From: Candidatus Magasanikiibacteriota bacterium
GTDB taxonomy: Bacteria > Patescibacteriota > Patescibacteriia > Magasanikbacterales > GWA2-37-8
Direction of reading: 5' to 3'
Length of the DNA: 64,000 nucleotides
Assembly (NCBI GenBank): GCA_016182085.1
Contig: JACOYB010000004.1
Location: forward strand, 4,250-68,249
Notes under the pieces: model-generated
Database searches by the model: none
What the model saw: only the letters and a program-made list of their open reading frames with translations
What the model was told of the DNA's origin: nothing
Shown: one piece after another, positions 1 through 64,000 of the stretch
Layout of the letters: each line of letters opens with the position of its first letter
How positions within the stretch are numbered: position 1 is the stretch's first letter
Program-made: the position numbers and the translations under genes

Positions 1-22
1 ATTGGGGATAAGCCGGCTTGCC

Positions 23-47
23 AATAATACCCCCCTGGGGTATTATT
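23..47. promoter_or_regulatory. Perfect palindrome AATAATACCCC-cct-GGGGTATTATT (11-bp arms) immediately upstream of the csoR start; candidate CsoR autoregulatory operator
   Basis: Seen directly: reverse complement of 37-47 equals 23-33. G/C-tract palindromes of the TACCC..GGGTA type are the known operator class for CsoR-family repressors. Confidence 0.5.
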
Positions 48-55
48 ATATTTGT

Positions 56-328
56 ATGAAACCAATCCTAAAAAATAAACTGCTTAAACGCCTCAAAATT
101 ATTGAGGGGCAAATTCGCGGTTTGCAGGCTATGTTGGAAAATGGCACCTATTGCGTGGATGTTATTACCCAAGCCAGCGCCGTAAAAAAAGCCGTTTCCA
201 GTTTTGAGGATGCTTTGCTCGAAAGCCACTTATCTACCTGTGTGATAAATCAAATAAAATCCGGCCAGCACGCCAAAGCCGTTAATGAAGTAATGAAGGT
301 TTACAAATTGTCTAAAAAAGACAATTAA
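56..328 (+). CDS. csoR: CsoR/RcnR-family (DUF156) metal-sensing transcriptional repressor
   Basis: ~90 aa; the ..KKLLKRLKIIEGQIRGLQAMLENGTYCVDVITQASAV.. helix with the conserved Cys is typical of copper-sensitive operon repressors. Start taken at ATG 56 rather than the TTG at 2 so the operator stays upstream. Confidence 0.75.
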   Translation: MKPILKNKLLKRLKIIEGQIRGLQAMLENGTYCVDVITQASAVKKAVSSFEDALLESHLSTCVINQIKSGQHAKAVNEVMKVYKLSKKDN

Positions 329-342
329 GTTTTTATAGAATT

Positions 343-792
343 ATGCGTTTACAAACATTTTTAAAATTAATTTCCGGGTTAACGGCCGGCGTGATAATGG
401 CCGTAGCCCTGCTTATTTTTATTTGTCCCGGAGTTTTTATGTCTGATACCATGGTATCTAGTCCCGATATGGCCACGCCGTGTCAGAGCGATGTGGGTAT
501 GGCTGTTGGCGCCGTAGATTCCAGCGGCTGCACCAGTGTTCATTTGGCCCAGGCCCAGCGTTTTATTGGCAGCTTAGGCGGTGAAATGAGTTTGTTGTTA
601 GGAGCACTGCTTACTGTCACAGTTATTTATTTTATATCTCGGGCTGAATTTTTGAACCGGACACGCGCCGCCTTTGTCCGCTATAAATATTATTACCGGT
701 TATACTTTGCGTCCATTCGTTTACAATGCCAAAAAAAGACGATGGCTTGGCTGGCGCTGCTCAAAAATTACGAAACCGCTTCACTCGCTTAA
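343..792 (+). CDS. Hypothetical small membrane protein with Cys/Met-containing loop, in copper operon
   Basis: Two predicted TM segments; no recognisable family. Confidence 0.4.
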   Translation: MRLQTFLKLISGLTAGVIMAVALLIFICPGVFMSDTMVSSPDMATPCQSDVGMAVGAVDSSGCTSVHLAQAQRFIGSLGGEMSLLLGALLTVTVIYFISRAEFLNRTRAAFVRYKYYYRLYFASIRLQCQKKTMAWLALLKNYETASLA

Positions 793-891
793 GTTTTTGC
801 TAGCTTGAAAGGTTGGTAGCGTATTTAGATAGCGAAACTATATGGTGGAGTGATTTTTAATTTTATTTTTCTCTTAAAATTAGTTTATTAT

Positions 892-2214
892 ATGAACAAA
901 AAAACAATTCCTATTCGCGGCATGCACTGCGCTTCTTGCGAAATACTTGTGGGCGATGAATTAAAAAAAATCGCCGGGCTTAGCAGTGTTTATGTCAGCC
1001 AAAAAAGGGCTTTGGCGATAGTGAAATACCCGGAGGCAGCCCAGATAAATGATAATGATATTATTAAAGCCGTTCAAGAAGCCGGCTACGAAGTCGGACA
1101 GAAGGAAAAATTACCATGGATTTCTCGCAACGCCGCCGATTACAAAGATTTGGCGCGCGCTGCCGGAATTTTTTTGGTAATTTATTTGCTGGTCAGATGG
1201 TTTAATTTGTTTGATTTGGGTTTTAACACTCAAAGTTCCGGCGTAGCCGTGGCGCTGCTAGTCGGGCTGGTGGCCGGGGTATCAACTTGTATGGCGTTAA
1301 TTGGCGGTTTGGTGCTCAGTCTGTCGGCGCGGCATGCCGAACAGCACCCGGAAGCCACAACCTTGCAAAAATTTCGTCCGCATATCTATTTTAACATTGG
1401 TCGAATCTTAGGGTTTGCTGTTTTGGGCGGTTTAATCGGTCTTATCGGTCAAGCCTTCAAACCATCCAACAACTTGCTTGGACTTCTAACCGTGCTAATT
1501 GGCGGGGTAATGATATTCTTTGGTTTGAAGTTGATAGAAATTTTTCCGGCCTTACGCGACAAAAGCATCACTTTGCCATCGGGTATTGCCCGGTTTTTTG
1601 GATTAAAGAAAGAAGTAAAAGAATATAGCCACAAGGGCGCAATGGTAATGGGAGGGCTGACATTTTTCTTGCCTTGCGGTTTTACTCAAGCGATGCAGCT
1701 CTATGCGGTCTCTACCGGCAGTTTTTGGCAAGGCGCCGCAATTATGGGGCTGTTTGCTGTTGGCACCGCGCCCGGACTTCTTGGTATTGGTGGATTAACC
1801 TCGGTATTTAAAGGACGCAAGGCGCGCATATTTTTTATGACCGCCGGACTGACGGTAATTCTTTTGGGCTGGGTAAATATTGCCAATGGCAGCCGGCTAT
1901 TTGGCGCTCGCGTTGACAGTAAATCAGTTCCTGTAGTTACAGATCAAAACGCGCAAGAAGTGCGGATGACTCAAGGACGCACCGGTTACTCCCCAAATAT
2001 ATTTACCGTTAAAAAAGGCCAGCCGGTGAAATGGATAGTAAAATCAGAGACTTCTTTGTCCTGTGCGGCATATTTGGTAATGCCCAAATACGGCATCAGT
2101 AAAGCGCTTCAATCGGGAGAAAATATTATTAATTTTACACCCACCCAAGTTGGCGAAATTCCGTTCTCTTGTTCCATGGGGATGTATCGCGGAAAGTTTG
2201 TTGTGGTTGAATAA
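892..2214 (+). CDS. Fusion protein: N-terminal HMA (GMHCASC) domain, polytopic permease domain (DsbD_2/TauE-like, conserved Cys in TM helices), C-terminal cupredoxin_1-like domain
   Basis: MHCASCE heavy-metal-associated motif; ~8 hydrophobic helices with STCMAL and LPCGFTQ motifs; C-terminal ..KGQPVKWIVKSETSLSCAAY...FSCSMGMYRGKFVV resembles the cupredoxin-like copper-binding fold. Start at ATG 892. Confidence 0.65.
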   Translation: MNKKTIPIRGMHCASCEILVGDELKKIAGLSSVYVSQKRALAIVKYPEAAQINDNDIIKAVQEAGYEVGQKEKLPWISRNAADYKDLARAAGIFLVIYLLVRWFNLFDLGFNTQSSGVAVALLVGLVAGVSTCMALIGGLVLSLSARHAEQHPEATTLQKFRPHIYFNIGRILGFAVLGGLIGLIGQAFKPSNNLLGLLTVLIGGVMIFFGLKLIEIFPALRDKSITLPSGIARFFGLKKEVKEYSHKGAMVMGGLTFFLPCGFTQAMQLYAVSTGSFWQGAAIMGLFAVGTAPGLLGIGGLTSVFKGRKARIFFMTAGLTVILLGWVNIANGSRLFGARVDSKSVPVVTDQNAQEVRMTQGRTGYSPNIFTVKKGQPVKWIVKSETSLSCAAYLVMPKYGISKALQSGENIINFTPTQVGEIPFSCSMGMYRGKFVVVE

Positions 2215-2228
2215 TTAGAAATGATTAT

Positions 2229-2441
2229 ATGCCAAACCAAAAATTTGTTATTACTAATTTAACTTGCGCGGCTTGCGTAAAATTGTCCACCCTGGCGCTT
2301 AAAAAAATTCCGGGTGTAAGCGCAGCGGCAGTTGATCTTGCTACCGGCGCTGCCGAAATTACCGGCGACCGCGATGTGGCGTGGAAAGAAATTGAAGGAG
2401 CGCTTAAGAGCGTGGATAAAACCGCGGCTCAAATTACTTAA
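2229..2441 (+). CDS. copZ: Small HMA-domain metallochaperone (CopZ-like, CxxC = TCAAC)
   Basis: 70 aa; betaalphabetabetaalphabeta HMA pattern with CAAC. Confidence 0.6.
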
Positions 2442-2451
2442 TTTTAATTGT

Positions 2452-5214
2452 ATGGATAAAATCTTACTCAAAATTACAGGCATGCACTGTGAGTCGTGCG
2501 AAAAAATAATCGGCATGGAGCTGTCGGAAATAGCCGGCGTCAGTAATGTTAAAATAAATTTTGCGGCCGGGTCCGGAGAATTAGAAGCCTCCACCGAAGT
2601 ATCAAATGAAGCGATTGTTCAGGCGATTGTGAAGGCCGGGAATCAGGGAGAGGTGGTAAGTCGTATTAAAGAGCAAACTTCCTCTGTTCCAAATACATTT
2701 GAGAAAAATATCGTTTCCGGCAATCAACCATTTAAAGTAAAGATTGAAGTGACTGTAGAACCGGAAGGCGCTGTTGTTGGGAGCTCGTCCGCATATATCC
2801 CTCGGCCTGCGACAGAAAAAATTTCTAATCAAACAGCCCCAGGTTCTGCCGTAAAAGAGAAAAAAGAAGAACAAGTGCAACTAGCTCTTACCGGCATGCA
2901 TTGCGCGTCGTGCGCGGGTTTGATTGAACGAGGCTTAAAAAAAGTGGCGGGTGTAAAGAGTGCTAATGTTAATTTTGCGGTTGAAAAAGCGCGGGTGGTG
3001 TTTGATAATTCAGTCGCATCGGTAGAGCAGCTTATTGGGGCGGTAGAAAAATCCGGTTACAAAGCGCGGCTGGCCGGCACCGGCAATCCCGAGGAAGAAA
3101 GATTGCAGCGAGAAAATGTTATCAAAAGATACTGGCAAAAGTTTTTCTGGGGGCTTATCCTTAGTTTGCCGATGCTGTATTTCATGCTTCTGGATTTCTT
3201 TTCGTTTCTACCCAGCAGAACATTTCTTTTGCCGTATATTGGTATCGTATCGCTTATTCTTACCATTCCCGTACAATTTATTATCGGCGCGGGATTTTAT
3301 AAAGGAATGTGGAGCAGTCTGCGAATGAAAACGTTTAACATGGATAGTTTGATTGCTATCGGTACAAGCACCGCGTTTTTCTACAGCTTGGCGCAATTTA
3401 TTAACTATGTTGCGCGTACCGGCAGCGTGGTTGGTTTAAATGGCGCGAAAATTCCCGAATTATATTTTGAAACCGCCGCTTTTTTGATTACTTTTGTTAT
3501 TCTGGGCAAGTGGCTGGAAGCAAAAACAAAAGGGCGAACATCAGATGCTATAAAAAAATTGATGGGGCTTCAGGCTAAAACCGCGCGCGTGATGAAAAAT
3601 GGCGTGGCTTTGGATGTACCCATTGAACAGGTTGTGGCCGGCGATACAATTGTCGTCCGCCCGGGTGAAAAAATTCCGGTAGATGGCGCGGTAAGCAAGG
3701 GGCAGTCCAGCGTGGATGAATCTATGATTACGGGTGAAAGTATTCCGGTGGAAAAAAATATTGGTGACATGGTGATTGGTGCGACTATAAATAAACATGG
3801 CAGCTTTGAATTTACGGCCACCAAAGTGGGAAGCGAAACTATGCTGGCGCAAATTATTCGGGTGGTTGAAGAAGCGCAAGGATCTAAAGCGCCGATTCAA
3901 GCGTTTGCCGATAAAATTTCCGCCTACTTTGTGCCAATTGTTATTGGTTTAGCGGTGCTTACATTTTTGGTTTGGTATTTTGCTCTTGGCGCCAGCCTTA
4001 CTTTCGCGTTAATGGCTTTTACTTCGGTTATCGTTATTGCTTGTCCTTGCGCTTTGGGACTAGCCACGCCAACAGCCATTATGGTTGGTACGGGCAAGGG
4101 CGCCGAACATGGCATTCTTATCAAAGGCGGTGAGCCGCTGGAAGCCGCCTGCAAAATTAAAGCCGTAGTATTTGATAAAACAGGCACACTCACCAAAGGT
4201 CAGCCGGAAGTTACTGATGTGGTAAGCGCCGGTCTGTCTGATGAAGAAGAAATAATTCGTATCACCGCCAGTCTGGAAAAACTTTCCGAGCATCCGCTCG
4301 CGGACGCGATTGTTAAATATGCTGAAGAAGAATCCGTGCCGCTTAGCGAGGTGGCCGGTTTTCGCGCTATTCCCGGTCATGGTGTTGAGGGTGTATTAAA
4401 TAGCGTTAAATATTATTTTGGTAACCGTAAATTAGTGACGGATGTGGTTGGTATTTCCACAGTTGTTCTGGAAAAAGTGGAGCGTAAAATTCGCAAACTA
4501 GAAGAGAGCGGCAAGACGGTAATGATTTTGGCTTCAACCCAAGAAATTTTGGGATTGGTAGCGGTGGCCGATACGATAAAAGAAACAACCGTAGATGCGG
4601 TGCGCGCCTTACAAGAACAACACATCGAAGTCTTTATGATTACCGGCGATAATCGCCGCACAGCCGAAGCCATTGCTCGCCAGGCCGGAATAAAAAATGT
4701 CTTGGCGGAAGTATTGCCGGAAGACAAAGCTAATGAAGTCAAAAAATTACAGGGAACAGGTATTAAAGTGGCGATGGTGGGCGATGGAATCAACGACGCG
4801 CCCGCGCTGGCGCAAGCGGATTTGGGTATTGCCATGGGAAGCGGCACAGATGTGGCTATGGAAACGGGCGGAATTGTTATTATTAAAAATGATCTGCGTG
4901 ATGTACTTACGGCTATTAAACTGAGCCGTGAAACTATGAATAAAATTAAACAGAACATGTTTTTTGCCTTGTTCTATAATGTTATTGGTATTCCTATTGC
5001 CGCGCGCGTGTTTGTCGGTATTGGCATAGTGTTAAAACCGGAGTTGGCGGGTTTGGCCATGGCGCTTAGTTCAATATCGGTAGTCTCCAATTCTTTATTC
5101 TTGCGCGGATTCAAACCGGGCAAGCGTAACTGGCTGTCTATGGCCGCGCCGATAGTGATGGGATTACTATTTACCGCCATATTCTTTGTCTTTGCCCGGC
5201 TTAGCCGAATGTAG
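2452..5214 (+). CDS. copA: Copper-translocating P1B-type ATPase with two N-terminal HMA domains
   Basis: Two MHCxSC HMA domains; TGES actuator motif, CPC in TM6 ([12 protein letters not shown]), [16 protein letters not shown]1B signatures. Start at ATG 2452 ([16 protein letters not shown]); the upstream 2332-2451 part of the ORF overlaps copZ in another frame. Confidence 0.92.
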
Positions 5215-5277
5215 AATAATCGGAGTAGTGATACAATGTATACTAAGAAGTGTCTATAAAAGAAAGGATCTGGAAAT

Positions 5278-6390
5278 ATGAAAAAAGAAAAACAAATCAT
5301 TGAATCTTTGTTGGCCGGTACGGGAATTAAGATAAACGGAAACAATCCCTATGACCTGCAAGTACACAATGAAAATTTTTATGGCCGCTTATTGCGGTAT
5401 GGCTCATTAGGGCTCGGCGAGTCCTATATGGATGGCTGGTGGGATTGCGCCAGTCTTGATCAGTTTTTTCATAAAGTTCTGGAAGCTGATCTACACAGCC
5501 GAGTGAAAAACGATCTTGGCATCGCTCTAAAGATTGCTTTAAATTTTGTGTTGAATGTTGGCAGAAAGTCAAAAGCCTTTAAGAATGGAAGGCATTATGA
5601 TGCTGGCAATGATTTATATCGCGCGATGCTTGATAAGCGTTTAGCCTATACCTGCGGATATTGGAAAGATGCCGTTAATCTTGATGATGCGCAAGAAGCA
5701 AAACTTGATTTGGTCTGCAGAAAGATGGGCCTAAAACCCGGGCAAAAAATATTAGATATCGGTTCGGGCTGGGGGAGTTTTATGGGGTATGCGGCCGAAA
5801 AATACGGAGTAAATGCCGTTGGAGTTACTGTCTCAAAAGAACAAAAGGCGCTTGCGGATACTCTTTATAAAAATCTCCCCGTAGAAACGCGGCTGCAAGA
5901 TTATCGCGATATCAATGAAAAGTTTGACCAGGTAGTATCTTTAGGGATGTTTGAACATGTTGGATATAAGAATTATCGTACCTTTATGAAGGTCGCGCAT
6001 AGCTCTCTTAAAGACAACGGTTTATTTTTGTTGCACACTATCGGCGGCAATCATTCGGCGCGCATTACGGAGCCATGGATTGAAAAATATATTTTCCCCA
6101 ACTCCATGCTTCCCTCAATCAAGCAGATTGGCAAAGCTATTGAAGACCTATTTGTGATGGAAGATTGGCATAATTTTGGGGTTGATTATGACAAGACACT
6201 AATGGCTTGGTATAAGAATTTTGAAGATAATTGGGATAAAATAAAATCAAATTATGATGAAAGGTTTTATCGGATGTGGAAGTATTATCTTTTAGTCTCC
6301 GCCGGAAGCTTCCGAGCCAGAACAAATCAATTATGGCAGATTGTCTTGTCTAAAAAAGGGGTTCCTGGGGGGTATATATCAGTTAGGTAA
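5278..6390 (+). CDS. cfa: Cyclopropane-fatty-acyl-phospholipid synthase family SAM-dependent methyltransferase
   Basis: Full-length match to CFA synthase architecture (LDIGSGWGS SAM motif, conserved C-terminal region). Confidence 0.8.
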   Translation: MKKEKQIIESLLAGTGIKINGNNPYDLQVHNENFYGRLLRYGSLGLGESYMDGWWDCASLDQFFHKVLEADLHSRVKNDLGIALKIALNFVLNVGRKSKAFKNGRHYDAGNDLYRAMLDKRLAYTCGYWKDAVNLDDAQEAKLDLVCRKMGLKPGQKILDIGSGWGSFMGYAAEKYGVNAVGVTVSKEQKALADTLYKNLPVETRLQDYRDINEKFDQVVSLGMFEHVGYKNYRTFMKVAHSSLKDNGLFLLHTIGGNHSARITEPWIEKYIFPNSMLPSIKQIGKAIEDLFVMEDWHNFGVDYDKTLMAWYKNFEDNWDKIKSNYDERFYRMWKYYLLVSAGSFRARTNQLWQIVLSKKGVPGGYISVR

Positions 6391-6440
6391 ATGGTAAAGA
6401 TAAAAAGATTGTAAATAATTTATAGAGTATTTATTATTTT

Positions 6441-8507
6441 ATGCCAGAAAACCTTCACGGAGAGCATGCCGGCCACGATATGCAAAAGATGAGCCATATG
6501 GATCACGAAGCGGCCATGACCAATCCGCAAATGGCCAAGCAGATGGAAGCGGATATGCGCCGCCGCTTCTGGGTTTCTTTGTTTCTTTCTGTGCCGATTT
6601 TTTTGTACTCACCGGTCGGCGTTAATATATTTAAATTTAATTTGCCAACACCACTTCCCGTAAATTGGCTGCTTTTTATTCTCACTACCCCGATAGTTTT
6701 TTGGACAGGTTCTATTTTTATCACTGGTACATACTATTCTCTTAAAAGTAGAAAACTCAACATGTCGGTGCTTATTGCCACCGGCGTATTGGCCGCGTAT
6801 TTATTTAGCGTTCTGCTTACTTTTACTATTGGCGGCGAAACATTCTACGAAGCCGCGGCGCTACTGGTAACATTTGTATTATTTGGCCATTGGATGGAGA
6901 TGAAATCACGGCGCGGTACGTCTGATGCGTTGCGAGCCTTGTTTGATTTGGTGCCGCCAAAAGCCAATGTTGTTCGCGGAGGCAAAGAAATAAACATCAC
7001 CAGCGCGGAAATAGTCCAGGGCGACATTGTCGTGCTTCGGCCCGGCGACAAAGTGCCGGTGGATGGTGAAATCACCGAAGGCGAAACTTCTATTGATGAA
7101 TCACTTATTACCGGAGAATCTATTCCAGTTACTAAAACTATCGGAGCAAAAGTGGTGGGTGGATCGGTGAATCTTACCGGTATCGCGCAATTTAAAGCTA
7201 CAAAGGTTGGGTCGGAAACGGTGTTGGCCCAGATTATAAAAATGGTAGAGACTGCGCAGAACTCCAAAGCTCCCGGTCAGCGCATAGCCGACAAAGCCGC
7301 CGGCTGGCTAGTTATTCTTGCTATTGGCTCGGGGCTGGCTGCGTTTTTTGGCTGGTATGTTGGCGCAGGCGTGGGTCTTTTGGCCGCTCTCACTTTTGCA
7401 GTATCAACTGTGGTGATTGCCTGTCCGGATGCTTTGGGGCTCGCCACCCCGACAGCGGTCGCTGTGGGAACCGGCATTGGCGCAAAATATAATATTTTAA
7501 TAAAAGATGCCGCTACTTTGGAAAATACATCTCGGCTAACAGCCATTGTTTTGGATAAAACCGGCACTCTTACAGAAGGAAAACCAAAAGTCACCGAGGT
7601 TGTTGTGCGATCGGGATACGATCACCACGAAGTTTTATCGCTTGCTGCCTCGGCAGAGCGAGGTTCAAATCATCCTATTAGCGCCGCTATTTTAGAAGAA
7701 GCAAAAAAGAATGGGTTGGATGCAAACGAAAAGGTAGAAAAATTTGAATCAATTGGCGGCCATGGCGTAAGGGCTGTTATAAATGGCAAAGTTATTATTG
7801 CCGGCACGGAGCGGCTTATGCAACAAAATAATATTGATCTTTCTCCGATCAAAAAAGAAATTGACCGTTTGCTTAGTACCGGTAATACCATTAGTATTGT
7901 TGCTATTGATGGGCAAGTGGCGGGTGCTATCGGGGTGGCGGACACTCTTAGGCCTTCGGCGAAAAAAACTATCTCGGCGCTCCAGTCGCTTGGGCTGGAA
8001 GTGGCGATGATTACCGGCGATCATGAACAGGTGGCAAAAGCGGTATCAGATGAACTTGGCATAAATCGCTATTTCGCACAGGTGTTGCCGGAAGACAAGG
8101 CAAAATATGTAAAAAAACTTCAGGATGAAGGCAAATTTGTGGCAATGGTCGGAGATGGAATCAATGACGCTCCGGCACTCGCGCAGTCAAATATCGGCAT
8201 TGCCATCGGCGCCGGTACGGATGTGGCGATTGAAACAGGTAATATCGTGCTTATGAAATCAGATCCGTATGATATTGTGGCCGCCCTTCGTTTGAGCAAG
8301 GCAACGGTAGTAAAAATGAAACAGAATTTATTTTGGGCGGCGATATACAACGTGCTGGCCATTCCGGTTGCGGCCGGCGTGTTTTATAACTCATTAGGTT
8401 GGTCGTTGCGTCCGGAAATCTCCGCGCTTTTAATGTCAGCATCGTCTATTATTGTCGCCACTAACGCCGTGTTGTTGAAGCGAGTTGAATCCAAATTAAA
8501 AATTTAA
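6441..8507 (+). CDS. Second heavy-metal P1B-type ATPase, CopB-like (His/Met-rich N-terminus, no HMA domain), with unusual CPD transmembrane motif
   Basis: N-terminus HGEHAGHDMQKMSHMDHEAAMTNPQMAKQMEADM; [19 protein letters not shown] present; TM6 reads ACPDALGLATP (codons TGT CCG GAT). Confidence 0.85.
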   Translation: MPENLHGEHAGHDMQKMSHMDHEAAMTNPQMAKQMEADMRRRFWVSLFLSVPIFLYSPVGVNIFKFNLPTPLPVNWLLFILTTPIVFWTGSIFITGTYYSLKSRKLNMSVLIATGVLAAYLFSVLLTFTIGGETFYEAAALLVTFVLFGHWMEMKSRRGTSDALRALFDLVPPKANVVRGGKEINITSAEIVQGDIVVLRPGDKVPVDGEITEGETSIDESLITGESIPVTKTIGAKVVGGSVNLTGIAQFKATKVGSETVLAQIIKMVETAQNSKAPGQRIADKAAGWLVILAIGSGLAAFFGWYVGAGVGLLAALTFAVSTVVIACPDALGLATPTAVAVGTGIGAKYNILIKDAATLENTSRLTAIVLDKTGTLTEGKPKVTEVVVRSGYDHHEVLSLAASAERGSNHPISAAILEEAKKNGLDANEKVEKFESIGGHGVRAVINGKVIIAGTERLMQQNNIDLSPIKKEIDRLLSTGNTISIVAIDGQVAGAIGVADTLRPSAKKTISALQSLGLEVAMITGDHEQVAKAVSDELGINRYFAQVLPEDKAKYVKKLQDEGKFVAMVGDGINDAPALAQSNIGIAIGAGTDVAIETGNIVLMKSDPYDIVAALRLSKATVVKMKQNLFWAAIYNVLAIPVAAGVFYNSLGWSLRPEISALLMSASSIIVATNAVLLKRVESKLKI

Positions 8508-8543
8508 ATAATTTATAAAGGCCATTTTAGTAAATTAAAAAAT

Positions 8544-8571
8544 AATCACGATTAAGCCGTGATTGTTTTTT
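8544..8571 (+). terminator. Rho-independent terminator after the second ATPase
   Basis: aatcacg-attaagc-cgtgatt hairpin followed by TTTTTT. Confidence 0.55.
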
Positions 8572-8624
8572 AATCCACCTGCAGTCGCTCTACCACCGGT
8601 TGTGAAGGGGTTGAACATTGGCGG

Positions 8625-8653
8625 TTGACAAAAACCGGATTTTATACTATTAT
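8625..8653 (+). promoter_or_regulatory. Sigma70-like promoter TTGACA-17-TATTAT driving the GC-rich ORF at 8817
   Basis: Consensus -35 at 8625-8630, 17-nt spacer, -10 at 8648-8653. Confidence 0.5.
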
Positions 8654-8700
8654 ACTTTGTTCTTTAATAATTTTTTCCAACTTTCTTTTGGCTAATCATT

Positions 8701-8728
8701 GTCATTCCCGCCATAGCGGGAATCCAGT
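8701..8728. repeat. Half-copy of interspersed palindromic repeat (TGTCATTCCCGC-catA-GCGGGAATCCAG)
   Basis: Same 28-nt hairpin unit as at 18108-18135, 27723-27750 and 31963-31990. Confidence 0.8.
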
Positions 8729-8816
8729 GGGCCGGAAGAAGGCTGGAAAAAATCAGCGCTTCCTCTTTGCCACGTCGGCGAGGAGTGAGCTTTCTCAAAA
8801 GAGGAGGCAAAGGACA

Positions 8817-9305
8817 ATGGTAATGGCAATCGACTTCTTGCTTTCGGCCGCCCACCTCAAGCGTGAACTTGGCGAGGAGCTGTTCGAGGCTTTGGTCAGC
8901 TCGAACAACACTGCGGCAGTTCGCAAATTCGCGGAGGAGCTCGTCAAGTTGGGACCCCCCACTGAGATGACCCTCGGCGATCGCGCCTACGACATTCTCG
9001 GCATCCTCAAGGGAGACGAGAAGTCGGTCATCGGCCATACGATGGTCAGCCGCGCCAAGGAGCAGAACGCCCACAACGGGAAGGAAGAGCGAGAGCACGT
9101 CCTAAAGTATCAGGACCAGATTCCCGCCGCCCTCCGCGGCAAGGTCGTCCTCGTCTTCACCGACGACAGGCACCCCGACGACCCCGAGGGCGTCTACTGC
9201 GTTGGCTGGGACGGCAAGCGCTGGGTCAAGGACTGGCGCTGGCTCGACTTTGACGACTGGCGCGGCCGCTATCGGGTTCTCCGTCGCAAGTCCCCGCAGC
9301 CCTAG
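8817..9305 (+). CDS. Hypothetical protein, GC-rich (about 62% GC, strong GC3 bias), probably horizontally acquired
   Basis: Strong SD GAGGAGG 9 nt before ATG 8817; codon usage (CTC/GTC/GGC/CGC) unlike neighbouring genes; no recognisable domain (C-terminal W/D/R-rich). Confidence 0.6.
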   Translation: MVMAIDFLLSAAHLKRELGEELFEALVSSNNTAAVRKFAEELVKLGPPTEMTLGDRAYDILGILKGDEKSVIGHTMVSRAKEQNAHNGKEEREHVLKYQDQIPAALRGKVVLVFTDDRHPDDPEGVYCVGWDGKRWVKDWRWLDFDDWRGRYRVLRRKSPQP

Positions 9306-9388
9306 AATTCTTAGTCGCTCAGAACTTTCGGGTTCTGTGCTCACTTGATCCCTTCGGCTCGCCTGCCGTCAGGCAGGCTCGCAAAAAT

Positions 9389-9426
9389 GCCCACCCTGGG
9401 AAACTAGGGTGGGCAAATTATTTTTT
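9389..9426 (+). terminator. Rho-independent terminator
   Basis: gcccaccctgg-gaaact-agggtgggc hairpin then aaattatttttt; preceded by a second hairpin gcctgcc-gtca-ggcaggc. Confidence 0.6.
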
Positions 9427-9525
9427 AGGGTATCCTATGGCAAATCAACAGGTCGGCTTATTGATTTAATCGCCCGTTTCGTATATATTAGCTAAAGTTC
9501 ATATATATAAATTAAGCTAAACTCT

Positions 9526-10326
9526 GTGTTTTTAGATATTATTAAAGCAATTGTCTTGGGTTTGGTAGAGGGCATTACCGAGTTTTTGCCTATCTCTTCT
9601 ACCGGCCATCTTATTATATTAAACAATTGGTTGAGTTTTAGCCCGGATCTAACGGTAATGTTTGATATAGTGATTCAGTTCGGAGCTATTTTGGCGGTAG
9701 TGGTTGTGTTTTGGAAACGATTATGGCCGTTTGGCAAAGACCAGATTGAGAGGCTTGGGATTTTTAATCTTTGGCGCAAAACCATAGTGGGAGTATTACC
9801 GGCCATTGTTTTGGGCGCGGCGCTAGGCAGTATAATTGAAGAAAAACTATTTAATCCGTTGGTAGTGGCCGCGGCTTTGGTGGCGGGCGGTATTATTTTA
9901 ATTTTAGTGGAAAGAAGACAGGTTACCGCTAATATATTATCTGCCAAAGATATTTCTTATCGCACCGCTTTTTTAATCGGTCTATTTCAATCTTTGGCCA
10001 TGATTCCGGGCACTTCGCGGGCCGCGGCCACAATTATTGGCGCCATGCTTTTGGGGGCAACGCGAGTAGTGGCGGTAGAATTTTCTTTTTTCCTAGCTAT
10101 TCCTACCATGCTAGCCGCTTCGGCATACAGTTTACTCAAATATGATTTAGTAATTAGTGTAAATGATTTTATAATTTTAGGTATTGGTTTTGTCACAGCA
10201 TTTTTTACCGCCTTGGCAGTAATTAAATTTTTATTAAATTATATCCAAAATAATAATTTTAAGGTTTTTGGATATTATCGCATTGGGTTGGGTATTTTGG
10301 TGTTACTATTGTTTATAATATTATAA
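9526..10326 (+). CDS. uppP: Undecaprenyl-diphosphatase (BacA/UppP)
   Basis: Full-length match to UppP (GITEFLPISSTGHLII, conserved C-terminal PGTSRAAATIIG). GTG start assumed. Confidence 0.85.
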   Translation: MFLDIIKAIVLGLVEGITEFLPISSTGHLIILNNWLSFSPDLTVMFDIVIQFGAILAVVVVFWKRLWPFGKDQIERLGIFNLWRKTIVGVLPAIVLGAALGSIIEEKLFNPLVVAAALVAGGIILILVERRQVTANILSAKDISYRTAFLIGLFQSLAMIPGTSRAAATIIGAMLLGATRVVAVEFSFFLAIPTMLAASAYSLLKYDLVISVNDFIILGIGFVTAFFTALAVIKFLLNYIQNNNFKVFGYYRIGLGILVLLLFIIL

Positions 10327-10328
10327 TT

Positions 10329-11264
10329 ATGTCTAATTACGAAATACTTTTGTATTATAAATATACACACATCTCCGACCCGGATGAATTTTGTGATAAG
10401 CAAAAACTGCTTTGCGAAAAATTAGGATTAAAGGGCAGGATAATTATTACCGAAGAAGGCATAAATGGAACGGTAGAAGGCTTAAAAGAAAATACTCAAA
10501 AATATATTGATGAAACTGTTAAAGATTCTAGGTTTGCCGACATGAATTTTAAAAGAAGCGAAGGCACAGGCAATGCTTTTCCTAAACTATCGGTAAAATC
10601 ACGCACCGAAATTGTGAGCGCGCATTTGGGAGAAGATGATATTAACCCAAATGTTATCACGGGTAAATATTTGCCGGCCGAAGAATTACACAAATGGATT
10701 CATAGCGATAAAGAATTTTATATTGTGGACATGCGCAACGACTACGAACATTCAGTTGGATTTTTTAAGGATTCAATTTTGCCGCCGCTCAAACATTTCC
10801 GTGATTTGCCAAAAATTTTGCCAGGCCTGGCGCACTTAAAGGATAAAACAGTGGTGACAGTTTGTACTGGCGGCGTGCGCTGTGAAAAAGCTTCGGGATT
10901 TCTGGTAAAACACGGATTTAAAGATGTGTATCAATTGCACAATGGTATTGTGAGTTATATGGAAAAATACCCAAATGAAGATTTTTTGGGCAAGCTTTAT
11001 GTTTTTGACGGACGCGTAACGATGGCTTTTAATAACCCCGACAAACCGGCAGAAGTGGTAGGTAAGTGCAAAAAATGCGGAAGTTCAAGCGAAAATTTTG
11101 TAAATTGCATGCAGCCAAGCTGCCACGATCATTTTATCTGTTGTGAAAATTGTTTGAGCAGGAAAAAAGAGGCGTTCTGTAATTGGAAATGCGCTTTTGT
11201 TAAAAAATTACGGGATAATTTCTCAATTTTTAAACACAGTGTAAAACATAAAGTTAGCTTATAA
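10329..11264 (+). CDS. trhO: Rhodanese-domain tRNA uridine(34) hydroxylase (UPF0176/YceA/TrhO family) with Cys-rich C-terminal extension
   Basis: CTGGVRCEKASGFL rhodanese active-site loop and overall UPF0176 layout. Confidence 0.8.
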   Translation: MSNYEILLYYKYTHISDPDEFCDKQKLLCEKLGLKGRIIITEEGINGTVEGLKENTQKYIDETVKDSRFADMNFKRSEGTGNAFPKLSVKSRTEIVSAHLGEDDINPNVITGKYLPAEELHKWIHSDKEFYIVDMRNDYEHSVGFFKDSILPPLKHFRDLPKILPGLAHLKDKTVVTVCTGGVRCEKASGFLVKHGFKDVYQLHNGIVSYMEKYPNEDFLGKLYVFDGRVTMAFNNPDKPAEVVGKCKKCGSSSENFVNCMQPSCHDHFICCENCLSRKKEAFCNWKCAFVKKLRDNFSIFKHSVKHKVSL

Positions 11265-11276
11265 ATATAAGGCGTT

Positions 11277-11615
11277 ATGAAAATAGTTTCCGGAGTGGTG
11301 GTAGAAGGCCGTAAAAAAGGCAGAGAGCTGGGATTCCCCACAGCCAATATTATTTTGTTAGAAAAAATGGAAGGTGGAATTTATGCCGGTAAGACTATTA
11401 TTTCCGATAAAGAATACATTGGCGCGATTTTTGTTTATCCGGGCGGCGATTTATTTGAAGTGCATCTTTTGGATTTCGATGGAGATCTTTATGGACAGGC
11501 GTTGAAAGTAGAAGTGGGGGAAAAGATAAGAGATTCCAAACAATTTGATAATGCGGAAGATTTAAAAGCGCAGATAGCTGCAGATATTGCTCATATTAAA
11601 AATCTAAGTGTTTAA
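11277..11615 (+). CDS. Stand-alone riboflavin kinase (flavokinase domain)
   Basis: GRKKGRELGFPTANI motif typical of the RibF C-terminal kinase domain; 112 aa. Confidence 0.75.
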   Translation: MKIVSGVVVEGRKKGRELGFPTANIILLEKMEGGIYAGKTIISDKEYIGAIFVYPGGDLFEVHLLDFDGDLYGQALKVEVGEKIRDSKQFDNAEDLKAQIAADIAHIKNLSV

Positions 11616-11618
11616 ATT

Positions 11619-12203
11619 ATGTTTACCGGCATTATAAAGAAAACTTCGGTTGTAAAAGATATATACAAGAAAAACGAAAACTTGTTTGCTTCTATTTCCA
11701 AAGAAAAAGATTGGCCGGTAGAGTTGGGGCAGAGTATTGCTATAAACGGCGTATGTTCCACCGTAAAAAGCTTTGATAAAAATAGTTTTTTGGTGGAGTG
11801 GATGCCGGAAACGCTCAAAAAAACCAGTGTAAATAGTTTTAAAAAAGGCACGATGGTAAACTTGGAAACCAGTTTAAATTTAAGCACGATGCTGGATGGT
11901 CATATTGTGCAGGGTCACGTGGATACGGTAGGCAAGGTGGTGGAAATAAAACCAAAAAAAGATTCAAAGGTTATAAAAATAAAACTGCCGTCCCAATTTA
12001 TGAAGTTTATTGCCGACAAAGGTTCGGTGGCAGTGGACGGTGTAAGTTTAACCGTGGTAGATACGGGTAAAGATTGGTTTACGGTATCGCTTGTTAGTTA
12101 TACGATAGAAAATACTAACTTTAAAAACACCAAAAAAGGGGATTTGGTAAATATTGAAACTGATGTGCTAGCCAAATATCTGTATAAACTGATGAAGAAG
12201 TAA
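11619..12203 (+). CDS. ribE: Riboflavin synthase alpha subunit
   Basis: MFTGII N-terminus, two lumazine-binding repeats. Confidence 0.85.
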   Translation: MFTGIIKKTSVVKDIYKKNENLFASISKEKDWPVELGQSIAINGVCSTVKSFDKNSFLVEWMPETLKKTSVNSFKKGTMVNLETSLNLSTMLDGHIVQGHVDTVGKVVEIKPKKDSKVIKIKLPSQFMKFIADKGSVAVDGVSLTVVDTGKDWFTVSLVSYTIENTNFKNTKKGDLVNIETDVLAKYLYKLMKK

Positions 12204-12207
12204 TTTT

Positions 12208-13530
12208 TTATGATTCTAAATCTTCTATATCTTCTCTATATTTATCAGCTTGCGCCATCACATTATCTCCGTAGAAGCGGTAACGAAGATTGGTACCGCC
12301 GGAGAAGTAGCGCATGGCAGCTTTCCATTCGCCGTCACGAGTGCCATCGGCGCCGTTATTTTTGAGCAGTAGTGCCGCGGCCATAAATGCGTCTCGTATA
12401 TCCCACGGGTCAGCCGGACTTTTGCCGGTTATTGCGCTGACTTTGTCTTTGTATCCCATCCAAGTAGAAGGAATAAATTGGGCTGGACCCATAGCGCCTC
12501 CCCAGCCAAGCTGGGAGCCATCCTTATTTTTCATTGGGCAAGAAACCGGAGTAACATCCGGATCACGTCCTAGTTCCTCCGTAATTTTTACAAATGGTTC
12601 TTGGTCACGCGTTGGTTTCATAATAACACGCCAGCCTTTTTCGGGCGGGTCGCCGGGGCGATTGCAGGTGCCAACATTTTTACCCAGATTTGATTCTTGG
12701 GTAAGAATGGCAAGGAGAAAAGCCGCGGATACGCCAGTTTGTCTGTCAGTGGCCTGGGCAATTTCTACCGCTTGTCCGAAAGTGATCTGCTTGCCAACGC
12801 CCAAGAGTTCATAGATACGGCTTCGGATTTCAGCGGCATGTTTTTTACTATCTTGCAAAAGGTTTTGATAAGTAAGTTCCAGTCCCTTGGTTTGTTCGAG
12901 TAGTTGATTTTGTTCCTGTAGTTTTCCGCCCAAAGCGCCCTGCTGAATCCTGGCTACATTTAACAACTTCTCGGCATCGTCTTGCTGATCCTCATAGGCA
13001 ATTTGTTGCTGGTTTAATTGTTTTTGTATTCCTTTTGCTTCCCGTACCAAATCGTTTATGGAAGCGGACAGCCGCTCATAATTTGTTGCTTCCACGAATG
13101 CTTCGCTTAGTCCGTCTTCAACCAAAATATTAAGCAAGAACATTTGTTCGTCTTTTTGTTGGAGCGTACGAAGCATTTTTGCTAGTTCTATACGCAGACC
13201 AGCGATTTTTGATTTATTGGCATCTATGGCTTTGGAAGTTTTTACTAATTTTTGTTCTAAATCTTCAATTTTTACGTTGGTAGCTTTAATTTCCAGGCGC
13301 AGCCTAGCCTCTTCGTTTCTAAGCTGTTTGATTTTATTGGCCAAAGTATTTTTCTCGCCTTTGGTAACGCTGATTTGCTTTTCTAATTCCTTAATTTGAG
13401 ATTCAATTGCCTGCAACTCATTTTCCAGCTGCTCTCGGTTGCTATCTGGGGCGGCTATGCTAATATTAGCCAAAAACAAACTAATCACTGCGAGTAGTAG
13501 TATGGATTTTTTTAACAATGCGTATTTCAT
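12208..13530 (-). CDS. Secreted protein: N-terminal signal/TM, long coiled coil, C-terminal lytic-transglycosylase (SLT)-like domain
   Basis: Heptad-rich 30-230 region; C-terminal ..AILTQESNLG.. catalytic-Glu motif of the SLT/goose-lysozyme-like fold. Confidence 0.6.
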   Translation of the reverse strand: MKYALLKKSILLLAVISLFLANISIAAPDSNREQLENELQAIESQIKELEKQISVTKGEKNTLANKIKQLRNEEARLRLEIKATNVKIEDLEQKLVKTSKAIDANKSKIAGLRIELAKMLRTLQQKDEQMFLLNILVEDGLSEAFVEATNYERLSASINDLVREAKGIQKQLNQQQIAYEDQQDDAEKLLNVARIQQGALGGKLQEQNQLLEQTKGLELTYQNLLQDSKKHAAEIRSRIYELLGVGKQITFGQAVEIAQATDRQTGVSAAFLLAILTQESNLGKNVGTCNRPGDPPEKGWRVIMKPTRDQEPFVKITEELGRDPDVTPVSCPMKNKDGSQLGWGGAMGPAQFIPSTWMGYKDKVSAITGKSPADPWDIRDAFMAAALLLKNNGADGTRDGEWKAAMRYFSGGTNLRYRFYGDNVMAQADKYREDIEDLES

Positions 13531-13692
13531 GAAGTTTTCATTAAAATCAGGCTATTGTAGAGTATCAATTTTTACTATTCTTTTCAAGAAAAATATTGGC
13601 TATCATTCTAATTTTGAAGCGCCAAGCGTAATTATCCACAGCTAATTCTACATAAGGCTTGTTTTTTGTTATAATTGCTAAAGTTAAGATAA

Positions 13693-13714
13693 TTATGAAA
13701 ATACATTTTCATAA
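13693..13714. promoter_or_regulatory. Perfect palindrome TTATGAAAAT-ac-ATTTTCATAA in divergent promoter region
   Basis: 10-bp arms; lies between divergently transcribed 13530(-) and 13743(+) genes. Confidence 0.35.
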
Positions 13715-13742
13715 CTTAATTTATTAATTTATTTTTAAGCTT

Positions 13743-16373
13743 ATGTTCAAGCTTAAGGAAGTTCTCAGGTGGGGCGTATTGTCCCTGGTTTTTAGTTTGC
13801 TCATTGTATTTTCAGCGCGAGCGCAGACCGCAACGGATACTAGTTCTGGTTCTACCCAAACTGCTGATCAGCAGTGTGTAAGCGGTGGTGGAAAATTGTG
13901 TAACAGCTCATCCGGTTCAAGCTGGTGTTCATATTCCACCAGTCCTTGCCCGGCTTATGATTCGGCCAGTTGCGCGGCGCAAAGCGGAGAATGGTGCGCT
14001 TATTCTGGCGGTACCGGCGGTTATTGCAACAGCACTCCGGGAAATTGTCCAATAAATGATGAAGCGACTTGTACGGCAAAGAGCAGGCCTTGGTGCAAAT
14101 ATTCTTCCGGCTCCGGCTCTACGGCTAGTACTTATGGAGGGTGGTGTGGCGAGGTGGGGTATAAATGCCCGGCCTATGACCAGCCGTCTTGTACCGCTCA
14201 AGGCAGTGAATGGTGCACATCTTCGTATGGCTCAGGATGGTGCAGTACTGTTCCGGGAAGTTGTCCTATAAACGATAAGGCCACGTGTGAATCAAAAAGC
14301 CGTACTTGGTGTATAGATAGCAGCAGTTATAGCACTAGTGGCGGTTGGTGCGCCTCTACTGGCAGCAGCTGTCCGAGTACTTCCACAAGCACAACTCCTA
14401 CTCCTAGCCCTACCCCCGTTTATTCTTCTTGGCCAAGCACGGAAAGCGATTGTACTAAGTATAAAGGCGTATGGTGTGTAAGTACTTATACCGGTGGTTA
14501 TAGCATGATGTCCGGTTCTTGTATGATGGCTGGGCAAACTTGTCCTTCGGCCACTCCGGCTGGGAAAATGAGTTGTTGGGATGGAACTTACGTTGATACA
14601 TATTCCAGTTGTCCGACTACTCCCAGCGGAAAGAGCGACTGTGAAACAAAAGGATATAAATGGTGCGATTCAACTGCTGTCTCTAGCTATACTACATATA
14701 GTTCCGGCTGGTGTACGGGAAAAACTTATAATTGTCCTACTTATCCGCCGGCAGGAAAAATGTCTTGCCCGGATGGGGTTACTTTTGCCACTACTCTAAC
14801 CGAGTGTCCTAAGGCTGATGCTGGAGTAACAAGCCCCATCTCACCAACGCTAAAAACTTGCCCGGACGGATCCGTTATAGATAAATCATGGGTATGCCCG
14901 GTTGTTTTTTTGACTTGTTCAGACGGCGTAACCAAAGTTAGGAGCTTGACCGATTGTCCGATAAAAACCGAAGACAGTATTTCTACGTGTCTTAACAAGA
15001 AAGGCGTTTGGTGTTTGGACAAAGCGGGAGGGAACGGTTATTGCGCGTTACAGGGTGGATGTAAGACGGCTTTGCCAGATGAAAAAGAACCGGTTGTAGA
15101 AAAAGAAGCGCTGGATGCGAAGCAAATCAAGCTAGTAGAAACCATGAAGAAAGATTATGCGCGAAATTTGGATACCCTGGAAAAAACATTTAAACGCCTG
15201 GGAGATACGGAATCACTCGCAAAAATCACGGTTCTTAAGGAAAAATTATCTTCATTGCCAGCGGATACATCGGTTTTTGATGCCTTAGAAGCTACGAAAG
15301 ACGATATAATGACCCTGCGTGAAGTAAAGGATGATTTAATTGAGAAAAAAGGCGAGATTGAAATGTCAGAAAGAGATGTAGAGATGCAAGCAAAAGCCTT
15401 AAAACAGATGAAGAAGAACATGCTTATATTTGAAAAACAGCTTAACAAAATGAGCACCAAAGCCGCTCAACTGAAAAAGCAAGGATTTTCTTTGCCAAGC
15501 ACGCTAGATGATCTTTTAACGCAAGGAAAAGAATTAATTAAAAAAATAAAAGCCAGTACGAATTTTGAGGAAGCGCGAGATGCGGGAGAATCGCTGGCCG
15601 AATTGAGTGAAGATTTAAATTTGTGGGCTACAAACTTGGATCAATTGGCAAAAATCAGTTCGCTGCTTAGAAATATAAATGCCCAAATTACGAGAAGAGA
15701 GACGGCGCTTAAGAGTGTGCGGACAGTAGCTGCCAGATTAAAAGTTGATTTGCAGGCAAATTTAGACGAGGTCAGCGCGACACTTGCATCGGTTAGAGAA
15801 GCGTATGGACAGTTAAAAACAAAGGAATGGAACCAAGACGAACCGTTTGAATTTGTTCAGTCAGCCATCATTGATAAACTTGAGGATATGGACAATGATA
15901 TGGCTAATATCCGAGCGCTTGCCAACCTTAAAGCTTCGGTAAATAAAATCGGAGCGCAAATTAATAATTTTAATGTCAGAATTGCCCGTTTGGCAAAACA
16001 AAAGAAAGATGTGGTGGAGTTGCAAGGCTTGGTTGAGCAGCTAAAAGAAACACATGGCGAGCTAAAAGCTTTGTCCGGAGAAAAGTTAGCTAATTTGGAT
16101 GTGGAGAGTGTTATAGAAAAATTAGGCGCGGCCAGCGCGCTGATGGAAGAAATTATGGATTTGTTAAAAATTAACGCTCCCTCTCTTCTGGAGAAACAAT
16201 TAAAACAGAATTTTAAAGTTGAAAAAATAGATGTTCCGGAAGTTGAAAAACAGGTAATCCGCGCTTATAGAGTAGCCACATTTTTCCGCCGAGCTCCCGA
16301 GCAGATGGCGCAATACGCCACCGGCGTTAAGGAGGCAATAAATAGATGGAGAAATCGTTTGGCGATTGATTAG
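13743..16373 (+). CDS. Secreted protein with ~8 tandem Cys-rich modules (C-x4-5-WC-x6-14-G[WY]C-x4-7-CP) followed by ~450-aa coiled-coil region
   Basis: Signal peptide; repeats such as CAAQSGEWCAYSGGTGGYCNSTPGNCPINDEAT / CTAQGSEWCTSSYGSGWCSTVPGSCPINDKAT; C-terminal half heptad-rich; no known family. Confidence 0.6.
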   Translation: MFKLKEVLRWGVLSLVFSLLIVFSARAQTATDTSSGSTQTADQQCVSGGGKLCNSSSGSSWCSYSTSPCPAYDSASCAAQSGEWCAYSGGTGGYCNSTPGNCPINDEATCTAKSRPWCKYSSGSGSTASTYGGWCGEVGYKCPAYDQPSCTAQGSEWCTSSYGSGWCSTVPGSCPINDKATCESKSRTWCIDSSSYSTSGGWCASTGSSCPSTSTSTTPTPSPTPVYSSWPSTESDCTKYKGVWCVSTYTGGYSMMSGSCMMAGQTCPSATPAGKMSCWDGTYVDTYSSCPTTPSGKSDCETKGYKWCDSTAVSSYTTYSSGWCTGKTYNCPTYPPAGKMSCPDGVTFATTLTECPKADAGVTSPISPTLKTCPDGSVIDKSWVCPVVFLTCSDGVTKVRSLTDCPIKTEDSISTCLNKKGVWCLDKAGGNGYCALQGGCKTALPDEKEPVVEKEALDAKQIKLVETMKKDYARNLDTLEKTFKRLGDTESLAKITVLKEKLSSLPADTSVFDALEATKDDIMTLREVKDDLIEKKGEIEMSERDVEMQAKALKQMKKNMLIFEKQLNKMSTKAAQLKKQGFSLPSTLDDLLTQGKELIKKIKASTNFEEARDAGESLAELSEDLNLWATNLDQLAKISSLLRNINAQITRRETALKSVRTVAARLKVDLQANLDEVSATLASVREAYGQLKTKEWNQDEPFEFVQSAIIDKLEDMDNDMANIRALANLKASVNKIGAQINNFNVRIARLAKQKKDVVELQGLVEQLKETHGELKALSGEKLANLDVESVIEKLGAASALMEEIMDLLKINAPSLLEKQLKQNFKVEKIDVPEVEKQVIRAYRVATFFRRAPEQMAQYATGVKEAINRWRNRLAID

Positions 16374-16393
16374 TAAAGAGTAAAATGATAAAA

Positions 16394-16421
16394 AATCCCT
16401 CGTAATTGCGAGGGATTTTTT
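16394..16421 (+). terminator. Rho-independent terminator
   Basis: aatccctcg-taattg-cgagggatt + TTTTT. Confidence 0.7.
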
Positions 16422-16499
16422 AATGGACAAGGAAGTCTAATTTTGTTAGAGTATTACTGCTTAATTACACTTTAAGCGGGCGGAATTTAAGCGCTAAAT

Positions 16500-17765
16500 A
16501 TGTGGATGTTGGCAGCGGTTTATTTTTTACTTTTTGTATGTTTGGCTTGGAAGAATTTCCGCTCAGCCGTATTTTTATTTATCCTCCTTCTGCCGTCCTA
16601 TCTTATTCGTTTTGAGGTTTTTTATTTTAGAAAAATAGTTTTTCCATCCACAGTTTTAGAGTTATCTTTTGGAGCTTTATTTTTGGTTTGGCTCATTAAA
16701 TATAGCCGAGAAGACATTAAAAAAATTATAACCGCATCCAAAAAGCACGTATGGTTTTTTATCGTTTTTGATTTATTTTTTCTCTCTTCGGTAATAAGTA
16801 TTTTTGTCAGTGATATGCCCATTCCATCGCTGGGGGAGTGGCGGGCTTATTTTTTGGAACCAATGATTTTTTTCTTGATTTTGGTGGGCAGACAGATTAG
16901 TATTTATAACTTAAACTCCGCTTTAGCGATCTCTACTTTAAGCATCAGTCTTTATGCCGTCGCGCAAAAATTTACGGGCTGGGGGATTGCTACGCCAGAG
17001 TGGGTGGCCGAATCTACACGGCGGGTGACGGCCTTTTATTCTTCGCCCAACGCGGTGGGATTATATTTGGCGCCGGTAGCGATGATTTTGTTATTTATTA
17101 TTTATAAGATGCGGGGGAATAGAAATCGCAATTTTTGGTTGGCCAGCATGATTTGTTTATTGTCGCTGGCCGCGCTTATTTTTACCAAATCCCAGGGCGC
17201 ATGGATTGGGTTAGGAGCAGGGTTGTTAGTATTTTTATTTTTTATAGGGTATAAAAAAATAGTTGCTGGCTTGGCGATTGCGGGGGTAATTTTTTCTTTG
17301 GCTGCGCCCTCAATGCGACAAGCAGTTTTATTCCAAGATCAAGCCAATCAAAACCGCCTGCGGCTTTGGGGTTATTCGTGGACATTTTTAAAACAGTCGC
17401 CAAATAATTTTGTCTTGGGTACGGGTGTGCGCCAATTCTTTAGAAAAGTACAAAAACCATATTATGATAAAATGATTATGGAAAGATTGATTTATCCTCA
17501 TAATATATTTCTTAATTTTTGGACGGAGATCGGATTATTGGGCATGCTGGCGGCGGTTATAATATTGGGATATGCTTTTTATTTATCTAATAAAATTAGA
17601 CAGGCTGACAAAATAATGGGCGCGGGGCTGATGGCGGCGCTAACGGTTTTGGTAGTGCATGGGCTGGTAGATGTGCCTTATTTTAAAAACGATTTAGCCT
17701 TTTTATTTTGGATTTTAATCGCCAGTGTATTTATAATCGAAATGAGCGAGAGAAATAGCCAGTGA
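16500..17765 (+). CDS. O-antigen ligase/polymerase (Wzy_C) family membrane protein
   Basis: ~10 TM helices with a central ..KSQGAWIGLGAGLL.. loop typical of O-antigen ligase domain. Confidence 0.6.
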   Translation: MWMLAAVYFLLFVCLAWKNFRSAVFLFILLLPSYLIRFEVFYFRKIVFPSTVLELSFGALFLVWLIKYSREDIKKIITASKKHVWFFIVFDLFFLSSVISIFVSDMPIPSLGEWRAYFLEPMIFFLILVGRQISIYNLNSALAISTLSISLYAVAQKFTGWGIATPEWVAESTRRVTAFYSSPNAVGLYLAPVAMILLFIIYKMRGNRNRNFWLASMICLLSLAALIFTKSQGAWIGLGAGLLVFLFFIGYKKIVAGLAIAGVIFSLAAPSMRQAVLFQDQANQNRLRLWGYSWTFLKQSPNNFVLGTGVRQFFRKVQKPYYDKMIMERLIYPHNIFLNFWTEIGLLGMLAAVIILGYAFYLSNKIRQADKIMGAGLMAALTVLVVHGLVDVPYFKNDLAFLFWILIASVFIIEMSERNSQ

Positions 17766-17859
17766 GATATTTATAACCGCTTGCGAGTTATAAATATTGA
17801 GCCTGGATATTTCCGAGCGAATGAGTTTATATGGTTTACCTATATTGTTAAAATGGACT

Positions 17860-18078
17860 ATGAAAATATTTATCAAAGCCAAGCCGAGCGCGTATGAGGA
17901 AAAAGTAGAAAAGATTGATGAAACGCATTTTGTCGTGGCGGTAAAAGAGCCGCCGCAAAATGGGTTGGCCAATAAAGGTATATGCAGAGCTTTGGCAAAA
18001 TATTTTGGAGTATCGCAATCAATGGTGGTAGTAAAAAAAGGATTTACCAGTAAGAATAAAGTTGTTGAAATAATTTAA
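17860..18078 (+). CDS. DUF167 (YggU/UPF0235) family protein
   Basis: ..VAVKEPPQNGLANKGICRALAKYFGV...VVKKGFTSKNK matches the DUF167 signature; start at internal ATG 17860. Confidence 0.55.
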   Translation: MKIFIKAKPSAYEEKVEKIDETHFVVAVKEPPQNGLANKGICRALAKYFGVSQSMVVVKKGFTSKNKVVEII

Positions 18079-18082
18079 CGGC

Positions 18083-18227
18083 TGTCATTCTGAGTGAAGC
18101 GAATAATCCCTGTCTGTCATTCCCGCCAAAGCGGGAATCCAGTCGAATCAACAATTGTCTGGATTCCCATTGCGATGGGAATGACAATTAAACCGACAGA
18201 GATCCTTCACTCCGTTCAGGATGACAA
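18083..18227. repeat. Full copy of nested palindromic intergenic repeat (outer IR GTCATTCTGAGTGAAG / CTTCACTCCGTTCAGGATGAC; inner hairpins GTCATTCCCGC-caaa-GCGGGAATCCAG and CTGGATTCCC-attgcgat-GGGAATGACA)
   Basis: Seen directly; related copies at 8701, 27618-27832, 31961-32042. Confidence 0.85.
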
Positions 18228-18253
18228 TTAATTTTTAAATTAAGTATCATTCT

Positions 18254-19393
18254 ATGGACAAAGTATATATAGATTCGCTTAAACTCCACAAAAAATTCCA
18301 CGGAAAATTGGAATTAAAAAGTAAGGTAGCAATAAAGAATAAAAAAGACCTATCTTTGGCCTATACGCCCGGCGTGGCCGAGGTATGCCGAGTAATTGGC
18401 AAAGATAAAAGCTTAGCCCGTGAATATACTATAAAGAAAAATACCGTGGCGGTTATCTCTGATGGTTCAGCCATTTTAGGCCTGGGAAACCTTGGGCCAG
18501 AGGCCGCCATTCCGGTCATGGAAGGCAAGGCCGTGTTATTTAAAGAATTTGGGGGTGTGGATGCCTTTCCAATCTGTTTGGATACTCAAGATACGGAAGA
18601 AATTATTAAAACCGTAAAATATTTGGCGCCGGTTTTTGGCGGGATAAATTTGGAAGATATTTCTGCTCCTCGCTGCTTTGAAATAGAAGAAAGACTAAAA
18701 AAAGAATTATCTATTCCGGTCATGCACGATGACCAGCATGGCACAGCCGTGGTAGTGCTAGCCGCCATGATAAACGCTTTAAAGGTAAAAAAATTGGATA
18801 AAAACAAGGCCAAATTGGTAATTAGCGGTGCCGGCGCGGCCGGCACAGCGGTGGCCAAAATTTTGATGAATTACGGATTTAAAAATGTGGCTGTTTGCGA
18901 CAGTAAAGGCTTGATCTATAAAGAAAGAGGCGATTTAAATAGTGCCAAGGCAGAATTGGCTGGCTTAACAAACCAGAATGCTTTGCCGGATAGCAGTTTA
19001 AAGGGAGTTTTAAAAAATGCAGATGTGTTTATTGGAGTAAGCGGGCCAAATATCATCACTCGCGCCGAAGTAAAAAGTATGAACGCAAAGCCGATTATTT
19101 TGGTACTGGCCAATCCGATCCCTGAAATTATGCCGGATGAGGCAAAAGCTGGCGGCGCGTATATTGTGGGTACGGGCAGGTCGGATTTCCCTAATCAGAT
19201 AAATAATGTTTTGGCCTTTCCCGGAATTTTTAGAGGCGCGCTGGACAATAAAGTTACACAGATTACGGAAAAAATGCTGGTTAAAGCCGCGGAAAATTTG
19301 GCCAAGTATGTAAAAAAACCAAATGTAGAAAATATTTTACCAAAACCATTTGATAAGGGTGTGGCCAAAGCGGTAGCTAGAGCTATAAAATAA
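18254..19393 (+). CDS. NAD(P)-dependent malic enzyme (short form)
   Basis: ..AYTPGVAEVC.., GAGAAG Rossmann motif, overall malic-enzyme layout. Confidence 0.85.
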   Translation: MDKVYIDSLKLHKKFHGKLELKSKVAIKNKKDLSLAYTPGVAEVCRVIGKDKSLAREYTIKKNTVAVISDGSAILGLGNLGPEAAIPVMEGKAVLFKEFGGVDAFPICLDTQDTEEIIKTVKYLAPVFGGINLEDISAPRCFEIEERLKKELSIPVMHDDQHGTAVVVLAAMINALKVKKLDKNKAKLVISGAGAAGTAVAKILMNYGFKNVAVCDSKGLIYKERGDLNSAKAELAGLTNQNALPDSSLKGVLKNADVFIGVSGPNIITRAEVKSMNAKPIILVLANPIPEIMPDEAKAGGAYIVGTGRSDFPNQINNVLAFPGIFRGALDNKVTQITEKMLVKAAENLAKYVKKPNVENILPKPFDKGVAKAVARAIK

Positions 19394-19406
19394 TTTAAAA
19401 AACAAA

Positions 19407-19440
19407 AATCCGAGCTGTATCGCGCTCGGATTTTTATTTT
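19407..19440. terminator. Bidirectional rho-independent terminator between convergent malic enzyme and VKOR genes
   Basis: aatccgagc-tgtatcgc-gctcggatt with A-run upstream and T-run downstream. Confidence 0.75.
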
Positions 19441-19456
19441 GAACAATCCGCGATTG

Positions 19457-20014
19457 TTATACTGATAATTCTTCCGGAGTATTATTAGTTTTATTTTTTT
19501 TGAGAAAAGTCAGGCTAAAGATAAACAATAAAGTAGAAGTAGTAGCCGAAACCATGCAGAAAATACAAATGGCTTTAATAACAAATATTTGTAAATAGAC
19601 AAATCTTAAGGAAAATAAAAAGCCAAATAAGGTGAGCAGGCTTACAAGCAGTAGAGGCGCTCGTTGTTTGGTTTGCAGGTAAATAGTAATGAGAAGTAAT
19701 ACAGACAGATAATACAGAGCGCCTAAAAGAGCCACAGGCAAGCCAAACATAATAGAATACTCGCTCGCAGTTACCTGCTCGCAGCCGTGCAAAATAGAGC
19801 AGGTAATTGGCTCTCCCAGGAAGTGTTTTGCCGTAAGATAAGTAGCATCAACAAAGCCGACAGCGCTTACGGCTAGAAAACCAAATGAAAATTTATTAGA
19901 GGGCGCCGCCAGCTTGCTGGATAATAGTTCTAAACTCTTCATAAGTTTTAGGGTTTTGTATTTTTTGATTGTTGAGGAAGAAACTAGGGGTGCCGTCAAC
20001 TTCGTTGGCGCCAC
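19457..20014 (-). CDS. Vitamin K epoxide reductase (VKOR) family membrane protein
   Basis: TM helices, CIFC active-site motif and upstream loop Cys pair (CSILHGC). Confidence 0.75.
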   Translation of the reverse strand: MAPTKLTAPLVSSSTIKKYKTLKLMKSLELLSSKLAAPSNKFSFGFLAVSAVGFVDATYLTAKHFLGEPITCSILHGCEQVTASEYSIMFGLPVALLGALYYLSVLLLITIYLQTKQRAPLLLVSLLTLFGFLFSLRFVYLQIFVIKAICIFCMVSATTSTLLFIFSLTFLKKNKTNNTPEELSV

Positions 20015-20636
20015 TTTGATAGTCGCTAGTTATTTTTGTTTTAGCTGTTGCGGATTTAAAATCAGTCTTGAATTTTTCCATATCCAAGCCTAATTTTTCG
20101 GCATAGATATTAAAGGCTTCTTCAGGGTTAGGTGATACGGACCAAAATTTTTGATTTTCAAATAGCATGTCGTGCATTTCCCAGAATTTGCCTTGCTTTC
20201 CGGCAGCTTCCGCGGCTTGGGCCGCTGGCCTGGCATTATCATGTTGAGGTAACGGAAAGTGTCTGTACACGATCGCTAAATTTTTAAATTCTTTGCCAAG
20301 CTGTTTGACCATTGGATAGTATGCGCCGCAAGCCGGACATTGAAAGTCGCTATATTCAGTTAATACCACTTTAGCTTCTGCAAGCGTCGCGCCTTTTACC
20401 CAGTCACTGGCATCAGCCGGTTTTACCGTTCCGCCGGCAAATTGAGGTCCTGATTTTTTTGAGGCGAGGGCAATCATGGCGCCTATAGTTCCAACCACAA
20501 ATACGGTAATAACCGTCCAGAGGATGGCTGATTGCATTTTCTTTTTATTTTTTTCTTCCATTTGTTTATTTATTTTTTCTTCACGTTTTGTTTCCTGGCG
20601 TTCCTTATGGCTTAGATTTTGTTCGTTTTGTTCCAT
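19896..20636 (-). CDS. Membrane-anchored DsbA-like thioredoxin-fold oxidoreductase (CPAC)
   Basis: EYSDFQCPACGAY active site; N-terminal TM anchor; 3' end overlaps VKOR ORF by ~119 nt in a different frame. Confidence 0.75.
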   Translation of the reverse strand: MEQNEQNLSHKERQETKREEKINKQMEEKNKKKMQSAILWTVITVFVVGTIGAMIALASKKSGPQFAGGTVKPADASDWVKGATLAEAKVVLTEYSDFQCPACGAYYPMVKQLGKEFKNLAIVYRHFPLPQHDNARPAAQAAEAAGKQGKFWEMHDMLFENQKFWSVSPNPEEAFNIYAEKLGLDMEKFKTDFKSATAKTKITSDYQSGANEVDGTPSFFLNNQKIQNPKTYEEFRTIIQQAGGAL

Positions 20637-20762
20637 ATCAAAATGATTAGTATTTACATACTACAGACCGTAGTATGTAAATTATATATCGGAATCAATA
20701 AAAGGTCAATAATATTTGTAGATACGTTGAACCCACCTTTGCTCAAGATGGGTAAGTCATTT

Positions 20763-21437
20763 TTATTCACAAACACGCTTGCTCTCCTCACTCGCTTCAA
20801 ACGATTCGGATGGGCACCTGCAGCTGTCATAGAATGTACCTTCGCACCACGTTTCGTCATGGGGCGGGCATTCTTGGTGCAGATTGCATAAATCGTTCAT
20901 ATCTATGGGCAAAACTTTATTTCCCTTGCCCCACGACATGATGGAGTAGGTGTCTCGGTGGTTTAGCCCCAAAGCATGGCCAAACTCGTGAGCTGAGGTA
21001 GGTGTGGTAATTTGCCCAGGATCGTTGAAGATGATCCGAGGCGAGCCGGAGTCGGTTAGGTAACAGCCGAAATATTTGGTTGGGGGCACTCCAAGTACAC
21101 AGCCATTTTCTTTTATCTGCAGAGAGATAGGGAAGTTAACTGCCCTGAGAGGCATCTCCTCTGGAGAAAATACGATGATGGTTTTTGGTCTGAATCTTTT
21201 GGGAAAATGCTTAAACCAATCATCAAGTCCGGCTCTAAACACATCCAATCTTTTCTTTACACAAACATCAGTATCACCATCACAACCTGTGCTGAAACTG
21301 GGATCTACAACGAAGTAGATCGGTTCCCGCAGATTCAGATAGTATGTGGGTGATTCTTGAGAAAGAATAAAACTGGTTAATCCAAGAGCAAGAGCTAATC
21401 CCATTGCCACCTTGGCCATGAAATATTTGGCGCGCAT
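20763..21437 (-). CDS. Secreted metzincin-type zinc metalloprotease (matrixin/M10-like)
   Basis: Signal peptide; HEFGHALGLNH zinc-binding motif followed by Met-turn (SIM). Confidence 0.7.
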   Translation of the reverse strand: MRAKYFMAKVAMGLALALGLTSFILSQESPTYYLNLREPIYFVVDPSFSTGCDGDTDVCVKKRLDVFRAGLDDWFKHFPKRFRPKTIIVFSPEEMPLRAVNFPISLQIKENGCVLGVPPTKYFGCYLTDSGSPRIIFNDPGQITTPTSAHEFGHALGLNHRDTYSIMSWGKGNKVLPIDMNDLCNLHQECPPHDETWCEGTFYDSCRCPSESFEASEESKRVCE

Positions 21438-21527
21438 GCTGTACTCCTCTACGCGTCAAACGCGTTGTGAATTGTAAAAGTTCGCTACTCTTTTAAGGTA
21501 GCATATTTTTGAGAAGCAAGCGAGTAT

Positions 21528-22256
21528 TTAGGGCAAGATAGGGGTGTTTCCTTTTTGTTTAGACATTTTGGAAAATAAAGGCATATACATGTCTTCTCGT
21601 ATATCAATATGCAGTTCTTTAGCATTTATTTTTTCACAAAATTCAATCGGCGCGTTTTTAATAATTGCAAGCGGCTGTCTTTCTTTGCCTTCACCCATAA
21701 CCAGCACTGCCGCCGTGGCCAGGCTATCGGCTATATCAACTTTGGAAAATTCAAATTTTTTGCCAAAGATATCGGATGTGCCAATATAATTTTTAATTCC
21801 TTTTAAACCAGCGTATCCTAGCGCTACGCCGGTGATGCCAGCGCGCAGCGGCATAGTGCGGCCATCGGTAATAAGCACGCCTAAATTTTTTATTTTATAT
21901 TTTTTTCGTAATTGCAGGCGCAGATTGTGGGCGGATTTGAAACTGTCTTTTGGCAGGAGTATTAGTTTGCCACCCGCATTGGATTCGTCTATGCCGGCCG
22001 AAGCCATGACCATGTTGTCTTTTATCGTAAGCCAGACATATTTGGTGGGCATTGCCATTTGGCTTTCAGCGATGATCAACCTTTCTTTTTCTTTGTGATT
22101 TTTTACCATCGCTGTCCGATTTTCTGCCAGAGCTACGATTTTGGAAGTAACCACCAAGACTGATTTTTCCGGCAATTTTTTTATATAATGTGTAATAAAA
22201 TTAAAAAGATTTTTACCTTCTTTAAATACCCGGGTTTTTATTGGTTTGACGATCAT
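21528..22256 (-). CDS. CofE-like (F420-0:gamma-glutamyl ligase family) protein
   Basis: ..ASAGIDESNAG.. and ..GVLITDGRTMPLRAGITGVALG.. motifs typical of the CofE/F420 ligase domain. Confidence 0.6.
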   Translation of the reverse strand: MIVKPIKTRVFKEGKNLFNFITHYIKKLPEKSVLVVTSKIVALAENRTAMVKNHKEKERLIIAESQMAMPTKYVWLTIKDNMVMASAGIDESNAGGKLILLPKDSFKSAHNLRLQLRKKYKIKNLGVLITDGRTMPLRAGITGVALGYAGLKGIKNYIGTSDIFGKKFEFSKVDIADSLATAAVLVMGEGKERQPLAIIKNAPIEFCEKINAKELHIDIREDMYMPLFSKMSKQKGNTPILP

Positions 22257-22266
22257 ATATTAAAAT

Positions 22267-22626
22267 TTATTTGCGAGTGCGGGAAATTTCTATGCCGACT
22301 GATTTAAGAAAATTAAAACGGTTTGGCTTTTCAACTCTTACCATAACATATCGGACACGCGGGTTAAAGGCAAGGCTGTAGTCGCCGATAGCGCTGGCCA
22401 AAGTTTCAATAAGGCCAAATCGCGAAGTGCCGGCTAGTTCTAAAATGTACCGGTAAACTGGCCGATAATCAACCGTTTTATTAAGGTCGTCATCGGCAAT
22501 GGCTTCAATTACATCGGCGGCTAATTCCACATTTATTAAAATATCCTGCATTTCTTTTTTTTCTTCTTCATTAATACCAATCTGGCAGCGCACCAAGAGG
22601 TCTTTTATAAATATTTTTCCAAGCAT
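22267..22626 (-). CDS. folB: Dihydroneopterin aldolase
   Basis: 119 aa, conserved FolB pattern (RCQIGINEEE..LIETLA). Confidence 0.7.
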   Translation of the reverse strand: MLGKIFIKDLLVRCQIGINEEEKKEMQDILINVELAADVIEAIADDDLNKTVDYRPVYRYILELAGTSRFGLIETLASAIGDYSLAFNPRVRYVMVRVEKPNRFNFLKSVGIEISRTRK

Positions 22627-22778
22627 ATGTTTGTTGAATTATTATTTTAATTTATGACAAACAAAAAACCGCCGATAGGGCGGGAAAGAATACAAAATTC
22701 ACCCGCTCCTATTAGTCAGAAGGGTTGTGGTCAGTAAATCCGGACCAAGTAACTGTGTATTTATTATGAAGCATAATG

Positions 22779-23777
22779 TTATTTTTTCATCCCATGATGA
22801 ACCGTTTCTTTACTGCGGATCCATAGAGCGCCAACGACAGAAATTAATAGAGAGATGCCCACGACAATGCTAAAGGCATGGAGCGAGTTAGCAAATGGCA
22901 GAGATACATTCATACCATAAAATGTGCCAACAAGAGTTGGAAGCATTAGGATAAGGGTGAGTCTGGTCAGCCAATTAACGGTGCGAGTAAGGTTGTTGGA
23001 AATTAAGGAGCTTAAAGCGTTACGGGTATCTTCCGCAATGTGGCCATATACTTTTACCACCTCTAAAGCCTGGCGCATTTCATCCAGGGTATCATCAAAC
23101 AACTCTCGATCATCCTCGGTTTCCATAAAACCGCGCCGGCGGGCAAGTTTTTCTAAAACAATATAGTTTGACGATAAAGCTGCGTTGAAATAAACCAGAG
23201 AGCGTTCAATACTTAACAAGTCAATAATTTCTTTATCTAATTCTCTTAAACGGCGTTCAGCCAGAGGAATTTGTAAGCGGTTATATAAATCGCGAAGGTA
23301 GCGCAGATAAATTTTTGCGGTAATCAAAAGTACTTTGGTGACAAATTGCGGCTGGTGCTGGGTGTCTACAATATGGTTGCGGCTGGTATTTTTTATTTTT
23401 GTTTCCAAATAACTAATCACGTCGTTTTTTCTGGCGCTTATCGTTACTATGCATTGCGGTGTCAGCAGTATGGCGAGTGGATTTACGGAGTATTTAATAT
23501 CCAACTGCTCTGTATCTTTGGGCGGGGTAGAGAGCGGCGTCTGCGCGAGCAAGTAAAACATACCGTCCAACCTGTCCAGTTTTGGCACTTCGTTTACATC
23601 GCGCACATCAGTAATTACCTCCTCAGGAATCTTAATGAGGGGGGCAAGCGCGATGATATCGTCTTCAGTCGGAGATTCTAATTCAACCCACACTTCCGAA
23701 ACTTCTTTCATCTGCTGTTGGGTAAGATTGGGAAGCACCTCTGATTTTCCATCGTGAATTGAGTATATACTAAACAT
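22779..23777 (-). CDS. corA: CorA-family Mg2+/Co2+ transporter
   Basis: C-terminal two TM helices with YGMN motif (LVGTFYGMNVSLP); start placed at ATG 23777 (ORF extends to TTG at 23828). Confidence 0.8.
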   Translation of the reverse strand: MFSIYSIHDGKSEVLPNLTQQQMKEVSEVWVELESPTEDDIIALAPLIKIPEEVITDVRDVNEVPKLDRLDGMFYLLAQTPLSTPPKDTEQLDIKYSVNPLAILLTPQCIVTISARKNDVISYLETKIKNTSRNHIVDTQHQPQFVTKVLLITAKIYLRYLRDLYNRLQIPLAERRLRELDKEIIDLLSIERSLVYFNAALSSNYIVLEKLARRRGFMETEDDRELFDDTLDEMRQALEVVKVYGHIAEDTRNALSSLISNNLTRTVNWLTRLTLILMLPTLVGTFYGMNVSLPFANSLHAFSIVVGISLLISVVGALWIRSKETVHHGMKK

Positions 23778-23887
23778 ATTTAAGTGCAATAATAGCCATA
23801 GTATATCTAAGAAAGTGAAATTTAACAAGCTTAAGAAGCATTCCTTAGAGTTCCTCTAAAACAGTATCTAATTAGAGTTTGTGCTTA

Positions 23888-23920
23888 AACAAAAAGAGAG
23901 GCCCGATTCCAGACCTCTCT
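23888..23920 (-). terminator. Rho-independent terminator (minus strand) downstream of small membrane protein gene
   Basis: agagagg-cccgattccagac-cctctct hairpin with A-run on plus (= T-run on minus). Confidence 0.5.
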
Positions 23921-23931
23921 TTGTATGTTGT

Positions 23932-24186
23932 TTAAAGCGGTCCGACTTTACCCCAGAACATGACTTTCCAGTCGTTGTCGTCGCCGTCGGAAACCCAAGC
24001 GCCAAACGGACGCCAGCCCGAACCAAGCTGGGCATAAGGTTTCATCCAGCCATTTTCCATGCGGTACTTATAATCCGCGGTGGACTTCACCTTTTTAATA
24101 GCGCCGCCTTTTACCCACGGAGCCCAGAAAAGAAGACCGACAACTGCCACTGCGACCAGCAGGGCAATCACAAGTTTTTTTCTCAT
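23932..24186 (-). CDS. Small membrane-anchored hypothetical protein (84 aa, W-rich)
   Basis: N-terminal TM helix; own terminator. Confidence 0.4.
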   Translation of the reverse strand: MRKKLVIALLVAVAVVGLLFWAPWVKGGAIKKVKSTADYKYRMENGWMKPYAQLGSGWRPFGAWVSDGDDNDWKVMFWGKVGPL

Positions 24187-24244
24187 ATGCTTGCTGCATT
24201 TAAAAATTAAAACTCTTTATATATATGATACACGAATTTCGCTT

Positions 24245-24263
24245 GTCGGGGTAGTGGGACTTG
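24245..24263. repeat. 19-nt direct repeat duplicating the 3' end of tRNA-Pro (T-loop to discriminator + 2-nt flank); att-like scar
   Basis: GTCGGGGTAGTGGGACTTG identical at 24245-24263 and 24587-24605. Confidence 0.7.
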
Positions 24264-24587
24264 GCCTCGACTCATAATGCCCGCGAGCATTATGGTCTGG
24301 CCACCGCCTCGCCATCCGCGCGAGCGGATATGGCTCCGGCGTTCAAGTCCCAACACGAGCAAAACTTTTTGCTCGTTCTACCTCTCCTCATTTCATTCGT
24401 CGGCCTAATATCGCAATTACAGAACTTCATCGGCTTTACACCGCCATCTCACGGGCAGTGGAACGCGCGCCAGAAGATCTCCAGATAGAGAGTTCCAGTT
24501 CCCATTCCCTTACCTGATTGAGCCAAAGAACAACCAAAAGGCCTCATGTGATGCAGGAATGATAACAGTTCGATATGTTCTGATTCC

Positions 24588-24661
24588 GTCGGGGTAGTGG
24601 GACTTGAACCCACAATCCCCTGCTCCCAAAGCAGGTGCTCTAGCCAATTGAGCCATACCCC
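24588..24661 (-). tRNA. tRNA-Pro (anticodon TGG)
   Basis: Cloverleaf on reverse complement: CGGGGTA acceptor, D arm, anticodon loop tTTGGGa, T arm GTGGGTTCAAGTCCCAC. Confidence 0.85.
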
Positions 24662-24673
24662 GTTTATATTATC

Positions 24674-24746
24674 TCGTGCCGCGAGTCAGAGTCGAACTGA
24701 CCACGCCAGCCTCTTCAGGGCTGCGCTCTACCGATGAGCTATCGCG
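24674..24746 (-). tRNA. tRNA-Phe (anticodon GAA)
   Basis: Reverse complement GCCGCGATAGCTCATCGGTAGAGC..CTGAAGA..GGTCAGTTCGACTCTGAC..CGCGGCA folds as canonical tRNA. Confidence 0.85.
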
Positions 24747-24752
24747 GCTTAT

Positions 24753-24989
24753 TTATATCCTATTTTTTAAAAATCGTCTACCGAAACCAGTTTTGAAATA
24801 TTTTTCCCTGGCCAGTGCTTTATTTTTAGATAAACACGCTTCGTAATATACCAATTGAAGTGGTCGTCTAGCTAATGTGGCCGGCACATGTCCGTCACAG
24901 TGTTCTTTGAATCTAATCTTTAAATTTTCGCTATATCCAATGTAAAGTTTGCTATCTTTTAAGCTTTTTAATACATAAGTATAGTGCAT
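24753..24989 (-). CDS. GIY-YIG nuclease family protein (UPF0213-like, 79 aa) inserted between tRNA-Phe and tRNA-Ala
   Basis: MHYTYVLKSLKDSKLYIGYSENLKIRFKEH...RPLQLVYYEAC matches GIY-YIG motif; start at ATG 24989 (upstream part of the ORF is tRNA/repeat sequence). Confidence 0.7.
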   Translation of the reverse strand: MHYTYVLKSLKDSKLYIGYSENLKIRFKEHCDGHVPATLARRPLQLVYYEACLSKNKALAREKYFKTGFGRRFLKNRI

Positions 24990-25055
24990 ATTAATGTGGC
25001 TGCGCTCCCGCGCCCGCAACGCCTGAGCAAGCTCAAGCTTGCGATGGCGGGCGGG

Positions 25056-25077
25056 TACCGATGAGCTATCGCGGCTT
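25056..25077. repeat. 22-bp direct repeat duplicating the 5' end of tRNA-Phe plus 3 flanking nt; together with 24727-24748 it brackets the GIY-YIG gene
   Basis: TACCGATGAGCTATCGCGGCTT identical at both sites. Confidence 0.7.
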
Positions 25078-25080
25078 TTG

Positions 25081-25153
25081 TGGACCCTATCGGGCTCGAA
25101 CCGATCACCCCCGCGTTGCAAACGCGGTGCTCTACCAAATGAGCTAAGGGCCC
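25081..25153 (-). tRNA. tRNA-Ala (anticodon TGC)
   Basis: Reverse complement GGGCCCTTAGCTCATTTGGTAGAGC..TTTGCAA..GGTTCGAGCCC..AGGGTCCA; G3:U70 Ala identity pair present. Confidence 0.85.
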
Positions 25154-25190
25154 GTAACCAATTAAAAAAGTAAAAATATTCTATCAATAG

Positions 25191-25219
25191 TTAACAAAAA
25201 AGTCAACTGATGATATAAT
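25191..25219 (+). promoter_or_regulatory. Sigma70-like promoter TTAACA-17-TATAAT upstream of the MgtC-family gene
   Basis: Seen directly. Confidence 0.4.
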
Positions 25220-25252
25220 GATTTTGTCTTTATTAATTAAAATTAATATATT

Positions 25253-25672
25253 ATGGGACAGTTCTCTATGTTGGGGCAAGTAATTTTGGCCTTGTTGTTG
25301 GGAGGGCTTTTAGGTTGGCAAAGAGGTGCAAGAGGCAAATGGGCTGGGCCGCGAACATTTGCGTTTGTAGCTGGGGGTTCAGCACTATTTACGGTACTAT
25401 CTCTTTATGCTTTTGGAGCTGATATAGCCAGAATTGCTTCGCAAATTGTCGTAGGGATAGGTTTTTTGGGCGCAGGTACCATTTTACATACAGAAAACAG
25501 GGTGGTTGGTCTTACGACAGCTGCCGGACTTTGGATGGCATCTGCCATCGGGATGTCTGTGGGAGTCGGTTATTATTTGTTAGCTGTTTTAGTAAGTTTG
25601 CTGGCCCTCGGTATTTTTATGATGGATGATAGAAACTACGAAAAAAATTTGGAAAACAAAGATACTAAGTAA
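25253..25672 (+). CDS. MgtC/SapB-family membrane protein
   Basis: LLGGLLGWQRG and following four TM helices typical of the MgtC N-terminal domain. Confidence 0.6.
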   Translation: MGQFSMLGQVILALLLGGLLGWQRGARGKWAGPRTFAFVAGGSALFTVLSLYAFGADIARIASQIVVGIGFLGAGTILHTENRVVGLTTAAGLWMASAIGMSVGVGYYLLAVLVSLLALGIFMMDDRNYEKNLENKDTK

Positions 25673-25754
25673 TTTTCTTTTTGAAGCAGACCAGAAAAAT
25701 AATCGTAATAAAAATAACCCGCCCAGATTCTTGGACGGGTTATTTTAAATATTG

Positions 25755-26822
25755 TTATTCTTCAGTTGGGGGCGGCGCATTCTCGTCTTCATCGGCCGGT
25801 TCTTCTTCCGGAGCTTCGCCCTTCTCTACTACTTCCCAAATGTCTTTGGAAATAGCCTTCAGAAGTTTAGGATTCTCTCTTAAGAATTTTTTAGCGGTTT
25901 CTCTGCCCACACCCAGTTTTTCATCGCCATAGCTGTAAGAATTTCCGGATTTATTTATAACTTTATAAATGACGCCGTTATCAAGCACATCACCGGAAAC
26001 AGAAATACCTTCGTTATACATGATATCAAACTCACAGGTGCGGAATGGGGGAGCGACTTTATTTTTTACAACTTTAACTTTCACTCGGTTGCCGATAATT
26101 TTATCACCCTGTTTGATTTGCGCGGCGCGGCGAACTTCTATACGCAGAGAAGAATAAAATTTCAAAGCATTGCCGCCAGTGGTTGTTTCCGGATTACCAA
26201 ACACAATCCCAATTTTCATTCTGGTTTGGTTAATAAAAACAACGACAGTTTTGGATTTGCTGATAATACCAGTCAATTTTCGCAGAGCCTGACTCATAAG
26301 TCTGGCCTGTAAGCCCATATGTGAATCGCCCATCTCACCTTCAATTTCCGCTTTTGGCACTAGGGCCGCAACCGAGTCTATAACAATTACATCCACCGCG
26401 TTGGAACGTACCAAAGTTTCTACGATATCCAAGGCTTGTTCGCCAGTATCTGGCTGGGAGATTAAAAGCTCGTCTACTTTTACACCGATTTTTTTCGCGT
26501 AATCCGGGTCTAGTGCGTGTTCGGCATCCACAAACGCGGCAATGCCGCCCAGTTTTTGCACTTCAGCCACAATGTGTTGAGCGAGCGTGGTTTTACCCGA
26601 GGCTTCCGGCCCATAAATTTCAACGATACGTCCGCGCGGCACTCCGCCTACGCCTAAGGCGATATCAAGTGATAAACATCCGGTAGGTACGGCATCCACT
26701 TCCATGGTTTTGGATTCACCGAATTTCATTATCGCTCCATCTCCGAATTTACTTTTAATCTGTTCTATGGCGCTTTCCGCGGCCTTCAATTTCTCCTTTA
26801 CCTCCTCGGATATTTTTGGCAT
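25755..26822 (-). CDS. recA: Recombinase A
   Basis: Walker [12 protein letters not shown], full-length RecA. Confidence 0.95.
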
Positions 26823-26904
26823 ACAAGCTTTGCATTATGAATAATGAGCCATAAGTTATGGACCCAAAAGGTCCTTAGCATATAATTCACAATTCACAAT
26901 TCGT

Positions 26905-27606
26905 TTAGAAGTTTGATTCTATTTTTTTAACGGTCAAATTATTGGATTTGACGATAATGTGCCGGGTAACCATTGTGGTTTTGCCGTGTTTTTTGATTGC
27001 AGATATAGTAATCGTATTTACTCCATTTGACAAGTCAATTGGCACTTCAAACCTTCCTTGATTATTTGCCATGGCCTCCTTGCCGTTTACGGTCAGACGT
27101 ACCTCTTTTTCAGTTTCACCTTGCACGATTGCTACCGGCTTATTGGAAATATACCCTTCAATAGGGCTAAATACAGCCAGTTTTGGCGGCTGTAAAATGC
27201 CATTTACTTGCCAGATAAGATAACTGACAAATCCAACCACTAAAACTCCCAGGGAAACATATCTAAAAAGATTGGATAATGAACTCATACGCCATAATCG
27301 TAAGACACGAAGCGGGTGAGTCGGCTTGTAATTGTGCAAATCCGATTCTTGTGAAAATTGATGCAAAAAGCTGGCTGGATTTAAATTCAGAGTTTCCGCG
27401 TACTGACGGATATAAGCCAAACGGTGGGCTTTGGCTTGGGGTAGTTCTTTAAAACGCGCGCTTTCAATGGCCTCTAAATATTTTATTGGTATCCTCGTTT
27501 TTTTAGAGATATCTTCCAAAGATAAGCATAGTTCTCGGCGAGTTTTTTTTAAACGTTCTCCCACCCGGATCAGCGGCTCTAATTTTTTTAGACAAAACAC
27601 TGCCAT
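26905..27606 (-). CDS. XRE-type HTH domain membrane protein, RodZ-like
   Basis: N-terminal HTH (LKKTRRELCLSLEDISKKTRIPIKYLEAIE), single TM, C-terminal beta-rich domain. Confidence 0.5.
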   Translation of the reverse strand: MAVFCLKKLEPLIRVGERLKKTRRELCLSLEDISKKTRIPIKYLEAIESARFKELPQAKAHRLAYIRQYAETLNLNPASFLHQFSQESDLHNYKPTHPLRVLRLWRMSSLSNLFRYVSLGVLVVGFVSYLIWQVNGILQPPKLAVFSPIEGYISNKPVAIVQGETEKEVRLTVNGKEAMANNQGRFEVPIDLSNGVNTITISAIKKHGKTTMVTRHIIVKSNNLTVKKIESNF

Positions 27607-27617
27607 ATGCTACTTTC

Positions 27618-27832
27618 TTGTCATGCTGAATTTATTTGCAAGTCGAGTGAGAGAAAAGTAAAAGTTTACTTTTCCGAACGAGCGAAGCAAATATGTTTTA
27701 ACTATATTTCAGCATCTTCATTTGTCATTCCCGCAACAGTGGGAATCCAGTATCCATAAATTGTCTGGATTCCCGCCTTGGCGGGAATGACAATGTACGT
27801 ATAGAGATCCTGAAACAAGTTCAGGATGACAG
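27618..27832. repeat. Composite copy of nested palindromic intergenic repeat (GTCATGCTGAAAT / ATTTCAGCATC IR; GTCATTCCCGC-aaca-GTGGGAATCCAG; CTGGATTCCCGCCTTGGCGGGAATGACA; ATCCTGAAACAAGTTCAGGATGAC)
   Basis: Seen directly. Confidence 0.8.
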
Positions 27833-27839
27833 TTATTTG

Positions 27840-30137
27840 TTAATTATCTTTTTCTTCTTCAGGAATCAGGTCTTCAAACACCGGCGCTCCGCCCGAATTT
27901 AAAGTTTGCCTCTCCTCGGGTATATCATCGGATTCAGTTGGCCGCATATGTTCGGTAAATAGCTCTCTAGGTTTGGCACCGTCCGCTGGTCCTACTATAC
28001 CAGCTTCTTCCATTTCATCCAAGAGGCGGGCAGCTCGGGCATAGCCGATTCTCATACGGCGCTGCAGAAGCGAGGCGCTAGCTTTGCCGGATTCAATTAT
28101 TATTTTTTTAGCTTCATCAAAGAGCGGGTCTAAATCGCTGCTGGCGCCGCCAAACATATTTACGGTTCCACTGCTGCTACCGCCGCCCCTGGAAGTAATA
28201 GATTCATCATATACTGGCGGTTCATCGCCTTTTAAATTATTTATCACTCGTTTCATTTCTTCTTCAGAAACAAAAGCGCCTTGCAAGCGTTTTGGTTTGG
28301 AAAGCTCGGCTGTTAAAAATAACATATCACCGCGCCCTAATAATTTTTCCGCGCCCGGTGAATCTAAAATGGTGCGGGAGTCAATAAGCGATGCCACCGA
28401 AAAAGCGATGCGAGCCGGAATGTTGGCTTTCATAAGACCGGTAATAACTTCCACACTTGGCCGCTGCGTGGCCACGATTAAATGTATGCCAACCGCGCGG
28501 GCCATTTGAGCGATACGAATAATACCGGCTTCCACTTCGCTGGCAGCCATAGCCATCAGGTCGGCAAGTTCATCAATTATAAATACAATATACGGAAGCG
28601 GTTCGGCCGCGGATTTGTTGTATGAACCAATATCACGTTTACCGGCTTCAGCAAGCATGGTAAAGCGTCTATCCATTTCGCCAATGGTCCACTTTAAAGC
28701 GTTTACGGTTTTGGCTGGGTCGGTAATTACCGGCGTCAGTAAATGAGGAATGCCATTATATAATGTTAGTTCCACGCGTTTAGGATCAACCATTATCAAA
28801 CGCAATGTTTCGGCTGTGTTTTGGTAAAGCAAACTTAAAATAATTGTATTAATACAAACAGTTTTTCCCGAACCGGTGGAACCAGCCACGAGAAGGTGGG
28901 GCATTTTAAGCAAATCTCCGAACCAAACTTTGCCAGCTACGTCTTTGCCGAGCGCGATCATCATGTTATGTGTATCTGGGTTTTTAAATTCCGGGCTTTC
29001 CAGCAATTCGCGAAGTGTGACCATGGCTACTTTTTGGTTTGGCACTTCAATACCGACAAGAGACTGTCCGGGAATCGGAGCCTCAATACGAATTGGGTGG
29101 GCGGCGAGCGCCAGCGCCAAATCATTGCTTAAATTGGTGATGCGGGTAAGTTTGACGCCTTTGGCAGGCTTCATGGAGTATTGGGTAACCGTTGGGCCGA
29201 CACGCACTTCACCCATATCCACTTCAATACCAAAATTTTGAAAGGTATCACGGATCACTTCGGCATTGCCTTTAATATCTCCGGAAGTTGGTTTGGTTTT
29301 GGACGTATATAATAAATCAATTGACGGCAAATCACGAATAATTGGTTTAGGAATTTTAGGCATTTCAGTTTTTTCTTCGGTAATTTCTTCCTCACTTTCT
29401 ATTTGTTCATTTTCAACATCTTGTTTTGCAATTACGCGCTGCTGAAACACTCGCTGTTCTTCTTCCTCTTCTTCTATTTCTTCTTCATCCATTTCCGCGC
29501 TTGCGGTTTCTTGATAGTCGCCCTTTATTTGAAACGCGACTTTTTCATTTTTAAATGAGCCGAAGAAAGCAATAATTTGTTGTCCGAACCAGCCAAGCAA
29601 TAAAAAGAATTTTTTATGCAGTTCAACAATTTGCGCCAAGGATGTATTGAATAAAAAGATAATGCCAATAAGCAGGAAGGCGACAAGCACCATGGTGGCG
29701 CCCCAATAGCCGATATATTGGTTTAGAAACCAAGCAGGTAAATAGCCGATAAGTCCGCCACCGTACCCTTGGGTAGCCAGATCAAACATTTCTTCGGCCG
29801 GTTTTTGTAAATGAATTAAGCCGTTAAATCCGGTGATAAATAAAATTGAACCAAGCCAGTGAGTGGCGCGGTACTCGTACTCCATGTCTTTGATTATCAA
29901 AATTGCGACCAGAATTAGGATAATAGGGAAAATGTAGCGAACCTGGCCAAAGGTAATGGAAAGCAGCGAATCAATAAATTGTCCGGCCACTCCGGCGAGT
30001 GAAAAGAAGCTGAGGGCGGAAATACCGCCGATAATAAATAACAAAATAGCCAAAAGACCTCGGCTAATATCTGGATTTAGGTTTATTTTTTCTGAAAATG
30101 ATAATTTGCGGTTTCGTTGTCTGGGCATAACAGGCAT
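27840..30137 (-). CDS. ftsK: DNA translocase FtsK/SpoIIIE
   Basis: N-terminal TM helices, acidic linker, motor domain with Walker A AGSTGSGKT and C-terminal gamma domain; start at ATG 30137 (MPVMPRQ). Confidence 0.9.
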   Translation of the reverse strand: MPVMPRQRNRKLSFSEKINLNPDISRGLLAILLFIIGGISALSFFSLAGVAGQFIDSLLSITFGQVRYIFPIILILVAILIIKDMEYEYRATHWLGSILFITGFNGLIHLQKPAEEMFDLATQGYGGGLIGYLPAWFLNQYIGYWGATMVLVAFLLIGIIFLFNTSLAQIVELHKKFFLLLGWFGQQIIAFFGSFKNEKVAFQIKGDYQETASAEMDEEEIEEEEEEQRVFQQRVIAKQDVENEQIESEEEITEEKTEMPKIPKPIIRDLPSIDLLYTSKTKPTSGDIKGNAEVIRDTFQNFGIEVDMGEVRVGPTVTQYSMKPAKGVKLTRITNLSNDLALALAAHPIRIEAPIPGQSLVGIEVPNQKVAMVTLRELLESPEFKNPDTHNMMIALGKDVAGKVWFGDLLKMPHLLVAGSTGSGKTVCINTIILSLLYQNTAETLRLIMVDPKRVELTLYNGIPHLLTPVITDPAKTVNALKWTIGEMDRRFTMLAEAGKRDIGSYNKSAAEPLPYIVFIIDELADLMAMAASEVEAGIIRIAQMARAVGIHLIVATQRPSVEVITGLMKANIPARIAFSVASLIDSRTILDSPGAEKLLGRGDMLFLTAELSKPKRLQGAFVSEEEMKRVINNLKGDEPPVYDESITSRGGGSSSGTVNMFGGASSDLDPLFDEAKKIIIESGKASASLLQRRMRIGYARAARLLDEMEEAGIVGPADGAKPRELFTEHMRPTESDDIPEERQTLNSGGAPVFEDLIPEEEKDN

Positions 30138-30237
30138 ATTGTAGCATAATTTTATATTGCGAGAAAGAAAAAATATTCCAGCTTGGAAGTTTACAACAGG
30201 TTTGCTATATGTTAGGGTTTTTATAAGGGAGGAAGTC

Positions 30238-30603
30238 ATGTCCCAACAGCCGGAACTGATTTCTCTGGATGGTGAACGGCAGAAACGCTGGCGAAAACTG
30301 AGGCGGTGGCTGCGTCAACGACGGCAAAAACGGCAAAAGGCCAGAAAAAGCGCATGCCCTTGTCAGCGGTCTAAAAGGGTGCAAATTGTCGGTGTCTCAA
30401 TCCCCACGCTCAACGCTGCATACGGAGCAGCTGCCTGGGCTTTGGGTTGGTCATTGGAAATGGCGGTGGTTCTATCTGTCACTGCGGCCCTGGCGCTTCT
30501 TGGAGTATTCGGTTATATGCGCAATGGGCATGGAGTTGAAACGCAGCCGCACCTGCCAAGTTGCCCTCATCAGAAAAATGCAGAGCTATCCGCTCGACGA
30601 TAA
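30238..30603 (+). CDS. Hypothetical 121-aa protein, GC-rich foreign-looking gene: Arg/Lys-rich N-terminus, one TM helix, Cys/His-rich motifs
   Basis: Perfect SD AGGGAGG 6 nt upstream of ATG; enterobacterial-like codon usage (CTG, CGC, GCG); followed by strong terminator. Confidence 0.5.
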   Translation: MSQQPELISLDGERQKRWRKLRRWLRQRRQKRQKARKSACPCQRSKRVQIVGVSIPTLNAAYGAAAWALGWSLEMAVVLSVTAALALLGVFGYMRNGHGVETQPHLPSCPHQKNAELSARR

Positions 30604-30669
30604 CTCTGTTTTTGCTCTTTCACCTGTCGAGAGTTGTTCATGTATAAAATATTTTTATCCAGGGCCAAA

Positions 30670-30712
30670 CAAAAAATCCTCCAATGTTGCATTGGAGGAT
30701 TTTTTGTTTTTT
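30670..30712. terminator. Strong bidirectional rho-independent terminator
   Basis: aaaaaa-TCCTCCAATG-ttgc-ATTGGAGGA-ttttttgtttttt. Confidence 0.8.
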
Positions 30713-30987
30713 CTGCATTAAGCTGCGACAAGAATTGCATGTTTTAATGAGCGAATCAAATTTAGAAAACTTTCTCTGAACAAAGAAATGTTCAAGAGAA
30801 AAGAGAGAGATTTGTTTAATAAATTCGATCCGATTGAGACATCAACTCTTGCGCAACTTGATGAAGAAAAATATATTATAAAAAAATACTGCACTATATT
30901 TTATAACGAAAAAATATTTTGTCAAGTTTAGGCATAAATTTTTTATAAAATCTATTTTTGATAGAAAGTTTTTTTATTTTTTTAAAA

Positions 30988-31057
30988 CAAAAAAGCCGCC
31001 AACCAATCATGTTCCAAAATATTTAGAACATAGTTGGTGTGGTGGCGGCTTTTTTTG
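30988..31057. terminator. Long imperfect hairpin with flanking A- and T-runs; terminator for minus-strand GC-rich ORF
   Basis: aaaaaaGCCGCCAACCAATCATGTTC...GAACATAGTTGGTGTGGTGGCGGCttttttt. Confidence 0.6.
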
Positions 31058-31091
31058 CGCCTTCCATCGCACACGGGCTTGGAGCTGTTGC

Positions 31092-31523
31092 CTACGAGGC
31101 GTTCAGGCACCAGATGATGGCCGCTCGGCCCCGCGTGAGGGCCGCGTCTCGATCGGTTAAAGGAGACATCATTAACCGAGATAACAACCGCGGATCATCC
31201 CCTCGCTGCCACCAGTTCAAGAGCCAGGTAGAGTTGGGGAAATCCGCCGGCGGTCGTCGCATCGGCATGACCTCTTTCGCCAGTCGGAAGATCAGTACGG
31301 CCATCGCTTTCTGGACATGCTGTTGAGTCATCTTGTAGTCGGAGACTTTCTCAGGGAGAGGTGACTTGTCCAGGTAGGTCACTGCTTCGGGCAGAGCTTC
31401 TCGCGCCCGTTTCATCAACAGCCGTCTGGTATGTGAGCGGATGTATGCCAGCTCTACTTCACAGTGGTTCTCGGCCAGCACTTCTTGGACGAACTCATTC
31501 AAGAGTTCGAGGATGGATTTCAT
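31092..31523 (-). CDS. Hypothetical 143-aa protein, GC-rich foreign-looking gene
   Basis: GC3-biased codon usage unlike flanking DNA; SD AAGGAA upstream; no recognised domain. Confidence 0.5.
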   Translation of the reverse strand: MKSILELLNEFVQEVLAENHCEVELAYIRSHTRRLLMKRAREALPEAVTYLDKSPLPEKVSDYKMTQQHVQKAMAVLIFRLAKEVMPMRRPPADFPNSTWLLNWWQRGDDPRLLSRLMMSPLTDRDAALTRGRAAIIWCLNAS

Positions 31524-31960
31524 AGAGTTTTCCTTGTGGAGGACTAAAGTTGAACATACTAAAAAAATGTAAAAATGTCAATATTAAAAATGGAAAAGTA
31601 TCAAATTTATGGATAAACTGTGGATAAAAAGCCAATTTTTTAGCAGATTTTCAGCTTTAATGCTAAAAATACTCTAAAATTAGCCAAAATAATCATTTTC
31701 CTTGACAAACTTTAAAATTCGTTAAGTTCTTGACAATCCTTTATTTTTAGCGTAATATGTAAATACTTAACACTTCTGTGGAGAGAGAAAACGGTTTTTT
31801 GGCTTAAATTAGCGCAAATCTAGCAATCCTGGTTTCATCTGGATTGCAAAGTCGTGCAAGGAATAAATAAATTTACATGCTGGCCTTGCTTTTATTGGCT
31901 AAACTTTAAGAAAAAAGGAAAAAACGCCCTCAAGGCGCCAATTTTTGTTTTACATACCAA

Positions 31961-32042
31961 CTGTCATTCCCGTCAAAGCGGGAATCCAGACAAAACAGAT
32001 CGATTAGATGCTAGATTCCAGCTGAAGCGGGAATGACAATGA
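31961..32042. repeat. Copy of palindromic intergenic repeat (CTGTCATTCCCGTCAAAGCGGGAATCCAG ... GCTGAAGCGGGAATGACAATG) just upstream of rpoB
   Basis: Seen directly. Confidence 0.8.
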
Positions 32043-32083
32043 TAAAATTAATTTAAAAAATAATTTAAGTTTAATTAATCTGT

Positions 32084-35000
32084 ATGCCCATTTTTAAACG
32101 CCAGGCTCTGAAAACGACTGAACGAAAATTCTTCACGAGTGTCCGTGACGCGATGCCCGTACCGGATCTTATTGACGTGCAAAAAAGTTCGTATGACTGG
32201 TTTTTAAAATTTGGCATTAAAGAATTATTTGATGAAGTTTCACCGATGACCGATTTTACCGGACGCGATCTGGAATTATATTTGGAAAATTATTATTTGG
32301 ATGATCCAAAATTTGATGAAGTGGTTTGCCGCGAAAGAAATTTAACTTTTGAAGCCCCGCTTCGCGTAACTGCTCGTCTGGTTAATAAACGCACCGGCCA
32401 ATCCAAATCCCAAGAAATTTATTTAGGCGATATTCCGCTCATGACCCAGCGCGGCACGTTTATCATAAACGGCATTGAACGCGTGGTAGTATCCCAGCTT
32501 ATCCGCAGCGCCGGCGCGTTCTTTACCGCCGAAAATATTCGCGGCCGCAGATATTATGGCGCGAAAATTATTCCAAATCGCGGCGCTTGGATTGAAATTG
32601 AAACCGACATGAACAATGTCGTGTGGATTAAGGTAGACCGCAAACGTAAAATGGCTGCCACCTCGCTGCTTCGCGCGTTTGGCTATGAAGGCGATGAAAA
32701 GATGATGGAATTATTTAAAGATGTAAACAATCATCCAACCGTAGATTATGTTGACGCCACGCTTAAAAAAGACGTAGCCAAAACGCAGGATGAAGGACTT
32801 ATTGAAGTATATAAAAGAATTCGCCCGGGTGATTTGGCCACTGCCGACAATGCCAAGAGTTTGATCTTCGCGATGTTTTTCAATTTTGATCGGTATGATT
32901 TGGGCCGCGTGGGTGTATATAAATTTAATACCAAATTTGATTTTGGACATAAGAACGAAGATTTTGATAAAAAAGAAAACAGAGTATTGTCTCCGGAAAA
33001 GTTGCTCGCAGTGCTTAAAGAAGTTATTCGTTTAAATGTTACGCAGGAAGAACCGGATGATATTGACCATCTTGGCAACCGCCGTATTCGCGCCGTGGGT
33101 GAACTCGCGCAAAACAGATTCCGTGTAGGCCTAGCTCGTATGGAACGTATCGTTAAAGACCGTATGAGTACCCAGGAAATGGAAGCATTGTCTCCAAATA
33201 AATTAATCAATGCTCGTCCGGTAATTTCCGCAATTCGTGAGTTCTTCATGAGTTCTCAGCTTTCACAGTTCATGGATCAAACCAATCCACTTTCTGAATT
33301 AGAACACAAACGCCGCGTAAGCGCGCTTGGCCCAGGCGGTTTGTCTCGCGATAGAGCCGGCTTTGAAGTTCGTGACGTACACACCACGCACTATGGCCGT
33401 ATTTGTCCAATTGCAACTCCGGAAGGACCGAACATCGGTTTGGTAAACCACCTTTCCAGTTTTGCTCGCGTGAACGAATTTGGGTTTATTGAAACTCCAT
33501 ATAGAAAAGTGTTGAGAGAAGTTCCAAATGATCCTAAATTTACAGAAGGTGAAATTTTATTAAATGAAACAGAAGGCGTAAAAGCCGGTACAAAAATTAC
33601 CAAAGACGTAGCTGCCAAGCTAGCTAAGGCCAAAGCAAAAATTATTCCAGTTCACGCTCGCGTGACCAATGAAGTTGTTTTCCTAAATGCTTTCAAAGAA
33701 GAAAAAGTAAATACCGCCGCGGCCACTACGAAAGTTGATGAAAATGGTTATTTCTTGGAAGAATCCGTGCCAACTCGTATCCATGGTAATCCGGGTGTAG
33801 GTAAAACCAGCGATTTGGATTACATTGACGTTGCTTCAAATCAAATTATTTCTATTGCCACTTCCTGTATTCCATTTTTGGAACACGATGACGCCACTCG
33901 CGCGCTCATGGGTACGAACATGCAAAGACAGGCTGTGCCTTGTATTCGTCCGCAACAGCCGCTTGTTGGTACTGGTACCGAACAAAGCGCCGCGTATTAT
34001 TCAGGCTATGTAGTCTTATCCGAAGTAGATGGTGAAGTTACGGAAGTAGATGGCAACCATATTGTGGTAACTGACAAGAAAGGCGTACACCATACATATT
34101 ATTTAAGTAAATTTGTTCGTTCCAACCATTCCACCTGCGTAAACCAAACGCCGATTGTGAAATTGGGAGAAAAAGTTAAAAAAGGACAAGGTCTTACCGA
34201 TGGTCCCGGTATTAAAGACGGAGAATTGGCGCTTGGCCAGAACATGCTCGTTGCCTATATGGTATGGGATGGGTATAACTATGAAGACGCGATCATTGTT
34301 TCCGAACGCGTCGTGCAAAAAGATAATTTCACTTCCATTCATATTGAAGACTATACGATTGATGTTCGTGAAACCAAACTTGGTCCGGAAATCATTACCG
34401 CCGATATTCCAAACGTAAGTGAAGAAAAATTAAAAAATTTGGACAGCGAAGGTATTATCCGCATTGGCGCCGAAGCAAAATCCGGTGATATTTTGGTTGG
34501 TAAAATTACGCCAAAAGGAGAAACCGAACTTTCCGCTGAAGAAAGACTCTTGCGCGCGATTTTCGGTGAAAAAGCCCGTGATGTTCGCGACTCTTCTCTC
34601 TATTTAGAACACGGTGAACATGGACGTGTAACCGGCATTAAAGTATTTTCCACTGAAAATGGCGATAAGCTGCAGCCAGGTGTTATCAAACAAGTCCAGG
34701 TCAGAGTTGCCGACATGAGAAAAATTCAAGTAGGTGATAAAATGGCCGGTCGCCATGGTAACAAAGGTGTAATTTCCAGAGTTGTCCCAGCCGAAGATAT
34801 GCCTTTCTTGGAAGACGGAACTCCGGTTGATATTATTTTGTCTCCGCTTGGTGTTATTTCCCGTATGAACTTGGGTCAGATTTTGGAAACTCATTTGGGT
34901 CTGGCGGCCAATGCTTTGGGATATAAAGTTGCAACACCGGTATTAAATGGTATTAACGAAGCCCAAATAAAAGAAGAGTTGGAAAAAGCCGGTCTGCCAA

Positions 35001-35527
35001 CTGGCGGCCAGGTTACTCTTTATGATGGCCGTACCGGCGAACCATATGACCACAAAGTAACTGTGGGTTATAACTACATGCTTAAACTCAACCACATGGT
35101 TGAAGATAAGATTCACCAGAGATCCACCGGTCCTTACAGCTTGATTACCCAACAACCTTTGGGCGGTAAAGCTCAATTCGGTGGTCAGAGATTTGGTGAA
35201 ATGGAAGTCTGGGCCCTGGAAGCATACGGCGCCGCCCACACTTTGCAAGAAATTTTGACTATCAAATCCGATGACGTCCCAGGTCGCTCCAAAGCCTATG
35301 AAGCGATTATTAAAGGTGAAACTATCAGTCGTGTAAACTTGCCGGAATCATTCAACGTACTTGTCAGAGAGTTGAAAGGCTTAGGTCTAGATGTTGAACT
35401 TCTCAAGAAGTCAGAATCCGGAGAATACAGGCCGATGGAGGAAGTTAGAAAACAACAAGAAAAAGACGCAAGGTCGGAAGGTGAAGGAAGAACCGAAGTG
35501 CAGGCGGGAAAAAACTCTGATAAATAA
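32084..35527 (+). CDS. rpoB: DNA-directed RNA polymerase subunit beta
   Basis: Full-length, universally conserved motifs. Confidence 0.97.
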
Positions 35528-35561
35528 TTCATTAATGTCATCATTACAATAGAATAAATAT

Positions 35562-38500
35562 ATGAATGATACTATTTTCCCAGCCGACTTTGATGCCATT
35601 CGCCTCAAACTTGCATCCCCCGAAGTCATTAAAGGCTGGTCATACGGCGAAGTAAACAAGCCGGAAACCATCAATTACCGCACTCAGAAACCGGAAAAAG
35701 GCGGACTCTTTGCCGAAGAAATTTTTGGCCCAACCAAAGATTGGGAATGTTATTGCGGCAAGTATAAAAAAATTCGGTATAAAGGAATCGTATGTGACAA
35801 ATGCGGCGTAGAAGTAACGCATTCTTCCGTACGCCGTGAACGCATGGGTCATATTGAACTTTCCACTGCCGTTGCTCATATTTGGTTCTTACGCTCTGTG
35901 CCTTCCAAGATCGGTTTGATCCTGGATCTTTCCGCGCAGTCACTAGAAAAGGTAATTTACTTTGCATCATTTGTTATTACTCACGTTAATGAAGAAGAAA
36001 AGAAAAAGACCGCCGACCTCTTGCGTCAGGAATATAAATCCAAGAAAAAACAGATTGAAAAAGAAGGCCAAGACCAAATAAAGAGCGCCAATGATAAAAA
36101 ATTGGGCGCCCAAGCTTTGGAAAAAATCCAGGAAGAAACCGAAAGAAAACACAAAGCCTTGGAAGAAGATTTCCAACAAGCAGACAAAGAACTTAAAGAA
36201 CTCCAGGTAATGAAAATTATTTCTGAAAATAAATATCAGGAATTGTCATTGCGTTATGGCCACTTGTTTGAAGCATCCATTGGCGCCGAAGGTGTTAGAA
36301 ATTTATTGTCTCGCATTAATCTTGAAGACACCATAAAAAAATTGGAAGAAGAGCAATCTAAAGCCAAGGGTTCAAAATTGGAACGCATCATTCGCCGTAA
36401 AAAAGTATTAAAGAGTTTCTTCTTAAATAATATTCGTCCGGAATGGATGGTCTTGCAGGCAATCCCGGTTATCCCCCCGGATTTACGTCCAATGGTTGCG
36501 CTTGATGGCGGCCGTTTTGCTACCTCCGATTTAAACGATCTATACCGCCGTGTAATTAACCGCAACAACCGTTTGCGCAGACTCTTGGAACTTGATGCTC
36601 CGGAAGTTATTTGCCGCAATGAAAAACGCATGTTGCAGGAAGCCGTTGACGCTCTCATTGATAACAATGCGCGTCAAGCCAAAACGGTAACTGCTTCTAC
36701 CGGTCAAAAGAGACAATTACGATCACTGGCTGATATTTTGAAAGGCAAGCAAGGCCGTTTCCGCCAAAACTTGCTCGGTAAACGCGTAGACTATTCCGGT
36801 CGTTCCGTAATCGTGGTTGGTCCAAACTTAAATATTGATGAATGCGGTTTGCCAAAACGCATGGCTTTGGAACTATTTAAACCATTTATCATGAGCGAAG
36901 TTATCAAGCGTGAACTTGCTCACAATGTTCGCAGCGCTTCTAAATATATTGAAGCCGAACATGATGAAGTGTGGGATATTTTGGAAGATTTGACCAAAAA
37001 GACCCGCGTACTTCTAAACCGCGCGCCGACCTTGCACCGTTTGGGTATTCAAGCATTCCACCCGCGTCTTATTGAAGGTAAGGCTATCCAACTCCATCCT
37101 TTGGTATGTACCGCGTTTAACGCCGACTTTGACGGTGACCAGATGGCTGTACACTTGCCGCTTACGGCCGAAGCCCGTTGGGAGGCCGATAACTTAATGG
37201 CCGCGGAAAAAAATATTCTAAAACCTGCCACCGGCAGTCCGGTAATTACGCCGAAACAAGATATTGCTCTCGGTTGTTATTATCTTACTCGCTATGAAAC
37301 CAATGACACTGGTGAAGTAAAGAATCACTTCAGTTCGGAAAAAGAAGCTATTTTGGCTTATCGTTCTCGCGTGATTTCTTTGCAAGAGAGAATAAAAGTT
37401 CGTTTCCAGGATGTAAGCCGGTTTGCGGAAGGTGTAAATCCTATCTTAGAAACTTCAGTTGGCCGAATACTGTTCAATAAAATTTTACCTCCACAGCTTC
37501 CATATTTTAATGAAACGATAAATGTAAAGAAGCTTGGCCACATTATTCGTTTGTGTTTGGAACTTACAAATGATCAGCAGGAAGTTGCTTACTTTTTGGA
37601 TGAACTCAAAAACCTTGGTTACCGCTATGTTACTAAATCCGGCTATTCCTTGGGCATGGATGATTTCCCAGCCATTTCCGAAAAACCGGGCATGCTGGCC
37701 GAATCCGACAAGATGGTAGCGATTGTTGAAGAACAATATCAAGAAGGTTTGCTCACTCAGTCCGAACGTCACGTAAAGATTTTGGAAATCTGGGCCGAGA
37801 CCAAAGAAAGAATTGTTGCCAAGAACCAACAAACCTTGCGCAAAGATGGTCCGGTATTTGCCATGATTGATTCCGGCGCGCGCGGCAGCTGGGGCCAGTT
37901 GGGTCAGGTTATCGGTATGAAGGGTCTTGTGGCTTCGCCATCCGGTGATACCATTGAACTTCCGGTTAAAGGCAACTTTAAAGAAGGCGTGGAAGTTCTG
38001 GAATTCTTTATTTCTTCCCACGGTACCAGAAAAGGTTTGGCCGATACCGCGCTTCGTACGGCTAATGCCGGTTACTTAACCAGACGTTTAGTAGATGTAT
38101 CGCAAGATGTGATCGTGTTTGAAGAGGATTGTGGAGATACAAATGGTGAAACCTTTACCGCTGCTCAATCCAAAGAAATGGGTGAAAAATTGTCCGAACG
38201 TATTTGGGGCCGTTATTCACTGGAAACCATAAAGGTGGGTAATAAAGTAATTATTAAAGAAGGTGAAACCATTGATGATAAGACTGCTCGCTATGTTGAT
38301 GAGCATAAACTTGAATCCGTGCGTGTTCGCAGTATTCTGCAATGCAGAATGCAAAAGGGTGTTTGCCGCAAATGTTACGGCTTTGATCTGTCCAAGAACA
38401 AGCCGGTAGAGTTTGGCGTGGCCGTGGGTATTATTGCCGCGCAATCCATCGGTGAACCTGGTACGCAGCTTACTATGAGAACCTTCCACACTGGTGGTGT

Positions 38501-39437
38501 GGCTGGCGGCGACGATATCACTCAAGGTTTGCCAAGAGTAGACGAACTCTTTGAAGCTCGCGCTCCAAAGAAACAAGCTATGCTTGCCGAAGTGTCCGGT
38601 GAAATTGAAATAGAAAAAGCCGATGGAAAAATTATTACTTCTCCAAGCGGCAAGAAAATCTTTGAAGGCCGCCGCGGACAGGAAATAATTCATATTCACT
38701 TCTCCGGTGTTGATGAAATGAAGATAAAAACAAAATCCGAAGATGAGCTCATGGTTAAAGATGGAGATTCCGTACAAAAAGATCAGGTAATTTTGGTGCG
38801 CGGCTCATCGGGAGAAGAAGTCTTGGCCAAATATCCAAGCACAGTCAAAGTTGAAAAGAATACCGTTACGCTTACCTACGAAGGCCCGCATGTACGCGAA
38901 TATATCGTACCATTGGGTTACAAAGTGCTGGCAAAGACCGGTGATAAAGTAGAAAAAGGCGACGTGCTTACCGATGGCAGTATCAATCCTCATCAGCTCT
39001 TTGAACTCAAAGGCAGAGAGGCCGTACAGCGATATATTTTACAGGAAGTACAAAATATCTACTCCGCTCAAGGTCAGAAAGTAAATGATAAGCACGTAGA
39101 ACTTATCATTCGCCAAATGTTTAGCCGCGTCTATATAGAAGACGCCGGTGAAACCGACTTGTTGCCGGGTGAAGTGGTAGAAAAATCCCAAATGGATGTT
39201 TCTAATCGCCAAGCCAAAAAAGATGGCACCAAACCTGCTATTGGCCGAGAAATGTTCTTGGGTATTTCCAAAGTTGCTCTCTCCACCCAAAGCTTCTTGT
39301 CCGCCGCTTCCTTCCAGGAAACTGCCAAAGTGCTCATCAATACTTCTATTACCGGTAAGATCGACTACTTGGACGGTTTGAAAGAAAACGTAATTATCGG
39401 CCGCTTAATTCCGGCTGGAACTGGGTTTAAACAGTAA
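35562..39437 (+). CDS. rpoC: DNA-directed RNA polymerase subunit beta'
   Basis: Zinc-binding CX2C..CX2C, NADFDGD catalytic motif, full length. Confidence 0.97.
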   Translation: MNDTIFPADFDAIRLKLASPEVIKGWSYGEVNKPETINYRTQKPEKGGLFAEEIFGPTKDWECYCGKYKKIRYKGIVCDKCGVEVTHSSVRRERMGHIELSTAVAHIWFLRSVPSKIGLILDLSAQSLEKVIYFASFVITHVNEEEKKKTADLLRQEYKSKKKQIEKEGQDQIKSANDKKLGAQALEKIQEETERKHKALEEDFQQADKELKELQVMKIISENKYQELSLRYGHLFEASIGAEGVRNLLSRINLEDTIKKLEEEQSKAKGSKLERIIRRKKVLKSFFLNNIRPEWMVLQAIPVIPPDLRPMVALDGGRFATSDLNDLYRRVINRNNRLRRLLELDAPEVICRNEKRMLQEAVDALIDNNARQAKTVTASTGQKRQLRSLADILKGKQGRFRQNLLGKRVDYSGRSVIVVGPNLNIDECGLPKRMALELFKPFIMSEVIKRELAHNVRSASKYIEAEHDEVWDILEDLTKKTRVLLNRAPTLHRLGIQAFHPRLIEGKAIQLHPLVCTAFNADFDGDQMAVHLPLTAEARWEADNLMAAEKNILKPATGSPVITPKQDIALGCYYLTRYETNDTGEVKNHFSSEKEAILAYRSRVISLQERIKVRFQDVSRFAEGVNPILETSVGRILFNKILPPQLPYFNETINVKKLGHIIRLCLELTNDQQEVAYFLDELKNLGYRYVTKSGYSLGMDDFPAISEKPGMLAESDKMVAIVEEQYQEGLLTQSERHVKILEIWAETKERIVAKNQQTLRKDGPVFAMIDSGARGSWGQLGQVIGMKGLVASPSGDTIELPVKGNFKEGVEVLEFFISSHGTRKGLADTALRTANAGYLTRRLVDVSQDVIVFEEDCGDTNGETFTAAQSKEMGEKLSERIWGRYSLETIKVGNKVIIKEGETIDDKTARYVDEHKLESVRVRSILQCRMQKGVCRKCYGFDLSKNKPVEFGVAVGIIAAQSIGEPGTQLTMRTFHTGGVAGGDDITQGLPRVDELFEARAPKKQAMLAEVSGEIEIEKADGKIITSPSGKKIFEGRRGQEIIHIHFSGVDEMKIKTKSEDELMVKDGDSVQKDQVILVRGSSGEEVLAKYPSTVKVEKNTVTLTYEGPHVREYIVPLGYKVLAKTGDKVEKGDVLTDGSINPHQLFELKGREAVQRYILQEVQNIYSAQGQKVNDKHVELIIRQMFSRVYIEDAGETDLLPGEVVEKSQMDVSNRQAKKDGTKPAIGREMFLGISKVALSTQSFLSAASFQETAKVLINTSITGKIDYLDGLKENVIIGRLIPAGTGFKQ

Positions 39438-39475
39438 CACAGATTTAGACAGATTATAAAGGGATTACACAGATT

Positions 39476-39510
39476 AAAAAACGGCCGCCATTACAGCGGT
39501 CGTTTTTTGT
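39476..39510. terminator. Bidirectional rho-independent terminator after rpoC / TrmB-family gene
   Basis: aaaaaACGGCCGC-cattaca-GCGGTCGTtttttt. Confidence 0.7.
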
Positions 39511-39520
39511 ATTCCCCATT

Positions 39521-40255
39521 TTATAATCGATCCCACAGTAGCTTAAAGATTTTTCGCTGAAACTGGGCAAAAGTCGGGCTTTCAATAATAGACGCAACTT
39601 CATTTTTAAAATCAATAAATGATACTTTGTCCCGGTAAATAAATTGGGTTATATCATACATAAATAGATCGTATTTACTCGGTACGGTTTTAAATAAACG
39701 GCCCAAGCGTTTTTCTTTGCCCTTACGATTTTTGGTAATTTCATTGGTAATAATCAACCAATCAACCTCAGTTTTATCTAAAATACGTTCCCGATATTGG
39801 CGCGGAATATACCGATCATATTTAGTATGATCTTTTGGTGATTCGTAGCGGTAGATTATGTCTGATTTTTTAACAGTGCTGAGAAAATCAAAATACGCCT
39901 GGCGGATACCTTGCTCGCCATAGTAATACCGAATTACCGGTCGGTTTAGACTGGCAGCGTAGGTATGCATAAGAGCCGGAAGCTCTGTGCTTAGATTATC
40001 CTCAATGCGTCTGACCAGATGTTTTAGATTTTCCGGATGTTCAGCGCTATATACGTTACGTTTCCCTTTTTTAGATTCTAGCACCAACCCTTTTTCTATA
40101 AGGATAGGTATATGACGATAGATCATAGGACGATACAAGCCAGTGCGCTCGGCAATATCGCTTATGCCAAGCACACCGCCTTCCACGAGCGTTCGATATA
40201 TAGTGCTTTCTTCTTGGCTTAAGCCCAGTTGTGACAGAGCATCAATTTTTTTCAT
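39521..40255 (-). CDS. TrmB-family winged-helix transcriptional regulator
   Basis: N-terminal LSQLGLSQEESTIYRTLVEGGVLGISDIAERTGLYRPMIYRHIPILIEKGLV typical of the TrmB N-domain. Confidence 0.6.
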   Translation of the reverse strand: MKKIDALSQLGLSQEESTIYRTLVEGGVLGISDIAERTGLYRPMIYRHIPILIEKGLVLESKKGKRNVYSAEHPENLKHLVRRIEDNLSTELPALMHTYAASLNRPVIRYYYGEQGIRQAYFDFLSTVKKSDIIYRYESPKDHTKYDRYIPRQYRERILDKTEVDWLIITNEITKNRKGKEKRLGRLFKTVPSKYDLFMYDITQFIYRDKVSFIDFKNEVASIIESPTFAQFQRKIFKLLWDRL

Positions 40256-40446
40256 AGTATTGTATTATTAGTAATACACTTTTTATATTACTTTTTTATT
40301 TAATAAATAGATACTTTTAGCTTTATAAAATAATTATAGTACGAATTATAGTACAAATCAACATATAGAGTGGGTAGATTGGTAGAGTATAGATAGATCT
40401 TTCACAATACGAAAAACCAAAGTGTCAGATCTAGAAAGGATTGTGT

Positions 40447-41319
40447 ATGAAAACGCTTCTTATCGGTCTTGGTCAAATTGGTCTCGGCCTCATCGCTCCC
40501 ACTTTCCAGAAGGCAGGATACGCAATTGTTGGTACTGATGCGAATGAAGATCGTCTCAGCGCCCTTCGTCATGGATATATTCTCAAAACTCCCAGCAAAG
40601 TTGAGAATATAAATATTGATGTCGAAAGTATGGATAAAGTCACGGAAAATTTTGATTTAGTTGTGACCTCTGTTGGTCGGAAACATTTAGGCAAGGTTGC
40701 GGTTTGGTGCCAGGAGAAAGGAATTGTTGCTCCTGTGCTTATGGCAGAGAATCTGCCCGATCCAGTTAGTTTTTTTCCTGAGCAAATCCCGATTGTTATT
40801 GATCGAATTTGCCCCAGAATAGAAACACAGGGTAGCTTGTTGACGGTCATAGCTGAAGACTACTACAAGATTGTATCTTTGCAGAATCCGATAACTAGTT
40901 CGTTGGCAGTGGTGGAAGCCGTGGAACTCAAAGATTCGGAATTGAGCGTTGAAAGCAGAAGGAAGCAGAAGATGTTTACAGTGAATACTTGCCATGTTCT
41001 TGCTGCTCTTTTCGGCCAGCAGTTTGGTTGTTCGTTGGTTGAGGAATCTGCCAGACATCCCGAAGTTGTATCCAGAATTATGGCTGTGGTTTCCGAGGTC
41101 GGGCCATGGTTGGGTTTTGACTCTCAAGGCGCCGCAGCAAGAGCAAGTGAGATCCTGTTGAGATTTGCTAATCCGATTCAAGATTCACTGTCCAGAATCC
41201 TTAGCACAACTAACCGTACCTCTGCTCTAAGGTATATTGAGATCCCGCTTAACGGCCTTCGTTCGCTGGGTATTCAAGCGCCCGTCTTGGAGGAAGCCTA
41301 TTTGCTCCTAAGTTCCTAG
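40447..41319 (+). CDS. Putative NAD(P)-binding dehydrogenase (GxGxxG Rossmann N-terminus; possibly mannitol-1-phosphate dehydrogenase-like)
   Basis: LLIGLGQIGLG at N-terminus; divergent from sugar-regulator-like TrmB gene; specific family uncertain. Confidence 0.4.
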   Translation: MKTLLIGLGQIGLGLIAPTFQKAGYAIVGTDANEDRLSALRHGYILKTPSKVENINIDVESMDKVTENFDLVVTSVGRKHLGKVAVWCQEKGIVAPVLMAENLPDPVSFFPEQIPIVIDRICPRIETQGSLLTVIAEDYYKIVSLQNPITSSLAVVEAVELKDSELSVESRRKQKMFTVNTCHVLAALFGQQFGCSLVEESARHPEVVSRIMAVVSEVGPWLGFDSQGAAARASEILLRFANPIQDSLSRILSTTNRTSALRYIEIPLNGLRSLGIQAPVLEEAYLLLSS

Positions 41320-41688
41320 TAATATAGTCTTGAGGTTGTTCTTTCCTTGGCTCACCGTTTGTGTGGGCCTGGTTGTTTTATAAGTCGGTAGAGAAAAAAT
41401 TTAAAATATACTAGTTTAGATAGATTTATGACTATTTTTTACCATTTTTCCTCTTGACCCCGTATAATTACGCCCGAAATCGCTTATGCAAATTGCGATA
41501 TATGGGATTATTTTACTAAAGTTGATAATAATTAATTTTAAAAGAAATTATCATATAGTTGCGATTACCAATTTGCTCGGGCGTATCTATACGGGGAATT
41601 GTGGATAAGTTGAGTAAAAATATGGTATAATAATTACGTAATTGGCGGATGAGAACTTTTTCAAATAATTATTTTTTAAAATAAAAAT

Positions 41689-44600
41689 ATGCGCGGAGGG
41701 AAATTTCGTCTTTGTCGTGGCTCGGTCACGATTTTTTTGGTTTTTACTGTTGGTATCCTCGTGGCGGGAGTGCTGGCGGTAGTTTTGGTGTTGCGACCAA
41801 AAACATCGGTGCCGGACAAGGGTTTGCCAGGGATATCTAAAACAATGGGCGGATTTGTGAAGACGCCAATTGGCGCAGCTACGCCGTCAGTTAAATTGGA
41901 AAGCCGTGTGCTTGAATTGACACCGGCGACAACTAAAACATTTTTAACGGAATTGGCGCAATCTGATAAATCAACGCAGCATGTCTATGTCCGCTTGGCG
42001 CGGTATCCGCAACTGGTTGATCGGGATACGTTGGAAAAAGCCGGAGTGACGCTTCTGGATTTTCTCGGCCAGCGCGTGTATATGGCCGTTGTTTCTGGTA
42101 AATTCACGGTTGATGATTTGGGCAAACAGCCGCTGGTTGAGGCCTTGGCAAAGATTGAGGATGCCGATAAAGCTCATCAAGATATTTGGAAAGAGAGATT
42201 TTTTGTTTTTGTCGTTAAACCGGGAGAAGATGAAAATGAGCCGGAGATTAATTATGTGCAAAATTCCGACGGTACGTTGAATTTAACGGTAGAATTTTTT
42301 GCCGATGTGGCCGCATCAGTCGCGAGAAATATTTTACAGGACGCTGGCGGCGCTAGAAGCGCCATGGGGCGTGGGCTGTGGGAAGTGAAATCAGCGCCCG
42401 CCTCGGCTGTTCGTCGGTTGGCTGCTTACGATGCAGTGAAACGTGTTGATCCGGGTCCGGCGCCATTTATGGCGGACAACAATCGCAGCCGCGCCGCGCT
42501 TAATGTTGATACCGTGCAGAATTTCACCACGGCCACCAATGTTTTTGGCGGTTTGAGCGGTTTGGGCGTGCAAGCGATTATTTTTGAAAGCATGATGGAT
42601 GAAACGCATGATGATTTTAGTTTGCTTGATGCCGCTAATAATATTATCGGCAGTCGGGTTGCCCGCCATCAGCCATCGGCGCATGCTACTCATGGCAGTC
42701 ATGCTACGCATGTGGCGGGTATTGTCGGCGGCAACGGGTTTATGAGTACAAGCACTATTATTGTTCAATGTCCGGGGACACCGGCGGTCAGCGGCACCCC
42801 TTGGCTGTTCCGCGGCATGGCACCACAGGCCACGCTTCTTGATTATGCCAGTTGGGAACGGACGCCAGACGGCATTCTTGATGCGGTTGCTAATTTTGGC
42901 ACCGAGTTGTCCAATAATTCATACTCAATTACATATGACGGGGATTATAGCGCCGCTATGCAAATCAACGACCGGCTGATCCGCGGTTCGGCCGTTTCAT
43001 CAGGGGGCGTAGCAGTGCCAGGCCGATCGATGATGTTTTCGGCAGGTAATCATGGATCCTATACATATAACGGCGGCGAGCAGGTTGGCTATTTTGCTCT
43101 GACTAAACAAAATAAAAATGACACCATGGTGGGGAATTGGAATGCCTGTGGCGCTACGCTGGCCGGTGGCAACATTGGTACCAGTATGGGTCCTGCTTAT
43201 GACGGGCGTATCAAGCCGGATGTGGTTGCTTCGGGCAGCTATGTTATATCCACGCAAAGCAACAATAATGGTTACACCAACAAATCAGGAACCTCAATGG
43301 CTACTCCGGCAGTGACTGGCGTCAGCGCGCTAGTTCTACAACAATACGCCACGACTTATGGTGTCAATCTTGATGTGAATCCGCCGCGTCCTTCAACTAT
43401 TAAAGCAGTATTAGTTAATACCGCAACTGATATTGACTGGGCAACGGCCGCGCCCGCCGGCTATGTTTATCCGCCCGCCGGCGGTATAACTGGCTGCGCT
43501 CCCGGGCTTCTCAATAATCCGGCATTTTGCGTGGGTGACGGCCCGGTGGTTTTCTTTCCCGGTCCTGACTTTGCGACTGGTTGGGGCATGGTTAACGCCC
43601 AAGCCGCGGTGAATGCGGTGGCGGCGCAAACTTTATTTGAAGATCAGATCGATGTGACTGGACAATTCCGTGGCATACAGTTTAGCGTTGCTTCGGGTAC
43701 AACCAATATGCGCATGACGCTGGCCTGGGATGATGTGGAAGGCAGTCCCGCAATTCTCGATACGAGCCCGCACTTGGTTAATGATCTTGATCTTGAGCTG
43801 ACTGACCCGGCCGGAGTCGTGTTTTACCCTTGGCAGTTGAATCAAGCCATTGCTGATGTTGCGGGTGTGCCATTGCCTAATGAACAGCAATATCCTGGTA
43901 CCGGTATCGTAATTACCACTGCGTTGGCACCGACAGCCGCGCCTATTGACTGCGATGGCAGCGCTGCTGATCCGAATCCATGCATACCCCAGAACGACTA
44001 TCCGGGCACCATTCCGGTAGCGCCCGCCGGCCAGGGGCGTGATCACCTCAACAATGTCGAGCAAGTATTTGTCTCGGCGCCGGTTGCCGGCACGTGGAAC
44101 TTGCGCGTTACCGGCTTCCAGATCCCTGATCCGGCTAATCCCCAGCCATACTCCATCGCCGGTTTGTCGGCCGCCGGCAATGCCTGGCCTGACCTGACGC
44201 CGATTGGCGATGTAACTATTGATGAAGGCGCGACCATGATTATTCCAATTACCGCCGTTGATCCCGAAGGCACGCCAATCACGCTTACCGCCAGCGGTCT
44301 GCCACCGTTTGCCGCCTTTGCCGATTTGGGTGGTGGCGCCGGCACGCTTACTCTGACACCAAGTTGCACTGACACTGGCGTCTATCGCGGTCTGGCTATC
44401 ATTGCTACTGATGGCGGCGCGCCGATAAAATATGAAGGCCAATATATAACCATTACCGTTAATCCGGCCAACTGCGCTCCGGCTATTGATCCGGTTGCCG
44501 ATGTGACTATTACCGAAGGCGATACACTTGATGTGCCGGTGAGCGCTACCGATCCGGAAGGCGATGCGTTGGTTTTGGCCGCTCCTGATTTGCCGCCGTT

Positions 44601-46827
44601 TGCCGCCTTTGCGCCAACAGGTCCGGGTACCGGGGCAATAAATTTGGCGCCAAGTTGCAGTGATGCCGGTGTTTATGCAGACCGGACGATTACTGCCACC
44701 GATAGTGGCGCTCCACCCCAGACAATGACTGAACTCTTTACGATTACCGTCGACGATGATTTGGTTCCGGTGGCTAATGCCGGAGCGGACATCGTTACGT
44801 ACAGCGCCATGGCTACCGTACTCAACGGCGCCGCCAGTAGCGATCCGGAGGCCAAGCCATTGACCTATAGTTGGGCACAGACCGCGGGTACACCGGTGGT
44901 TCTGGCCGGCCTCGATACAGCCACGCCGAGCTTTACGGCACCAACGGTCGCCGCCAGCGAAACGCTTACCTTCACCGTAACCGTTACCGATTCGTGCGCG
45001 CAACCTGCCGCCGACACTGTCGTTGTGACTGTCCGTCCGCTCGTTGATGCTTCTATTATCCTCGATCGTTCCGGCAGTATGATGTGGCCTGTGCCGGCCG
45101 AGGGCGGCGGCACCATTACCAAGATGAACTCATTAAAAAATTCGGTCAATCTTTTCCTCTCGCTCTTTGTTAATGAACGCCCGGGCGCGCCTGATAAGCT
45201 CGGTATTGTTAAGTTTGCCGACAACACGGCGGCGGATACGCAAACAATCCGTCCGCTGGCCGATGTCGAACCGGCGGACATAGCGCCTGCCGGCGCCGTG
45301 AGCGCGCTGATTTCCGGTCTGACCACCGATGCGACCACGTGGATTCGCGGCGGTCTTAATCTTGGATTGGCGGAACTGTTCGGTCCGGCCGGAGTAGCCA
45401 GTCACAAAAAAGCGATGGTACTCTTCTCCGACGGCAAAGAAAATGAATCGCCTTTGACGCAGGATCCGCCGCCGGCGCCGGATGGGGTTTTAAGCGATCC
45501 TGATTTTATCAGTACGTCAGTATATGCGGTCGGCTTTGGCGTCGCTGGCGCGGCCGGCGATACCGGTATTGATGAGGCGCTCTTAACCACCATTCAAAAC
45601 GTCGGTGCCGCCGATGGTTTCGTCAATGTTACCGCCGAGCCGTTGGCGCTTACCAAGTTCTTTGTTGAGGCGTTGGCCACCATGTTCGATCAAACCATAT
45701 CGCTTGATCCGGTGACCACGTTATCCGGAGCCGGGTCATCGTTCCAGTCGGCTACCATCAGTAGCGCCGATCGCCAGGCCACGTTCGTGCTTACTTGGAA
45801 TCAGCCGCAGACCGATGCGCTCGACCTTAAACTGCGTACGCCCGAAGGTGAACTGATTACTACCGCCGACGCCGCGCCGGGAACACCGATTGAATATGTG
45901 AGTGGCGCGACGTTCAAGTACTTTATCGTGCGTTTTCCGCTTACCGGTCGTTTGCGCGGCATTCACGCCGGCACTTGGCAGATGGAAGTCAGTCGCAATC
46001 AGGCGCCCGCCAATCAGCTGGCGACCTTTGCCACGGCGGTCATGGTAGATAGTCCTAGTTTGCGCTGGATGCCTTCAATACCATCATCTATGCTGTTTAC
46101 CGGGGATGAATTCGGCATCCGGACATCGCTGCTTGAAAACGGCAAGCCGATTGCCAATGCCAAAGTGTTTGCCGACATTGAACGCCCAATAGTCAACCCG
46201 CATCAGGTTGTGGTCACGGCCAAGCTCGATCCGCGCCAAGCGTATATTCCATCTGTTCTCAAAACCGATCCGCCGTCGCCGTATGACCAGAAATTGCTTC
46301 AGATTATTAAAAACGCCCGCGGTAAAAATCCATTTCCTGTGAGCAAGGAGCGGGTGCAACTCTTTGATGACGGTAAGCATAATGATGGCAAAGCGAACGA
46401 TGGCACGTATGGCGCCAATCTAACTAAAACCAATGTTGGCGGTGTCTACCGCATTCATCTGCGCGCCCAAGGTAAAAGTTCGCAGTACGGGGCATTTACC
46501 CGTGAGTCCAGCCGGAGTATTACCGCTATCATCAAAGCTAGTCCCAAGGCATCGAATGTTACCATTGCGCCGATTACCAAAGCTTCAGCCCGTGGGACCA
46601 TATACCAATTGACGGTGACACCGAAAGACAGCCAAGGAAACATAGTTGGCGCTGGCTATGCTAGTATGGTTAAAGTAAGTGGCGCCGATATCAAGCCGAT
46701 TGAAGCGGTAGAAGACAAGACCAATGGCAGTTACACACTGCGTTTTACGGCCGACCCGCGGGCCATTCTGACTGTCCGGTTTGGTGATGAGAAGCTTGCC
46801 AGTATGGTAGTTGAAAAATCTCAATAG
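41689..46827 (+). CDS. Giant (1712 aa) secreted subtilisin-like serine protease (S8) with cadherin-like/Ig-like repeats and a von Willebrand factor A domain
   Basis: Signal/TM; HGSHATHVAGIVGG (His) and GTSMATPAVTG (Ser) motifs; three ~90-aa repeats (DPEGTPITLTASGLPPFAAF..); VDASIILDRSGSM vWA MIDAS motif. Confidence 0.85.
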   Translation: MRGGKFRLCRGSVTIFLVFTVGILVAGVLAVVLVLRPKTSVPDKGLPGISKTMGGFVKTPIGAATPSVKLESRVLELTPATTKTFLTELAQSDKSTQHVYVRLARYPQLVDRDTLEKAGVTLLDFLGQRVYMAVVSGKFTVDDLGKQPLVEALAKIEDADKAHQDIWKERFFVFVVKPGEDENEPEINYVQNSDGTLNLTVEFFADVAASVARNILQDAGGARSAMGRGLWEVKSAPASAVRRLAAYDAVKRVDPGPAPFMADNNRSRAALNVDTVQNFTTATNVFGGLSGLGVQAIIFESMMDETHDDFSLLDAANNIIGSRVARHQPSAHATHGSHATHVAGIVGGNGFMSTSTIIVQCPGTPAVSGTPWLFRGMAPQATLLDYASWERTPDGILDAVANFGTELSNNSYSITYDGDYSAAMQINDRLIRGSAVSSGGVAVPGRSMMFSAGNHGSYTYNGGEQVGYFALTKQNKNDTMVGNWNACGATLAGGNIGTSMGPAYDGRIKPDVVASGSYVISTQSNNNGYTNKSGTSMATPAVTGVSALVLQQYATTYGVNLDVNPPRPSTIKAVLVNTATDIDWATAAPAGYVYPPAGGITGCAPGLLNNPAFCVGDGPVVFFPGPDFATGWGMVNAQAAVNAVAAQTLFEDQIDVTGQFRGIQFSVASGTTNMRMTLAWDDVEGSPAILDTSPHLVNDLDLELTDPAGVVFYPWQLNQAIADVAGVPLPNEQQYPGTGIVITTALAPTAAPIDCDGSAADPNPCIPQNDYPGTIPVAPAGQGRDHLNNVEQVFVSAPVAGTWNLRVTGFQIPDPANPQPYSIAGLSAAGNAWPDLTPIGDVTIDEGATMIIPITAVDPEGTPITLTASGLPPFAAFADLGGGAGTLTLTPSCTDTGVYRGLAIIATDGGAPIKYEGQYITITVNPANCAPAIDPVADVTITEGDTLDVPVSATDPEGDALVLAAPDLPPFAAFAPTGPGTGAINLAPSCSDAGVYADRTITATDSGAPPQTMTELFTITVDDDLVPVANAGADIVTYSAMATVLNGAASSDPEAKPLTYSWAQTAGTPVVLAGLDTATPSFTAPTVAASETLTFTVTVTDSCAQPAADTVVVTVRPLVDASIILDRSGSMMWPVPAEGGGTITKMNSLKNSVNLFLSLFVNERPGAPDKLGIVKFADNTAADTQTIRPLADVEPADIAPAGAVSALISGLTTDATTWIRGGLNLGLAELFGPAGVASHKKAMVLFSDGKENESPLTQDPPPAPDGVLSDPDFISTSVYAVGFGVAGAAGDTGIDEALLTTIQNVGAADGFVNVTAEPLALTKFFVEALATMFDQTISLDPVTTLSGAGSSFQSATISSADRQATFVLTWNQPQTDALDLKLRTPEGELITTADAAPGTPIEYVSGATFKYFIVRFPLTGRLRGIHAGTWQMEVSRNQAPANQLATFATAVMVDSPSLRWMPSIPSSMLFTGDEFGIRTSLLENGKPIANAKVFADIERPIVNPHQVVVTAKLDPRQAYIPSVLKTDPPSPYDQKLLQIIKNARGKNPFPVSKERVQLFDDGKHNDGKANDGTYGANLTKTNVGGVYRIHLRAQGKSSQYGAFTRESSRSITAIIKASPKASNVTIAPITKASARGTIYQLTVTPKDSQGNIVGAGYASMVKVSGADIKPIEAVEDKTNGSYTLRFTADPRAILTVRFGDEKLASMVVEKSQ

Positions 46828-46852
46828 TATTTATTTATAATCTTCATACTAT

Positions 46853-47554
46853 ATGCCGGAACCAAAAAAGATACTCCTCGAAGAGCCATATAAGGTTTCT
46901 ACCATTCCAGTTAAACCGTGGAGCAAAAACGCGCTTGAATCCTTGCGCGGTCAGGTGAGCGACTTGTTATTTAACACCGGCGCTGTCGACCGACCGCGCG
47001 GACCGATTTTACTTGATACTACCACTACGACGCCGAAGAGGCCGCCGCGTGGACCGGTGGTCGGCGAACCTCCCGTCGAACCGGGTGCAGGCGAACCGGC
47101 AGGCGGCGGAAATCCTCTGGGCGGAGGAAATAACCAACAGCCCGACCAGCCAGCGCCGCGTGTTATTCCGTGCGACAATGTGATTATCGATGAGAGCGAT
47201 GGGGCTGGCGGCAATCCTCGTCGAGGTGGTGGCAACGGCGGTGGCATGCCGCCCGGAGCTGGCCAGCAGCCACGCGAGCGAATCGTTGAAATCCCCGAGG
47301 ATCTACAGCCATGTATATTTACCCAGCATCACACCGCGGATAACGGTGAAGGGTGGGTGGTGCTTGTCCATATCGAGGGAGGGCGCATGAAGCGAGTAGT
47401 TGTCATTGATGAGAAAGGTAACCAGCGATACATTCATCAGAATGTCGGCAAGATAATCAAGGTGCATAAAGACAATAATAAAATAACCGTGGTCGGCGAC
47501 AAGAAAACTTGTATTTACTTCATTGTCACAAATCAACTGGTTTGTTATTCCTAA
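46853..47554 (+). CDS. Hypothetical protein with Gly/Pro-rich low-complexity centre
   Basis: ORF immediately downstream of the protease, shared terminator. Confidence 0.45.
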   Translation: MPEPKKILLEEPYKVSTIPVKPWSKNALESLRGQVSDLLFNTGAVDRPRGPILLDTTTTTPKRPPRGPVVGEPPVEPGAGEPAGGGNPLGGGNNQQPDQPAPRVIPCDNVIIDESDGAGGNPRRGGGNGGGMPPGAGQQPRERIVEIPEDLQPCIFTQHHTADNGEGWVVLVHIEGGRMKRVVVIDEKGNQRYIHQNVGKIIKVHKDNNKITVVGDKKTCIYFIVTNQLVCYS

Positions 47555-47568
47555 ACAGTTTGTAAGAT

Positions 47569-47612
47569 AAAACTCCGGCCGCCTAAAACGGCCGGAGTTT
47601 TATTTATTTTTA
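47569..47612 (+). terminator. Rho-independent terminator
   Basis: aaaaCTCCGGCCG-cctaaaa-CGGCCGGAGtttta ttt attttt. Confidence 0.8.
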
Positions 47613-47797
47613 TAGGCGTTATAATGTAAAAAAATACCGTTGAGGTTTATTCTCAACGGATAGTATTTGCGCGTTAAGGCAATTCCAAAAACATTTCAAA
47701 CATCTCACAACAAGTCAATGGCCAAGCTTATGCAATAAATTGACGCACTATAAATTAAGATATACAATTGCGGGTATATACATTAAATATTTAAAAT

Positions 47798-49630
47798 ATG
47801 GCAAATGAAATATTGGTTCCGCCGGAACAAAAATTCTCGCTGTCTGTAAAATTATTATTAGCCGCGGGCGCAATTCTTGCGGTAGTCGCCGCCGCCGTGG
47901 CGGGTTATTTTTTTGCGCAGAATAAAAATAGTAATAATCAAAAACTTACTGAAAACTCTCTGCAAAATACTTCGTCATCAGTAAATAATCAACCAGTTGA
48001 AGAGGTCGTTAGTCCCACCTCAACTAATAATGCAAATGCTGAACCAATATCTATAAATTTCCCCACCACCTCTTTGCCTCAGGAAATCGCAGCAAAGATT
48101 AATTGGACCCAGCCAAATAAGCTTAACGATCTGCGCTGGTTTGTAGAAAAAAAATCATACGCGCCAGAAAATTCAGAATATGAAGTAATGATTTTAAATG
48201 AGTATTATGAAGTCGGAACCTTTGAGTATAATGGCGAGCGCGGCAGGGTAGTGTTAGTGCAAATTCAGCCCGAGGAACCGAGTTCCCCGTGGTATTTTTA
48301 TATTCTAGATTTCAAAAAACAATTTACAGTGCTGGCAAAATATTCTGGGTTTGACGGATACACTAATAAACAATTTGATTCAAATCCTATTTCAACCTTA
48401 GAGGCACATTTGGCAAACTTTGTTCCGGAAATACAAAAATTAGCAAAAGTAGATTTAAATTTTACTATTCCTGCTCTTGAATTTCCTAAAACCGTAAAGG
48501 GTCCGAAAGAGCGCCAGGTTTTAAATCTTAGAGGAGTTTATCCTCTACAGGAACGCGTTGGTTTCAGTAATGTGACGGTAAAAGCAGAGGTGCCAGTATT
48601 TGTTGATCCTCAACTCGGAATGGTGTATACATCGGCAGTTACCGGAGGTTTTTATGTACATGGTCCAGATGGCACTCGAGCTGCTTACGCACTGGAACCA
48701 GACTTCTTTAATCCAAATAGCGCCCAGGCCCAAATTATTTGGAATGACGGGTCTTGGAATGGGTATGAATATATGTACGGTGACCAGGGAGGTTGCGGCG
48801 CGATGAATTATATTTCGGTTGTTACTTCAACAGATATAACCCTAGCCAATGATTTAGCTGTAGTAGGAAAAAATAGCAAAGGAGATAATATCTATGAGTT
48901 AAAAGACAAAAATCATAGATTATTAAAATCATTTTATAGCGGCGCATATTTCCCTCAGCAGAATGGTTATAAAATAAGTTATGAAGAATTTGTTACATTA
49001 AAACCAATAATATTTTGGGTAGATCCGTTTGGCAGGTTGATTAAAATGACAAATCGACGTTTTATCATTCCGGCTGAATGCGGCAAGCCGGTTATCTATC
49101 TGTATCCGGAAAAGACTACAAATGTATCGGTGCGTGTTGAACCAAAAGGCGGCATGAGTGTTTCTGATCCGTTTTATAATGGGGGTTGGGAAGTTATGGC
49201 CGAACCAAGTGGACAGCTAACAGAATTAAAATCAAACAAAAAATATCCGTATCTTTTTTGGGAAGGCCAGGGCGATTTATATCAGCAACCCGAACAAGGA
49301 TTTATTATGAAACGAGAAGATGTTGGCAGTGAGTTGCCAAAGAAACTGGCTCGGCTTGGGCTAAACACAGCCGAGATAAAAGACTTTATGGAATTTTGGC
49401 ATCCGCGTATGCAGGAAAAGCCATATTATTTTGTAACGTTTTTAGGCACTCAGCAAATGAATCAGCTAGCGCCTCTAACTGTTTCTCCGAGTCCTGATAC
49501 AGTCGTAAGAATTCTTATGGATTTTACTCCGCTTGACCAGCCAAAAAAGGTATTGCCATTGCCACTCGGCCGTACACCAGAGCGGAAAGGATTTACCGTG
49601 ATTGAATGGGGCGGGGTCATTAGAAAATAA
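47798..49630 (+). CDS. Hypothetical membrane-anchored extracytoplasmic protein (610 aa)
   Basis: N-terminal TM; no known domain recognised. Confidence 0.5.
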   Translation: MANEILVPPEQKFSLSVKLLLAAGAILAVVAAAVAGYFFAQNKNSNNQKLTENSLQNTSSSVNNQPVEEVVSPTSTNNANAEPISINFPTTSLPQEIAAKINWTQPNKLNDLRWFVEKKSYAPENSEYEVMILNEYYEVGTFEYNGERGRVVLVQIQPEEPSSPWYFYILDFKKQFTVLAKYSGFDGYTNKQFDSNPISTLEAHLANFVPEIQKLAKVDLNFTIPALEFPKTVKGPKERQVLNLRGVYPLQERVGFSNVTVKAEVPVFVDPQLGMVYTSAVTGGFYVHGPDGTRAAYALEPDFFNPNSAQAQIIWNDGSWNGYEYMYGDQGGCGAMNYISVVTSTDITLANDLAVVGKNSKGDNIYELKDKNHRLLKSFYSGAYFPQQNGYKISYEEFVTLKPIIFWVDPFGRLIKMTNRRFIIPAECGKPVIYLYPEKTTNVSVRVEPKGGMSVSDPFYNGGWEVMAEPSGQLTELKSNKKYPYLFWEGQGDLYQQPEQGFIMKREDVGSELPKKLARLGLNTAEIKDFMEFWHPRMQEKPYYFVTFLGTQQMNQLAPLTVSPSPDTVVRILMDFTPLDQPKKVLPLPLGRTPERKGFTVIEWGGVIRK

Positions 49631-49639
49631 TTCCACGTT

Positions 49640-51460
49640 ATGTCTGTTAAAACCAAGTTGCTAATCTATATTGTTGTCATAGCGTTGCTGGCAACAATAG
49701 GGGCGGCGCTTGGTTTTTGGTTTTATAATAATAGCAGTTTTGCATCTCTACCTTCCTTCGTTAAGGAGACTTCTCAAGAAGAATCCCAGATGCACAGGGC
49801 TTATTCCATGGACGAAGGATTCTATAGTGTTTTCTTTGCCAATAATAAACAAACAAAAAATATTGAAGAGAAAGTTGTGTCGGCAGTGGTGCCGCATCAT
49901 TTAATTGCCGGACAATTTATCGGTTCTTTTTTTAATAGTATGGCAGGGCAAAAGCCGGATACGGTCGTTATTATCGGTCCGAATCATAAACAGGTAGGAA
50001 ATAGTTCTGTTATTACCAGTAATTTGTCTTGGCAAACTCCGTATGGCACTTTAAACACAAATAAAAAGTTAATTAATAAAATTATTGCTACCAATATTGC
50101 TTCTTCACATCAAGAAGTTATGGGTGATGAGCATAGTATTTCCAGCCTCGTGCCATTTGTAAAAAAAACTTGGCCTAAAGCCATGGTGGTGCCAATTATT
50201 TTAAAAAATAATGCTAAAGGCTCGGATTTAGATAGATTAGTTGAGACGTTGTCAGATTCAAAAGAAAAAATTTTAGTCTTGGCCAGTGTTGACTTCTCAC
50301 ACTATTTGCCGCAATCAGTCGCGGATTTTCATGACGCGCTCTCTATAAATACCTTAGAAAGCGGCAGTTTCCAAAATTTGCGTGAACTGGAAATAGACAG
50401 TCAGCCAAGTTTGTATGCATTATTAAAATATAATGAATATAAAAAATCACAAGCCTTTACTTTGCTGTCTCATACAAATAGCGGCGAAATTATTGGTAAA
50501 GATATAAGCGATACCACCAGTCATATCATTGGATACTATAGGGGCGGCGCCCCCGGTAAAAAACCGGCTGCTTCGGTGCAGTTTTTTGGCGATATTATGC
50601 TTGATCGCGAAGTGGCTAAAGTGATGGGCAAGACCGGGCTAAATTATATATTCAAAAATTTGCGCGCCGAAGAAGATAGATTTTTTCAAGGAATGCATAT
50701 GCTTGTGGCAAATTTGGAAGGCCCGTTTGCGCCAGCGCGAGTGTCTACAACCAAATCAATCGCGTTTCGGTTTGATCCAAAACTGGCAGGAGAGTTAAAG
50801 TCGCATGGCTTTGATGCATTTAGTCTAGCCAATAATCATAGCATGGACATGGGTCGAAAGAATGTTGAGTTTACCAGAGGAGTATTAAATCAAAATGGGT
50901 TTGGTTATTTTGGCGATGAGTATAATCAAGGTTTAGAGTATTCGTATATTGCCGGAGAAGAAAAAAATTTGCCATTTAACATAGCTTTTATTGGTTTAAA
51001 TTTTACCGAAGGGCCCTTGGATATGGTTAAAGTTAAAGAAGCTATAGATGATGCTAGCATGCAAGCCAAGTTTGTAGTCATTAATATTCATTGGGGAGAA
51101 GAATACAAGCGTAATTCCAATAAAAGCCAGCAAGATTTGGCCCACCAATTGATTGATTGGGGCGCGGACGTAATCATTGGCCATCATCCTCATGTGGTTC
51201 AGGAAGTGGAAGTATATAAGGATAAGTACATTTTTTATTCCTTGGGAAATTTTATTTTTGATCAGTATTTTTCTAAAGATACTCAAGAGGGCATGAGCGT
51301 TGGTTTAATTTTACAAGATGATGGTGGGGTAAAAGTCCATATTATTCCTTTTTTCTCCAAAAGATCCCAGGTGCAGGTGATGACTGGAGCGCAGAAAGAG
51401 GAGTTTTTTAAATGGATGAAGGAAAATAGCAGAATGGGGAGTTCTTCTTTTAGGTTTTAA
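49640..51460 (+). CDS. Membrane-anchored fusion of a Memo-like (MEMO1/AmmeMemoRadiSam protein B family) domain and a CapA/PGA_cap metallophosphatase-fold domain
   Basis: N-terminal TM; ..VVPHHLIAG..VVIIGPNH..WQTPYG..EHSISSLVPFV..SVDFSHY resembles Memo fold; C-terminal ..FFGDIMLDR..SLANNHSMDMG..IHWGEEY..IIGHHPHVVQ..YSLGNFIFDQ is the CapA signature. Confidence 0.65.
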   Translation: MSVKTKLLIYIVVIALLATIGAALGFWFYNNSSFASLPSFVKETSQEESQMHRAYSMDEGFYSVFFANNKQTKNIEEKVVSAVVPHHLIAGQFIGSFFNSMAGQKPDTVVIIGPNHKQVGNSSVITSNLSWQTPYGTLNTNKKLINKIIATNIASSHQEVMGDEHSISSLVPFVKKTWPKAMVVPIILKNNAKGSDLDRLVETLSDSKEKILVLASVDFSHYLPQSVADFHDALSINTLESGSFQNLRELEIDSQPSLYALLKYNEYKKSQAFTLLSHTNSGEIIGKDISDTTSHIIGYYRGGAPGKKPAASVQFFGDIMLDREVAKVMGKTGLNYIFKNLRAEEDRFFQGMHMLVANLEGPFAPARVSTTKSIAFRFDPKLAGELKSHGFDAFSLANNHSMDMGRKNVEFTRGVLNQNGFGYFGDEYNQGLEYSYIAGEEKNLPFNIAFIGLNFTEGPLDMVKVKEAIDDASMQAKFVVINIHWGEEYKRNSNKSQQDLAHQLIDWGADVIIGHHPHVVQEVEVYKDKYIFYSLGNFIFDQYFSKDTQEGMSVGLILQDDGGVKVHIIPFFSKRSQVQVMTGAQKEEFFKWMKENSRMGSSSFRF

Positions 51461-51547
51461 ATAATTTAATACCTGTTGATTTTTCATTAAAGGGACGGTA
51501 AAATTATGTAAAGCTTTTATACTTAAATCCTATTAAATTTTTATCCT

Positions 51548-52564
51548 ATGGATAAAGAACGGCAATTTCTTGACCCTGTCGATCTCGAATTTGACGAACC
51601 GCCAGAAGGGCAAGAACAAGAACCTCTTCCTGTAAATCCTCGGATCGAAAGTCTGCACAGAGATTTTCGTGTCGTGGAATCTAATATAGTTAAATTTAAA
51701 AAGCGCATCGATAAATTTGAAGGGGACGGTGGTAGGCAGGTAGGTGAGGTCATTAGAGATCTTCTATCAATAAAAGGTATTGTAGAAAAAGACCCAAGCA
51801 GTCTTTCGGAAGATGAGTGGCAAAAGTTTAGGGAAATATCTACTAAGATCGGAATTGGCTTTTATCGTTTTGAAAAAGAATATGATGATATTTGTAAATG
51901 GGCGGATTTGTTGGCTAGACAAGACACGGGCATAGGAAGTCAATTAGAGGCTCTTAGGGGGTTTGAACTAGAAAGTGAATTTGCAGAATTAGAGAAAATG
52001 GTTAACGAACAACATAACAAACATTTTCAACCAGCCTTTGAACAAGGCGCAGGAGTGCTAGAGAAGAATGGTCAATTTTTACAAGAAATTAGAGCGGCGT
52101 CTGAAATGTTCAGGAGTTTTGTTGCAAATGCGCGCCTACTTTTAGATGCTCTGCCACAGAGATTAGATGGATTACGTGCTCGTGCGGCTGCAGAGAGTGA
52201 CAAAGAAAGCGCCGACATAGAATTATTGGATTTACAGAAGAAATTGGATAAAATTTTATTAAAATATACAAGTACATTAAGACTTGTGCTTTTGAAATTA
52301 ACTAGAAGAATAAAGGAGGACGACGAGATGACTAAAAGAGACGAAAGCCGTTTCAAGCAGTTAGAAGCTGCGAAAGCAGAAAAAACTAAAGCGTCAAGAG
52401 AGATAGAACGTGAATTCCGCTCGTTGAAGCAATTACAAAGGCAGTTGGAGTATGTGGTAGGTGCAAGTAAGGAGGGCGCAAAAAGAAAAATGAAGCACGA
52501 TCAACCAACCCTATATGATAACTACATTGATTTTGTGGAAAGTTTTGCTAAGGAAGCAGTTTAG
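51548..52564 (+). CDS. Hypothetical cytoplasmic coiled-coil protein
   Basis: Acidic N-terminus, heptad-rich. Confidence 0.45.
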   Translation: MDKERQFLDPVDLEFDEPPEGQEQEPLPVNPRIESLHRDFRVVESNIVKFKKRIDKFEGDGGRQVGEVIRDLLSIKGIVEKDPSSLSEDEWQKFREISTKIGIGFYRFEKEYDDICKWADLLARQDTGIGSQLEALRGFELESEFAELEKMVNEQHNKHFQPAFEQGAGVLEKNGQFLQEIRAASEMFRSFVANARLLLDALPQRLDGLRARAAAESDKESADIELLDLQKKLDKILLKYTSTLRLVLLKLTRRIKEDDEMTKRDESRFKQLEAAKAEKTKASREIEREFRSLKQLQRQLEYVVGASKEGAKRKMKHDQPTLYDNYIDFVESFAKEAV

Positions 52565-52640
52565 TTATTTTGCAATTTTACTAAAAATTTCTACATACTA
52601 AGTTATTTTAAGAGGAAGAATAAAATTTAACTTTTTCCTC

Positions 52641-52669
52641 TTGATTTTTTATCTTAAAAATGGTATAAT
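52641..52669 (+). promoter_or_regulatory. Promoter TTGATT-17-TGgTATAAT (extended -10) for the yebC-ruvC operon
   Basis: Seen directly. Confidence 0.5.
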
Positions 52670-52741
52670 CATATTGTTAGATGAAAATTTTTGAAGAAAT
52701 GATGAGCAGTTCATTGCAGGGCAAGGAGTAAATGAAGTTAT

Positions 52742-52822
52742 ATGAGTGGACACAGTAAATGGCACCCCGGTAGCAGATCCGCACGGGCGGCTCGCTACGG
52801 GGTAGGCGTACTGAATTTGTAG
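52742..52822 (+). pseudogene. Short ORF in the yebC leader that re-encodes the first 8 aa of YebC (MSGHSKWH) with different codons, then a GC-rich structured tail
   Basis: ATG AGT GGA CAC AGT AAA TGG CAC versus downstream ATG TCC GGT CAT TCA AAA TGG CAT at 52856. Confidence 0.4.
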
Positions 52823-52855
52823 ATATCCTGCTTAATCAGAATTGCATAACATAAT

Positions 52856-53569
52856 ATGTCCGGTCATTCAAAATGGCATAACATTCAGGCAAGGAAAGGA
52901 AAGCAGGACGCGCTGCGAAGCGGACAATTTACCAAAGTTTCTAAACTTATCACGATTGCCGCCAAAAGCGGCAGCGATTCGGCAACAAATTTCTCCTTAC
53001 GCTTGGCCATGGAAAAAGCCAAAGAGGTGGGAATGCCGAAAGATAATGTAGAACGCGCGATAAAACGGGGTACCGGCGAGCTCGCTGGCGACCAAATAGA
53101 AGAAACCCTTTATGAAGGATATGGACCGGGAGGGGTGGCAATCCTTATAAAGTGCCTAACTGACAATAAAAATCGCACCGTTTCCGATATTAAACATATA
53201 TTATCAAAACACGGCGGATCAATGGCCGGAGCCGGAAGCGTAATGTGGATGTTCCAGCAGCTTGGTGTTATAACACTAGAAAAAGATAAAATAACCAATA
53301 AAGATGATTTTGAACTGCAAATGATAGAAGCAGGGGCTGAAGATATGGTAGAAGATGGGGAGTTGGAGATACGAACAAAAATAGATAATCTTCAAAAAGT
53401 TTTGGCTAAGATAAAAGAAATAGCGTTGGAACCGAAAGAATCAAGTTTGCAATGGATAGCCAAAGATACAGTGCCGGTAAATCAAGAAGTTGCGGAAAAA
53501 TTAGAGAAATTATTTGCGGAATTTGAGGAAAATGATGATGTAGAAAATTATTTTACCAATGCCCAATAG
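52856..53569 (+). CDS. yebC: YebC/PmpR-family DNA-binding protein
   Basis: MSGHSKWHNIQARKGKQDA.. N-terminus and full-length family match. Confidence 0.9.
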   Translation: MSGHSKWHNIQARKGKQDALRSGQFTKVSKLITIAAKSGSDSATNFSLRLAMEKAKEVGMPKDNVERAIKRGTGELAGDQIEETLYEGYGPGGVAILIKCLTDNKNRTVSDIKHILSKHGGSMAGAGSVMWMFQQLGVITLEKDKITNKDDFELQMIEAGAEDMVEDGELEIRTKIDNLQKVLAKIKEIALEPKESSLQWIAKDTVPVNQEVAEKLEKLFAEFEENDDVENYFTNAQ

Positions 53570-53578
53570 TAAAGCCAT

Positions 53579-54079
53579 ATGAAAGAGGAAGTTATATTGG
53601 GAATAGACCCGGGATTTGGCAGAATGGGGTATGGCATAATTAAAAAAAATAAGAAAGGCGAGTGGGATGCAATGGGGTATGGATGTATAGAAACATCCGG
53701 CAAGTACAGCTTTGTCCAAAGATTAGCTCAAATACACCAGGCACTTTTAAAAATTATTGATACATATAAACCCACAAGAATGGCCGTGGAAGAGTTATTC
53801 TTTTTCAAGAACGCTAAAACAGCCATTGAAGTGGGGCAGGCCAGAGGGGTAATACTCCTTACAGGAATTGAAAGTAATTTAGCCATAGATGAGTTTACGC
53901 CGCTGGAAGTAAAACAAGCCATGACCGGGTACGGCCGGGCCGAAAAGAGGCAGATGCAGAAAATCGTGGCAATGGTCCTTAATATAAAAGATAAAATAAA
54001 ATCCGATGATGCAGCCGACGCTTTGGCGGTAGCCATTTGCGCTGGTCAAAGTTTATGGGTAAAAAAGCTGAATAAATAA
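53579..54079 (+). CDS. ruvC: Crossover junction endodeoxyribonuclease RuvC
   Basis: ILGIDPGFGRMGYG N-terminus, conserved acidic residues; yebC-ruvC synteny. Confidence 0.88.
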   Translation: MKEEVILGIDPGFGRMGYGIIKKNKKGEWDAMGYGCIETSGKYSFVQRLAQIHQALLKIIDTYKPTRMAVEELFFFKNAKTAIEVGQARGVILLTGIESNLAIDEFTPLEVKQAMTGYGRAEKRQMQKIVAMVLNIKDKIKSDDAADALAVAICAGQSLWVKKLNK

Positions 54080-54144
54080 CATATATACTCATTCGCTCGG
54101 AAATAATCAAACACATTTGATTATTTCTCTCACTCATTTCGTAT

Positions 54145-57100
54145 ATGAAAAAACGCCTGGGTTTTTCCCTCCTCATCGCCGCATTTAGCTTGGCGATCTA
54201 TGTATCTTTTTTGGCTCCAAGCAAAGTTGCGGCTGATTCAAATCTGGTTGAAGACCCGGGCTTTGAAACGAGCATGTCTAACTTTGAACCAAATCAAGAC
54301 GGTACATCCGTATCTCTTACGAGCATTAGTCCAATTAACGGATCCCGAAGTTTGGTAGTTGGCACTACTGGTTATGGTGATAGTGTATTATGGCAAGGCC
54401 GGGATATTTCTACCTTTGCTACCAAAAGATCAAATCAATTTACCGCTTCAGTGCGTATTCGTTCCACCGTTGGTTCGGCTTCAGAGATTTCTTTTTGCGG
54501 TTTGGTAGATTACGCAACTGGCGAAGGCGTTCGCAATTGTAAAGAAGTAACAGGTTCGGTTGGTGACAAAGGCACAGTCAATCTTTCCTTTGCTCTTGAT
54601 AACAGCCGAGATTTAGACAGAGTCCGTGTTGGTATTTTCCAAGAAGGAAGCGCCGCCTTACGTGAAGTTTTAATTGATGACTTGTCAGTGATATTAACCG
54701 GTATTTCCATCGGTTCGCCAGCTCCTACTCCGGTAAATGGTGCGTGTGGATCTTCAAATAACGCCACTGTTGCCAGCGCTCCAACCACCAACCTCTGTTC
54801 ATCCGGTTCTGCCAGCACGGTTGCGGGTTCCGGTCCATGGACTTGGAGCTGCGCCGGATCAAATGGCGGTACAACCGCCAGCTGCAGCGCTCAAATGATT
54901 TCTACTTCAAATCCAGTAAATGGTACTTGCGGCGCGGCTAATAACACCCAAGTTTCTTCAGCTCCAACTAACTATCTGTGTTCATCGGGTACAGCCAGTA
55001 CTGTTTCTGGTTCCGGCCCATGGACATGGAGTTGTTCGGGTACAAACGGTGGTACCAACTCTAGTTGTAGCGCTCAAACAATTACTACCCAAAATCCAGT
55101 AAACGGTGTTTGCGGCTCGGCTAATAATACAACAGTTTCAACAGCCCCAACGACTGGTCTTTGTTCCGTTGGCTCAGCCAGCACGGTGGCCGGTTCCGGC
55201 CCATGGACATGGAGCTGCGCCGGTCAAAACGGCGGCACAACCGGTAGTTGTAGCGCTCAAAAAACTATTTCTTCCACACCGCCGCCTGTTTCAAGCGCAA
55301 ATAATTTAATTGAAGAACCTAGTTTTGAAACCACTCTTTCTAATTTTGAACCAAATCAAGCCGGCACCTCTGTTAATGTTACAAATGTTAATCCCATTAG
55401 CGGCGCTAGAAGTTTATCTATAACTACCGGCGGCTACGGCGATAGTATTCTTTGGGCAGGCCGGGACATTTCTACTTTTACTACCAAAAGATCTTCTCAA
55501 TTTACCGGTTCTATCCGTATTCGTTCTACCGTTGCTTCTGCCTCCGAAATTTCATTCTGCGGTTTAGTTGATTACGCAACCGGATCCGGCGTACGTAATT
55601 GTACTAATGTTAGTGGTTCTGTTGGCGATAAAGGTACAGTTAATCTTTCCTTTGCTCTTGATAGCGCTCGTGATTTAGACAGGGTCCGTGTTGGTATTTT
55701 CCAAGAAGGCAGCTCTCCTCTTAGAGCAGTTATGCTTGATGATGCTTCCGTAGTTTTAGCAGGTATTTCTCCTCCGATTCCAGTAAGCGGAGCTTGCGGA
55801 TCATCTAATAACACCACTCTTTCATCTGCCCCAACTACCAATCTTTGTGCCAGTGGCAGCCCGAGCTCTGTATCCGGTTCGGGTCCTTGGAGTTGGACAT
55901 GTAATGGTTCAAATGGCGGCACTACTGCTAGCTGTACTGCCCAAAGAACTATTACCCAAACTCCGGTAAATGGCGTATGTGGTTCAGCCAATAACACAAC
56001 AGTTTCAACTGCTCCAACTACCAATCTGTGTTCTTCCGGTTCTGCCAGCACGGTTGCCGGTTCTGGCCCATGGACTTGGTCTTGCGCCGGTTCAAATGGC
56101 GGCACAACCGGTAATTGTAGCGCTCAGCTTTCCGGATCAACTACAATTCCACCTTCAACTAGATTTACAATCGGTCAACGCGTGCAAACAACAGCTAATT
56201 TAAATGTTAGAGCCACTCCAAATACCGCAGGTACTTTGCTTGGCACACAAACTTCCGGTTCGTTAGGCACAGTAACAGGCGGGCCAGTAGCCCAGGGAGG
56301 CTATAATTGGTGGGGTATAAACTACGATGCGGGAGCAGACGGATATTCGGTAGAAAATTTCTTAACCGCCTATTCATCTCCAAATCCTCCTCCAACTCCT
56401 CCACCGGGCGGCGCCATAACTTATCCGGCCTTTAATTTAAACGATCCGGCAGATGCCCCGCTTATTAAATTTGCAGAAACATGGGCAAGAAATTGGAATT
56501 TTGAAGGACATAATGTTGATCCTAACTTTAGCGGCAATAGCGGCAATTGGAATTATACCGAAACCACTTATGAGCCATGGCTTTTTGATCGTGCTTCCGT
56601 TGGTTACTATTTATATAAAAGAACTACCGACCCTACGCAAAAAGCTCGCTGGTATCAGCAATTTTTATCCGACTTTGCTTATTATAGAAATCATATAGAT
56701 TCAGCCGGTATATTTACTCCAAAAGGATATGGCGATACAAAATATAGTTATATCACTCCATTCTTACTTTACGAAAAAGAAACCGGAGACACTCAATATC
56801 GTCCAATTGCCCAAAGAATCTATAATGCATGGATGAGTGATTTTAGTAGCACATATTCACCAAATGGAAACGATCTTTGGACAGAACGTGAAATTGGTCT
56901 GGCTTTGGAAGCGGCCGTGTCTTGGTACGAAATTACTGGTGATTCTTCCGCGCTTACTCGCGCCAATGCTTTGATATCTCAATGGACTGTGGTGGCCAAC
57001 GCAGGCGGAGGCGTACCTCTTACTACCGTAGATCGCCATGAAGGTGGCGGAGGAACACAACTCATCACAAGTCCTTGGATGAGTGGATTATACTTCCAAG

Positions 57101-59904
57101 CTGCCCGCAGACTTTATGCTATAACTGGCAATACAGAAATATTGCAACAAGTAACTCGTTATGCAGATTGGATGGAACAGCACGCCTATTTTGATGCCGG
57201 TGTTGTAGACGATCCATATGCCGGAATAACGGCTGCTTACTATTTGGTTGGTCCTACAGGTCCTTACACTCCGGAAACTCCAAGCGCAGGCGACCTAGAC
57301 CACTGTTTAGATGTTTCAGGAATAGTATCGTTTGCCATTAGCGCCAAACAGCTTCTTGGTCAATCTGCTACTGCGCTTACCGCTCGCCATGCTCAACTAC
57401 GAACTTGCGCGGTATATGCATTTAATGATGCCACTCGCACCACCATTACTCTTCCTAAATATCGCGTAAATCCTCCTCGCAAATTTAATTGGTGGATGCG
57501 TTCTACCCTTGGATATAATGGTCCAACCAGTCCTGTCACTCCTCCACCAACTACTTTAGTAAATGGCGTTTGTGGTTCTGCAAACAACACTACCGTTGCT
57601 TCTGCTCCAACCACCAACCTTTGTTCCGCTGGAACAGCTAGTGCGGTCGCCGGTTCCGGCCCATGGACTTGGTCTTGCGCCGGATCAAATGGCGGCACCA
57701 CTGCCAACTGCAGCGCTCAAAGAACAGCTTCAACTCCGCCAACTAGTTATTCTTTATCCGTATCTCTTGGTGGTAGTGGTACCGTAGTTTCAACTCCGAC
57801 TGGTATTAACTGTGGCGCTGCCTGTACTGCCAACTTTACGAGCGGTACTTCGGTTACTCTTACCGCAACTCCAGCAACCGGAAATACATTTATTGGTTGG
57901 AGCGGTGGAGTTTGTAGCGGTACTGGAACCTGTGTCGTTTCAATGACTGCCGTTAGAAGCGTTGGCGCGACATTTGCAGCAAATACTACCCAAACTTCCG
58001 TAAGACCTTTGGCTACTGCCAATCCGCGCGTTTTGTTAAATGATGCTACGACCGTATCAAGATTACAAAATGCTTTGTCTACAAATGCGGCTGGCGCGGC
58101 CAGATTTAGAACCATGGTAAACAATGAACTTGCAAGTCCGGGCACAAACTATGCCTTCCAAGGATGGTTTGCCGCTTTAATGTATCGTCTCACCGGTACA
58201 GCGAGCTATGGAACCTTTGCCGTAAATAAAGTAGATACATTTGTTAATGCCGAAATGGCCAGAATAAACGCCGGCCAACGTCCGCTTGTCGCTGGTGATA
58301 GTTTCTTAGAAGTGGGAGATATGGTCGGCGATGTGGCCCTTGTATATGACTGGGCAAACAATTTACTTACTCCAGCTCAAAAGACAACCTGGGTTAACTA
58401 CATGAATTTAGTTTTAAATAATTTATGGGGTAATCCGGACGCAGTTCGTTGGGGCGGAGTTTCTTATCCTTGGTCCGGCTGGTCATTAAATGATCCTTAC
58501 AACAATTATTATTATTCATTCTTGCAAGCCACCATGTTGACTGGTTTAGCTACTTACGGAGATAACCCTCAAGCGCAACAGTGGTTAAATAAATTTTATA
58601 ACGATAAAATCATCGCTCAATTATTGCCAGCCTTCAATATTATGCCAGGCGGCGGATCTCGTGAAGGTACGGGTTATGGCACGGCTCTGGCCAGATTATT
58701 CAAGTTATACTTCTGGTGGGAAAAATCAACCGGTGTAAATATTGCCAACCAAACTCCGCACACTTTGGGCACAATGTTCTGGTTTACCCATTCCATCGTT
58801 CCATCACTTGATAAATTGGTTCCAACCGGCGATCATTCTCGCGATGAAACTGCCGAGTTGTATGATTACCATCGTGATTTACTTCAGAATTTAATTTCTC
58901 TCTATCCAAACGAACAAATTTCTGGAGCGGTAAAACAACTATTGTCCCAGTCCAATGTACAAAGAATGCAGTTTAGCGTAAGTTACTGGTCGGACTTTGT
59001 AAATGATTGGCCATCCATTACTGCCAGACCTTTAACTACTCTTAACACCACCTATTTTGGAACCGGTACTGGCAACTTCTATACCCGTTCTTCTTGGAAT
59101 AATAATGCCATAATGGTACACATGATGGCTGGCCCTTACGACCAAAGCCATGCTCATAGGGATCAAGGTTCAGTTCTGCTTAATTCTGCCGGCGCTTGGT
59201 TATTTGATGATGCAAACCGCCGCTCTTCTAGCGGTATAGAATTAGACGAAGAGATGCATAACTTGGTACGCTTCCGTTCCGGTGGAAGTACTGTCAGACA
59301 AGTAGAAAGCGCTGCCCCATCCGAAGTTTTGGCTTTATCTGATGGAACTTTGTTCTCTTATGAACTGGCCAATACTAAACCGATTTATAACAACAAACCG
59401 GAAGTAGTAAAATCAGAAAGAGAAATGGTCTTTATTAAACAGGGCGCGGTTGTGCTGTTTGATAGATCTGCTGCCAACTCATCTGCGGTTTCCAGAATTT
59501 TCCAGTTACAAATGTCAACCGCTCCGTTTATCTCTGGCAACCGATTAACCTTTACCAGTGGTGCGCAAAGAGCCGATGTGTGGAGACTCTCTCCTGCCAA
59601 TGTTCCATGGACAACCGTGCCTGTATTTAGCGGTCAACGAGCAGAAGCTGTAGACAACAACGGCACTCAATCTTTGTTCCTGCATGTTATAGGTGTAAAC
59701 AGCCAAGTAACATCGGTAATCTCTGATAATACGGCCACCGAAACCGGTGCTCGCATCACCTTTAGTGATGGAACCGTGGCTACCGTACGCTTTAGCAATG
59801 CTGGTCGCGGCGGTACATTAAACATGGTAAGTGCCTCTGGCCAAACCTTGTATAATGCCGCTCTACCTATAACTGTAAATACATTCCCGCAATATCAACA
59901 ATAA
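54145..59904 (+). CDS. Giant (1919 aa) secreted surface protein with a heparinase II/III-like lyase domain
   Basis: Signal peptide. Two ~180-aa carbohydrate-binding-like modules, seven ~55-aa four-Cys repeats (PVNGxCGSANNTTVSxAPTTNLCSSGSASTVAGSGPWTWSCAGSNGGTT), an SH3b-like segment and a B-repeat-like beta domain. C-terminal part has SHAHRDQGSVLL (HxHxDxxS) and surrounding features of heparinase II/III. Confidence 0.8.
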   Translation: MKKRLGFSLLIAAFSLAIYVSFLAPSKVAADSNLVEDPGFETSMSNFEPNQDGTSVSLTSISPINGSRSLVVGTTGYGDSVLWQGRDISTFATKRSNQFTASVRIRSTVGSASEISFCGLVDYATGEGVRNCKEVTGSVGDKGTVNLSFALDNSRDLDRVRVGIFQEGSAALREVLIDDLSVILTGISIGSPAPTPVNGACGSSNNATVASAPTTNLCSSGSASTVAGSGPWTWSCAGSNGGTTASCSAQMISTSNPVNGTCGAANNTQVSSAPTNYLCSSGTASTVSGSGPWTWSCSGTNGGTNSSCSAQTITTQNPVNGVCGSANNTTVSTAPTTGLCSVGSASTVAGSGPWTWSCAGQNGGTTGSCSAQKTISSTPPPVSSANNLIEEPSFETTLSNFEPNQAGTSVNVTNVNPISGARSLSITTGGYGDSILWAGRDISTFTTKRSSQFTGSIRIRSTVASASEISFCGLVDYATGSGVRNCTNVSGSVGDKGTVNLSFALDSARDLDRVRVGIFQEGSSPLRAVMLDDASVVLAGISPPIPVSGACGSSNNTTLSSAPTTNLCASGSPSSVSGSGPWSWTCNGSNGGTTASCTAQRTITQTPVNGVCGSANNTTVSTAPTTNLCSSGSASTVAGSGPWTWSCAGSNGGTTGNCSAQLSGSTTIPPSTRFTIGQRVQTTANLNVRATPNTAGTLLGTQTSGSLGTVTGGPVAQGGYNWWGINYDAGADGYSVENFLTAYSSPNPPPTPPPGGAITYPAFNLNDPADAPLIKFAETWARNWNFEGHNVDPNFSGNSGNWNYTETTYEPWLFDRASVGYYLYKRTTDPTQKARWYQQFLSDFAYYRNHIDSAGIFTPKGYGDTKYSYITPFLLYEKETGDTQYRPIAQRIYNAWMSDFSSTYSPNGNDLWTEREIGLALEAAVSWYEITGDSSALTRANALISQWTVVANAGGGVPLTTVDRHEGGGGTQLITSPWMSGLYFQAARRLYAITGNTEILQQVTRYADWMEQHAYFDAGVVDDPYAGITAAYYLVGPTGPYTPETPSAGDLDHCLDVSGIVSFAISAKQLLGQSATALTARHAQLRTCAVYAFNDATRTTITLPKYRVNPPRKFNWWMRSTLGYNGPTSPVTPPPTTLVNGVCGSANNTTVASAPTTNLCSAGTASAVAGSGPWTWSCAGSNGGTTANCSAQRTASTPPTSYSLSVSLGGSGTVVSTPTGINCGAACTANFTSGTSVTLTATPATGNTFIGWSGGVCSGTGTCVVSMTAVRSVGATFAANTTQTSVRPLATANPRVLLNDATTVSRLQNALSTNAAGAARFRTMVNNELASPGTNYAFQGWFAALMYRLTGTASYGTFAVNKVDTFVNAEMARINAGQRPLVAGDSFLEVGDMVGDVALVYDWANNLLTPAQKTTWVNYMNLVLNNLWGNPDAVRWGGVSYPWSGWSLNDPYNNYYYSFLQATMLTGLATYGDNPQAQQWLNKFYNDKIIAQLLPAFNIMPGGGSREGTGYGTALARLFKLYFWWEKSTGVNIANQTPHTLGTMFWFTHSIVPSLDKLVPTGDHSRDETAELYDYHRDLLQNLISLYPNEQISGAVKQLLSQSNVQRMQFSVSYWSDFVNDWPSITARPLTTLNTTYFGTGTGNFYTRSSWNNNAIMVHMMAGPYDQSHAHRDQGSVLLNSAGAWLFDDANRRSSSGIELDEEMHNLVRFRSGGSTVRQVESAAPSEVLALSDGTLFSYELANTKPIYNNKPEVVKSEREMVFIKQGAVVLFDRSAANSSAVSRIFQLQMSTAPFISGNRLTFTSGAQRADVWRLSPANVPWTTVPVFSGQRAEAVDNNGTQSLFLHVIGVNSQVTSVISDNTATETGARITFSDGTVATVRFSNAGRGGTLNMVSASGQTLYNAALPITVNTFPQYQQ

Positions 59905-59917
59905 AAATATAGCAGTT

Positions 59918-59958
59918 TAAAAACTAAAGGCCGCCCTCCAGGCGGTTTTTAGTTTTGG
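59918..59958 (+). terminator. Rho-independent terminator
   Basis: aaaactaaaGGCCGCC-ctcca-GGCGGtttttagtttt. Confidence 0.7.
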
Positions 59959-59968
59959 TTTAATAGGG

Positions 59969-59997
59969 TTGACAAAGAGGTTCTTGTATGATAATGT
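59969..59997 (+). promoter_or_regulatory. Sigma70-like promoter TTGACA-(15-17)-GATAAT/TAATGT
   Basis: Seen directly, upstream of small GC-rich peptide genes. Confidence 0.45.
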
Positions 59998-60078
59998 CTG
60001 TTATCTTGTATGACTTATAGCGCCTTATTATAGGCGCCTAAAGCCCGCTGCAAGATCAACAACCGGGAGAGTAACTGA

Positions 60079-60219
60079 ATGCTGTTTAGCGCTTCTGATC
60101 TGATTTCTCATCTCTGGCTGGAGGTCAAGGCACAGTCCAAGAAGTCCCTGATCTACGGGATCGTGACTGCGATCCTTCTAGGGCTCGGGGTAAAGTTTGT
60201 GATTTGGCTCTTCTTGTAG
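60079..60219 (+). CDS. Small hydrophobic peptide (46 aa, one TM helix), GC-rich foreign-looking
   Basis: SD GGGAGA; distinct codon usage; followed by 10-bp-stem hairpin terminator. Confidence 0.4.
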   Translation: MLFSASDLISHLWLEVKAQSKKSLIYGIVTAILLGLGVKFVIWLFL

Positions 60220-60249
60220 AAGGTGAGTCAATCGCAACGGTTGTCAGTG

Positions 60250-60287
60250 GCACGGCGGCTCAAGCAGGCCGCCGTGCACCCCATTTT
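60250..60287 (+). terminator. Hairpin terminator GCACGGCGGC-tcaagcag-GCCGCCGTGC + ACCCCATTTT
   Basis: Perfect 10-bp GC stem. Confidence 0.5.
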
Positions 60288-60492
60288 AATATAAATCAAA
60301 AAACTGCCGTAGTAGGCAGTTTTTTGATTATAAAAAATTATGCTTATTCGGCTCTTGAAAAAATGGTTAAATTATGGTAGTATTATCTTTCTTGCATAGT
60401 GCTCGGTGGCACCTTTAGAAAGGTGCGCCAAGCCGGTTGCAAGTGTTCGTAAACAACTAGCGCCCGTATTGTGCGGGTGGAGGAATGGTCGC

Positions 60493-60690
60493 ATGATCAC
60501 CTATGATAAGTGGTACAAGCCGTTTGGTTCCGCGCTCGTGTTTCTGGTCATCGCCGTTACGGCGCTGACCATTGCTCATGGGGATCCAAGTTTCCTGTAT
60601 TCCTTGGGTCAGTGGTGGCAGGAGACCCGCTGTCATCTGATCTCTGGCTTTCCTACGGCCATGTGCCCCTACGCACCGCTGTCGTTCTAA
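60493..60690 (+). CDS. Small membrane protein (65 aa, one TM helix, Cys/Trp-rich tail), GC-rich
   Basis: Strong SD GGAGGAA 8 nt upstream; ORF could extend to 60406. Confidence 0.4.
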   Translation: MITYDKWYKPFGSALVFLVIAVTALTIAHGDPSFLYSLGQWWQETRCHLISGFPTAMCPYAPLSF

Positions 60691-60807
60691 CAGGGGCGAT
60701 GCAGAAGGTTGTTCCACGGATTTATGGGCGAAGCTCTGCGCGAGTCAAGCCCCACGCCTTTTATACATCAATGGTATGGTGTCTAGAAGAAGTGAAATAT
60801 TTTCTAT

Positions 60808-61290
60808 ATGGTTCTTGATAAGAAAAATGAATTAAAGAATTTTATTCTTATTCTTCCCAATATTCGCAGCGGCCACAATGTGGGCGCAATTTTTCGTACG
60901 GCTGATGGCGCGGGCGCAGACAAATTATATCTAACCGGTTATACGCCATGTCCGCCTCATACCCAAGTAGACAAAGTATCGCTGGGAGCGGAAAAATGGA
61001 TGCCGTGGGAATATCACAAGCAAGCCGGAAAATTACTTAAAGAATTAAAGAGAGTAGGGTATAATATAGTGGCTCTTGAACAAACGAAAACCAGCCAGAA
61101 CATATTTAAGTGGAAACCGGTGTTTCCATTGGCGCTGGTTTTAGGAAATGAAAAGACAGGCGTATCCAAAACACTGCTAAAATATTGCGATGAGGCTTTG
61201 GAAATTCCTATGCGCGGAAAGAAAAATAGTTTAAATGTCAGCGTGGCCGCCGGTGTGGCGATGTATCACATTTCAAATTCTAAATACTAA
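60808..61290 (+). CDS. SpoU/TrmH-family RNA 2'-O-methyltransferase
   Basis: ..HNVGAIFRTADGAG.. and ..LVLGNEKTGVS.. SPOUT motifs. Confidence 0.8.
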   Translation: MVLDKKNELKNFILILPNIRSGHNVGAIFRTADGAGADKLYLTGYTPCPPHTQVDKVSLGAEKWMPWEYHKQAGKLLKELKRVGYNIVALEQTKTSQNIFKWKPVFPLALVLGNEKTGVSKTLLKYCDEALEIPMRGKKNSLNVSVAAGVAMYHISNSKY

Positions 61291-61295
61291 ATACA

Positions 61296-62018
61296 ATGCA
61301 ATTCACCATACAACTCTTCAATCATTTGTATAAAAATTTACCGCCACTGGTGCCCGAGTCGGTTGTGTTGGGTATGCAACAGGCGCTTGAAAATTTAGAA
61401 AATAATTCCAATATTAGTCTAGAAGAAATAGAAGACATAATGATTCAGTTTGGTTATCAAGTTTGGGCGTGGAATCAAGCATATAAATACTTTTTGACTG
61501 CAGCCACCGAACAGTTTGGCGATCATTTTTTACTGCCGCGCCTGAGCGATGAGTTGCGCAATAGATACCTATCTTTTCAAACGTATGGCGGTACGTTACA
61601 AGATCTGCATTCTGGGCGTCCGGCATCATTTTTTACGTCCGAGCAGCGAGCTGAACTCTGCGAAAGATTGGTGGAAATGAGACAACATGTAAAGGAATAT
61701 GTAAATAGGGATGTAGTAGGGGTAAACCAAAATTCTTACCTTGCCAAAGTAGAAGAATATAAAGATTTACTGGAAAAAATTAAGTTTAATTTGGAATCCC
61801 TGCGTAATTTTGTGGAAAAGGAAGAAGACGGCTCAACACTAGTTAGTGAAATTAATGCAAAAATTAAAGATTTTGAACATAGTTTATGTTTGCTTGGGTC
61901 AGAAATGGATTATGAGGCGGTGTGTCAGGCCCAAGATTTTTTTGTTGGAAGAAAAGTGGAATTAAGCCGAATGAAGGGTATTAATATTCCTATGCAAATA
62001 GACTTCTTTAATTCTTAA
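61296..62018 (+). CDS. Hypothetical protein
   Basis: ORF only. Confidence 0.4.
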   Translation: MQFTIQLFNHLYKNLPPLVPESVVLGMQQALENLENNSNISLEEIEDIMIQFGYQVWAWNQAYKYFLTAATEQFGDHFLLPRLSDELRNRYLSFQTYGGTLQDLHSGRPASFFTSEQRAELCERLVEMRQHVKEYVNRDVVGVNQNSYLAKVEEYKDLLEKIKFNLESLRNFVEKEEDGSTLVSEINAKIKDFEHSLCLLGSEMDYEAVCQAQDFFVGRKVELSRMKGINIPMQIDFFNS

Positions 62019-62037
62019 GGGACGCGCTTTTGTCTGT

Positions 62038-62760
62038 TTATATTTTCTCCGCTGTTATATAACCTAATTCGCTATTTTCAATATAGCCTTTCCAAAAATC
62101 TTCTCCCATTTTTATTTTTCCTTCATCTGAAATTATTGGTGCATGAGAAGTAATATTTTGAAAGCCAGCTTCCTTAAGTAATTGTTTTATTGTTTCTTCT
62201 TTAAAGTAAGTTGCATGAAGAGATAAAATAAATTTTCCTTGATTGTATAGGTCAATTTGCATGTTTGCCCCATCTATATTCTCATCTAAAGTTTTTTTTG
62301 CTCCAAATTTTTCTAAGTTACTTCCTGAAGGTTTGTCGAAAACTAATACTATTTTGCCATCTGTATTTAATGTATTAAAAAGACGTTGGAAGTAATTAGA
62401 AAGAGTAAGTGTATCAGTGGCATAATTGAGTACAAACGGGCTGTTTATAAAATCAGCTTTGGGTAATTCATCTTTAAAAATATCTGCTAATCTATACTCT
62501 GTTTTTTCAGATTTTATTTTATTTGCAAGTCCGATTTGTTTTTCTGAATTGTCAATACCAATAACTTTTACTGCGCCTTGACTTGCTAGTTGTTCTGTAA
62601 AAAATCCATCTCCACAACCTAAATCTAGTACAGTTTTTCCATCAAGTCGCTCAGCTAATTGTAAAACAGTTGGAAGAATAGAGTATTTTTTATCTGGTTT
62701 TATATCACTTTCACTATATTTCTCTGCTATTTCATTATATCTATTTTCCTGGAAAGGCAT
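62038..62760 (-). CDS. Class I SAM-dependent methyltransferase
   Basis: VLDLGCGDGFFT motif I. Confidence 0.7.
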   Translation of the reverse strand: MPFQENRYNEIAEKYSESDIKPDKKYSILPTVLQLAERLDGKTVLDLGCGDGFFTEQLASQGAVKVIGIDNSEKQIGLANKIKSEKTEYRLADIFKDELPKADFINSPFVLNYATDTLTLSNYFQRLFNTLNTDGKIVLVFDKPSGSNLEKFGAKKTLDENIDGANMQIDLYNQGKFILSLHATYFKEETIKQLLKEAGFQNITSHAPIISDEGKIKMGEDFWKGYIENSELGYITAEKI

Positions 62761-62789
62761 ATTGTAGTTTATTCTAACGTATACTGAAA

Positions 62790-63770
62790 TTAGTTTATCT
62801 CAGTTGGTTTTATAGGAGAGAATTGGGAAATGGTTTTAGCCATTTCTTTTTTGTTTAAAGGTATTTTATCGGAAGAAGCAATAGAAATAACATGGCTGCT
62901 ATTTGCAATACCCCATAGCAATGCAGTATCAATGTCTTCTTTATAGAAGCGCGCGGCTAGATATGCCGCGGAAAACGCATCACCAGCACCGGTTTTGGAT
63001 AGCACTTCTACAGGGAAGCTTTCACAGTGCCAAACTTTGTCTTTATTTCCGGCCCAAGCACCCTTGGCGCTATCGGTAAGGGCGACTTCTTTTGCCCCTA
63101 AGTTCAGCAGACCGTCTATACATGCGCGGATTTTTGCCGGATTAAATTTTGTGTTCAAAATTGCTTCCGCTTCTTCTACGTTTAGAATTAACATATCCGT
63201 ACGGGCAATAACTTGTTTTACCAGCGGAATGTTTTTTAATTGCAGAGAGCCCGGGTTATAAGCCAGATGTATTTGTTTGTGTTTATTTAAAAAATCAAGC
63301 ATTTTTTCTTGGAGTGTTTCATAGCCTTCACTAAGACTTGTATAGTAAACCCAATCTATCTGCGGCAGATCTTCATGAAAATCATATTCTCTTTTTTCAT
63401 GATAGGATAAAATAGTTCTTTCTTTTTTAAAATTCAAGACCACTGAATAGCGAGTGGGGGTTTGCTTGTCTACGGAAACAAGATTGGTATGTACTTTTTG
63501 TTTTTTAAGTTCTTCTTTTACCATTTTGCCGCTGGCATCATCGCCAATTGTCGTAAGAATTGCGGTTTTAAGGCCTAAATTTGCCGTCCCCACCGCCACA
63601 TTGGCAGCATTTCCTCCCAAAGCCTGGAAGCTGTGAGTAATGGGAATCTTAGTGGCGAAATTCAAGCAGAGCTGACAGTTTTCTTGATTAAGGTCGCATT
63701 CAAGCGTGGCATTATCTATAAAAACATGCGTATCAATAAGCGCGTCCCCGATGGTGATGAGATTAAACAT
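62790..63770 (-). CDS. PfkB-family carbohydrate/nucleoside kinase
   Basis: GGNAANVAVG and TGAGDAFSAAYLA motifs. Confidence 0.8.
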   Translation of the reverse strand: MFNLITIGDALIDTHVFIDNATLECDLNQENCQLCLNFATKIPITHSFQALGGNAANVAVGTANLGLKTAILTTIGDDASGKMVKEELKKQKVHTNLVSVDKQTPTRYSVVLNFKKERTILSYHEKREYDFHEDLPQIDWVYYTSLSEGYETLQEKMLDFLNKHKQIHLAYNPGSLQLKNIPLVKQVIARTDMLILNVEEAEAILNTKFNPAKIRACIDGLLNLGAKEVALTDSAKGAWAGNKDKVWHCESFPVEVLSKTGAGDAFSAAYLAARFYKEDIDTALLWGIANSSHVISIASSDKIPLNKKEMAKTISQFSPIKPTEIN

Positions 63771-64000
63771 ATATTAAGGAGTAGTGGGTAAGGTGTAGGG
63801 AGTAGTGAGTGGGTAAAAGTATTTTATTATTACTCTTTACGCCCCACGCCTCACTTTTTTCTTTATTTTTTTTCATCAGATGTCGCGATTGAGTGTTTAT
63901 GTTTGCCGATAATGATTTCTATATATTCTATAGAGCTGCCAACCAGTAGTCCGAGCATGGCCAGTGAAAAGATTTTATTGCCAATCCAAATCGAGTAAGT

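Follow-up and report, generated by a model that had tools for sequence, protein, structure and literature searches.

The window, meaning the whole stretch of 64,000 nucleotides that was analysed, belongs to a MAG of Candidatus Magasanikbacteria, a member of the CPR. Between its divergently oriented ftsK and rpoB genes lie two small genes, ORF1 and ORF2, which NCBI lists as the hypothetical proteins HYT15_00490 and HYT15_00495, and which face each other across a structured ncRNA gene (Table 1). ORF1 and ORF2 are genuine, mutually unrelated, lineage-restricted orphan genes. The first-pass annotation had described them as two convergent mini-genes, GC-rich and set in AT-rich flanks, with textbook Shine-Dalgarno sites and strong terminators, and all of these traits are present: over 150 nt, the GC content is 0.49-0.58 in ORF1 and 0.55-0.60 in ORF2 versus 0.19-0.37 in the spacers, while over the whole ORFs it amounts to 55-56% (0.548 and 0.562, respectively), with 20-33% in the adjoining spacers.

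Table 1. Features of the ftsK-rpoB spacer, in window coordinates.
Feature	Position	Strand	Description
ORF1 promoter-like site	30190..30218	+	-35 TTTACA (30190-30195), 17-nt spacer, -10 TAGGGT (30213-30218); inferred from sequence
ORF1 Shine-Dalgarno	30226..30232	+	AGGGAGG, 5 nt before the ATG at 30238
ORF1	30238..30603	+	121 aa; polybasic N-terminus, CPC, two hydrophobic segments, C-terminal H-x4-C-P-H
Bidirectional intrinsic terminator	30667..30709	.	Common to ORF1 (+) and the ncRNA (-); -28.5/-27.8 kcal/mol per strand, z -7.9/-8.1
Structured ncRNA gene	30672..30890	-	Rod-like; MFE -83.7 kcal/mol, z -12.3
ncRNA promoter	30898..30925	-	TTGACA-16-TAAAAT, 11/12 matches; predicted
Long imperfect hairpin terminator	30989..31055	-	3' of ORF2; -39.1 kcal/mol, z -7.2; part of the conserved flank
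Variable segment	31063..31557	-	Replaced between the window and L001; spans 5'UTR, Shine-Dalgarno, ORF2 and 3'UTR
ORF2	31092..31523	-	143 aa; orphan of a very divergent family, GC3-rich; predicted all-helical cytoplasmic protein
ORF2 Shine-Dalgarno	31530..31535	-	AAGGAA, 6 nt before the ATG (31523-31521)
ORF2 promoter-like site	31553..31581	-	TTGACA-17-TATGTT, 10/12 matches; inferred from sequence

A structured RNA gene between the two ORFs

The stretch between the ORFs had been taken for a host-like spacer, but a conserved structured ncRNA gene lies inside it. This gene is conserved in 36 related loci, and RNAalifold predicts 37 base pairs for it, 25 of which show compensatory changes. Its predicted promoter is kept in all the relatives listed, and the stem of the terminator that it shares with ORF1 carries compensatory changes in the related loci L001 and L004. 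Searches of Rfam with the RNAs of the window, L015 and L036 returned no match at E<=10 except terminator look-alikes. An identity with 6S RNA (RF00013) was considered and rejected, as its covariance model gave no match to these three sequences at the same threshold; the RNA is rod-like and covarying, and the large central bubble typical of 6S RNA is not evident in its predicted fold. No paper on a 6S RNA of the CPR was found in the literature. A clade-wide, strongly covarying structured RNA between ftsK and rpoB, absent from Rfam, is a by-product of this analysis that is perhaps more useful than its original object.

ORF1 and its counterparts

The product of ORF1 has the polybasic N-terminus and the CPC/CPH motifs first attributed to it, and its hydrophobic segments are two in number. 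In the sister genome L001, the same place is occupied by an orthologue (P0003, 117 aa, 89% identical) that differs by an in-frame indel of four codons. The comparison of both genes yields a dN/dS of 0.66 and a dS of 0.059, calculated from only 15 substitutions, and ORF1 would thus appear to evolve almost neutrally between these two closest genomes.

A gene of native GC at the same position in a sister species, of the kind that the first-pass annotation had set against its own proposal of a foreign gene, is found for ORF1 in L006. This positional counterpart has a GC content of 0.42 and homologous flanks: its promoter region (TTTGCA-17-TAGGAT) aligns with the promoter-like site of ORF1, and the two genes also align around the start codon (GTCATGYCC), in their final codons and in the terminator that follows. 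Between these ends, identity drops to about 24%, and both proteins share the same layout of a CxC motif, two TM segments and an HxxC motif. A further counterpart, in L012, is matched by BLASTP with an E value of 0.004, and shuffle tests on the counterparts gave p values of 0.003-0.012, in a shuffling that disregards TM segmentation. The presumed homology to the L006 and L012 proteins is therefore statistically weak, resting largely on the homology of the flanks and on the shared motifs.

According to this comparison, ORF1 would be a native, fast-diverging small membrane protein, whose two helices form a hairpin in the membrane, with the polybasic N-terminus and the C-terminal tail both lying in the cytoplasm. 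A C-x(1,3)-C motif before the first TM segment and an H..C pair after the second one are retained in the otherwise diverged counterparts, and these Cys and His residues may form a cytoplasmic metal site, with zinc as the candidate metal.

ORF2 and its slot

ORF2 probably encodes a small, all-helical cytoplasmic protein, for which AF2 reaches pLDDT values of 76-90 over residues 1-50. Its closest relative, P0005, is 54-56% identical and occupies the same slot, next to the same hairpin, in L070. The allele of L001 (P0004) is a distant member of the family, with about 25-30% identity over the N-terminal 60-80 residues. The family is confined to this slot and to three species; for comparison, the RpoB identity is 98.9% for L005 and 91.5% for L070. 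Identity between ORF2 and P0005 at the first, second and third codon positions is 0.68, 0.74 and 0.46, so that the third position diverges most, as in coding sequence, and different codons are used at 35 of 72 conserved residues.

Window and L001 are 94-100% identical outside the variable segment, whereas inside it identity falls to 26-40% and the sequences are unalignable. The segment ends just after the hairpin on one side and at the -10 box of the ORF2 promoter-like site on the other; the -35 box lies inside the conserved flank, and its TTGACA is conserved in L001 and L070. The hairpin is identical in L001 and 87% identical in L070, and L006 also has it, with compensatory changes in the stem. 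It occurs as a single copy in the window and, as in an intrinsic terminator, is flanked on either side by U-tracts. An identity as a dif/Xer or attC site was discarded on account of this single copy, the terminator U-tracts and the lack of a recombinase gene nearby. Hairpins able to sequester the Shine-Dalgarno sites in the 5'UTRs of the slot received no support (z +0.4, +0.6 and -1.75).

Several observations, made on three alleles only, may point to recombination in the flanks. The flanks that ORF2 shares with L001 are 94-100% identical versus 82-90% for the body of ftsK, the dS of ORF1 is 0.06 versus 0.15-0.48 in the neighbouring genes, and contig L004 is a mosaic that combines L001-type flank variants with the ORF2 allele of the window. 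We postulate that the ORF2 family holds one fixed slot, between a resident -35 box of sigma-70-like type and the conserved terminator hairpin, and that its alleles are exchanged between lineages via homologous recombination in the conserved flanks. The slot would then represent a one-gene "replacement islet", whose limits a resident promoter and terminator fix to the base, and which in close relatives is either empty or filled by an unrelated or very divergent gene.

Composition and database searches

The GC content of ORF1 (0.548) is close to the 0.525 expected from its amino-acid composition under host codon usage (z 1.5), with a GC3 of 0.48; its high GC is thus due to a composition rich in Arg, Ala and Gly. 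Its synonymous codon choice is nonetheless atypical (z -5.3), with preference for CGG/CGA and CTG, and resembles that of ORF2, for which reason the allele of the window may have a foreign or exchanged origin. For ORF2, the GC content (0.562) exceeds the expected 0.471 (z 6.4), the GC3 is 0.69 versus about 0.40 in the host, and the synonymous usage is clearly atypical (z -8.1). Analysed by codon adaptation, as the first-pass annotation had proposed, the foreign-like composition therefore stands for ORF2, whereas for ORF1 it is limited to the synonymous choice and does not extend to GC. The usage was not E. coli-like, as had been claimed, since the Arg codons are CGG/CGA (60% in ORF1 and 86% in ORF2) instead of CGC/CGT. 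The small ORFs at 8817, 60079 and 60493, which had been regarded as cassettes of the same class, score -10.8, -6.0 and -3.8 in usage likelihood, while most native small genes score between -1.9 and +1.0. A GC3 of 0.69-0.83 is found in ORF2, P0005 and the 8817 ORF, in genomes with a GC3 of about 0.40. It is kept in both ORF2 and P0005 despite saturated synonymous sites, and is unexplained by simple residence in AT-rich genomes.

The first-pass annotation had recognised neither product, and no significant match to them exists in Pfam, PHROGs, PADLOC, NCBIfam or PDB. The first four of these libraries, run on the ORFs, their relatives and the other "cassettes", returned sub-threshold matches only, and the sequence search of PDB nothing significant. 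No homologue outside Magasanikbacteria was detected among 1.84 billion cluster representatives, either in word-indexed or in exhaustive searches; the only relatives are those of Magasanikbacteria in the same slot, and no donor lineage for ORF1 or ORF2 was identified. Likewise, the ORFs had no match in the DNA of 5,426 E. coli genomes, no significant match in phages and plasmids (tblastn) or IMG/VR, and their GC-rich stretches no hit in Rfam.

The ftsK-rpoB spacer as a hotspot of gene turnover

The genomic context had been described as odd, but the divergent arrangement of ftsK and rpoB is the norm of the clade and is kept in 44 related loci, in which the length of the spacer ranges from 0.63 to 5.5 kb. 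The spacer is empty and AT-rich in nine of them (L008-L010, L016, L018, L031, L038, L041 and L068), while others carry unrelated ORFs with 57-70% GC (L006, L007, L014, L032-L035, L043 and L045), all those tested being negative in Pfam. Of the earlier proposal that foreign genes colonise the spacer, what holds is the existence of a hotspot with varied, mostly GC-rich ORFs or none at all; the donor, as stated above, was not found. Because close relatives carry different genes or none in the same stretch, the locus is one of local gene turnover and not of E. coli-like contamination.

ORF1 and ORF2 behave independently within this hotspot, since L070 has a member of the ORF2 family and lacks ORF1, while L006 has a counterpart of ORF1 and an unrelated gene of 89 aa in the ORF2 slot. 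No mobility gene or repeated recombination site adjoining either ORF was found in the window; the genes around the spacer are ftsK, rpoB, rpoC, recA and one for an HTH protein, and no integrase-sized ORF flanks it. A metagenome scan with a 20-mer from the hairpin loop gave 31 hits, two of them genuine and both of the L006 type, and thus no new alleles. No paper on this locus was found in the literature. The reading that we favour, and regard as reasonably probable, is that ORF1 and ORF2 are independent accessory genes of a divergent spacer that acts as a hotspot, ORF1 being native and the alleles of ORF2 being swapped.

Alternative explanations

The sharp composition steps at the borders of the ORFs could be attributed to an assembly chimera or to contamination from a GC-rich organism, for which the first-pass annotation had wanted the junctions examined. 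The probability of this is negligible, as the same junctions appear in three independent assemblies, namely the NCBI MAG, the Logan assembly of SRR12113430 (100% identity across all junctions, 7,212 bp compared) and a contig from a second sample (SRR12113422, 98.8% identical to the window), and the same gene order recurs in assemblies of two other species; an artefact is thus ruled out. The GC-rich stretches might also be structured non-coding RNAs, which in AT-rich genomes are often marked by a local rise in GC, or spurious ORFs kept open by the scarcity of stop codons in GC-rich sequence, as suggested by the ORF2b region of L001, which is open in several frames, and by the dN/dS of ORF1. This is highly improbable in view of the coding-type divergence between ORF2 and P0005, the recoding of their conserved residues, a GC1/GC2/GC3 periodicity that agrees with the annotated frame, the correctly spaced Shine-Dalgarno sites in all alleles, the in-frame indel of ORF1 and the lack of Rfam hits. 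The proposal that ORF1, ORF2 and the ORFs at 8817 and 60079-60690 constitute one recurrent class of small foreign (E. coli-like) intergenic cassettes deserves more consideration. Every one of these ORFs departs from the synonymous usage of the host (z -3.8 to -10.8) and has its own AT-rich promoter-like site, Shine-Dalgarno and terminator, other GC-rich ORFs occur in the same spacer of relatives, and the absence of homologues would fit an unsampled donor. However, pairwise comparison of the ORF1, ORF2, 8817, 60079 and 60493 proteins reveals no sequence similarity, and at least two codon signatures are present, one with CTG and CGG/CGA (ORF1 and ORF2) and another with C-ending codons plus GAG/AAG (8817 ORF). 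Shared flanking repeats and an integrase are missing, and the hairpin of ORF2 has no second copy in the window. Moreover, the Arg usage and the lack of E. coli matches, the GC of ORF1, which follows its amino-acid composition, and its native-GC positional counterpart all argue in the same direction, and native orphan genes are also typically poorly codon-adapted (PMC11293555). A single class of foreign cassettes is consequently unlikely.

Even less support is found for a two-gene conflict module, in which ORF1 would form pores or act as a membrane toxin, in the manner of holins, SLATT or CptA, and ORF2 would provide immunity or an antidote in the cytoplasm. Both genes are hypervariable and have a patchy distribution, and ORF1 resembles SLATT effectors, small holins and membrane toxins in its small size and in the order of its helices, a charged one at the N-terminus and then two TM helices. 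The corresponding profile matches are all below threshold: SLATT_1 (NF033634) with E 0.0011 and 19 bits versus a cut-off of 41 (residues 22-93 against positions 4-77 of a profile of 132), Cpta_toxin with E 0.064 and 13.8 bits versus 27.3, and holin phrog_881 with E 0.21, while the Pfam scan of ORF1 shows no SLATT family at E<=1. The partner genes of such systems are also absent, as no SMODS, SLOG or nucleotide-signalling conflict gene lies near ORF1 (its neighbours are ftsK, the ncRNA, ORF2 and rpoB, and PADLOC is empty), and no endolysin or antitoxin gene adjoins it. Conserved Cys/His motifs are not known as a feature of SLATT, holin or membrane-toxin families. Together with the lack of co-occurrence in L070 and L006, and with two convergent genes that have separate promoters and terminators and an ncRNA gene in between, these data make the module very unlikely. 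Units of the ORF2 type are also reminiscent of integron cassettes: a promoterless-looking ORF follows a predicted resident promoter, the replaced segment runs from the -10 of that promoter to just before a 67-nt imperfect bulged hairpin that could be an attC-like recombination site, and the same hairpin is adjoined by different genes in the window, L001, L070 and L006. Contrary to integrons, neither IntI nor attI is found nearby, and there is one cassette without an array. The hairpin, as a part of the conserved flank, does not move with the cassettes; it is terminator-like and unique in the window, and in its inner repeats no more than 5 of 7 positions agree with RYYYAAC/GTTRRRY. In addition, the similarity of the 3'UTR beside the hairpin fades gradually, as homologous recombination predicts. 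An integron-like origin is therefore extremely unlikely.

Resemblance to known systems and significance

The favoured reading, independent accessory genes in a turnover hotspot, has its closest parallel in the replacement-type flexible genomic islands, a concept of marine-bacterial pangenomics in which the same locus has differing content between conserved flanks and is subject to homologous exchange. As in these islands, a fixed position holds a different, a very divergent or no gene in relatives (window, L001, L070 and L006, with L008-L010 empty), the flanks are conserved beyond the surrounding genes, and the L004 mosaic would point to recombination. Unlike them, the unit is very small, with one ORF of about 0.5 kb, its content consists of orphan genes and not, for example, of glycosyltransferases, and a promoter -35 box and a terminator enclose it exactly.

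Species-specific prokaryotic orphans, as surveyed by Vakirlis & Kupczok 2024 (PMC11293555), are similarly short, restricted to narrow lineages, poorly codon-adapted and with signs of purifying selection. The orphans of that survey follow their host genome in GC and GC3, and a lower GC is reported for the virus-like ones (PMC11293555), in contrast to the high GC3 of ORF2, P0005 and the 8817 ORF. A GC3 of about 0.7 that survives saturating divergence in genomes of GC3 about 0.4 poses a puzzle for the origin of bacterial orphan genes. One explanation, which we consider quite unlikely, is that the slot beside rpoB is a dedicated "expression dock" of Magasanikbacteria that exchanges single GC-rich orphans, and that their GC3, instead of coming from a foreign donor, is actively maintained, either by mRNA selection or, at a recombination hotspot, by biased gene conversion. 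If so, it would be a previously undescribed means by which the CPR, with their ultra-small genomes, retain a conflict gene under rapid diversification (directed, for instance, against phages or the host cell) next to core transcription genes and to a structured RNA specific to the clade. As both proteins are hypervariable and only patchily present, each may be involved in an antagonistic interaction, for example with a competitor, a phage or a host cell, instead of housekeeping, although the probability of such a role is low. The practical gain is limited. Hypothetical genes that lack an explanation abound in the small genomes of CPR/Patescibacteria, and this locus offers a clean and well-bounded example of orphan turnover.

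The spacer of L006 includes a DGR, in which a GC-rich (63%), Pfam-negative ORF for the variable protein is accompanied by an RT gene of 35% GC and by VR/TR repeats; no paper on DGRs of Magasanikbacteria was found. This system, which served as the positive control of the DGR test, resembles the window in that a GC-rich ORF occupies the ftsK-rpoB spacer of an AT-rich genome. A DGR origin of ORF2 was rejected, as the window has neither an RT nor a template repeat: no direct repeat touches ORF1 or ORF2, and no RT-like ORF lies in the spacer. The alleles of ORF2, moreover, differ along their whole length and not just in a C-terminal variable region. The low GC of the RT in L006, next to a GC-rich gene, indicates that GC-rich genes of this spacer can pair with native AT-rich partners.

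ORF1 and ORF2: real genes in a probably exchanged islet

ORF1 and ORF2 are real genes and the hotspot in which they lie is also real, and the explanation is an ordinary one, that of strain-variable orphan genes in an islet probably exchanged by recombination. NCBI annotates their products as HYT15_00490 and HYT15_00495, both hypothetical proteins; the contig that encodes them, 410 kb in length, belongs to a Candidatus Magasanikbacteria (CPR/Patescibacteria) MAG whose housekeeping genes have about 44% GC and a GC3 of about 0.40. The GC steps, SD sites, motifs and both terminators all agree with the first-pass annotation. An assembly artefact at the joins, which that annotation had considered, is ruled out: over 7,212 bp from ftsK through ORF1 and ORF2 to rpoB, the Logan assembly of SRR12113430 shows 100% identity, another run (SRR12113422) supplies a contig with 98.8% identity over 1,295 bp, and the same gene order appears in assemblies of two other species. 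The position of rpoB, previously regarded as odd, is normal for the clade, since in 44 related loci tblastn places ftsK no more than 6 kb upstream of rpoB, with the two genes divergent in nearly all of them.

Coordinates of the features discussed (window positions unless a related locus is named)
Feature	Position	Strand	Remark
ftsK	maximal ORF reaches 30239; real start near 30130	-	start so placed because relatives align only from residue 31-38
ORF1	30238-30603	+	SD site
Bidirectional terminator	30667-30709	both	
Conserved ncRNA	about 30890 to 30672	-	own promoter 30925-30898
Long hairpin	30989-31055		
ORF2	31092-31523	-	promoter-like site 31581-31553
rpoB promoter and leader, then rpoB	rpoB from 32084		
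Other small GC-rich ORFs	8817-9305, 60079-60219, 60493-60690		
REP-like repeat copies	8701-8727, 18116-18142, 27724-27750, 27765-27791(-), 31963-31989, 32011-32037(-)		
Segment right after rpoC	39437-47733		
Segment at tRNA-Pro	24225-24600		
Diversity-generating retroelement	L006 1199-4142		RT 2898-4058, VR 1940-2072, TR 2437-2569, target ORF 1445-2074
Recurrent small protein	L006 5130-5441, L011 4933-5220, L013 5184-5435		
GC-rich ORFs in the ORF2 slot	L007 4968-5261, L045 5238-5441		

Codon usage

The description of both ORFs as E. coli-like minigenes has to be abandoned. Their Arg codons are mostly CGG/CGA (60% in ORF1 and 86% in ORF2, vs 10% in the host), which are rare codons in E. coli, and no DNA match was found among 5,426 E. 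coli genomes. CTG makes up 46% and 40% of their Leu codons, respectively, vs 11% in the host. The GC content of ORF1 (0.548) is close to the 0.525 expected from its amino acids with host codon frequencies (z 1.5); at a GC3 of 0.48, its excess is concentrated in GC1 and GC2, as a result of the many Arg, Ala and Gly residues in the protein. Its full synonymous-usage likelihood is nonetheless atypical (z -5.3, vs -1.9 to +1.0 in most native small genes). ORF2 shows a GC3 of 0.69, a GC content of 0.562 vs 0.471 expected (z 6.4) and a usage likelihood of z -8.1.

ORF1

The closest sister genome (L001, identical to L005; GCA_964619625.1), whose RpoB is 98.9% identical, encodes in the same place a 117-aa orthologue of ORF1, 89% identical and with an in-frame 4-codon deletion. 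The two differ by 5 synonymous and 10 non-synonymous changes (dN/dS 0.66), with a dS of just 0.059 vs 0.15-0.48 in neighbouring genes. In L006 (RpoB 93.5% identical), a 137-aa ORF of native GC (0.42) occupies the ORF1 position. The sequences upstream of both genes align, including a TTTACA/TTTGCA-17-TAGGGT/TAGGAT promoter-like site, as do the start context GTCATGYCC, the last codons (..LSARR* in the window vs ..LSSRQ*) and the downstream terminator region, with an identity of about 24% in the gene interior. The first-pass annotation had itself named homologues with native codon usage in sister genomes as a refutation, and by that measure ORF1 is no foreign cassette; it may still be an exchanged allele.

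A similar 106-aa protein is encoded in L012 (BLASTP E 0.004). Three pairs of ORF1-type proteins gave p 0.003-0.012 by whole-sequence shuffles, a liberal test because TM segments are not preserved. Two motifs are kept in these proteins: C-x(1,3)-C, immediately ahead of the first hydrophobic segment, and H-H/x..C, which follows the second one at a distance of about 12 residues. The N-terminus of ORF1 holds 17 basic residues, which, by the positive-inside rule, puts both ends of the protein in the cytoplasm; together with the persisting Cys/His motifs, this points to a membrane hairpin whose two tails would form a small metal-binding site. Matches to SLATT_1 (19 bits; cut-off 41), to a holin PHROG and to Cpta_toxin all stayed below threshold.

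ORF2 and its allele replacement

The word-indexed protein search with ORF2 returned nothing beyond ORF2 itself. An exhaustive search of 1.84 billion representatives yielded one relative, P0005 (134 aa, 56% identical; GC 0.60, GC3 0.73), which sits in exactly the same slot, with the same hairpin terminator and TTGACA box, in the Magasanikbacteria genome L070 (GCA_964396295.1; RpoB 91.5% identical), a genome without ORF1. The identities between both genes at codon positions 1, 2 and 3 (0.68, 0.74 and 0.46) and the use of different codons at 35 of 72 conserved residues show that ORF2 truly encodes a protein and evolves under purifying selection. An AlphaFold model built on a three-sequence alignment is confident in the N-terminal helical half (pLDDT 76-90 for residues 1-50, pTM 0.63), and structure searches with it retrieved only generic helical bundles and repeats.

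In L001, the equivalent of window 31063-31557 is replaced by a GC-rich 106-aa ORF, P0004. The two genomes are 26-40% identical between the hairpin and the -10 box, compared with 94-100% in the sequence leading up to either of these limits. P0004, itself an orphan, is a distant member of the ORF2 family: its N-terminal 57-79 residues align at 26-30% identity (E 2.7e-4 in a 1,607-ORF set), and conserved positions occur along its whole length. Since about 25% identity at this gene is impossible by vertical divergence between genomes with such similar RpoB, the difference is an allele replacement. The same is indicated by the low dS of ORF1, by the spacer flanks (94-100% identical, vs 82-90% in the ftsK body) and by contig L004, a mosaic that combines L001-type flank variants with the window ORF2 allele, with zero differences inside ORF2. 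The alleles would be exchanged by homologous recombination through the conserved flanks. Over window 29400-31060 and 31600-31900, the spacer, together with the 5' end of ftsK, shares this high identity with L001, while the rest of ftsK is at 82-90% (dS of ftsK 0.48), a mosaic that suggests a recent recombination tract over the entire spacer.

This swap is unusually well bounded. There is also a small compositional puzzle. The GC3 of ORF2 and P0005 stays at about 0.7 in AT-rich genomes despite saturated synonymous divergence, an excess that long residence should have eroded, and independent recent import of each would require two landings in the same promoter-terminator slot. Exchange from higher-GC relatives, or a force keeping GC3 high, are both possible; loci of 50-56% GC do exist among relatives. 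Given that prokaryotic orphan genes normally share the GC of their host, according to a large survey (PMC11293555), ORF2 and P0005 are atypical orphans.

The ftsK-rpoB spacer as a hotspot

The length of the spacer varies between 0.63 and 5.5 kb in the 34 related loci that were compared. L008-L010, L016, L018, L031, L038, L041 and L068 have an empty, AT-rich spacer, and other loci hold unrelated ORFs of 57-70% GC, every tested one being Pfam-negative. The ORF1 and ORF2 families are patchy on the RpoB tree, with no consistent co-occurrence, so they are two independent genes rather than a pair. The best guess for them, albeit an unlikely one, is that they act in antagonistic interactions.

The L006 spacer contains a diversity-generating retroelement. 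It has entered the conserved ncRNA at its 3' end, and a 42-nt stretch is duplicated (1199-1240 and 4101-4142). The RT of the element (35% GC) matches RVT_1 (E 2e-23), VR and TR share 85% identity and differ mostly at adenines of the TR, and the target gene has 63% GC.

The ncRNA, located between ORF1 and ORF2 and conserved in 36 related loci, has its own TTGACA-16-TAAAAT promoter and terminator. Its predicted fold is rod-like (MFE -83.7 kcal/mol, z -12.3), with compensatory changes in 25 of 37 pairs; it matches no Rfam family at E<=10, and might be a divergent 6S-type RNA.

Several relatives encode, just upstream of rpoB and on the same strand, a recurrent protein of 83-103 aa ('...KSEQVKIF...WL...ITIWYREKE') that is absent from the window. 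In L007 and L045, the ORF2 slot holds ORFs of 63-71% GC for Lys/Arg-rich low-complexity peptides, which recall the polybasic N-terminus of ORF1 in composition only (E about 1).

Other elements in the window

The proposal of one recurrent class of foreign cassettes, which took in three further small ORFs, is not supported. All of these ORFs are atypical in codon usage. No sequence similarity was found among these three, ORF1 and ORF2, nor any shared flanking repeat in the window, where the ORF2 hairpin is single-copy; the ORF at 8817 (GC3 0.83) prefers C-ending codons and GAG/AAG, vs CTG and CGG/CGA in ORF1 and ORF2. The ORF listed at 60485 starts at 60493, since the former ATG meets a stop after three codons. 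Each of the three has its own promoter-like site and terminator, and none matches Pfam, PADLOC, NCBIfam, phage, plasmid or PDB entries; the two near 60 kb encode single-TM peptides of 46 and 65 aa behind structured 5'UTRs.

A REP-like hairpin repeat, GTCATTCCCGC-N4-GCGGGAATCCAG, is present in six copies, against a chance expectation of 0, and the copies often form inverted pairs; one copy lies within the 5'UTR of the 8817 ORF, and L001 lacks the pair found in the rpoB leader. Also absent from L001 is the 8.3-kb segment after rpoC, which encodes a TrmB-like regulator, a mannitol-dehydrogenase-like gene, a 1,712-aa S8 subtilase/PKD/VWA protein (54% GC) and a 233-aa Gly/Pro-rich ORF. At tRNA-Pro, the window has about 250 bp more than L001, with a GC of about 0.55, and the 12-mer TCGGGGTAGTGG at the 3' end of the tRNA gene (24588) is repeated at 24246; this segment may be the remnant of an element integrated there.

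Follow-up and report, generated by a model that had tools for sequence, protein, structure and literature searches.

Closest described systems

Relatives of Memo are metal-binding or dioxygenase-fold proteins, and we know of no enzymatic reaction that has been established for this family. In MEMO1, a pocket comprising H49, H81, D189 and H192 binds peptide (PMC9477392). For the PGA_cap (CapA) family, a literature search found a single biochemically characterised relative, MslH, a Ca-dependent peptide epimerase that acts on the C-terminal Trp of a lasso peptide (PMC10406935; PDB 8GQ9). MslH epimerises a residue bearing a free alpha-carboxylate, the C-terminal residue of MslA, which is encoded by a neighbouring gene; its single Ca(II) site is built from E44, N87, H259 and H261, mutagenesis revealed N87, H88, D91, H259 and H295 to be essential, and it has lost the full two-metal ligand set that YmdB has (PMC10406935). 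When pgsA is deleted, in turn, poly-gamma-glutamate goes from a D/L ratio of 75/25 to one of 5/95 (PMC6029982). The literature search found no PGA_cap member shown to be a hydrolase, no further characterised PGA_cap enzyme, nothing on the function of AmmeMemoRadiSam or DUF3160, and no mention of an architecture joining Memo with PGA_cap, in line with the original prediction that the pathway is uncharacterised.

What, then, might such a combination be doing in bacteria that depend on their surface? The Patescibacteria account for much of bacterial diversity and are ultra-small, surface-dependent epibionts with compact, gene-dense genomes, and to our knowledge the majority of their conserved surface proteins lack an assigned function. 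The locus discussed here lies in a 64-kb window (the whole stretch of DNA analysed) of a Candidatus Magasanikbacteria MAG (Patescibacteria); its features are collected in Table 1.

Table 1. Features of the locus (positions in the window)
Feature	Position	Strand	Details
Terminator-like hairpin	47565..47605	+	17-bp stem, 8 G-C pairs, T-run
Sigma-70-like promoter match	47740..47768	+	TTGACG-17-TACAAT, 10/12; region's best
610-aa anchored, predicted extracytoplasmic protein ('A610 family')	47798..49630	+	Conserved partner of Memo-type enzymes
610-aa protein, N-terminal anchor, aa 19-35, LLLAAGAILAVVAAAVA	47852..47902	+	Helix 15-43 in model
610-aa protein, conserved C-terminal region, aa ~285-610	48650..49627	+	Model pLDDT mostly >90
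606-aa Memo-PGA_cap fusion gene	49640..51460	+	Pfam, NCBIfam, AlphaFold, Foldseek
Fusion, N-terminal hydrophobic anchor, aa 7-23, LLIYIVVIALLATIGAA	49658..49708	+	K4 and K6 precede; helix 3-31 in model
Fusion, Memo-like (LigB-fold) domain, aa 69-299	49844..50536	+	H86, H87, H116, E164/H165, D218, H221, D232, D253 invariant
Fusion, PGA_cap (CapA/MslH-type calcineurin-fold) domain, aa 313-542	50576..51265	+	D318, E360, N399, H400, D403, H484, H516, H518 invariant
338-aa ORFan, outside the conserved module	51548..52564	+	Inside ~1.4-kb strain-specific insertion

Composition and conservation of the locus

The three consecutive open reading frames had been taken in the original prediction for a three-gene block, but the locus is a two-gene module made up of the 610-aa gene and the 606-aa fusion gene, with only 9 nt between the stop codon of the former and the start of the latter. 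A sister genome that is 95% identical retains a block of 3.7 kb (47734-51464) with 94% identity, and insertions have entered both flanks of this block here. On the downstream side, the strain-specific insertion (51465-52870) lies between the fusion gene and yebC, which in the sister genome directly follows the fusion gene on its 3' side. The 338-aa gene sits within this insertion, and its product, in which E, K, R, D, Q and L account for 54% of residues and a hydrophobic segment is absent, has no homologue across 160 related loci (80 genome and 80 metagenome) and matches only itself among 5.8 billion clusters; a three-gene operon was rejected on these grounds. Upstream, an S8-PKD-VWA giant and a 233-aa gene were also considered as members of the unit and rejected, since a strong hairpin separates them from it and they are missing from the sister genome; their island has a GC content of 0.54, versus 0.39. 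This hairpin is terminator-like and probably ends the inserted island, insulating the two-gene module. The promoter-like site, 30 nt 5' of the 610-aa gene and inside the 3.7-kb block common to both genomes, is identified by its resemblance to the consensus only, and the region contains no more sites of this kind than shuffled sequence does.

That the pair forms one conserved unit, with the 610-aa protein as the partner that the original prediction had proposed, follows from its recurrence elsewhere: a Memo-type gene is adjacent and on the same strand in 58 of the 63 evaluable loci of the 610-aa family (92%), with gaps of about -4 to +32 bp in the genome-scan loci with mapped gene boundaries. 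This adjacency spans many candidate phyla despite differing flanks, and the Memo-type partner is found on either side of the 610-aa gene, so that the gene order flips. Might the two nevertheless be independent envelope genes, with no functional unit between them, kept side by side by inherited synteny in a compact genome? In Magasanikbacteria the pair is indeed embedded in a conserved rpoBC-...-yebC-ruvC order. Such passive inheritance is very improbable, however, given the many phyla, the changing flanks and the flips in gene order just described, the survival of the pair here between two insertions, and an association that is specific to Memo-containing genes: a member of the 610-aa family is adjacent in 14 of 29 fusion loci versus none of 27 CapA-only loci (p = 1.7e-5).

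Because adjacency is seen with Memo genes and never with CapA-only genes, the invariant core of the module is the 610-aa family together with an anchored Memo enzyme, and CapA is an accessory that may be fused, split or absent. It is fused to Memo in about two-thirds of the 610-aa/Memo pairs, it is missing from about a third, so that CapA chemistry cannot be the core function of the module, and at one locus (L039) Memo and CapA are separate, neighbouring genes. The original prediction had overlooked that the 610-aa family is linked with the Memo half rather than with the CapA half.

Architecture and topology of the fusion protein

Both halves of the fusion are recognised by domain models, Memo by PF01875 (aa 69-288, E 1.7e-28, 100 bits against a gathering cutoff of 27) and by TIGR04336 (AmmeMemoSam_B; aa 69-299, 114 bits, cutoff 26), and PGA_cap by PF09587 (aa 313-542, E 1.4e-56). 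An AlphaFold model (pLDDT 89.4, pTM 0.86) searched with Foldseek returned MEMO1 for the N-terminal half (E 4e-14) and MslH for the C-terminal half (E 1.7e-16; TM, by target, of 0.54 to 8gq9, with a profile match at E 2.5e-22), so the predicted Memo-like character of the N-terminal half is borne out. Both Pfam domains are found together in more than 100 cluster representatives about 600 aa long, and an independent Logan assembly carries the identical protein in the same gene order, which together rule out a merging of two reading frames by error. Nor is the fusion a rarity, as had been assumed from the usual separation of the two domains: it occurs commonly among Patescibacteria, and a genome scan at species level confirmed at least 590 relatives, either fused or CapA-only.

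The 610-aa protein and the fusion each carry a single N-terminal hydrophobic anchor, and the positive-inside rule favours the N-in/C-out orientation by 96:5 and 83:6 in the two families. Some homologues have a lipobox variant instead, both of the fusion (L-x-G-C; P0060, P0063, P0077, P0084, P0094 and P0108) and of the 610-aa protein (P0172 and P0187). The 610-aa protein and the two catalytic domains of the fusion are accordingly predicted to lie outside the membrane, in agreement with the anchored extracytoplasmic enzyme originally proposed.

This topology bears on the automatic NCBI name of the fusion, 'AmmeMemoRadiSam system protein B'. Could the protein simply be that component, or else serve as CapA/PgsA in a poly-gamma-glutamate capsule synthetase, in either case with partner genes elsewhere in the genome? 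The TIGR04336 and PF09587 scores, the use of these names by NCBI and JGI, and a PgsA-like layout of an N-terminal anchor and an external domain would all be in keeping with it. Yet AMMECR1, Radical_SAM, PgsB/CapB and PgsC/CapC were all missing from Pfam scans of about 39 ORFs within the 64 kb, as the original prediction had claimed, and none of these recurs among the neighbour clusters of 80 genome loci; the conserved partner is instead the 610-aa family. The fusion also reaches just 94 bits against the cutoff of 295 for NF001987, the equivalog model of the MEMO1 family. Radical-SAM enzymes operate in the cytoplasm, with which a Memo domain predicted to be extracytoplasmic would be incompatible. 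As judged from its neighbourhood and predicted topology, the unit belongs neither to the AmmeMemoRadiSam systems nor to the poly-gamma-glutamate synthetases, and a canonical system with distant partners is extremely improbable.

Two conserved active sites

Aligned with MslH residue by residue, the fusion places N399, H400, D403, H484 and H518 at the positions of N87, H88, D91, H259 and H295. Three of the four Ca(II) ligands, E44, N87 and H259, are thus kept as E360, N399 and H484, and so are both His/Asp dyads, H88/D91 as H400/D403 and H295/D11 as H518/D318 (D318 being equated with D11 via the GD motif); the invariant residues of this half, including H400/D403, H518 and D318, hold in 32 sequences. 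The fourth ligand, H261, aligns to G486, and the fusion family adds an invariant H516, which suggests a different, possibly two-metal, site. At the level of motifs, a YmdB-like binuclear ligand set (D318, E360, N399-H400, H484 and H516-x-H518) is invariant in the family, the YmdB equivalences being drawn from the MslH/YmdB comparison in PMC10406935. In the other half, the MEMO1 pocket residues H49, H81, D189 and H192 correspond to H86, H116, D218 and H221, which are invariant, stand-alone forms included; the HMM alignment stops short of the position of Cys244, the third metal ligand in MEMO1. In the family, T293 and S294 are invariant, and residue 295 is H or Y. As far as residue conservation can tell, both active sites are under strict constraint, each half retaining its metal-binding and catalytic positions.

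Which chemistry would the CapA half perform? The original prediction spoke of a metallo-hydrolase, a specific assignment that finds no backing in the characterised relatives, given that MslH is an epimerase (PMC10406935) and PgsA affects the D/L ratio (PMC6029982). Hydrolysis nonetheless stays in contention, since the CapA half preserves the full ligand set of a binuclear metallophosphoesterase, which MslH has lost. The CapA half of the two-gene unit would then be an extracytoplasmic binuclear metallophosphoesterase or amidase that cuts phosphoester or amide linkages in polymers of the envelope or of a host, such as nucleic acids, capsule or teichoic-acid-like polymers, for remodelling or for nutrient scavenging by an auxotrophic epibiont. 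Its calcineurin-like PGA_cap fold, whose Foldseek matches also include purple acid phosphatase, SMPDL3A and Mre11, is consistent with such a role, and so is the degradative or protective envelope context hinted at by S9 peptidase or alpha-2-macroglobulin neighbours in some lineages. On the other hand, the literature search gave no hydrolase precedent among PGA_cap proteins, the fusion keeps both acid/base dyads of MslH, and hydrolysis leaves the Memo half and its tight linkage with the 610-aa family unexplained; on balance, we regard it as unlikely. The epimerase reading has its own weakness in that its chemistry rests on one characterised relative, at 16-18% identity in structural alignment, and the H516-P-H518 motif, which is characteristic of YmdB and other binuclear metallophosphoesterases, would be as compatible with hydrolysis as with epimerisation.

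The 610-aa partner and other neighbours

The 610-aa family counts 7,533 representatives at 50% clustering and is among the largest families in Patescibacteria that lack annotation. Pfam and NCBIfam scans gave no match, a PDB profile search returned noise only, and Foldseek found no match at E <= 1e-3 and so no relative of solved fold; one homologue (P0195) carries a precomputed PF28423 tag, which the Pfam scan did not reproduce, and the other listed members are untagged. Its C-terminal region holds an invariant C333 (GGCG), E427-C428-G-K-P-V-I-Y-L-Y-P, YPYLFWEG and a terminal EWGGV[ILV][RQKH]. The window also encodes a DsbA-like thioredoxin and a DsbD-type protein, as would be fitting for a 610-aa protein with two invariant Cys. 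Members of 740-815 aa were inspected as possible Rosetta-stone fusions with Memo and rejected as such, their extensions giving weak PsbP-like or TSP3 matches.

In other lineages the fusion is accompanied by DUF3160 secreted proteins (7 loci) or, likewise at 7 loci, by alpha-2-macroglobulin-like giants that stand behind an ECF-type sigma factor, such giants being followed in Uhrbacteria by mraZ-rsmH-ftsL...mraY. A relationship between the 610-aa family and DUF3160 was rejected, the hhalign probability of 0.5% indicating that they are unrelated. Three unrelated large secreted partners, always immediately adjacent and on the same strand, make the pattern of an enzyme with its cognate protein substrate. 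It is therefore conceivable that the fusion is a dedicated maturation enzyme whose substrate is encoded next door (610-aa family, DUF3160 or alpha-2-macroglobulin-like) and changed after translocation, for example by epimerisation of a C-terminal residue. This thought finds some support in the fact that MslH targets the C-terminal residue of a peptide whose gene lies next to its own (PMC10406935), in peptide binding by the MEMO1 pocket (PMC9477392), and in the fixed C-terminus of the 610-aa family, 103 of 120 members ending exactly three residues past the invariant WGG (EWGGV[LIV][RQKH]-stop). However, the last residue varies (R, Q, K or H), the remaining 17 members carry short extensions, and a final beta-strand in the model (600-606) would equally predict a fixed C-terminus. 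Memo-only partners lack an MslH-like domain altogether, and the DUF3160 and alpha-2-macroglobulin partners show, in the sequences inspected by eye, no comparably conserved C-terminus. The fixed C-terminus is thus suggestive of an MslH-like substrate mark, to be followed as a lead only, and dedicated maturation of the neighbouring protein seems to us quite doubtful.

A possible envelope-modifying module

Taking these observations together, the module is likely to modify a peptide or protein of the envelope in a metal-dependent manner, its chemistry and substrate being inferred by analogy. The reading that we prefer, at a probability of roughly 45%, is a conserved two-gene envelope module of Patescibacteria in which epimerase-type CapA chemistry is combined with a Memo half and a 610-aa scaffold or substrate. 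The CapA half would act on an amino-acid residue with a free alpha-carboxylate, as MslH does and as is implied for PgsA: the carboxylate would be bound by metal, and the two flanking His/Asp dyads would remove and then return the alpha-proton. The Memo half may bind or modify the same envelope peptide or protein, and the 610-aa protein may present the substrate as a scaffold or may itself be the substrate. Candidate substrates include gamma-linked D/L-Glu, the C-terminal residues of peptidoglycan stem peptides, and surface proteins.

A bolder version of this reading, which we consider a long shot, is that the 610-aa family and anchored Memo enzymes, with or without CapA, constitute a widespread surface system of Patescibacteria that edits peptides or proteins after their export. 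Peptidoglycan stem peptides, or the partner protein itself, might receive D-residues or other modifications from a cofactor-independent metal epimerase outside the cell, working with a partner protein of a previously unseen fold. If stem peptides or surface proteins are indeed edited in this way beyond the membrane, the envelope chemistry involved would be of a new kind, and it would give the bacterial Memo family and the 610-aa family their first function. Already now, a family of this size with no model, name or fold relative is tied to a Memo-type metalloenzyme by near-constant adjacency, and this linkage replaces two isolated hypothetical proteins with a defined two-protein target for experiments. 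A PGA_cap active site with both dyads occurs in anchored ecto-enzymes far from lasso-peptide and poly-gamma-glutamate pathways, which bears on what CapA/PgsA-type proteins do, and the database name 'system protein B', contradicted by topology and context, needs correction.

Comparison with known systems

Bacterial alpha-2-macroglobulin operons pair the macroglobulin with a cell-wall enzyme, as in Escherichia coli yfhM-pbpC. The arrangement in Uhrbacteria and in a Bacillota-labelled MAG, where an alpha-2-macroglobulin-like giant is immediately followed by the envelope enzyme gene in one operon, is reminiscent of this; the enzyme there is Memo-CapA instead of a penicillin-binding protein, and the arrangement is not that of the window. 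The analogy may offer a lead, as opposed to evidence, for a role in envelope maintenance.

With PgsA/CapA of the Bacillus PgsBCA(E) complex, the fusion shares a PGA_cap domain exposed outside behind an N-terminal anchor, in a family tied to the D/L stereochemistry of the gamma-glutamyl polymer (PMC6029982). It differs in that its 64-kb window has no PgsB ligase or PgsC, in its fusion to Memo, and in having an unrelated 610-aa surface protein as its neighbour. With MslH it has in common the PGA_cap/calcineurin-like fold, three metal ligands and both dyads, but the two are distant, as the low structural identity, a score of 66 bits against the cutoff of 700 for the MslH equivalog model (NF038314), the change of H261 to Gly and the extra H516 all attest. 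Moreover, MslH is cytoplasmic, whereas the enzyme in the window is membrane-anchored, predicted to be extracytoplasmic and fused to Memo, with no lasso-peptide genes among the scanned window ORFs. With MEMO1/Memo (PF01875) and TIGR04336, finally, it shares the fold and the pocket residues, and H87, H165, D232 and D253 are additional invariants. Unlike those proteins, however, its Memo domain is anchored and predicted to face the outside, and in place of the AMMECR1 and radical-SAM partners, which its 64-kb surroundings lack, it is paired with the 610-aa family.

Domain identity of the fusion protein

The original prediction placed three open reading frames, all on the plus strand, between 47798 and 52564, and their coordinates were exactly confirmed (see the table). 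The 606-aa protein encoded by the second of them matches the Pfam families Memo (residues 69-288, E 1.7e-28) and PGA_cap, or CapA (residues 313-542, E 1.4e-56), and scores 114 bits against NCBIfam TIGR04336, 'AmmeMemoRadiSam system protein B' (cutoff 26); the 610-aa and 338-aa proteins gave zero Pfam or NCBIfam matches, even at E = 10. The AlphaFold model of the fusion, built from a 32-sequence alignment, is confident (pLDDT 89.4, pTM 0.86), and in a Foldseek search against the PDB the N-terminal half matched MEMO1 (E 4e-14) and, next, LigB-type extradiol dioxygenases, and the C-terminal half matched the lasso-peptide epimerase MslH (E 1.7e-16). Could the two domains have been joined by an assembly or ORF-calling artefact? 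This was ruled out by more than 100 cluster representatives, each of ~600 aa, containing both domains, and by an independent Logan assembly encoding an identical fusion protein with the same neighbours; the claimed Memo/CapA fusion is thereby upheld. The architecture is already present in public databases, automatically named.

A two-gene module flanked by insertions

The three genes had been proposed to form one block. No homologue of the 338-aa protein was found, however, in 80 genome loci of fusion relatives, and the sole match of this charged ORFan among 5.8 billion clusters was itself. In the nearest relatives the fusion is followed directly by yebC-ruvC; the gene order is rpoB-rpoC-610aa-fusion-yebC in the sister genome GCA_964619625.1, whose fusion protein is 95% identical, and Inositol_P-610aa-fusion-yebC-ruvC in more distant relatives. 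Alignment with the sister genome by blastn left two gaps, which are therefore insertions specific to the window genome, and together with the gene orders it reduces the 'three-gene block' to a two-gene module (610-aa gene and fusion) plus an orphan insertion.

The module lies intact between both insertions, with a promoter-like site and, just upstream, a strong hairpin. Insertion 1, between rpoC and the module, has a GC content of 0.49-0.54 versus 0.39 for the module, and carries a TrmB-type regulator, a Mannitol_dh_C-like (dehydrogenase-like) gene, a giant S8 subtilase-PKD-VWA surface protein of 1,712 aa and a gene for a Gly/Pro-rich protein of 233 aa. The GC content of the latter two (0.54 versus about 0.40 in their surroundings) suggests that they were horizontally acquired. 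Insertion 2 is host-like in composition (GC 0.395) and not obviously foreign.

Overall, the window reads as an ordinary stretch of Patescibacteria chromosome, with rpoB/rpoC, recA, ftsK, yebC-ruvC, copper P-type ATPases and BacA; it further encodes a DsbA-like thioredoxin and giant surface proteins. Its copper or heavy-metal cluster combines genes in a way that is unusual in reduced genomes. A second, anchored giant of 1,919 aa contains many near-identical Cys-containing repeats (…PVNG[AV]CGS[AS]NN…GSGPWTWSC…GGT…C[ST]AQ) between which lie duplicated modules of ~330 aa. An InlB B-repeat and a GH127-like (beta-L-arabinofuranosidase) match, the latter weak, were also found; the protein probably serves as a surface adhesin or glycosidase.

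Coordinates of the features discussed (window positions, or positions within the named relative's locus)
Feature	Position	Strand	Remark
Copper or heavy-metal cluster	343-8507
DsbD_2 + HMA + cupredoxin fusion protein	850-2214
P-type ATPase	2332-5214		two HMA domains
Cyclopropane-fatty-acid-synthase-like methyltransferase	5278-6390		between ATPases
Second P-type ATPase	6441-8507
CofE-like F420-0:gamma-glutamyl ligase family protein	21528-22256	-	PF01996, E 5.7e-39
Blastn segment 1, window/sister	35442-39436
Insertion 1	39437-47733		~8.3 kb, absent from sister genome
TrmB-type regulator	39521-40255	-	in insertion 1
1,712-aa giant	41689-46827		in insertion 1
Hairpin	47565-47605
Blastn segment 2, window/sister	47734-51464		94% identity
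Promoter-like site	47740-47768
610-aa protein	47798-49630	+	610 aa
Fusion	49640-51460	+	606 aa
Insertion 2	51465-52870		~1.4 kb, carries 338-aa ORFan, absent from sister genome
338-aa protein	51548-52564	+	338 aa
Blastn segment 3, window/sister	52871 onward
1,919-aa giant	54145-59904
Sigma/alpha-2-macroglobulin-like/Memo-CapA pack, L037	1725-9467
Same, L039	3626-11821
Same, L040	3696-11596
CapA-type match upstream of Memo-type match, L145	3436-4958
Same, L151	3421-4931

The 610-aa family is tied to the Memo domain

A species-level genome scan with the fusion yielded at least 590 relatives, 80 loci of which were taken for neighbourhood analysis, neighbours being assigned by tblastn and all-against-all clustering of flanking ORFs. 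By far the commonest neighbour was the 610-aa family, present in the window and in 17 of these loci; it always shares the strand of the fusion, may lie on either side of it, and the two genes are about -4 to +32 bp apart. Reciprocally, among 80 metagenome-contig loci anchored on the 610-aa family, a complete Memo-CapA gene was adjacent in 37 and a single domain in 21 (Memo in 20 of them); 17 loci were too short to judge, and five had adequate flanks on both sides with no Memo/CapA neighbour. A Memo-CapA or one-domain gene thus adjoins the 610-aa family in 58/63 evaluable loci (92%), so that the anchored protein proposed as the neighbour of the fusion is a real partner. The linkage is robust and reaches a very large dark-matter protein family.

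Which half of the fusion is the partner tied to? The Memo-only neighbours comprise true anchored Memo proteins of 292-311 aa, followed by unrelated housekeeping genes, and two Memo proteins in which a degenerate remnant of PGA_cap persists, and the 610-aa family was found nearby in none of 27 evaluable CapA-only loci versus 14 of 29 evaluable fusion loci (Fisher p = 1.7e-5). The conserved link therefore specifically joins the 610-aa family to the Memo domain, CapA being an accessory domain, present as a fusion in about two-thirds of the pairs. One locus, L039, has the two domains naturally split into a Memo gene (296 aa) and a CapA gene (374 aa) with 4 bp between them, an argument for joint action of the two halves. 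In two metagenome loci (L145 and L151), a CapA-type match precedes a Memo-type match beside a 610-aa family gene, representing either the order opposite to that of the usual fusion or separate genes.

Among the CapA-only forms, PGA_cap-only proteins of ~350 aa share 64-74% identity with the C-terminal half of the window fusion. In three Magasanikbacteria-type loci (L009, L013 and L016), tblastn placed an anchored CapA-only gene of ~370 aa in the syntenic position immediately before yebC/ruvC, and the 610-aa family is missing from the neighbourhood; the Memo part was undetected in L013 and L016, and the original match in L009, reaching into the Memo region, may mark a partial or degenerate fusion. 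These observations suggest either that such CapA-only forms lost the Memo half recently or that they are paralogues.

The partner family and the envelope

The 610-aa family profile collected 7,533 representatives at 50% clustering (4,419 at E <= 1e-30). Every named member of the family is labelled 'hypothetical protein', and these members span many lineages of Patescibacteria, including Magasanikbacteria, Uhrbacteria, Moranbacteria, Berkelbacteria, Pacebacteria, Buchananbacteria, Taylorbacteria and Minisyncoccia. The longest proteins of the family proved to include no fusion to Memo. Its C-terminus, EWGGV[LIV][RQKH]-stop, is fixed in 103/120 members; the last residue varies, and the parallel with the C-terminal substrate of MslH is therefore only a lead.

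The 610-aa and 606-aa proteins each have just one hydrophobic segment, at the N-terminus; none was found in the 338-aa protein. Across the two families the anchor predicted earlier recurs in 115/118 (610-aa) and 101/109 (fusion) members, the positive-inside rule favours N-in over N-out by 96 : 5 and 83 : 6, and eight and 16 members, respectively, are lipobox-like, so that an extracytoplasmic location of both proteins is well supported by sequence signals.

Where the fusion lacks a 610-aa family neighbour, the gene immediately beside it encodes a large surface protein of either of two other kinds. In seven loci (L010, L020, L022, L024, L025, L026 and L041), with contig labels including Atribacteria, Caldisericum, Beckwithbacteria and Parcubacteria, the immediate same-strand neighbour is an anchored DUF3160 protein of ~800-880 aa (PF11369, E down to 1e-183). 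We know of no function for DUF3160, for which this pairing is a first genomic association; kinship between DUF3160 and the 610-aa family was considered and rejected, the two being unrelated. In another seven loci, labelled Uhrbacteria and Bacillota, the partner is an alpha-2-macroglobulin-like protein of ~1,700 aa. Its gene is preceded by that of an ECF-type sigma factor in L037, L039 and L040, where the alpha-2-macroglobulin-like protein has ~1,700-1,870 aa and stop and start codons overlap or abut from the sigma factor through to Memo-CapA, and mraZ-rsmH-ftsL...mraY lies downstream of the unit in L036, L037 and L040, with an S9 peptidase between in L040. It is possible that these Uhrbacteria-type packs are envelope-stress operons. 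That all alternative partners are large envelope proteins supports an envelope role for the fusion. A further envelope-associated neighbour occurs in some Uhrbacteria-type loci (L018, L027, L045 and L053), where the Memo-CapA or CapA-only gene directly follows one or two genes for GerMN-domain ('Germane', PF10646) proteins.

Two conserved active sites

The MEMO1 pocket residues H49, H81, D189 and H192 (PMC9477392) align with H86, H116, D218 and H221 of the fusion. Since these, and likewise H87, H165, D232 and D253, do not vary across 19 sequences, stand-alone and split forms included, the Memo half almost certainly has a functional metal site. To our knowledge, no reaction has been established for the Memo family.

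In MslH, as defined by crystallography and mutagenesis, Ca(II) is bound by E44, N87, H259 and H261, and the dyads H88/D91 and H295/D11 flank the substrate C-alpha on opposite sides; the substrate residue has its free carboxylate on the metal, and the dyads remove and return the alpha-proton (PMC10406935). HMM alignment pairs N87, H88, D91, H259 and H295 with N399, H400, D403, H484 and H518 of the fusion, the GD and NLEG motifs supply D318 and E360 for D11 and E44, and all of these are invariant in 32 sequences; H261 is not conserved (G486 in the HMM alignment). The site is compatible with MslH-type acid/base chemistry. The CapA half may instead be a two-metal hydrolase, as the family has an extra invariant H516 that creates an H-x-H motif, which by comparison with YmdB is part of the second metal site of true phosphoesterases (PMC10406935). 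An independent genetic tie of the PGA_cap family to stereochemistry comes from Bacillus subtilis without pgsA, whose poly-gamma-glutamate is L-rich (D/L 5/95 versus 75/25; PMC6029982).

On the favoured reading, the module would be a surface-exposed, metal-dependent machine modifying a peptide or protein. Its CapA half would epimerise the substrate by carboxylate-directed alpha-proton chemistry. The Memo half would be coupled to the 610-aa partner, perhaps in a physical complex, and would bind or modify the substrate of the CapA half. Candidates for that substrate are the 610-aa partner itself and, in peptidoglycan stem peptides, gamma-linked Glu or C-terminal residues. The window also encodes, 27 kb from the CapA-type gene, a CofE-like, gamma-glutamyl-adding enzyme, notable given the association of CapA with gamma-glutamyl polymers; linkage between the two is not evident.

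Comparison with known systems

The AmmeMemoRadiSam system requires AMMECR1 and a cytoplasmic radical-SAM enzyme, and the PgsBCA synthetase requires PgsB and PgsC. As predicted, the 64-kb window offers the fusion neither context: a Pfam search of ~33 further window ORFs found no AMMECR1, Radical_SAM, PgsB/CapB ligase or CapC. MslH-type epimerases are defined by an equivalog-level score and a lasso-peptide cluster, and the fusion has neither. A literature search found no paper on the Memo-PGA_cap architecture or on its pairing with the 610-aa family. By sequence the fusion is a member of the Memo and PGA_cap families, yet it stands outside the defining context of its namesake systems; with a partner lacking recognisable relatives, it represents known enzyme kinds in varied form inside a previously undescribed conserved module.

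Follow-up and report, generated by a model that had tools for sequence, protein, structure and literature searches.

A 1919-residue predicted-secreted protein of a Candidatus Magasanikiibacteriota bacterium with a polysaccharide lyase-type module and a six-hairpin barrel

Organisation of the giant gene and its locus

The 64,000-nucleotide stretch of DNA analysed here (the window) carries at 54145–59904, on the plus strand, one unbroken open reading frame (ORF) of 1919 codons plus a stop, which confirms the ORF described in an earlier note on this DNA. The ORF is complete, its GC3 resembles that of its housekeeping neighbours, and the predicted product is a modular, secreted protein. It begins with what reads from the sequence as a signal peptide or signal anchor (aa 1–30; 54145–54234, +), composed of MKKR, a 20-aa hydrophobic core and VAA/DS; this signal-like N-terminal segment (aa 4–28) is the sole hydrophobic segment of the protein, in which neither an LPXTG motif nor a C-terminal transmembrane segment was found, and the protein is probably secreted or N-terminally anchored. 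A terminator-like GC-rich hairpin followed by a T-run is visible at 59924–59945 (+), 20 bp 3' of the stop codon; the hairpin scan reported this hairpin on the minus strand only. The gene is surrounded by housekeeping genes and not by a biosynthesis cluster; elsewhere the window carries an O-antigen-ligase-like gene (Wzy_C) and one of PGA_cap/Memo type. A recent horizontal acquisition of the giant gene was considered and ruled out, since its GC3 is neighbour-like and synteny is kept in five related loci. The downstream PfkB kinase was also considered as a KDG kinase and rejected, as it reaches no equivalog (best score 110 bits against a cut-off of 300).

Two kinds of internal repeat occupy much of the N-terminal part of the protein. 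The first, module A, is a clade-specific 160-aa unit with an NLVEDPGFE start and an LIDDLSVIL end, present at 54235–54714 and 55297–55776 (both +). The two copies are about 480 bp each, are offset by 1062 bp, and are 74% identical in protein and 72% identical in DNA overall (72–79% in the segments found by repeat search). Among 5.8 billion proteins searched, only 9 matched module A; no CBM or other Pfam model matched the module at E up to 10, and a profile of 14 copies found no relative in the PDB. Its NLxxDPGFE start and DDxxV end are, we presume, reminiscent of jelly-roll CBMs. The second kind is a four-Cys unit with a 55-aa core and a period of 183 bp between adjacent copies. Repeat detection and a repeat HMM place units 1–3 at 54730–55260 (54730–54894, 54913–55077 and 55096–55260), units 4–5 at 55780–56127 (55780–55944 and 55963–56127) and unit 6 at 57556–57720, all on the plus strand. 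No Pfam model matched these units, which are nonetheless real, as the earlier note had held: the four Cys are invariant across them and every copy matches the repeat HMM, at E values of 1e-29 to 1e-32; the repeat profile matches 4191 representative proteins.

The same note had counted seven repeats of ~165 bp, where we count six; the Cys-containing Flg_new_2 domain at 57760–57990 may have been taken for the seventh. Nor are the repeats near-identical, as had been claimed. The four-Cys units are only 67–81% identical in DNA and share no exact word of more than 26 bp, and any two copies differ synonymously at 16–25 of 55 codons; likewise the two modules reported as ~470 bp exist as the 480-bp module A pair, at the DNA identity given above rather than as near-copies. 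In the closest orthologue (77% nucleotide identity) the gene is collinear with an equal repeat number, and in 4 of 6 repeat rows no other copy matches as well as the orthologous one, a comparison that rules out concerted evolution or recent repeat recombination. By these sequence comparisons the internal repeats are old and diverged and not under homogenisation, so that the recombinational length variation between strains that had been proposed is unlikely. More distant orthologues do vary in module number (1–6 Cys units).

Two further small domains complete the non-enzymatic part of the map. A bacterial SH3-like domain lies at 56161–56379 (+) and is kept in orthologues; its relationship to PF08239 is likely, though below the gathering score (E 0.003, 18.2 bits against a cut-off of 27). 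The Flg_new_2 domain (a divergent InlB B-repeat; aa 1214–1280, 57760–57990, +) matches PF18998 at E 4.9e-7, with 30.1 bits against a cut-off of 23.6.

The C-terminal lyase-type module and its candidate active site

The C-terminal 639 residues (aa 1281–1919; 57985–59901, +), recognised by a family profile, an AlphaFold model and Foldseek, make up a lyase-type module in which an (alpha/alpha) toroid is joined to an antiparallel beta-sandwich. No Pfam or NCBIfam lyase model was reached by the 1919-aa protein or by any single module: PF07940 (Hepar_II_III_C) gave no match at E up to 10, NCBIfam HepB (NF045571) gave 10 bits against a cut-off of 600, and in direct scans of the whole protein and its modules only Flg_new_2 passed, plus a partial GH127 match (below). 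A single-sequence search of the PDB with this module reached heparinase II (HepII) only at E 0.11, and significance needed the family profile: built from 48 sequences, it matched HepII (PL21) at E 6.4e-19, the PL35 structure 8khv at 1e-11, HepIII at 1.7e-8 and PL15 at 2.5e-3. Among these 48 members, 16 match PF07940 at E<0.01 and 14 match Pfam Alginate_lyase weakly. The AlphaFold model (pLDDT 91; helices to about residue 340, strands after it) matched eight polysaccharide lyase (PL) families in Foldseek with E values of 5e-24 to 1e-14; the matches included PL15 (3a0o, E 5.5e-24, TM 0.74), HepII, PL35, exoHep, PL39, PL17, PL12 and PL33. For PL15, PL21, PL35, PL17 and PL12 the E values lay between 1e-17 and 5e-24, and TM was up to 0.75 for PL15, PL21, PL35, PL17 and PL39.

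The modelled fold places the module in the toroid plus beta-sandwich polysaccharide lyase superfamily. Because its identity to every solved lyase is only 12–17%, the module appears to represent a distinct, uncharacterised family and, since no Pfam or NCBIfam lyase model is reached, to belong to no defined heparinase or alginate-lyase family; the low identities and the partial profile alignments argue against membership in any PL family with a solved structure. The lyase domain proposed by the earlier note thus stands at the level of the superfamily, on the HepII profile match and the Foldseek matches, and falls at the level of a defined family. The species-representative genome collection contains the family at 399 places, and the sources searched gave no substrate or activity data for any member of it or of the barrel family described below.

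HepII of Pedobacter heparinus (2FUQ), the best profile match, shares the toroid and beta-sandwich architecture and the aligned HxH and Asp425, but is 15–16% identical; only three short stretches align, and the toroid catalytic region is unaligned by sequence. The fold is likewise that of GAGase II and VII (8KHV/8KHW), broad-spectrum GAG lyases of PL35, and of PL15 Atu3025 and exoHep (E 3.6e-22 and 5.5e-24, TM 0.69–0.75), although identity to these is 13–17% and the profile aligns with the beta-sandwich half only. The HxHxDxxS motif singled out by the earlier note is present as H1669-A-H1671-R-D1673-Q-G-S1676 (59149–59172, +) and is invariant in 48 of 48 members. In the HMM alignment to 2fuq, H1669 aligns with the catalytic His406 of HepII, H1671 with His408, which we take to be a metal ligand, and D1689 (59209–59211, +; conserved in 47/48) with Asp425, presumably a Zn ligand. 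By this alignment, the catalytic His on the beta-sandwich loop (His406 of HepII, His401 of PL35) is matched by H1669. H1705 (59257–59259, +; 47/48) is by its position a candidate third metal ligand.

For the other half of the putative active site, a toroid-half profile aligned with the PDB only at the VYDWC helix, the toroid otherwise being without alignment to solved lyases, and the Asn and Tyr candidates are therefore named from invariance and spacing alone. N1453-N1454-Y1455 (58501–58509, +), whose last two residues are invariant and whose first is found in 47 of the 48 sequences, is the candidate carboxylate neutraliser. Y1511 (58675–58677, +; invariant, 48/48) is the candidate catalytic Tyr (Bronsted acid/base) and follows a GGGSREGTGYG loop that is invariant but has low pLDDT in the model. 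The spacings of 57 (N1454 to Y1511) and 158 residues (Y1511 to H1669) fall inside the ranges of 53–57 and 130–166 given for the PL12, 15, 17, 21, 35 and 39 triads (PMC12088678, Table 4). PL35 enzymes have Asn191-Asn192, Tyr246 and His401-x-His403 with a bound metal (PMC12088678), an arrangement that N1453-N1454, Y1511 and H1669-x-H1671 mirror with similar spacing. Unlike HepII, the C-terminal family has Asn-Asn-Tyr at the inferred position of His202.

The earlier note had called such a lyase unusual for an organism of minimal metabolism. That argument is weak, as polysaccharide lyases are already widely reported in CPR genomes; one study found PL genes in 80 of 135 CPR MAGs (PMC10031880).

The six-hairpin barrel and the genomic contexts of relatives

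The middle of the protein (aa 753–1132; 56401–57540, +) contains a second enzyme-like module, an (alpha/alpha)6 six-hairpin barrel, of which the earlier note made no mention. Profile search found no sequence relative of it in the PDB, and it scores about equally against AGE epimerases, GH105, GH88, GH76 and GH127, so no family is clearly nearest; identities to AGE-family epimerases/isomerases, GH105 YteR, GH88 unsaturated glucuronyl hydrolase, GH76 and GH127 are 5–16%. The isolated barrel scores 29.6 bits against GH127 PF07944 (cut-off 24.9) in a match that covers only positions 53–161 of 376, and the full-length protein scores 24.6 bits, under the cut-off. The GH127 enzyme HypBA1 presumably uses a Cys nucleophile with a Cys/Glu zinc site (Cys417, Cys340, Cys418 and Glu338); in an alignment of 43 barrel-family sequences, no Cys occupies an invariant or nearly invariant column. 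The same alignment has about 36 invariant positions, mostly charged or aromatic.

The named carriers of the lyase-type family are environmental bacteria, for example Burkholderiales, Myxococcota, Anaerolineales and Sphingomonadales. Four of the six genomic contexts examined (L081, L082, L083 and L085) are exopolysaccharide (EPS) clusters, recognised by GT2/GT4, Polysacc_deac_1, Wzx, GNVR, exosortase EpsH or Acyl_transf_3; of the other two, a 4.5-kb contig (L001) has a CapK-like neighbour only and an Anaerolineales context (L084) is not an EPS cluster. By tblastn, at least three EPS marker classes are present in 18 of 74 non-CPR loci. A barrel-family ORF adjoins the lyase-family ORF in 6 of these 74 loci, and the L083 EPS cluster also holds a barrel-family gene. 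In 7 CPR loci one gene encodes both modules as a fusion, and in related CPR genomes the same slot between RuvC and SpoU is occupied by a lyase-only, a barrel-only or a fused version. One relative carries a PG_binding_1 domain. We found nothing in the literature on a heparinase together with an exosortase or PEP-CTERM.

These contexts are those of bacterial EPS production, whereas HepII belongs with glycosaminoglycan utilisation loci. Because the free-living relatives so often lie in bacterial EPS biosynthesis clusters, the glycosaminoglycan-type substrate suggested by the earlier note is unlikely.

Proposed function and alternatives

Our main reading, to which we give a probability of roughly 0.55, is that the giant protein is a secreted or N-terminally anchored modular CPR enzyme whose substrate is an acidic polysaccharide that contains uronic acid. 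The reaction would be a beta-elimination in which Asn1454, together with Asn1453, neutralises the carboxylate of the uronate, and Tyr1511 and His1669 remove the proton from C5 and donate one to the departing O4; a metal site formed by His1671, Asp1689 and probably His1705 would hold the loop that carries the catalytic His. A bacterial acidic exopolysaccharide or capsule is the likely substrate, rather than an animal glycosaminoglycan, because the family is often encoded in the EPS clusters of free-living bacteria. GH88 and GH105 unsaturated uronyl hydrolases are (alpha/alpha)6 barrels in which a catalytic Asp hydrates the C4=C5 bond, and the barrel of the giant protein probably catalyses a second reaction, on the same polymer or its products, for example such GH88/GH105-like processing of unsaturated uronate. 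The two module A copies, the SH3-like domain and the InlB-type B-repeat may bind the target, and the disulfide-type four-Cys units could serve as rigid spacers.

Lyases and C5-epimerases are inseparable here by sequence or fold, and the C-terminal module might be a polymer-level uronate C5-epimerase that takes off the same C5 proton, re-protonates the opposite face and modifies an EPS without cutting it. Human dermatan-sulfate epimerase 1 (DS-epi1; 6HZN) ranks with the best structural matches (E 3.4e-20, TM 0.75), as good a fold match as the lyases are, and shares with HepII the His, Tyr and HxH residues and the logic of the metal site; its authors noted that minute active-site changes can turn a lyase into an epimerase (PMC8006597). 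A modifying enzyme would also suit the EPS biosynthesis clusters of the free-living relatives. However, DS-epi1 is a eukaryotic Golgi enzyme, is 12% identical to the module, epimerises rather than cleaves and has no fused six-hairpin barrel, and it is the one epimerase, a human one, among the matches listed, where every bacterial solved structure is a lyase. The CPR module, moreover, is part of a multi-module, secreted protein encoded among housekeeping genes rather than in a biosynthesis cluster, and fusion to a glycosidase-like six-hairpin barrel fits degradation better than modification; we regard an epimerase as quite improbable. If the module is instead a lyase as in the main reading, its target could still be the producer's own envelope polymer or capsule. 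Like the AlgL-type enzymes of EPS clusters, it would then serve in self-remodelling, in release or in setting chain length, and would not attack a host or partner cell. That free-living members are encoded in their producers' own EPS clusters speaks for this, as do the Wzy_C and PGA_cap/Memo genes of the window and the PG_binding_1 domain, which suggests attachment of one relative to its producer's wall. We nonetheless think it unlikely, since tblastn found no glycosyltransferase, Wzx or GNVR EPS-cluster marker in either the window or the CPR loci, and variation of the slot among otherwise syntenic genomes fits a gene for interaction or an accessory gene better than a core biosynthetic one.

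Two other possibilities seem very remote to us. The protein might be mainly an adhesin whose enzyme-like folds are non-catalytic carbohydrate-binding domains, as its many binding- or spacer-type modules (four-Cys repeats, SH3-like domain, InlB B-repeat and two module A copies) and the failure to reach curated enzyme models could indicate; but across 48 diverse members the residues proposed for catalysis and metal binding vary little or not at all, and they are intact in this protein; the barrel family, too, retains its roughly 36 invariant columns, most of them charged or aromatic. A genuine heparin/heparan-sulfate or alginate lyase directed at animal or algal polymers is similarly hard to credit. 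In its favour, HepII is the best match by profile and the PL15 alginate lyase Atu3025 the best by structure, and 14 of the 48 members weakly match Alginate_lyase, yet identities are 12–17% only, the HepB equivalog model is far from reached, and the carriers are environmental bacteria with the gene often in their own EPS clusters.

Beyond the enzymatic reading, we tentatively offer a wider proposal that we consider unlikely: the fused protein may be a host-interaction tool, for which a CPR episymbiont adopted a pair of enzymes with which free-living bacteria (Burkholderiales and Myxococcota among others) act on their own EPS, and turned it on the slime or capsule of such hosts, either to break through it or to feed on it. 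The alternative slot versions and the changing binding and spacer modules would then be adaptations to different host polymers, and the C-terminal family a new EPS-specific PL family.

It is poorly understood how CPR (Patescibacteria) cells gain access to hosts and exploit them, and a chemistry can be assigned to few of their giant surface proteins. The 1919-aa protein has a testable predicted chemistry (beta-elimination on an acidic polysaccharide) with named candidate residues, and candidate substrates are offered by the EPS that culturable strains of Rhizobacter, Ideonella and Sphingomonas produce from their homologous clusters. The lyase-type family is large, has no curated model and is often in EPS clusters, one of them with an exosortase gene; a single characterised member would give hundreds of genes an annotation and might establish a new PL family. 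Should the protein prove ordinary, it would be one more CPR polysaccharide lyase, a commonly reported kind.

Other giant, modular extracellular enzymes of Patescibacteria, such as the 1936-aa "C1 family peptidase" of Minisyncoccus archaeiphilus and the S8 subtilase giants, have in common with this protein the four-Cys repeat as a multi-copy spacer, along with Flg_new_2 and PKD-type modules. The catalytic modules of those proteins are peptidases, whereas here their place is taken by a lyase-type module and a six-hairpin barrel.

Architecture and the C-terminal lyase-type module

The open reading frame at 54145–59904 (+) is uninterrupted and encodes a 1919 aa protein. Its sole hydrophobic segment is N-terminal (aa 4–28, in a signal-like segment of aa 1–30) and a scan for an LPXTG motif and a C-terminal anchor found neither, so the protein is predicted to be exported or anchored by its N-terminus. 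The signal-like segment is followed by a 160 aa unit called module A here (aa 31–190, 54235–54714 (+)), three four-cysteine (4-Cys) units (aa 196–372), a second copy of module A (aa 385–544, 55297–55776 (+)), 4-Cys units 4 and 5 (aa 546–661), an SH3-like domain (aa 673–745; PF08239, sub-threshold at E = 0.003), an (alpha/alpha)6 barrel (aa 753–1132), 4-Cys unit 6 (aa 1138–1192), a Flg_new_2/InlB B-repeat domain (aa 1214–1280; PF18998, over the cut-off) and the lyase-type module (aa 1281–1919). GC3 in each module is similar to that of the housekeeping genes, and by this comparison the gene shows no sign of recent transfer.

Searched alone, the lyase-type module matched no lyase model in Pfam, scored 10 bits against NCBIfam HepB (cut-off 600), and found heparinase II (HepII) as its best single-sequence match at an E value of only 0.11. 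Its family is nevertheless large: a word-index search gave at least 713 proteins, and relatives were confirmed at 399 places in species-representative genomes. Most members are 600–700 aa long, nearly all are without annotation, and a sizeable minority carry extra Ig, fn3, RTX, PG-binding or Flg_new_2 modules. A profile of 48 family sequences searched against the PDB matched HepII (PL21; E = 6.4e-19), PL35 GAGase II (8khv; 1e-11), heparinase III (PL12; 1.7e-8) and PL15 Atu3025 (2.5e-3), and weak Pfam matches to PF07940 and PF05426 are present in 16 and 14 of the 48 sequences, respectively. In the AlphaFold model (pLDDT 91, pTM 0.87) an alpha-helical toroid leads into a beta-sandwich, and Foldseek aligned the model with structures of PL15, PL21, PL35, PL39, PL17, PL12, PL33 and PL40 at E values of 5e-24 to 1e-14 (TM up to 0.75, identity 12–17%).

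The HxHxDxxS motif recognised in an earlier note on this DNA is indeed present, as H1669-A-H-R-D-Q-G-S1676. Profile alignment to HepII equates H1669 with His406, and H1671 and D1689 with His408 and Asp425, which we take to be zinc ligands. HepII His406 is catalytic (Table 4, PMC12088678), and a conserved metal site lies beside its catalytic His loop (PMC8006597). The toroid half of the module gave no sequence alignment to any solved lyase, so the Tyr and Asn have no direct mapping. Family invariants there include Asn-Tyr-Tyr-Tyr at aa 1454–1457 and Tyr1511 (the preceding N1453 is kept in 47 of 48), and the spacings are 57 from Asn to Tyr and 158 from Tyr to His; the corresponding triplet spacings in PL12/15/17/21/35/39, computed from Table 4 of PMC12088678, are 53–57 and 130–166. 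PL35 likewise has two adjacent Asn residues, and its HxH loop surrounds a metal (PMC12088678). From the HepII alignment, the invariant Asn and Tyr, the spacings and the likeness to PL35 we propose N1454, Y1511 and H1669 as the candidate triad and H1671, D1689 and H1705 as the candidate metal site, where the placements of H1669, H1671 and D1689 are those shown by the profile alignment and N1454, Y1511 and H1705 are putative assignments. The loop GGGSREGTGYG (aa 1502–1512, 58648–58680), whose last two residues are Tyr1511 and Gly1512, does not vary within the family and has the lowest confidence of any internal stretch of the model (pLDDT about 50); it may be mobile, as an active-site lid.

Sequence and fold are compatible with an epimerase as well as with a lyase and cannot decide between the two. 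Human dermatan-sulfate epimerase 1 (DS-epi1) matched the model in Foldseek as well as the PL structures did and shares the module's fold and its candidate residues and metal site, and the DS-epi1 authors have argued that a lyase can become an epimerase by small active-site changes (PMC8006597). We favour a lyase, since all of the bacterial solved structures among the Foldseek matches listed are lyases and the one human epimerase is the exception, and since the module is part of a multi-module protein, predicted to be secreted, that is encoded at a housekeeping locus and includes a glycosidase-like barrel.

The middle barrel and the likely substrate

The barrel (aa 753–1132), which the earlier note did not mention, has a partial match to Pfam GH127 (E = 4.5e-7, positions 53–161 of 376) and weaker matches to GH76 and GH88. 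Its family comprises at least 207 unannotated proteins and has no relative in the PDB by sequence. The barrel scored 22–23.6 against AGE-family epimerases/isomerases, 20.5–21.7 against YteR/GH105, 19–20 against GH88 and ~18 against GH76, and in Foldseek GH76, GH127, the polysaccharide lyase 5noa, AGE, GH88 and GH105 all gave TM values of about 0.5–0.57, which are so nearly equal that none is clearly nearest. The Cys/Zn centre of GH127 enzymes is not conserved in the barrel family, which has no invariant Cys. Many of the family's invariant positions are Arg, Lys, His, Asp or Glu, which would suit an anionic sugar.

We examined the annotated neighbourhoods of six members of the lyase-type family from outside the CPR. 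Four (loci L081, L082, L083 and L085) lie in exopolysaccharide (EPS) biosynthesis clusters with GT2/GT4 glycosyltransferases, polysaccharide deacetylases, Wzx flippase, GNVR chain-length protein, exosortase EpsH, acyltransferase-3 and methyltransferases; on the 4.5 kb contig of L001 a CapK-like gene is the sole visible neighbour, and the L084 locus (Anaerolineales) is not a cluster of this kind. When EPS markers taken from three of the clusters were used in tblastn, at least three marker classes were present in 18 of 74 non-CPR loci, an underestimate because these markers are divergent. The block Polysacc_deac_1–GT2–(methyltransferase)–Acyl_transf_3–lyase-like gene recurs in L083, L085 and L082 and may mark a specific EPS type, and CapK-like genes follow the lyase-like gene in L083 and L001.

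A barrel-family ORF adjoins the lyase-family ORF in 6 of the 74 non-CPR loci, and one lies inside the L083 cluster. Neighbourhood in free-living bacteria and fusion in CPR link the two families, which argues that they share one target polymer, most likely an acidic bacterial EPS and not heparin or alginate. The glycosaminoglycan/alginate-type lyase first suggested for this region stands as to its lyase-type fold, which profile and model both support, but its substrate is most likely a different one. Such an enzyme had also been thought unusual for an organism of this kind; reports of PL genes in CPR MAGs are common (one study, PMC10031880, has them in 80 of 135), so finding a lyase in such a genome is unsurprising by itself. 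What is new is a large lyase-type family, often EPS-cluster-linked, that has no curated model or characterised member, the fusion of its module to a six-hairpin barrel, and a slot between RuvC and SpoU with variable content. That a CPR episymbiont degrades the exopolysaccharide of its host with the giant protein seems to us rather unlikely.

Internal repeats

Seven near-identical repeats of ~165 bp had been described in the gene. Repeat finder and repeat-built HMM alike give six 4-Cys units (54730–54894, 54913–55077, 55096–55260, 55780–55944, 55963–56127 and 57556–57720, all (+)), and these are only 67–81% identical in DNA (65–93% in protein), with 26 bp as the longest exact word in common and synonymous differences at 16–25 of 55 codons; they are diverged duplicates of old date. 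Both of the larger modules reported with them are present as the copies of module A, with identities of 74% between the proteins and, over the full length of the DNA, 72% (72–79% within repeat-finder segments).

No Pfam model covers the 55 aa 4-Cys unit (consensus PVNGxCGsANNttvssAPTtnLCssGsastVsGSGPWtWsCaGsNGGTtasCsAQ). Among 1.84 billion proteins its profile matches 4191 representatives, 2412 of them at E ≤ 1e-10, with up to 26 copies per protein; carriers include Paceibacterota proteins, an S8 subtilase giant and, in Minisyncoccus archaeiphilus, a 1936 aa protein listed in UniRef as a C1 family peptidase. The unit resembles an all-purpose spacer of large extracellular proteins, of which many are patescibacterial, and could be curated as a new repeat family. 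Module A is nearly confined to one clade, with only 9 matching proteins, and has no relative in Pfam or the PDB; "CBM-like" would be a guess from its terminal motifs.

A second giant protein in the window (41689–46827 (+), 1712 aa; S8 subtilase, K319L-like PKD, weak VWA) is predicted to be secreted, and a search for 4-Cys units in it found none. Its gene is compositionally atypical (GC 0.54, GC3 0.53; housekeeping GC3 about 0.39–0.43) and may have been acquired.

The RuvC–SpoU slot in related genomes

The lyase-type module has its closest relatives (73–78% identity) in MAGs of Candidatus Magasanikbacteria and in three "uncultured Gammaproteobacteria bacterium" MAGs (L005, CAZHYG010000004.1; L006, CAZLNR010000003.1; L007, CAZUFD010000015.1). 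Five of the six closest loci have the order PGA_cap/Memo–YebC–RuvC–giant gene–SpoU–orf240–PfkB kinase, with proteins 64–97% identical, so the window most likely belongs to a Magasanikbacteria (CPR) genome. The three MAGs L005, L006 and L007 have their gene order in common with the window and the Magasanikbacteria MAGs, with 59–97% identity in the proteins of the flanking genes, and their Gammaproteobacteria label is probably wrong.

L007, the closest orthologue, is collinear with the window gene at 77% nucleotide identity and has its six 4-Cys units and module order (A–Cys×3–A–Cys×2–SH3–barrel–Cys–Flg–lyase). The orthologous copy of the 4-Cys unit is strictly the best match in four of six rows (all but those of units 1 and 3), and from this and the collinearity the array is older than the split of the two lineages and is not undergoing homogenisation. 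Spacer modules differ in more distant orthologues: L004, L005 and L006 have A–Cys×2–Flg–A–Cys–SH3–barrel–Flg–lyase, L003 has A–Cys–A–SH3–barrel–SH3–lyase, and L002 (4273–9908, Candidatus Magasanikbacteria RIFOXYD1_FULL_40_23) has a similar order with two reading-frame changes within the Cys/Flg region, due either to a pseudogene or to misassembly of the repeats. Two more relatives share the genes that flank the window's giant gene: L087 (2938–6237) encodes a 1099 aa PG_binding_1–Cys–A–Cys–lyase protein without a barrel, and L088 (5129–6676) a 515 aa barrel–SH3 protein without a lyase; the fusion is found in the window's lineage, and the existence of lyase-only, barrel-only and fused occupants indicates that the two enzyme modules are separable.

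Upstream, a 606 aa fusion of Memo-like and PGA_cap (CapA) capsule-synthesis domains (49640–51460 (+)) precedes YebC–RuvC, as it does in four related loci (in full in L004 and L006, its PGA_cap half in L002 and L005). Downstream, a PfkB-family sugar kinase (62790–63770 (−)) is kept in orthologous loci; it reaches no NCBIfam equivalog (best, IolC N-domain, 110 bits, cut-off 300), and the KDG-kinase models score below that match. A link to uronate catabolism is unsupported. The 900 bp gap after the giant gene (59905–60807) contains a terminator-like hairpin (59924–59945) and two small ORFs for hydrophobic peptides (60079–60219, 46 aa, and the ATG-started part of 60406–60690), each followed by a GC-rich hairpin.
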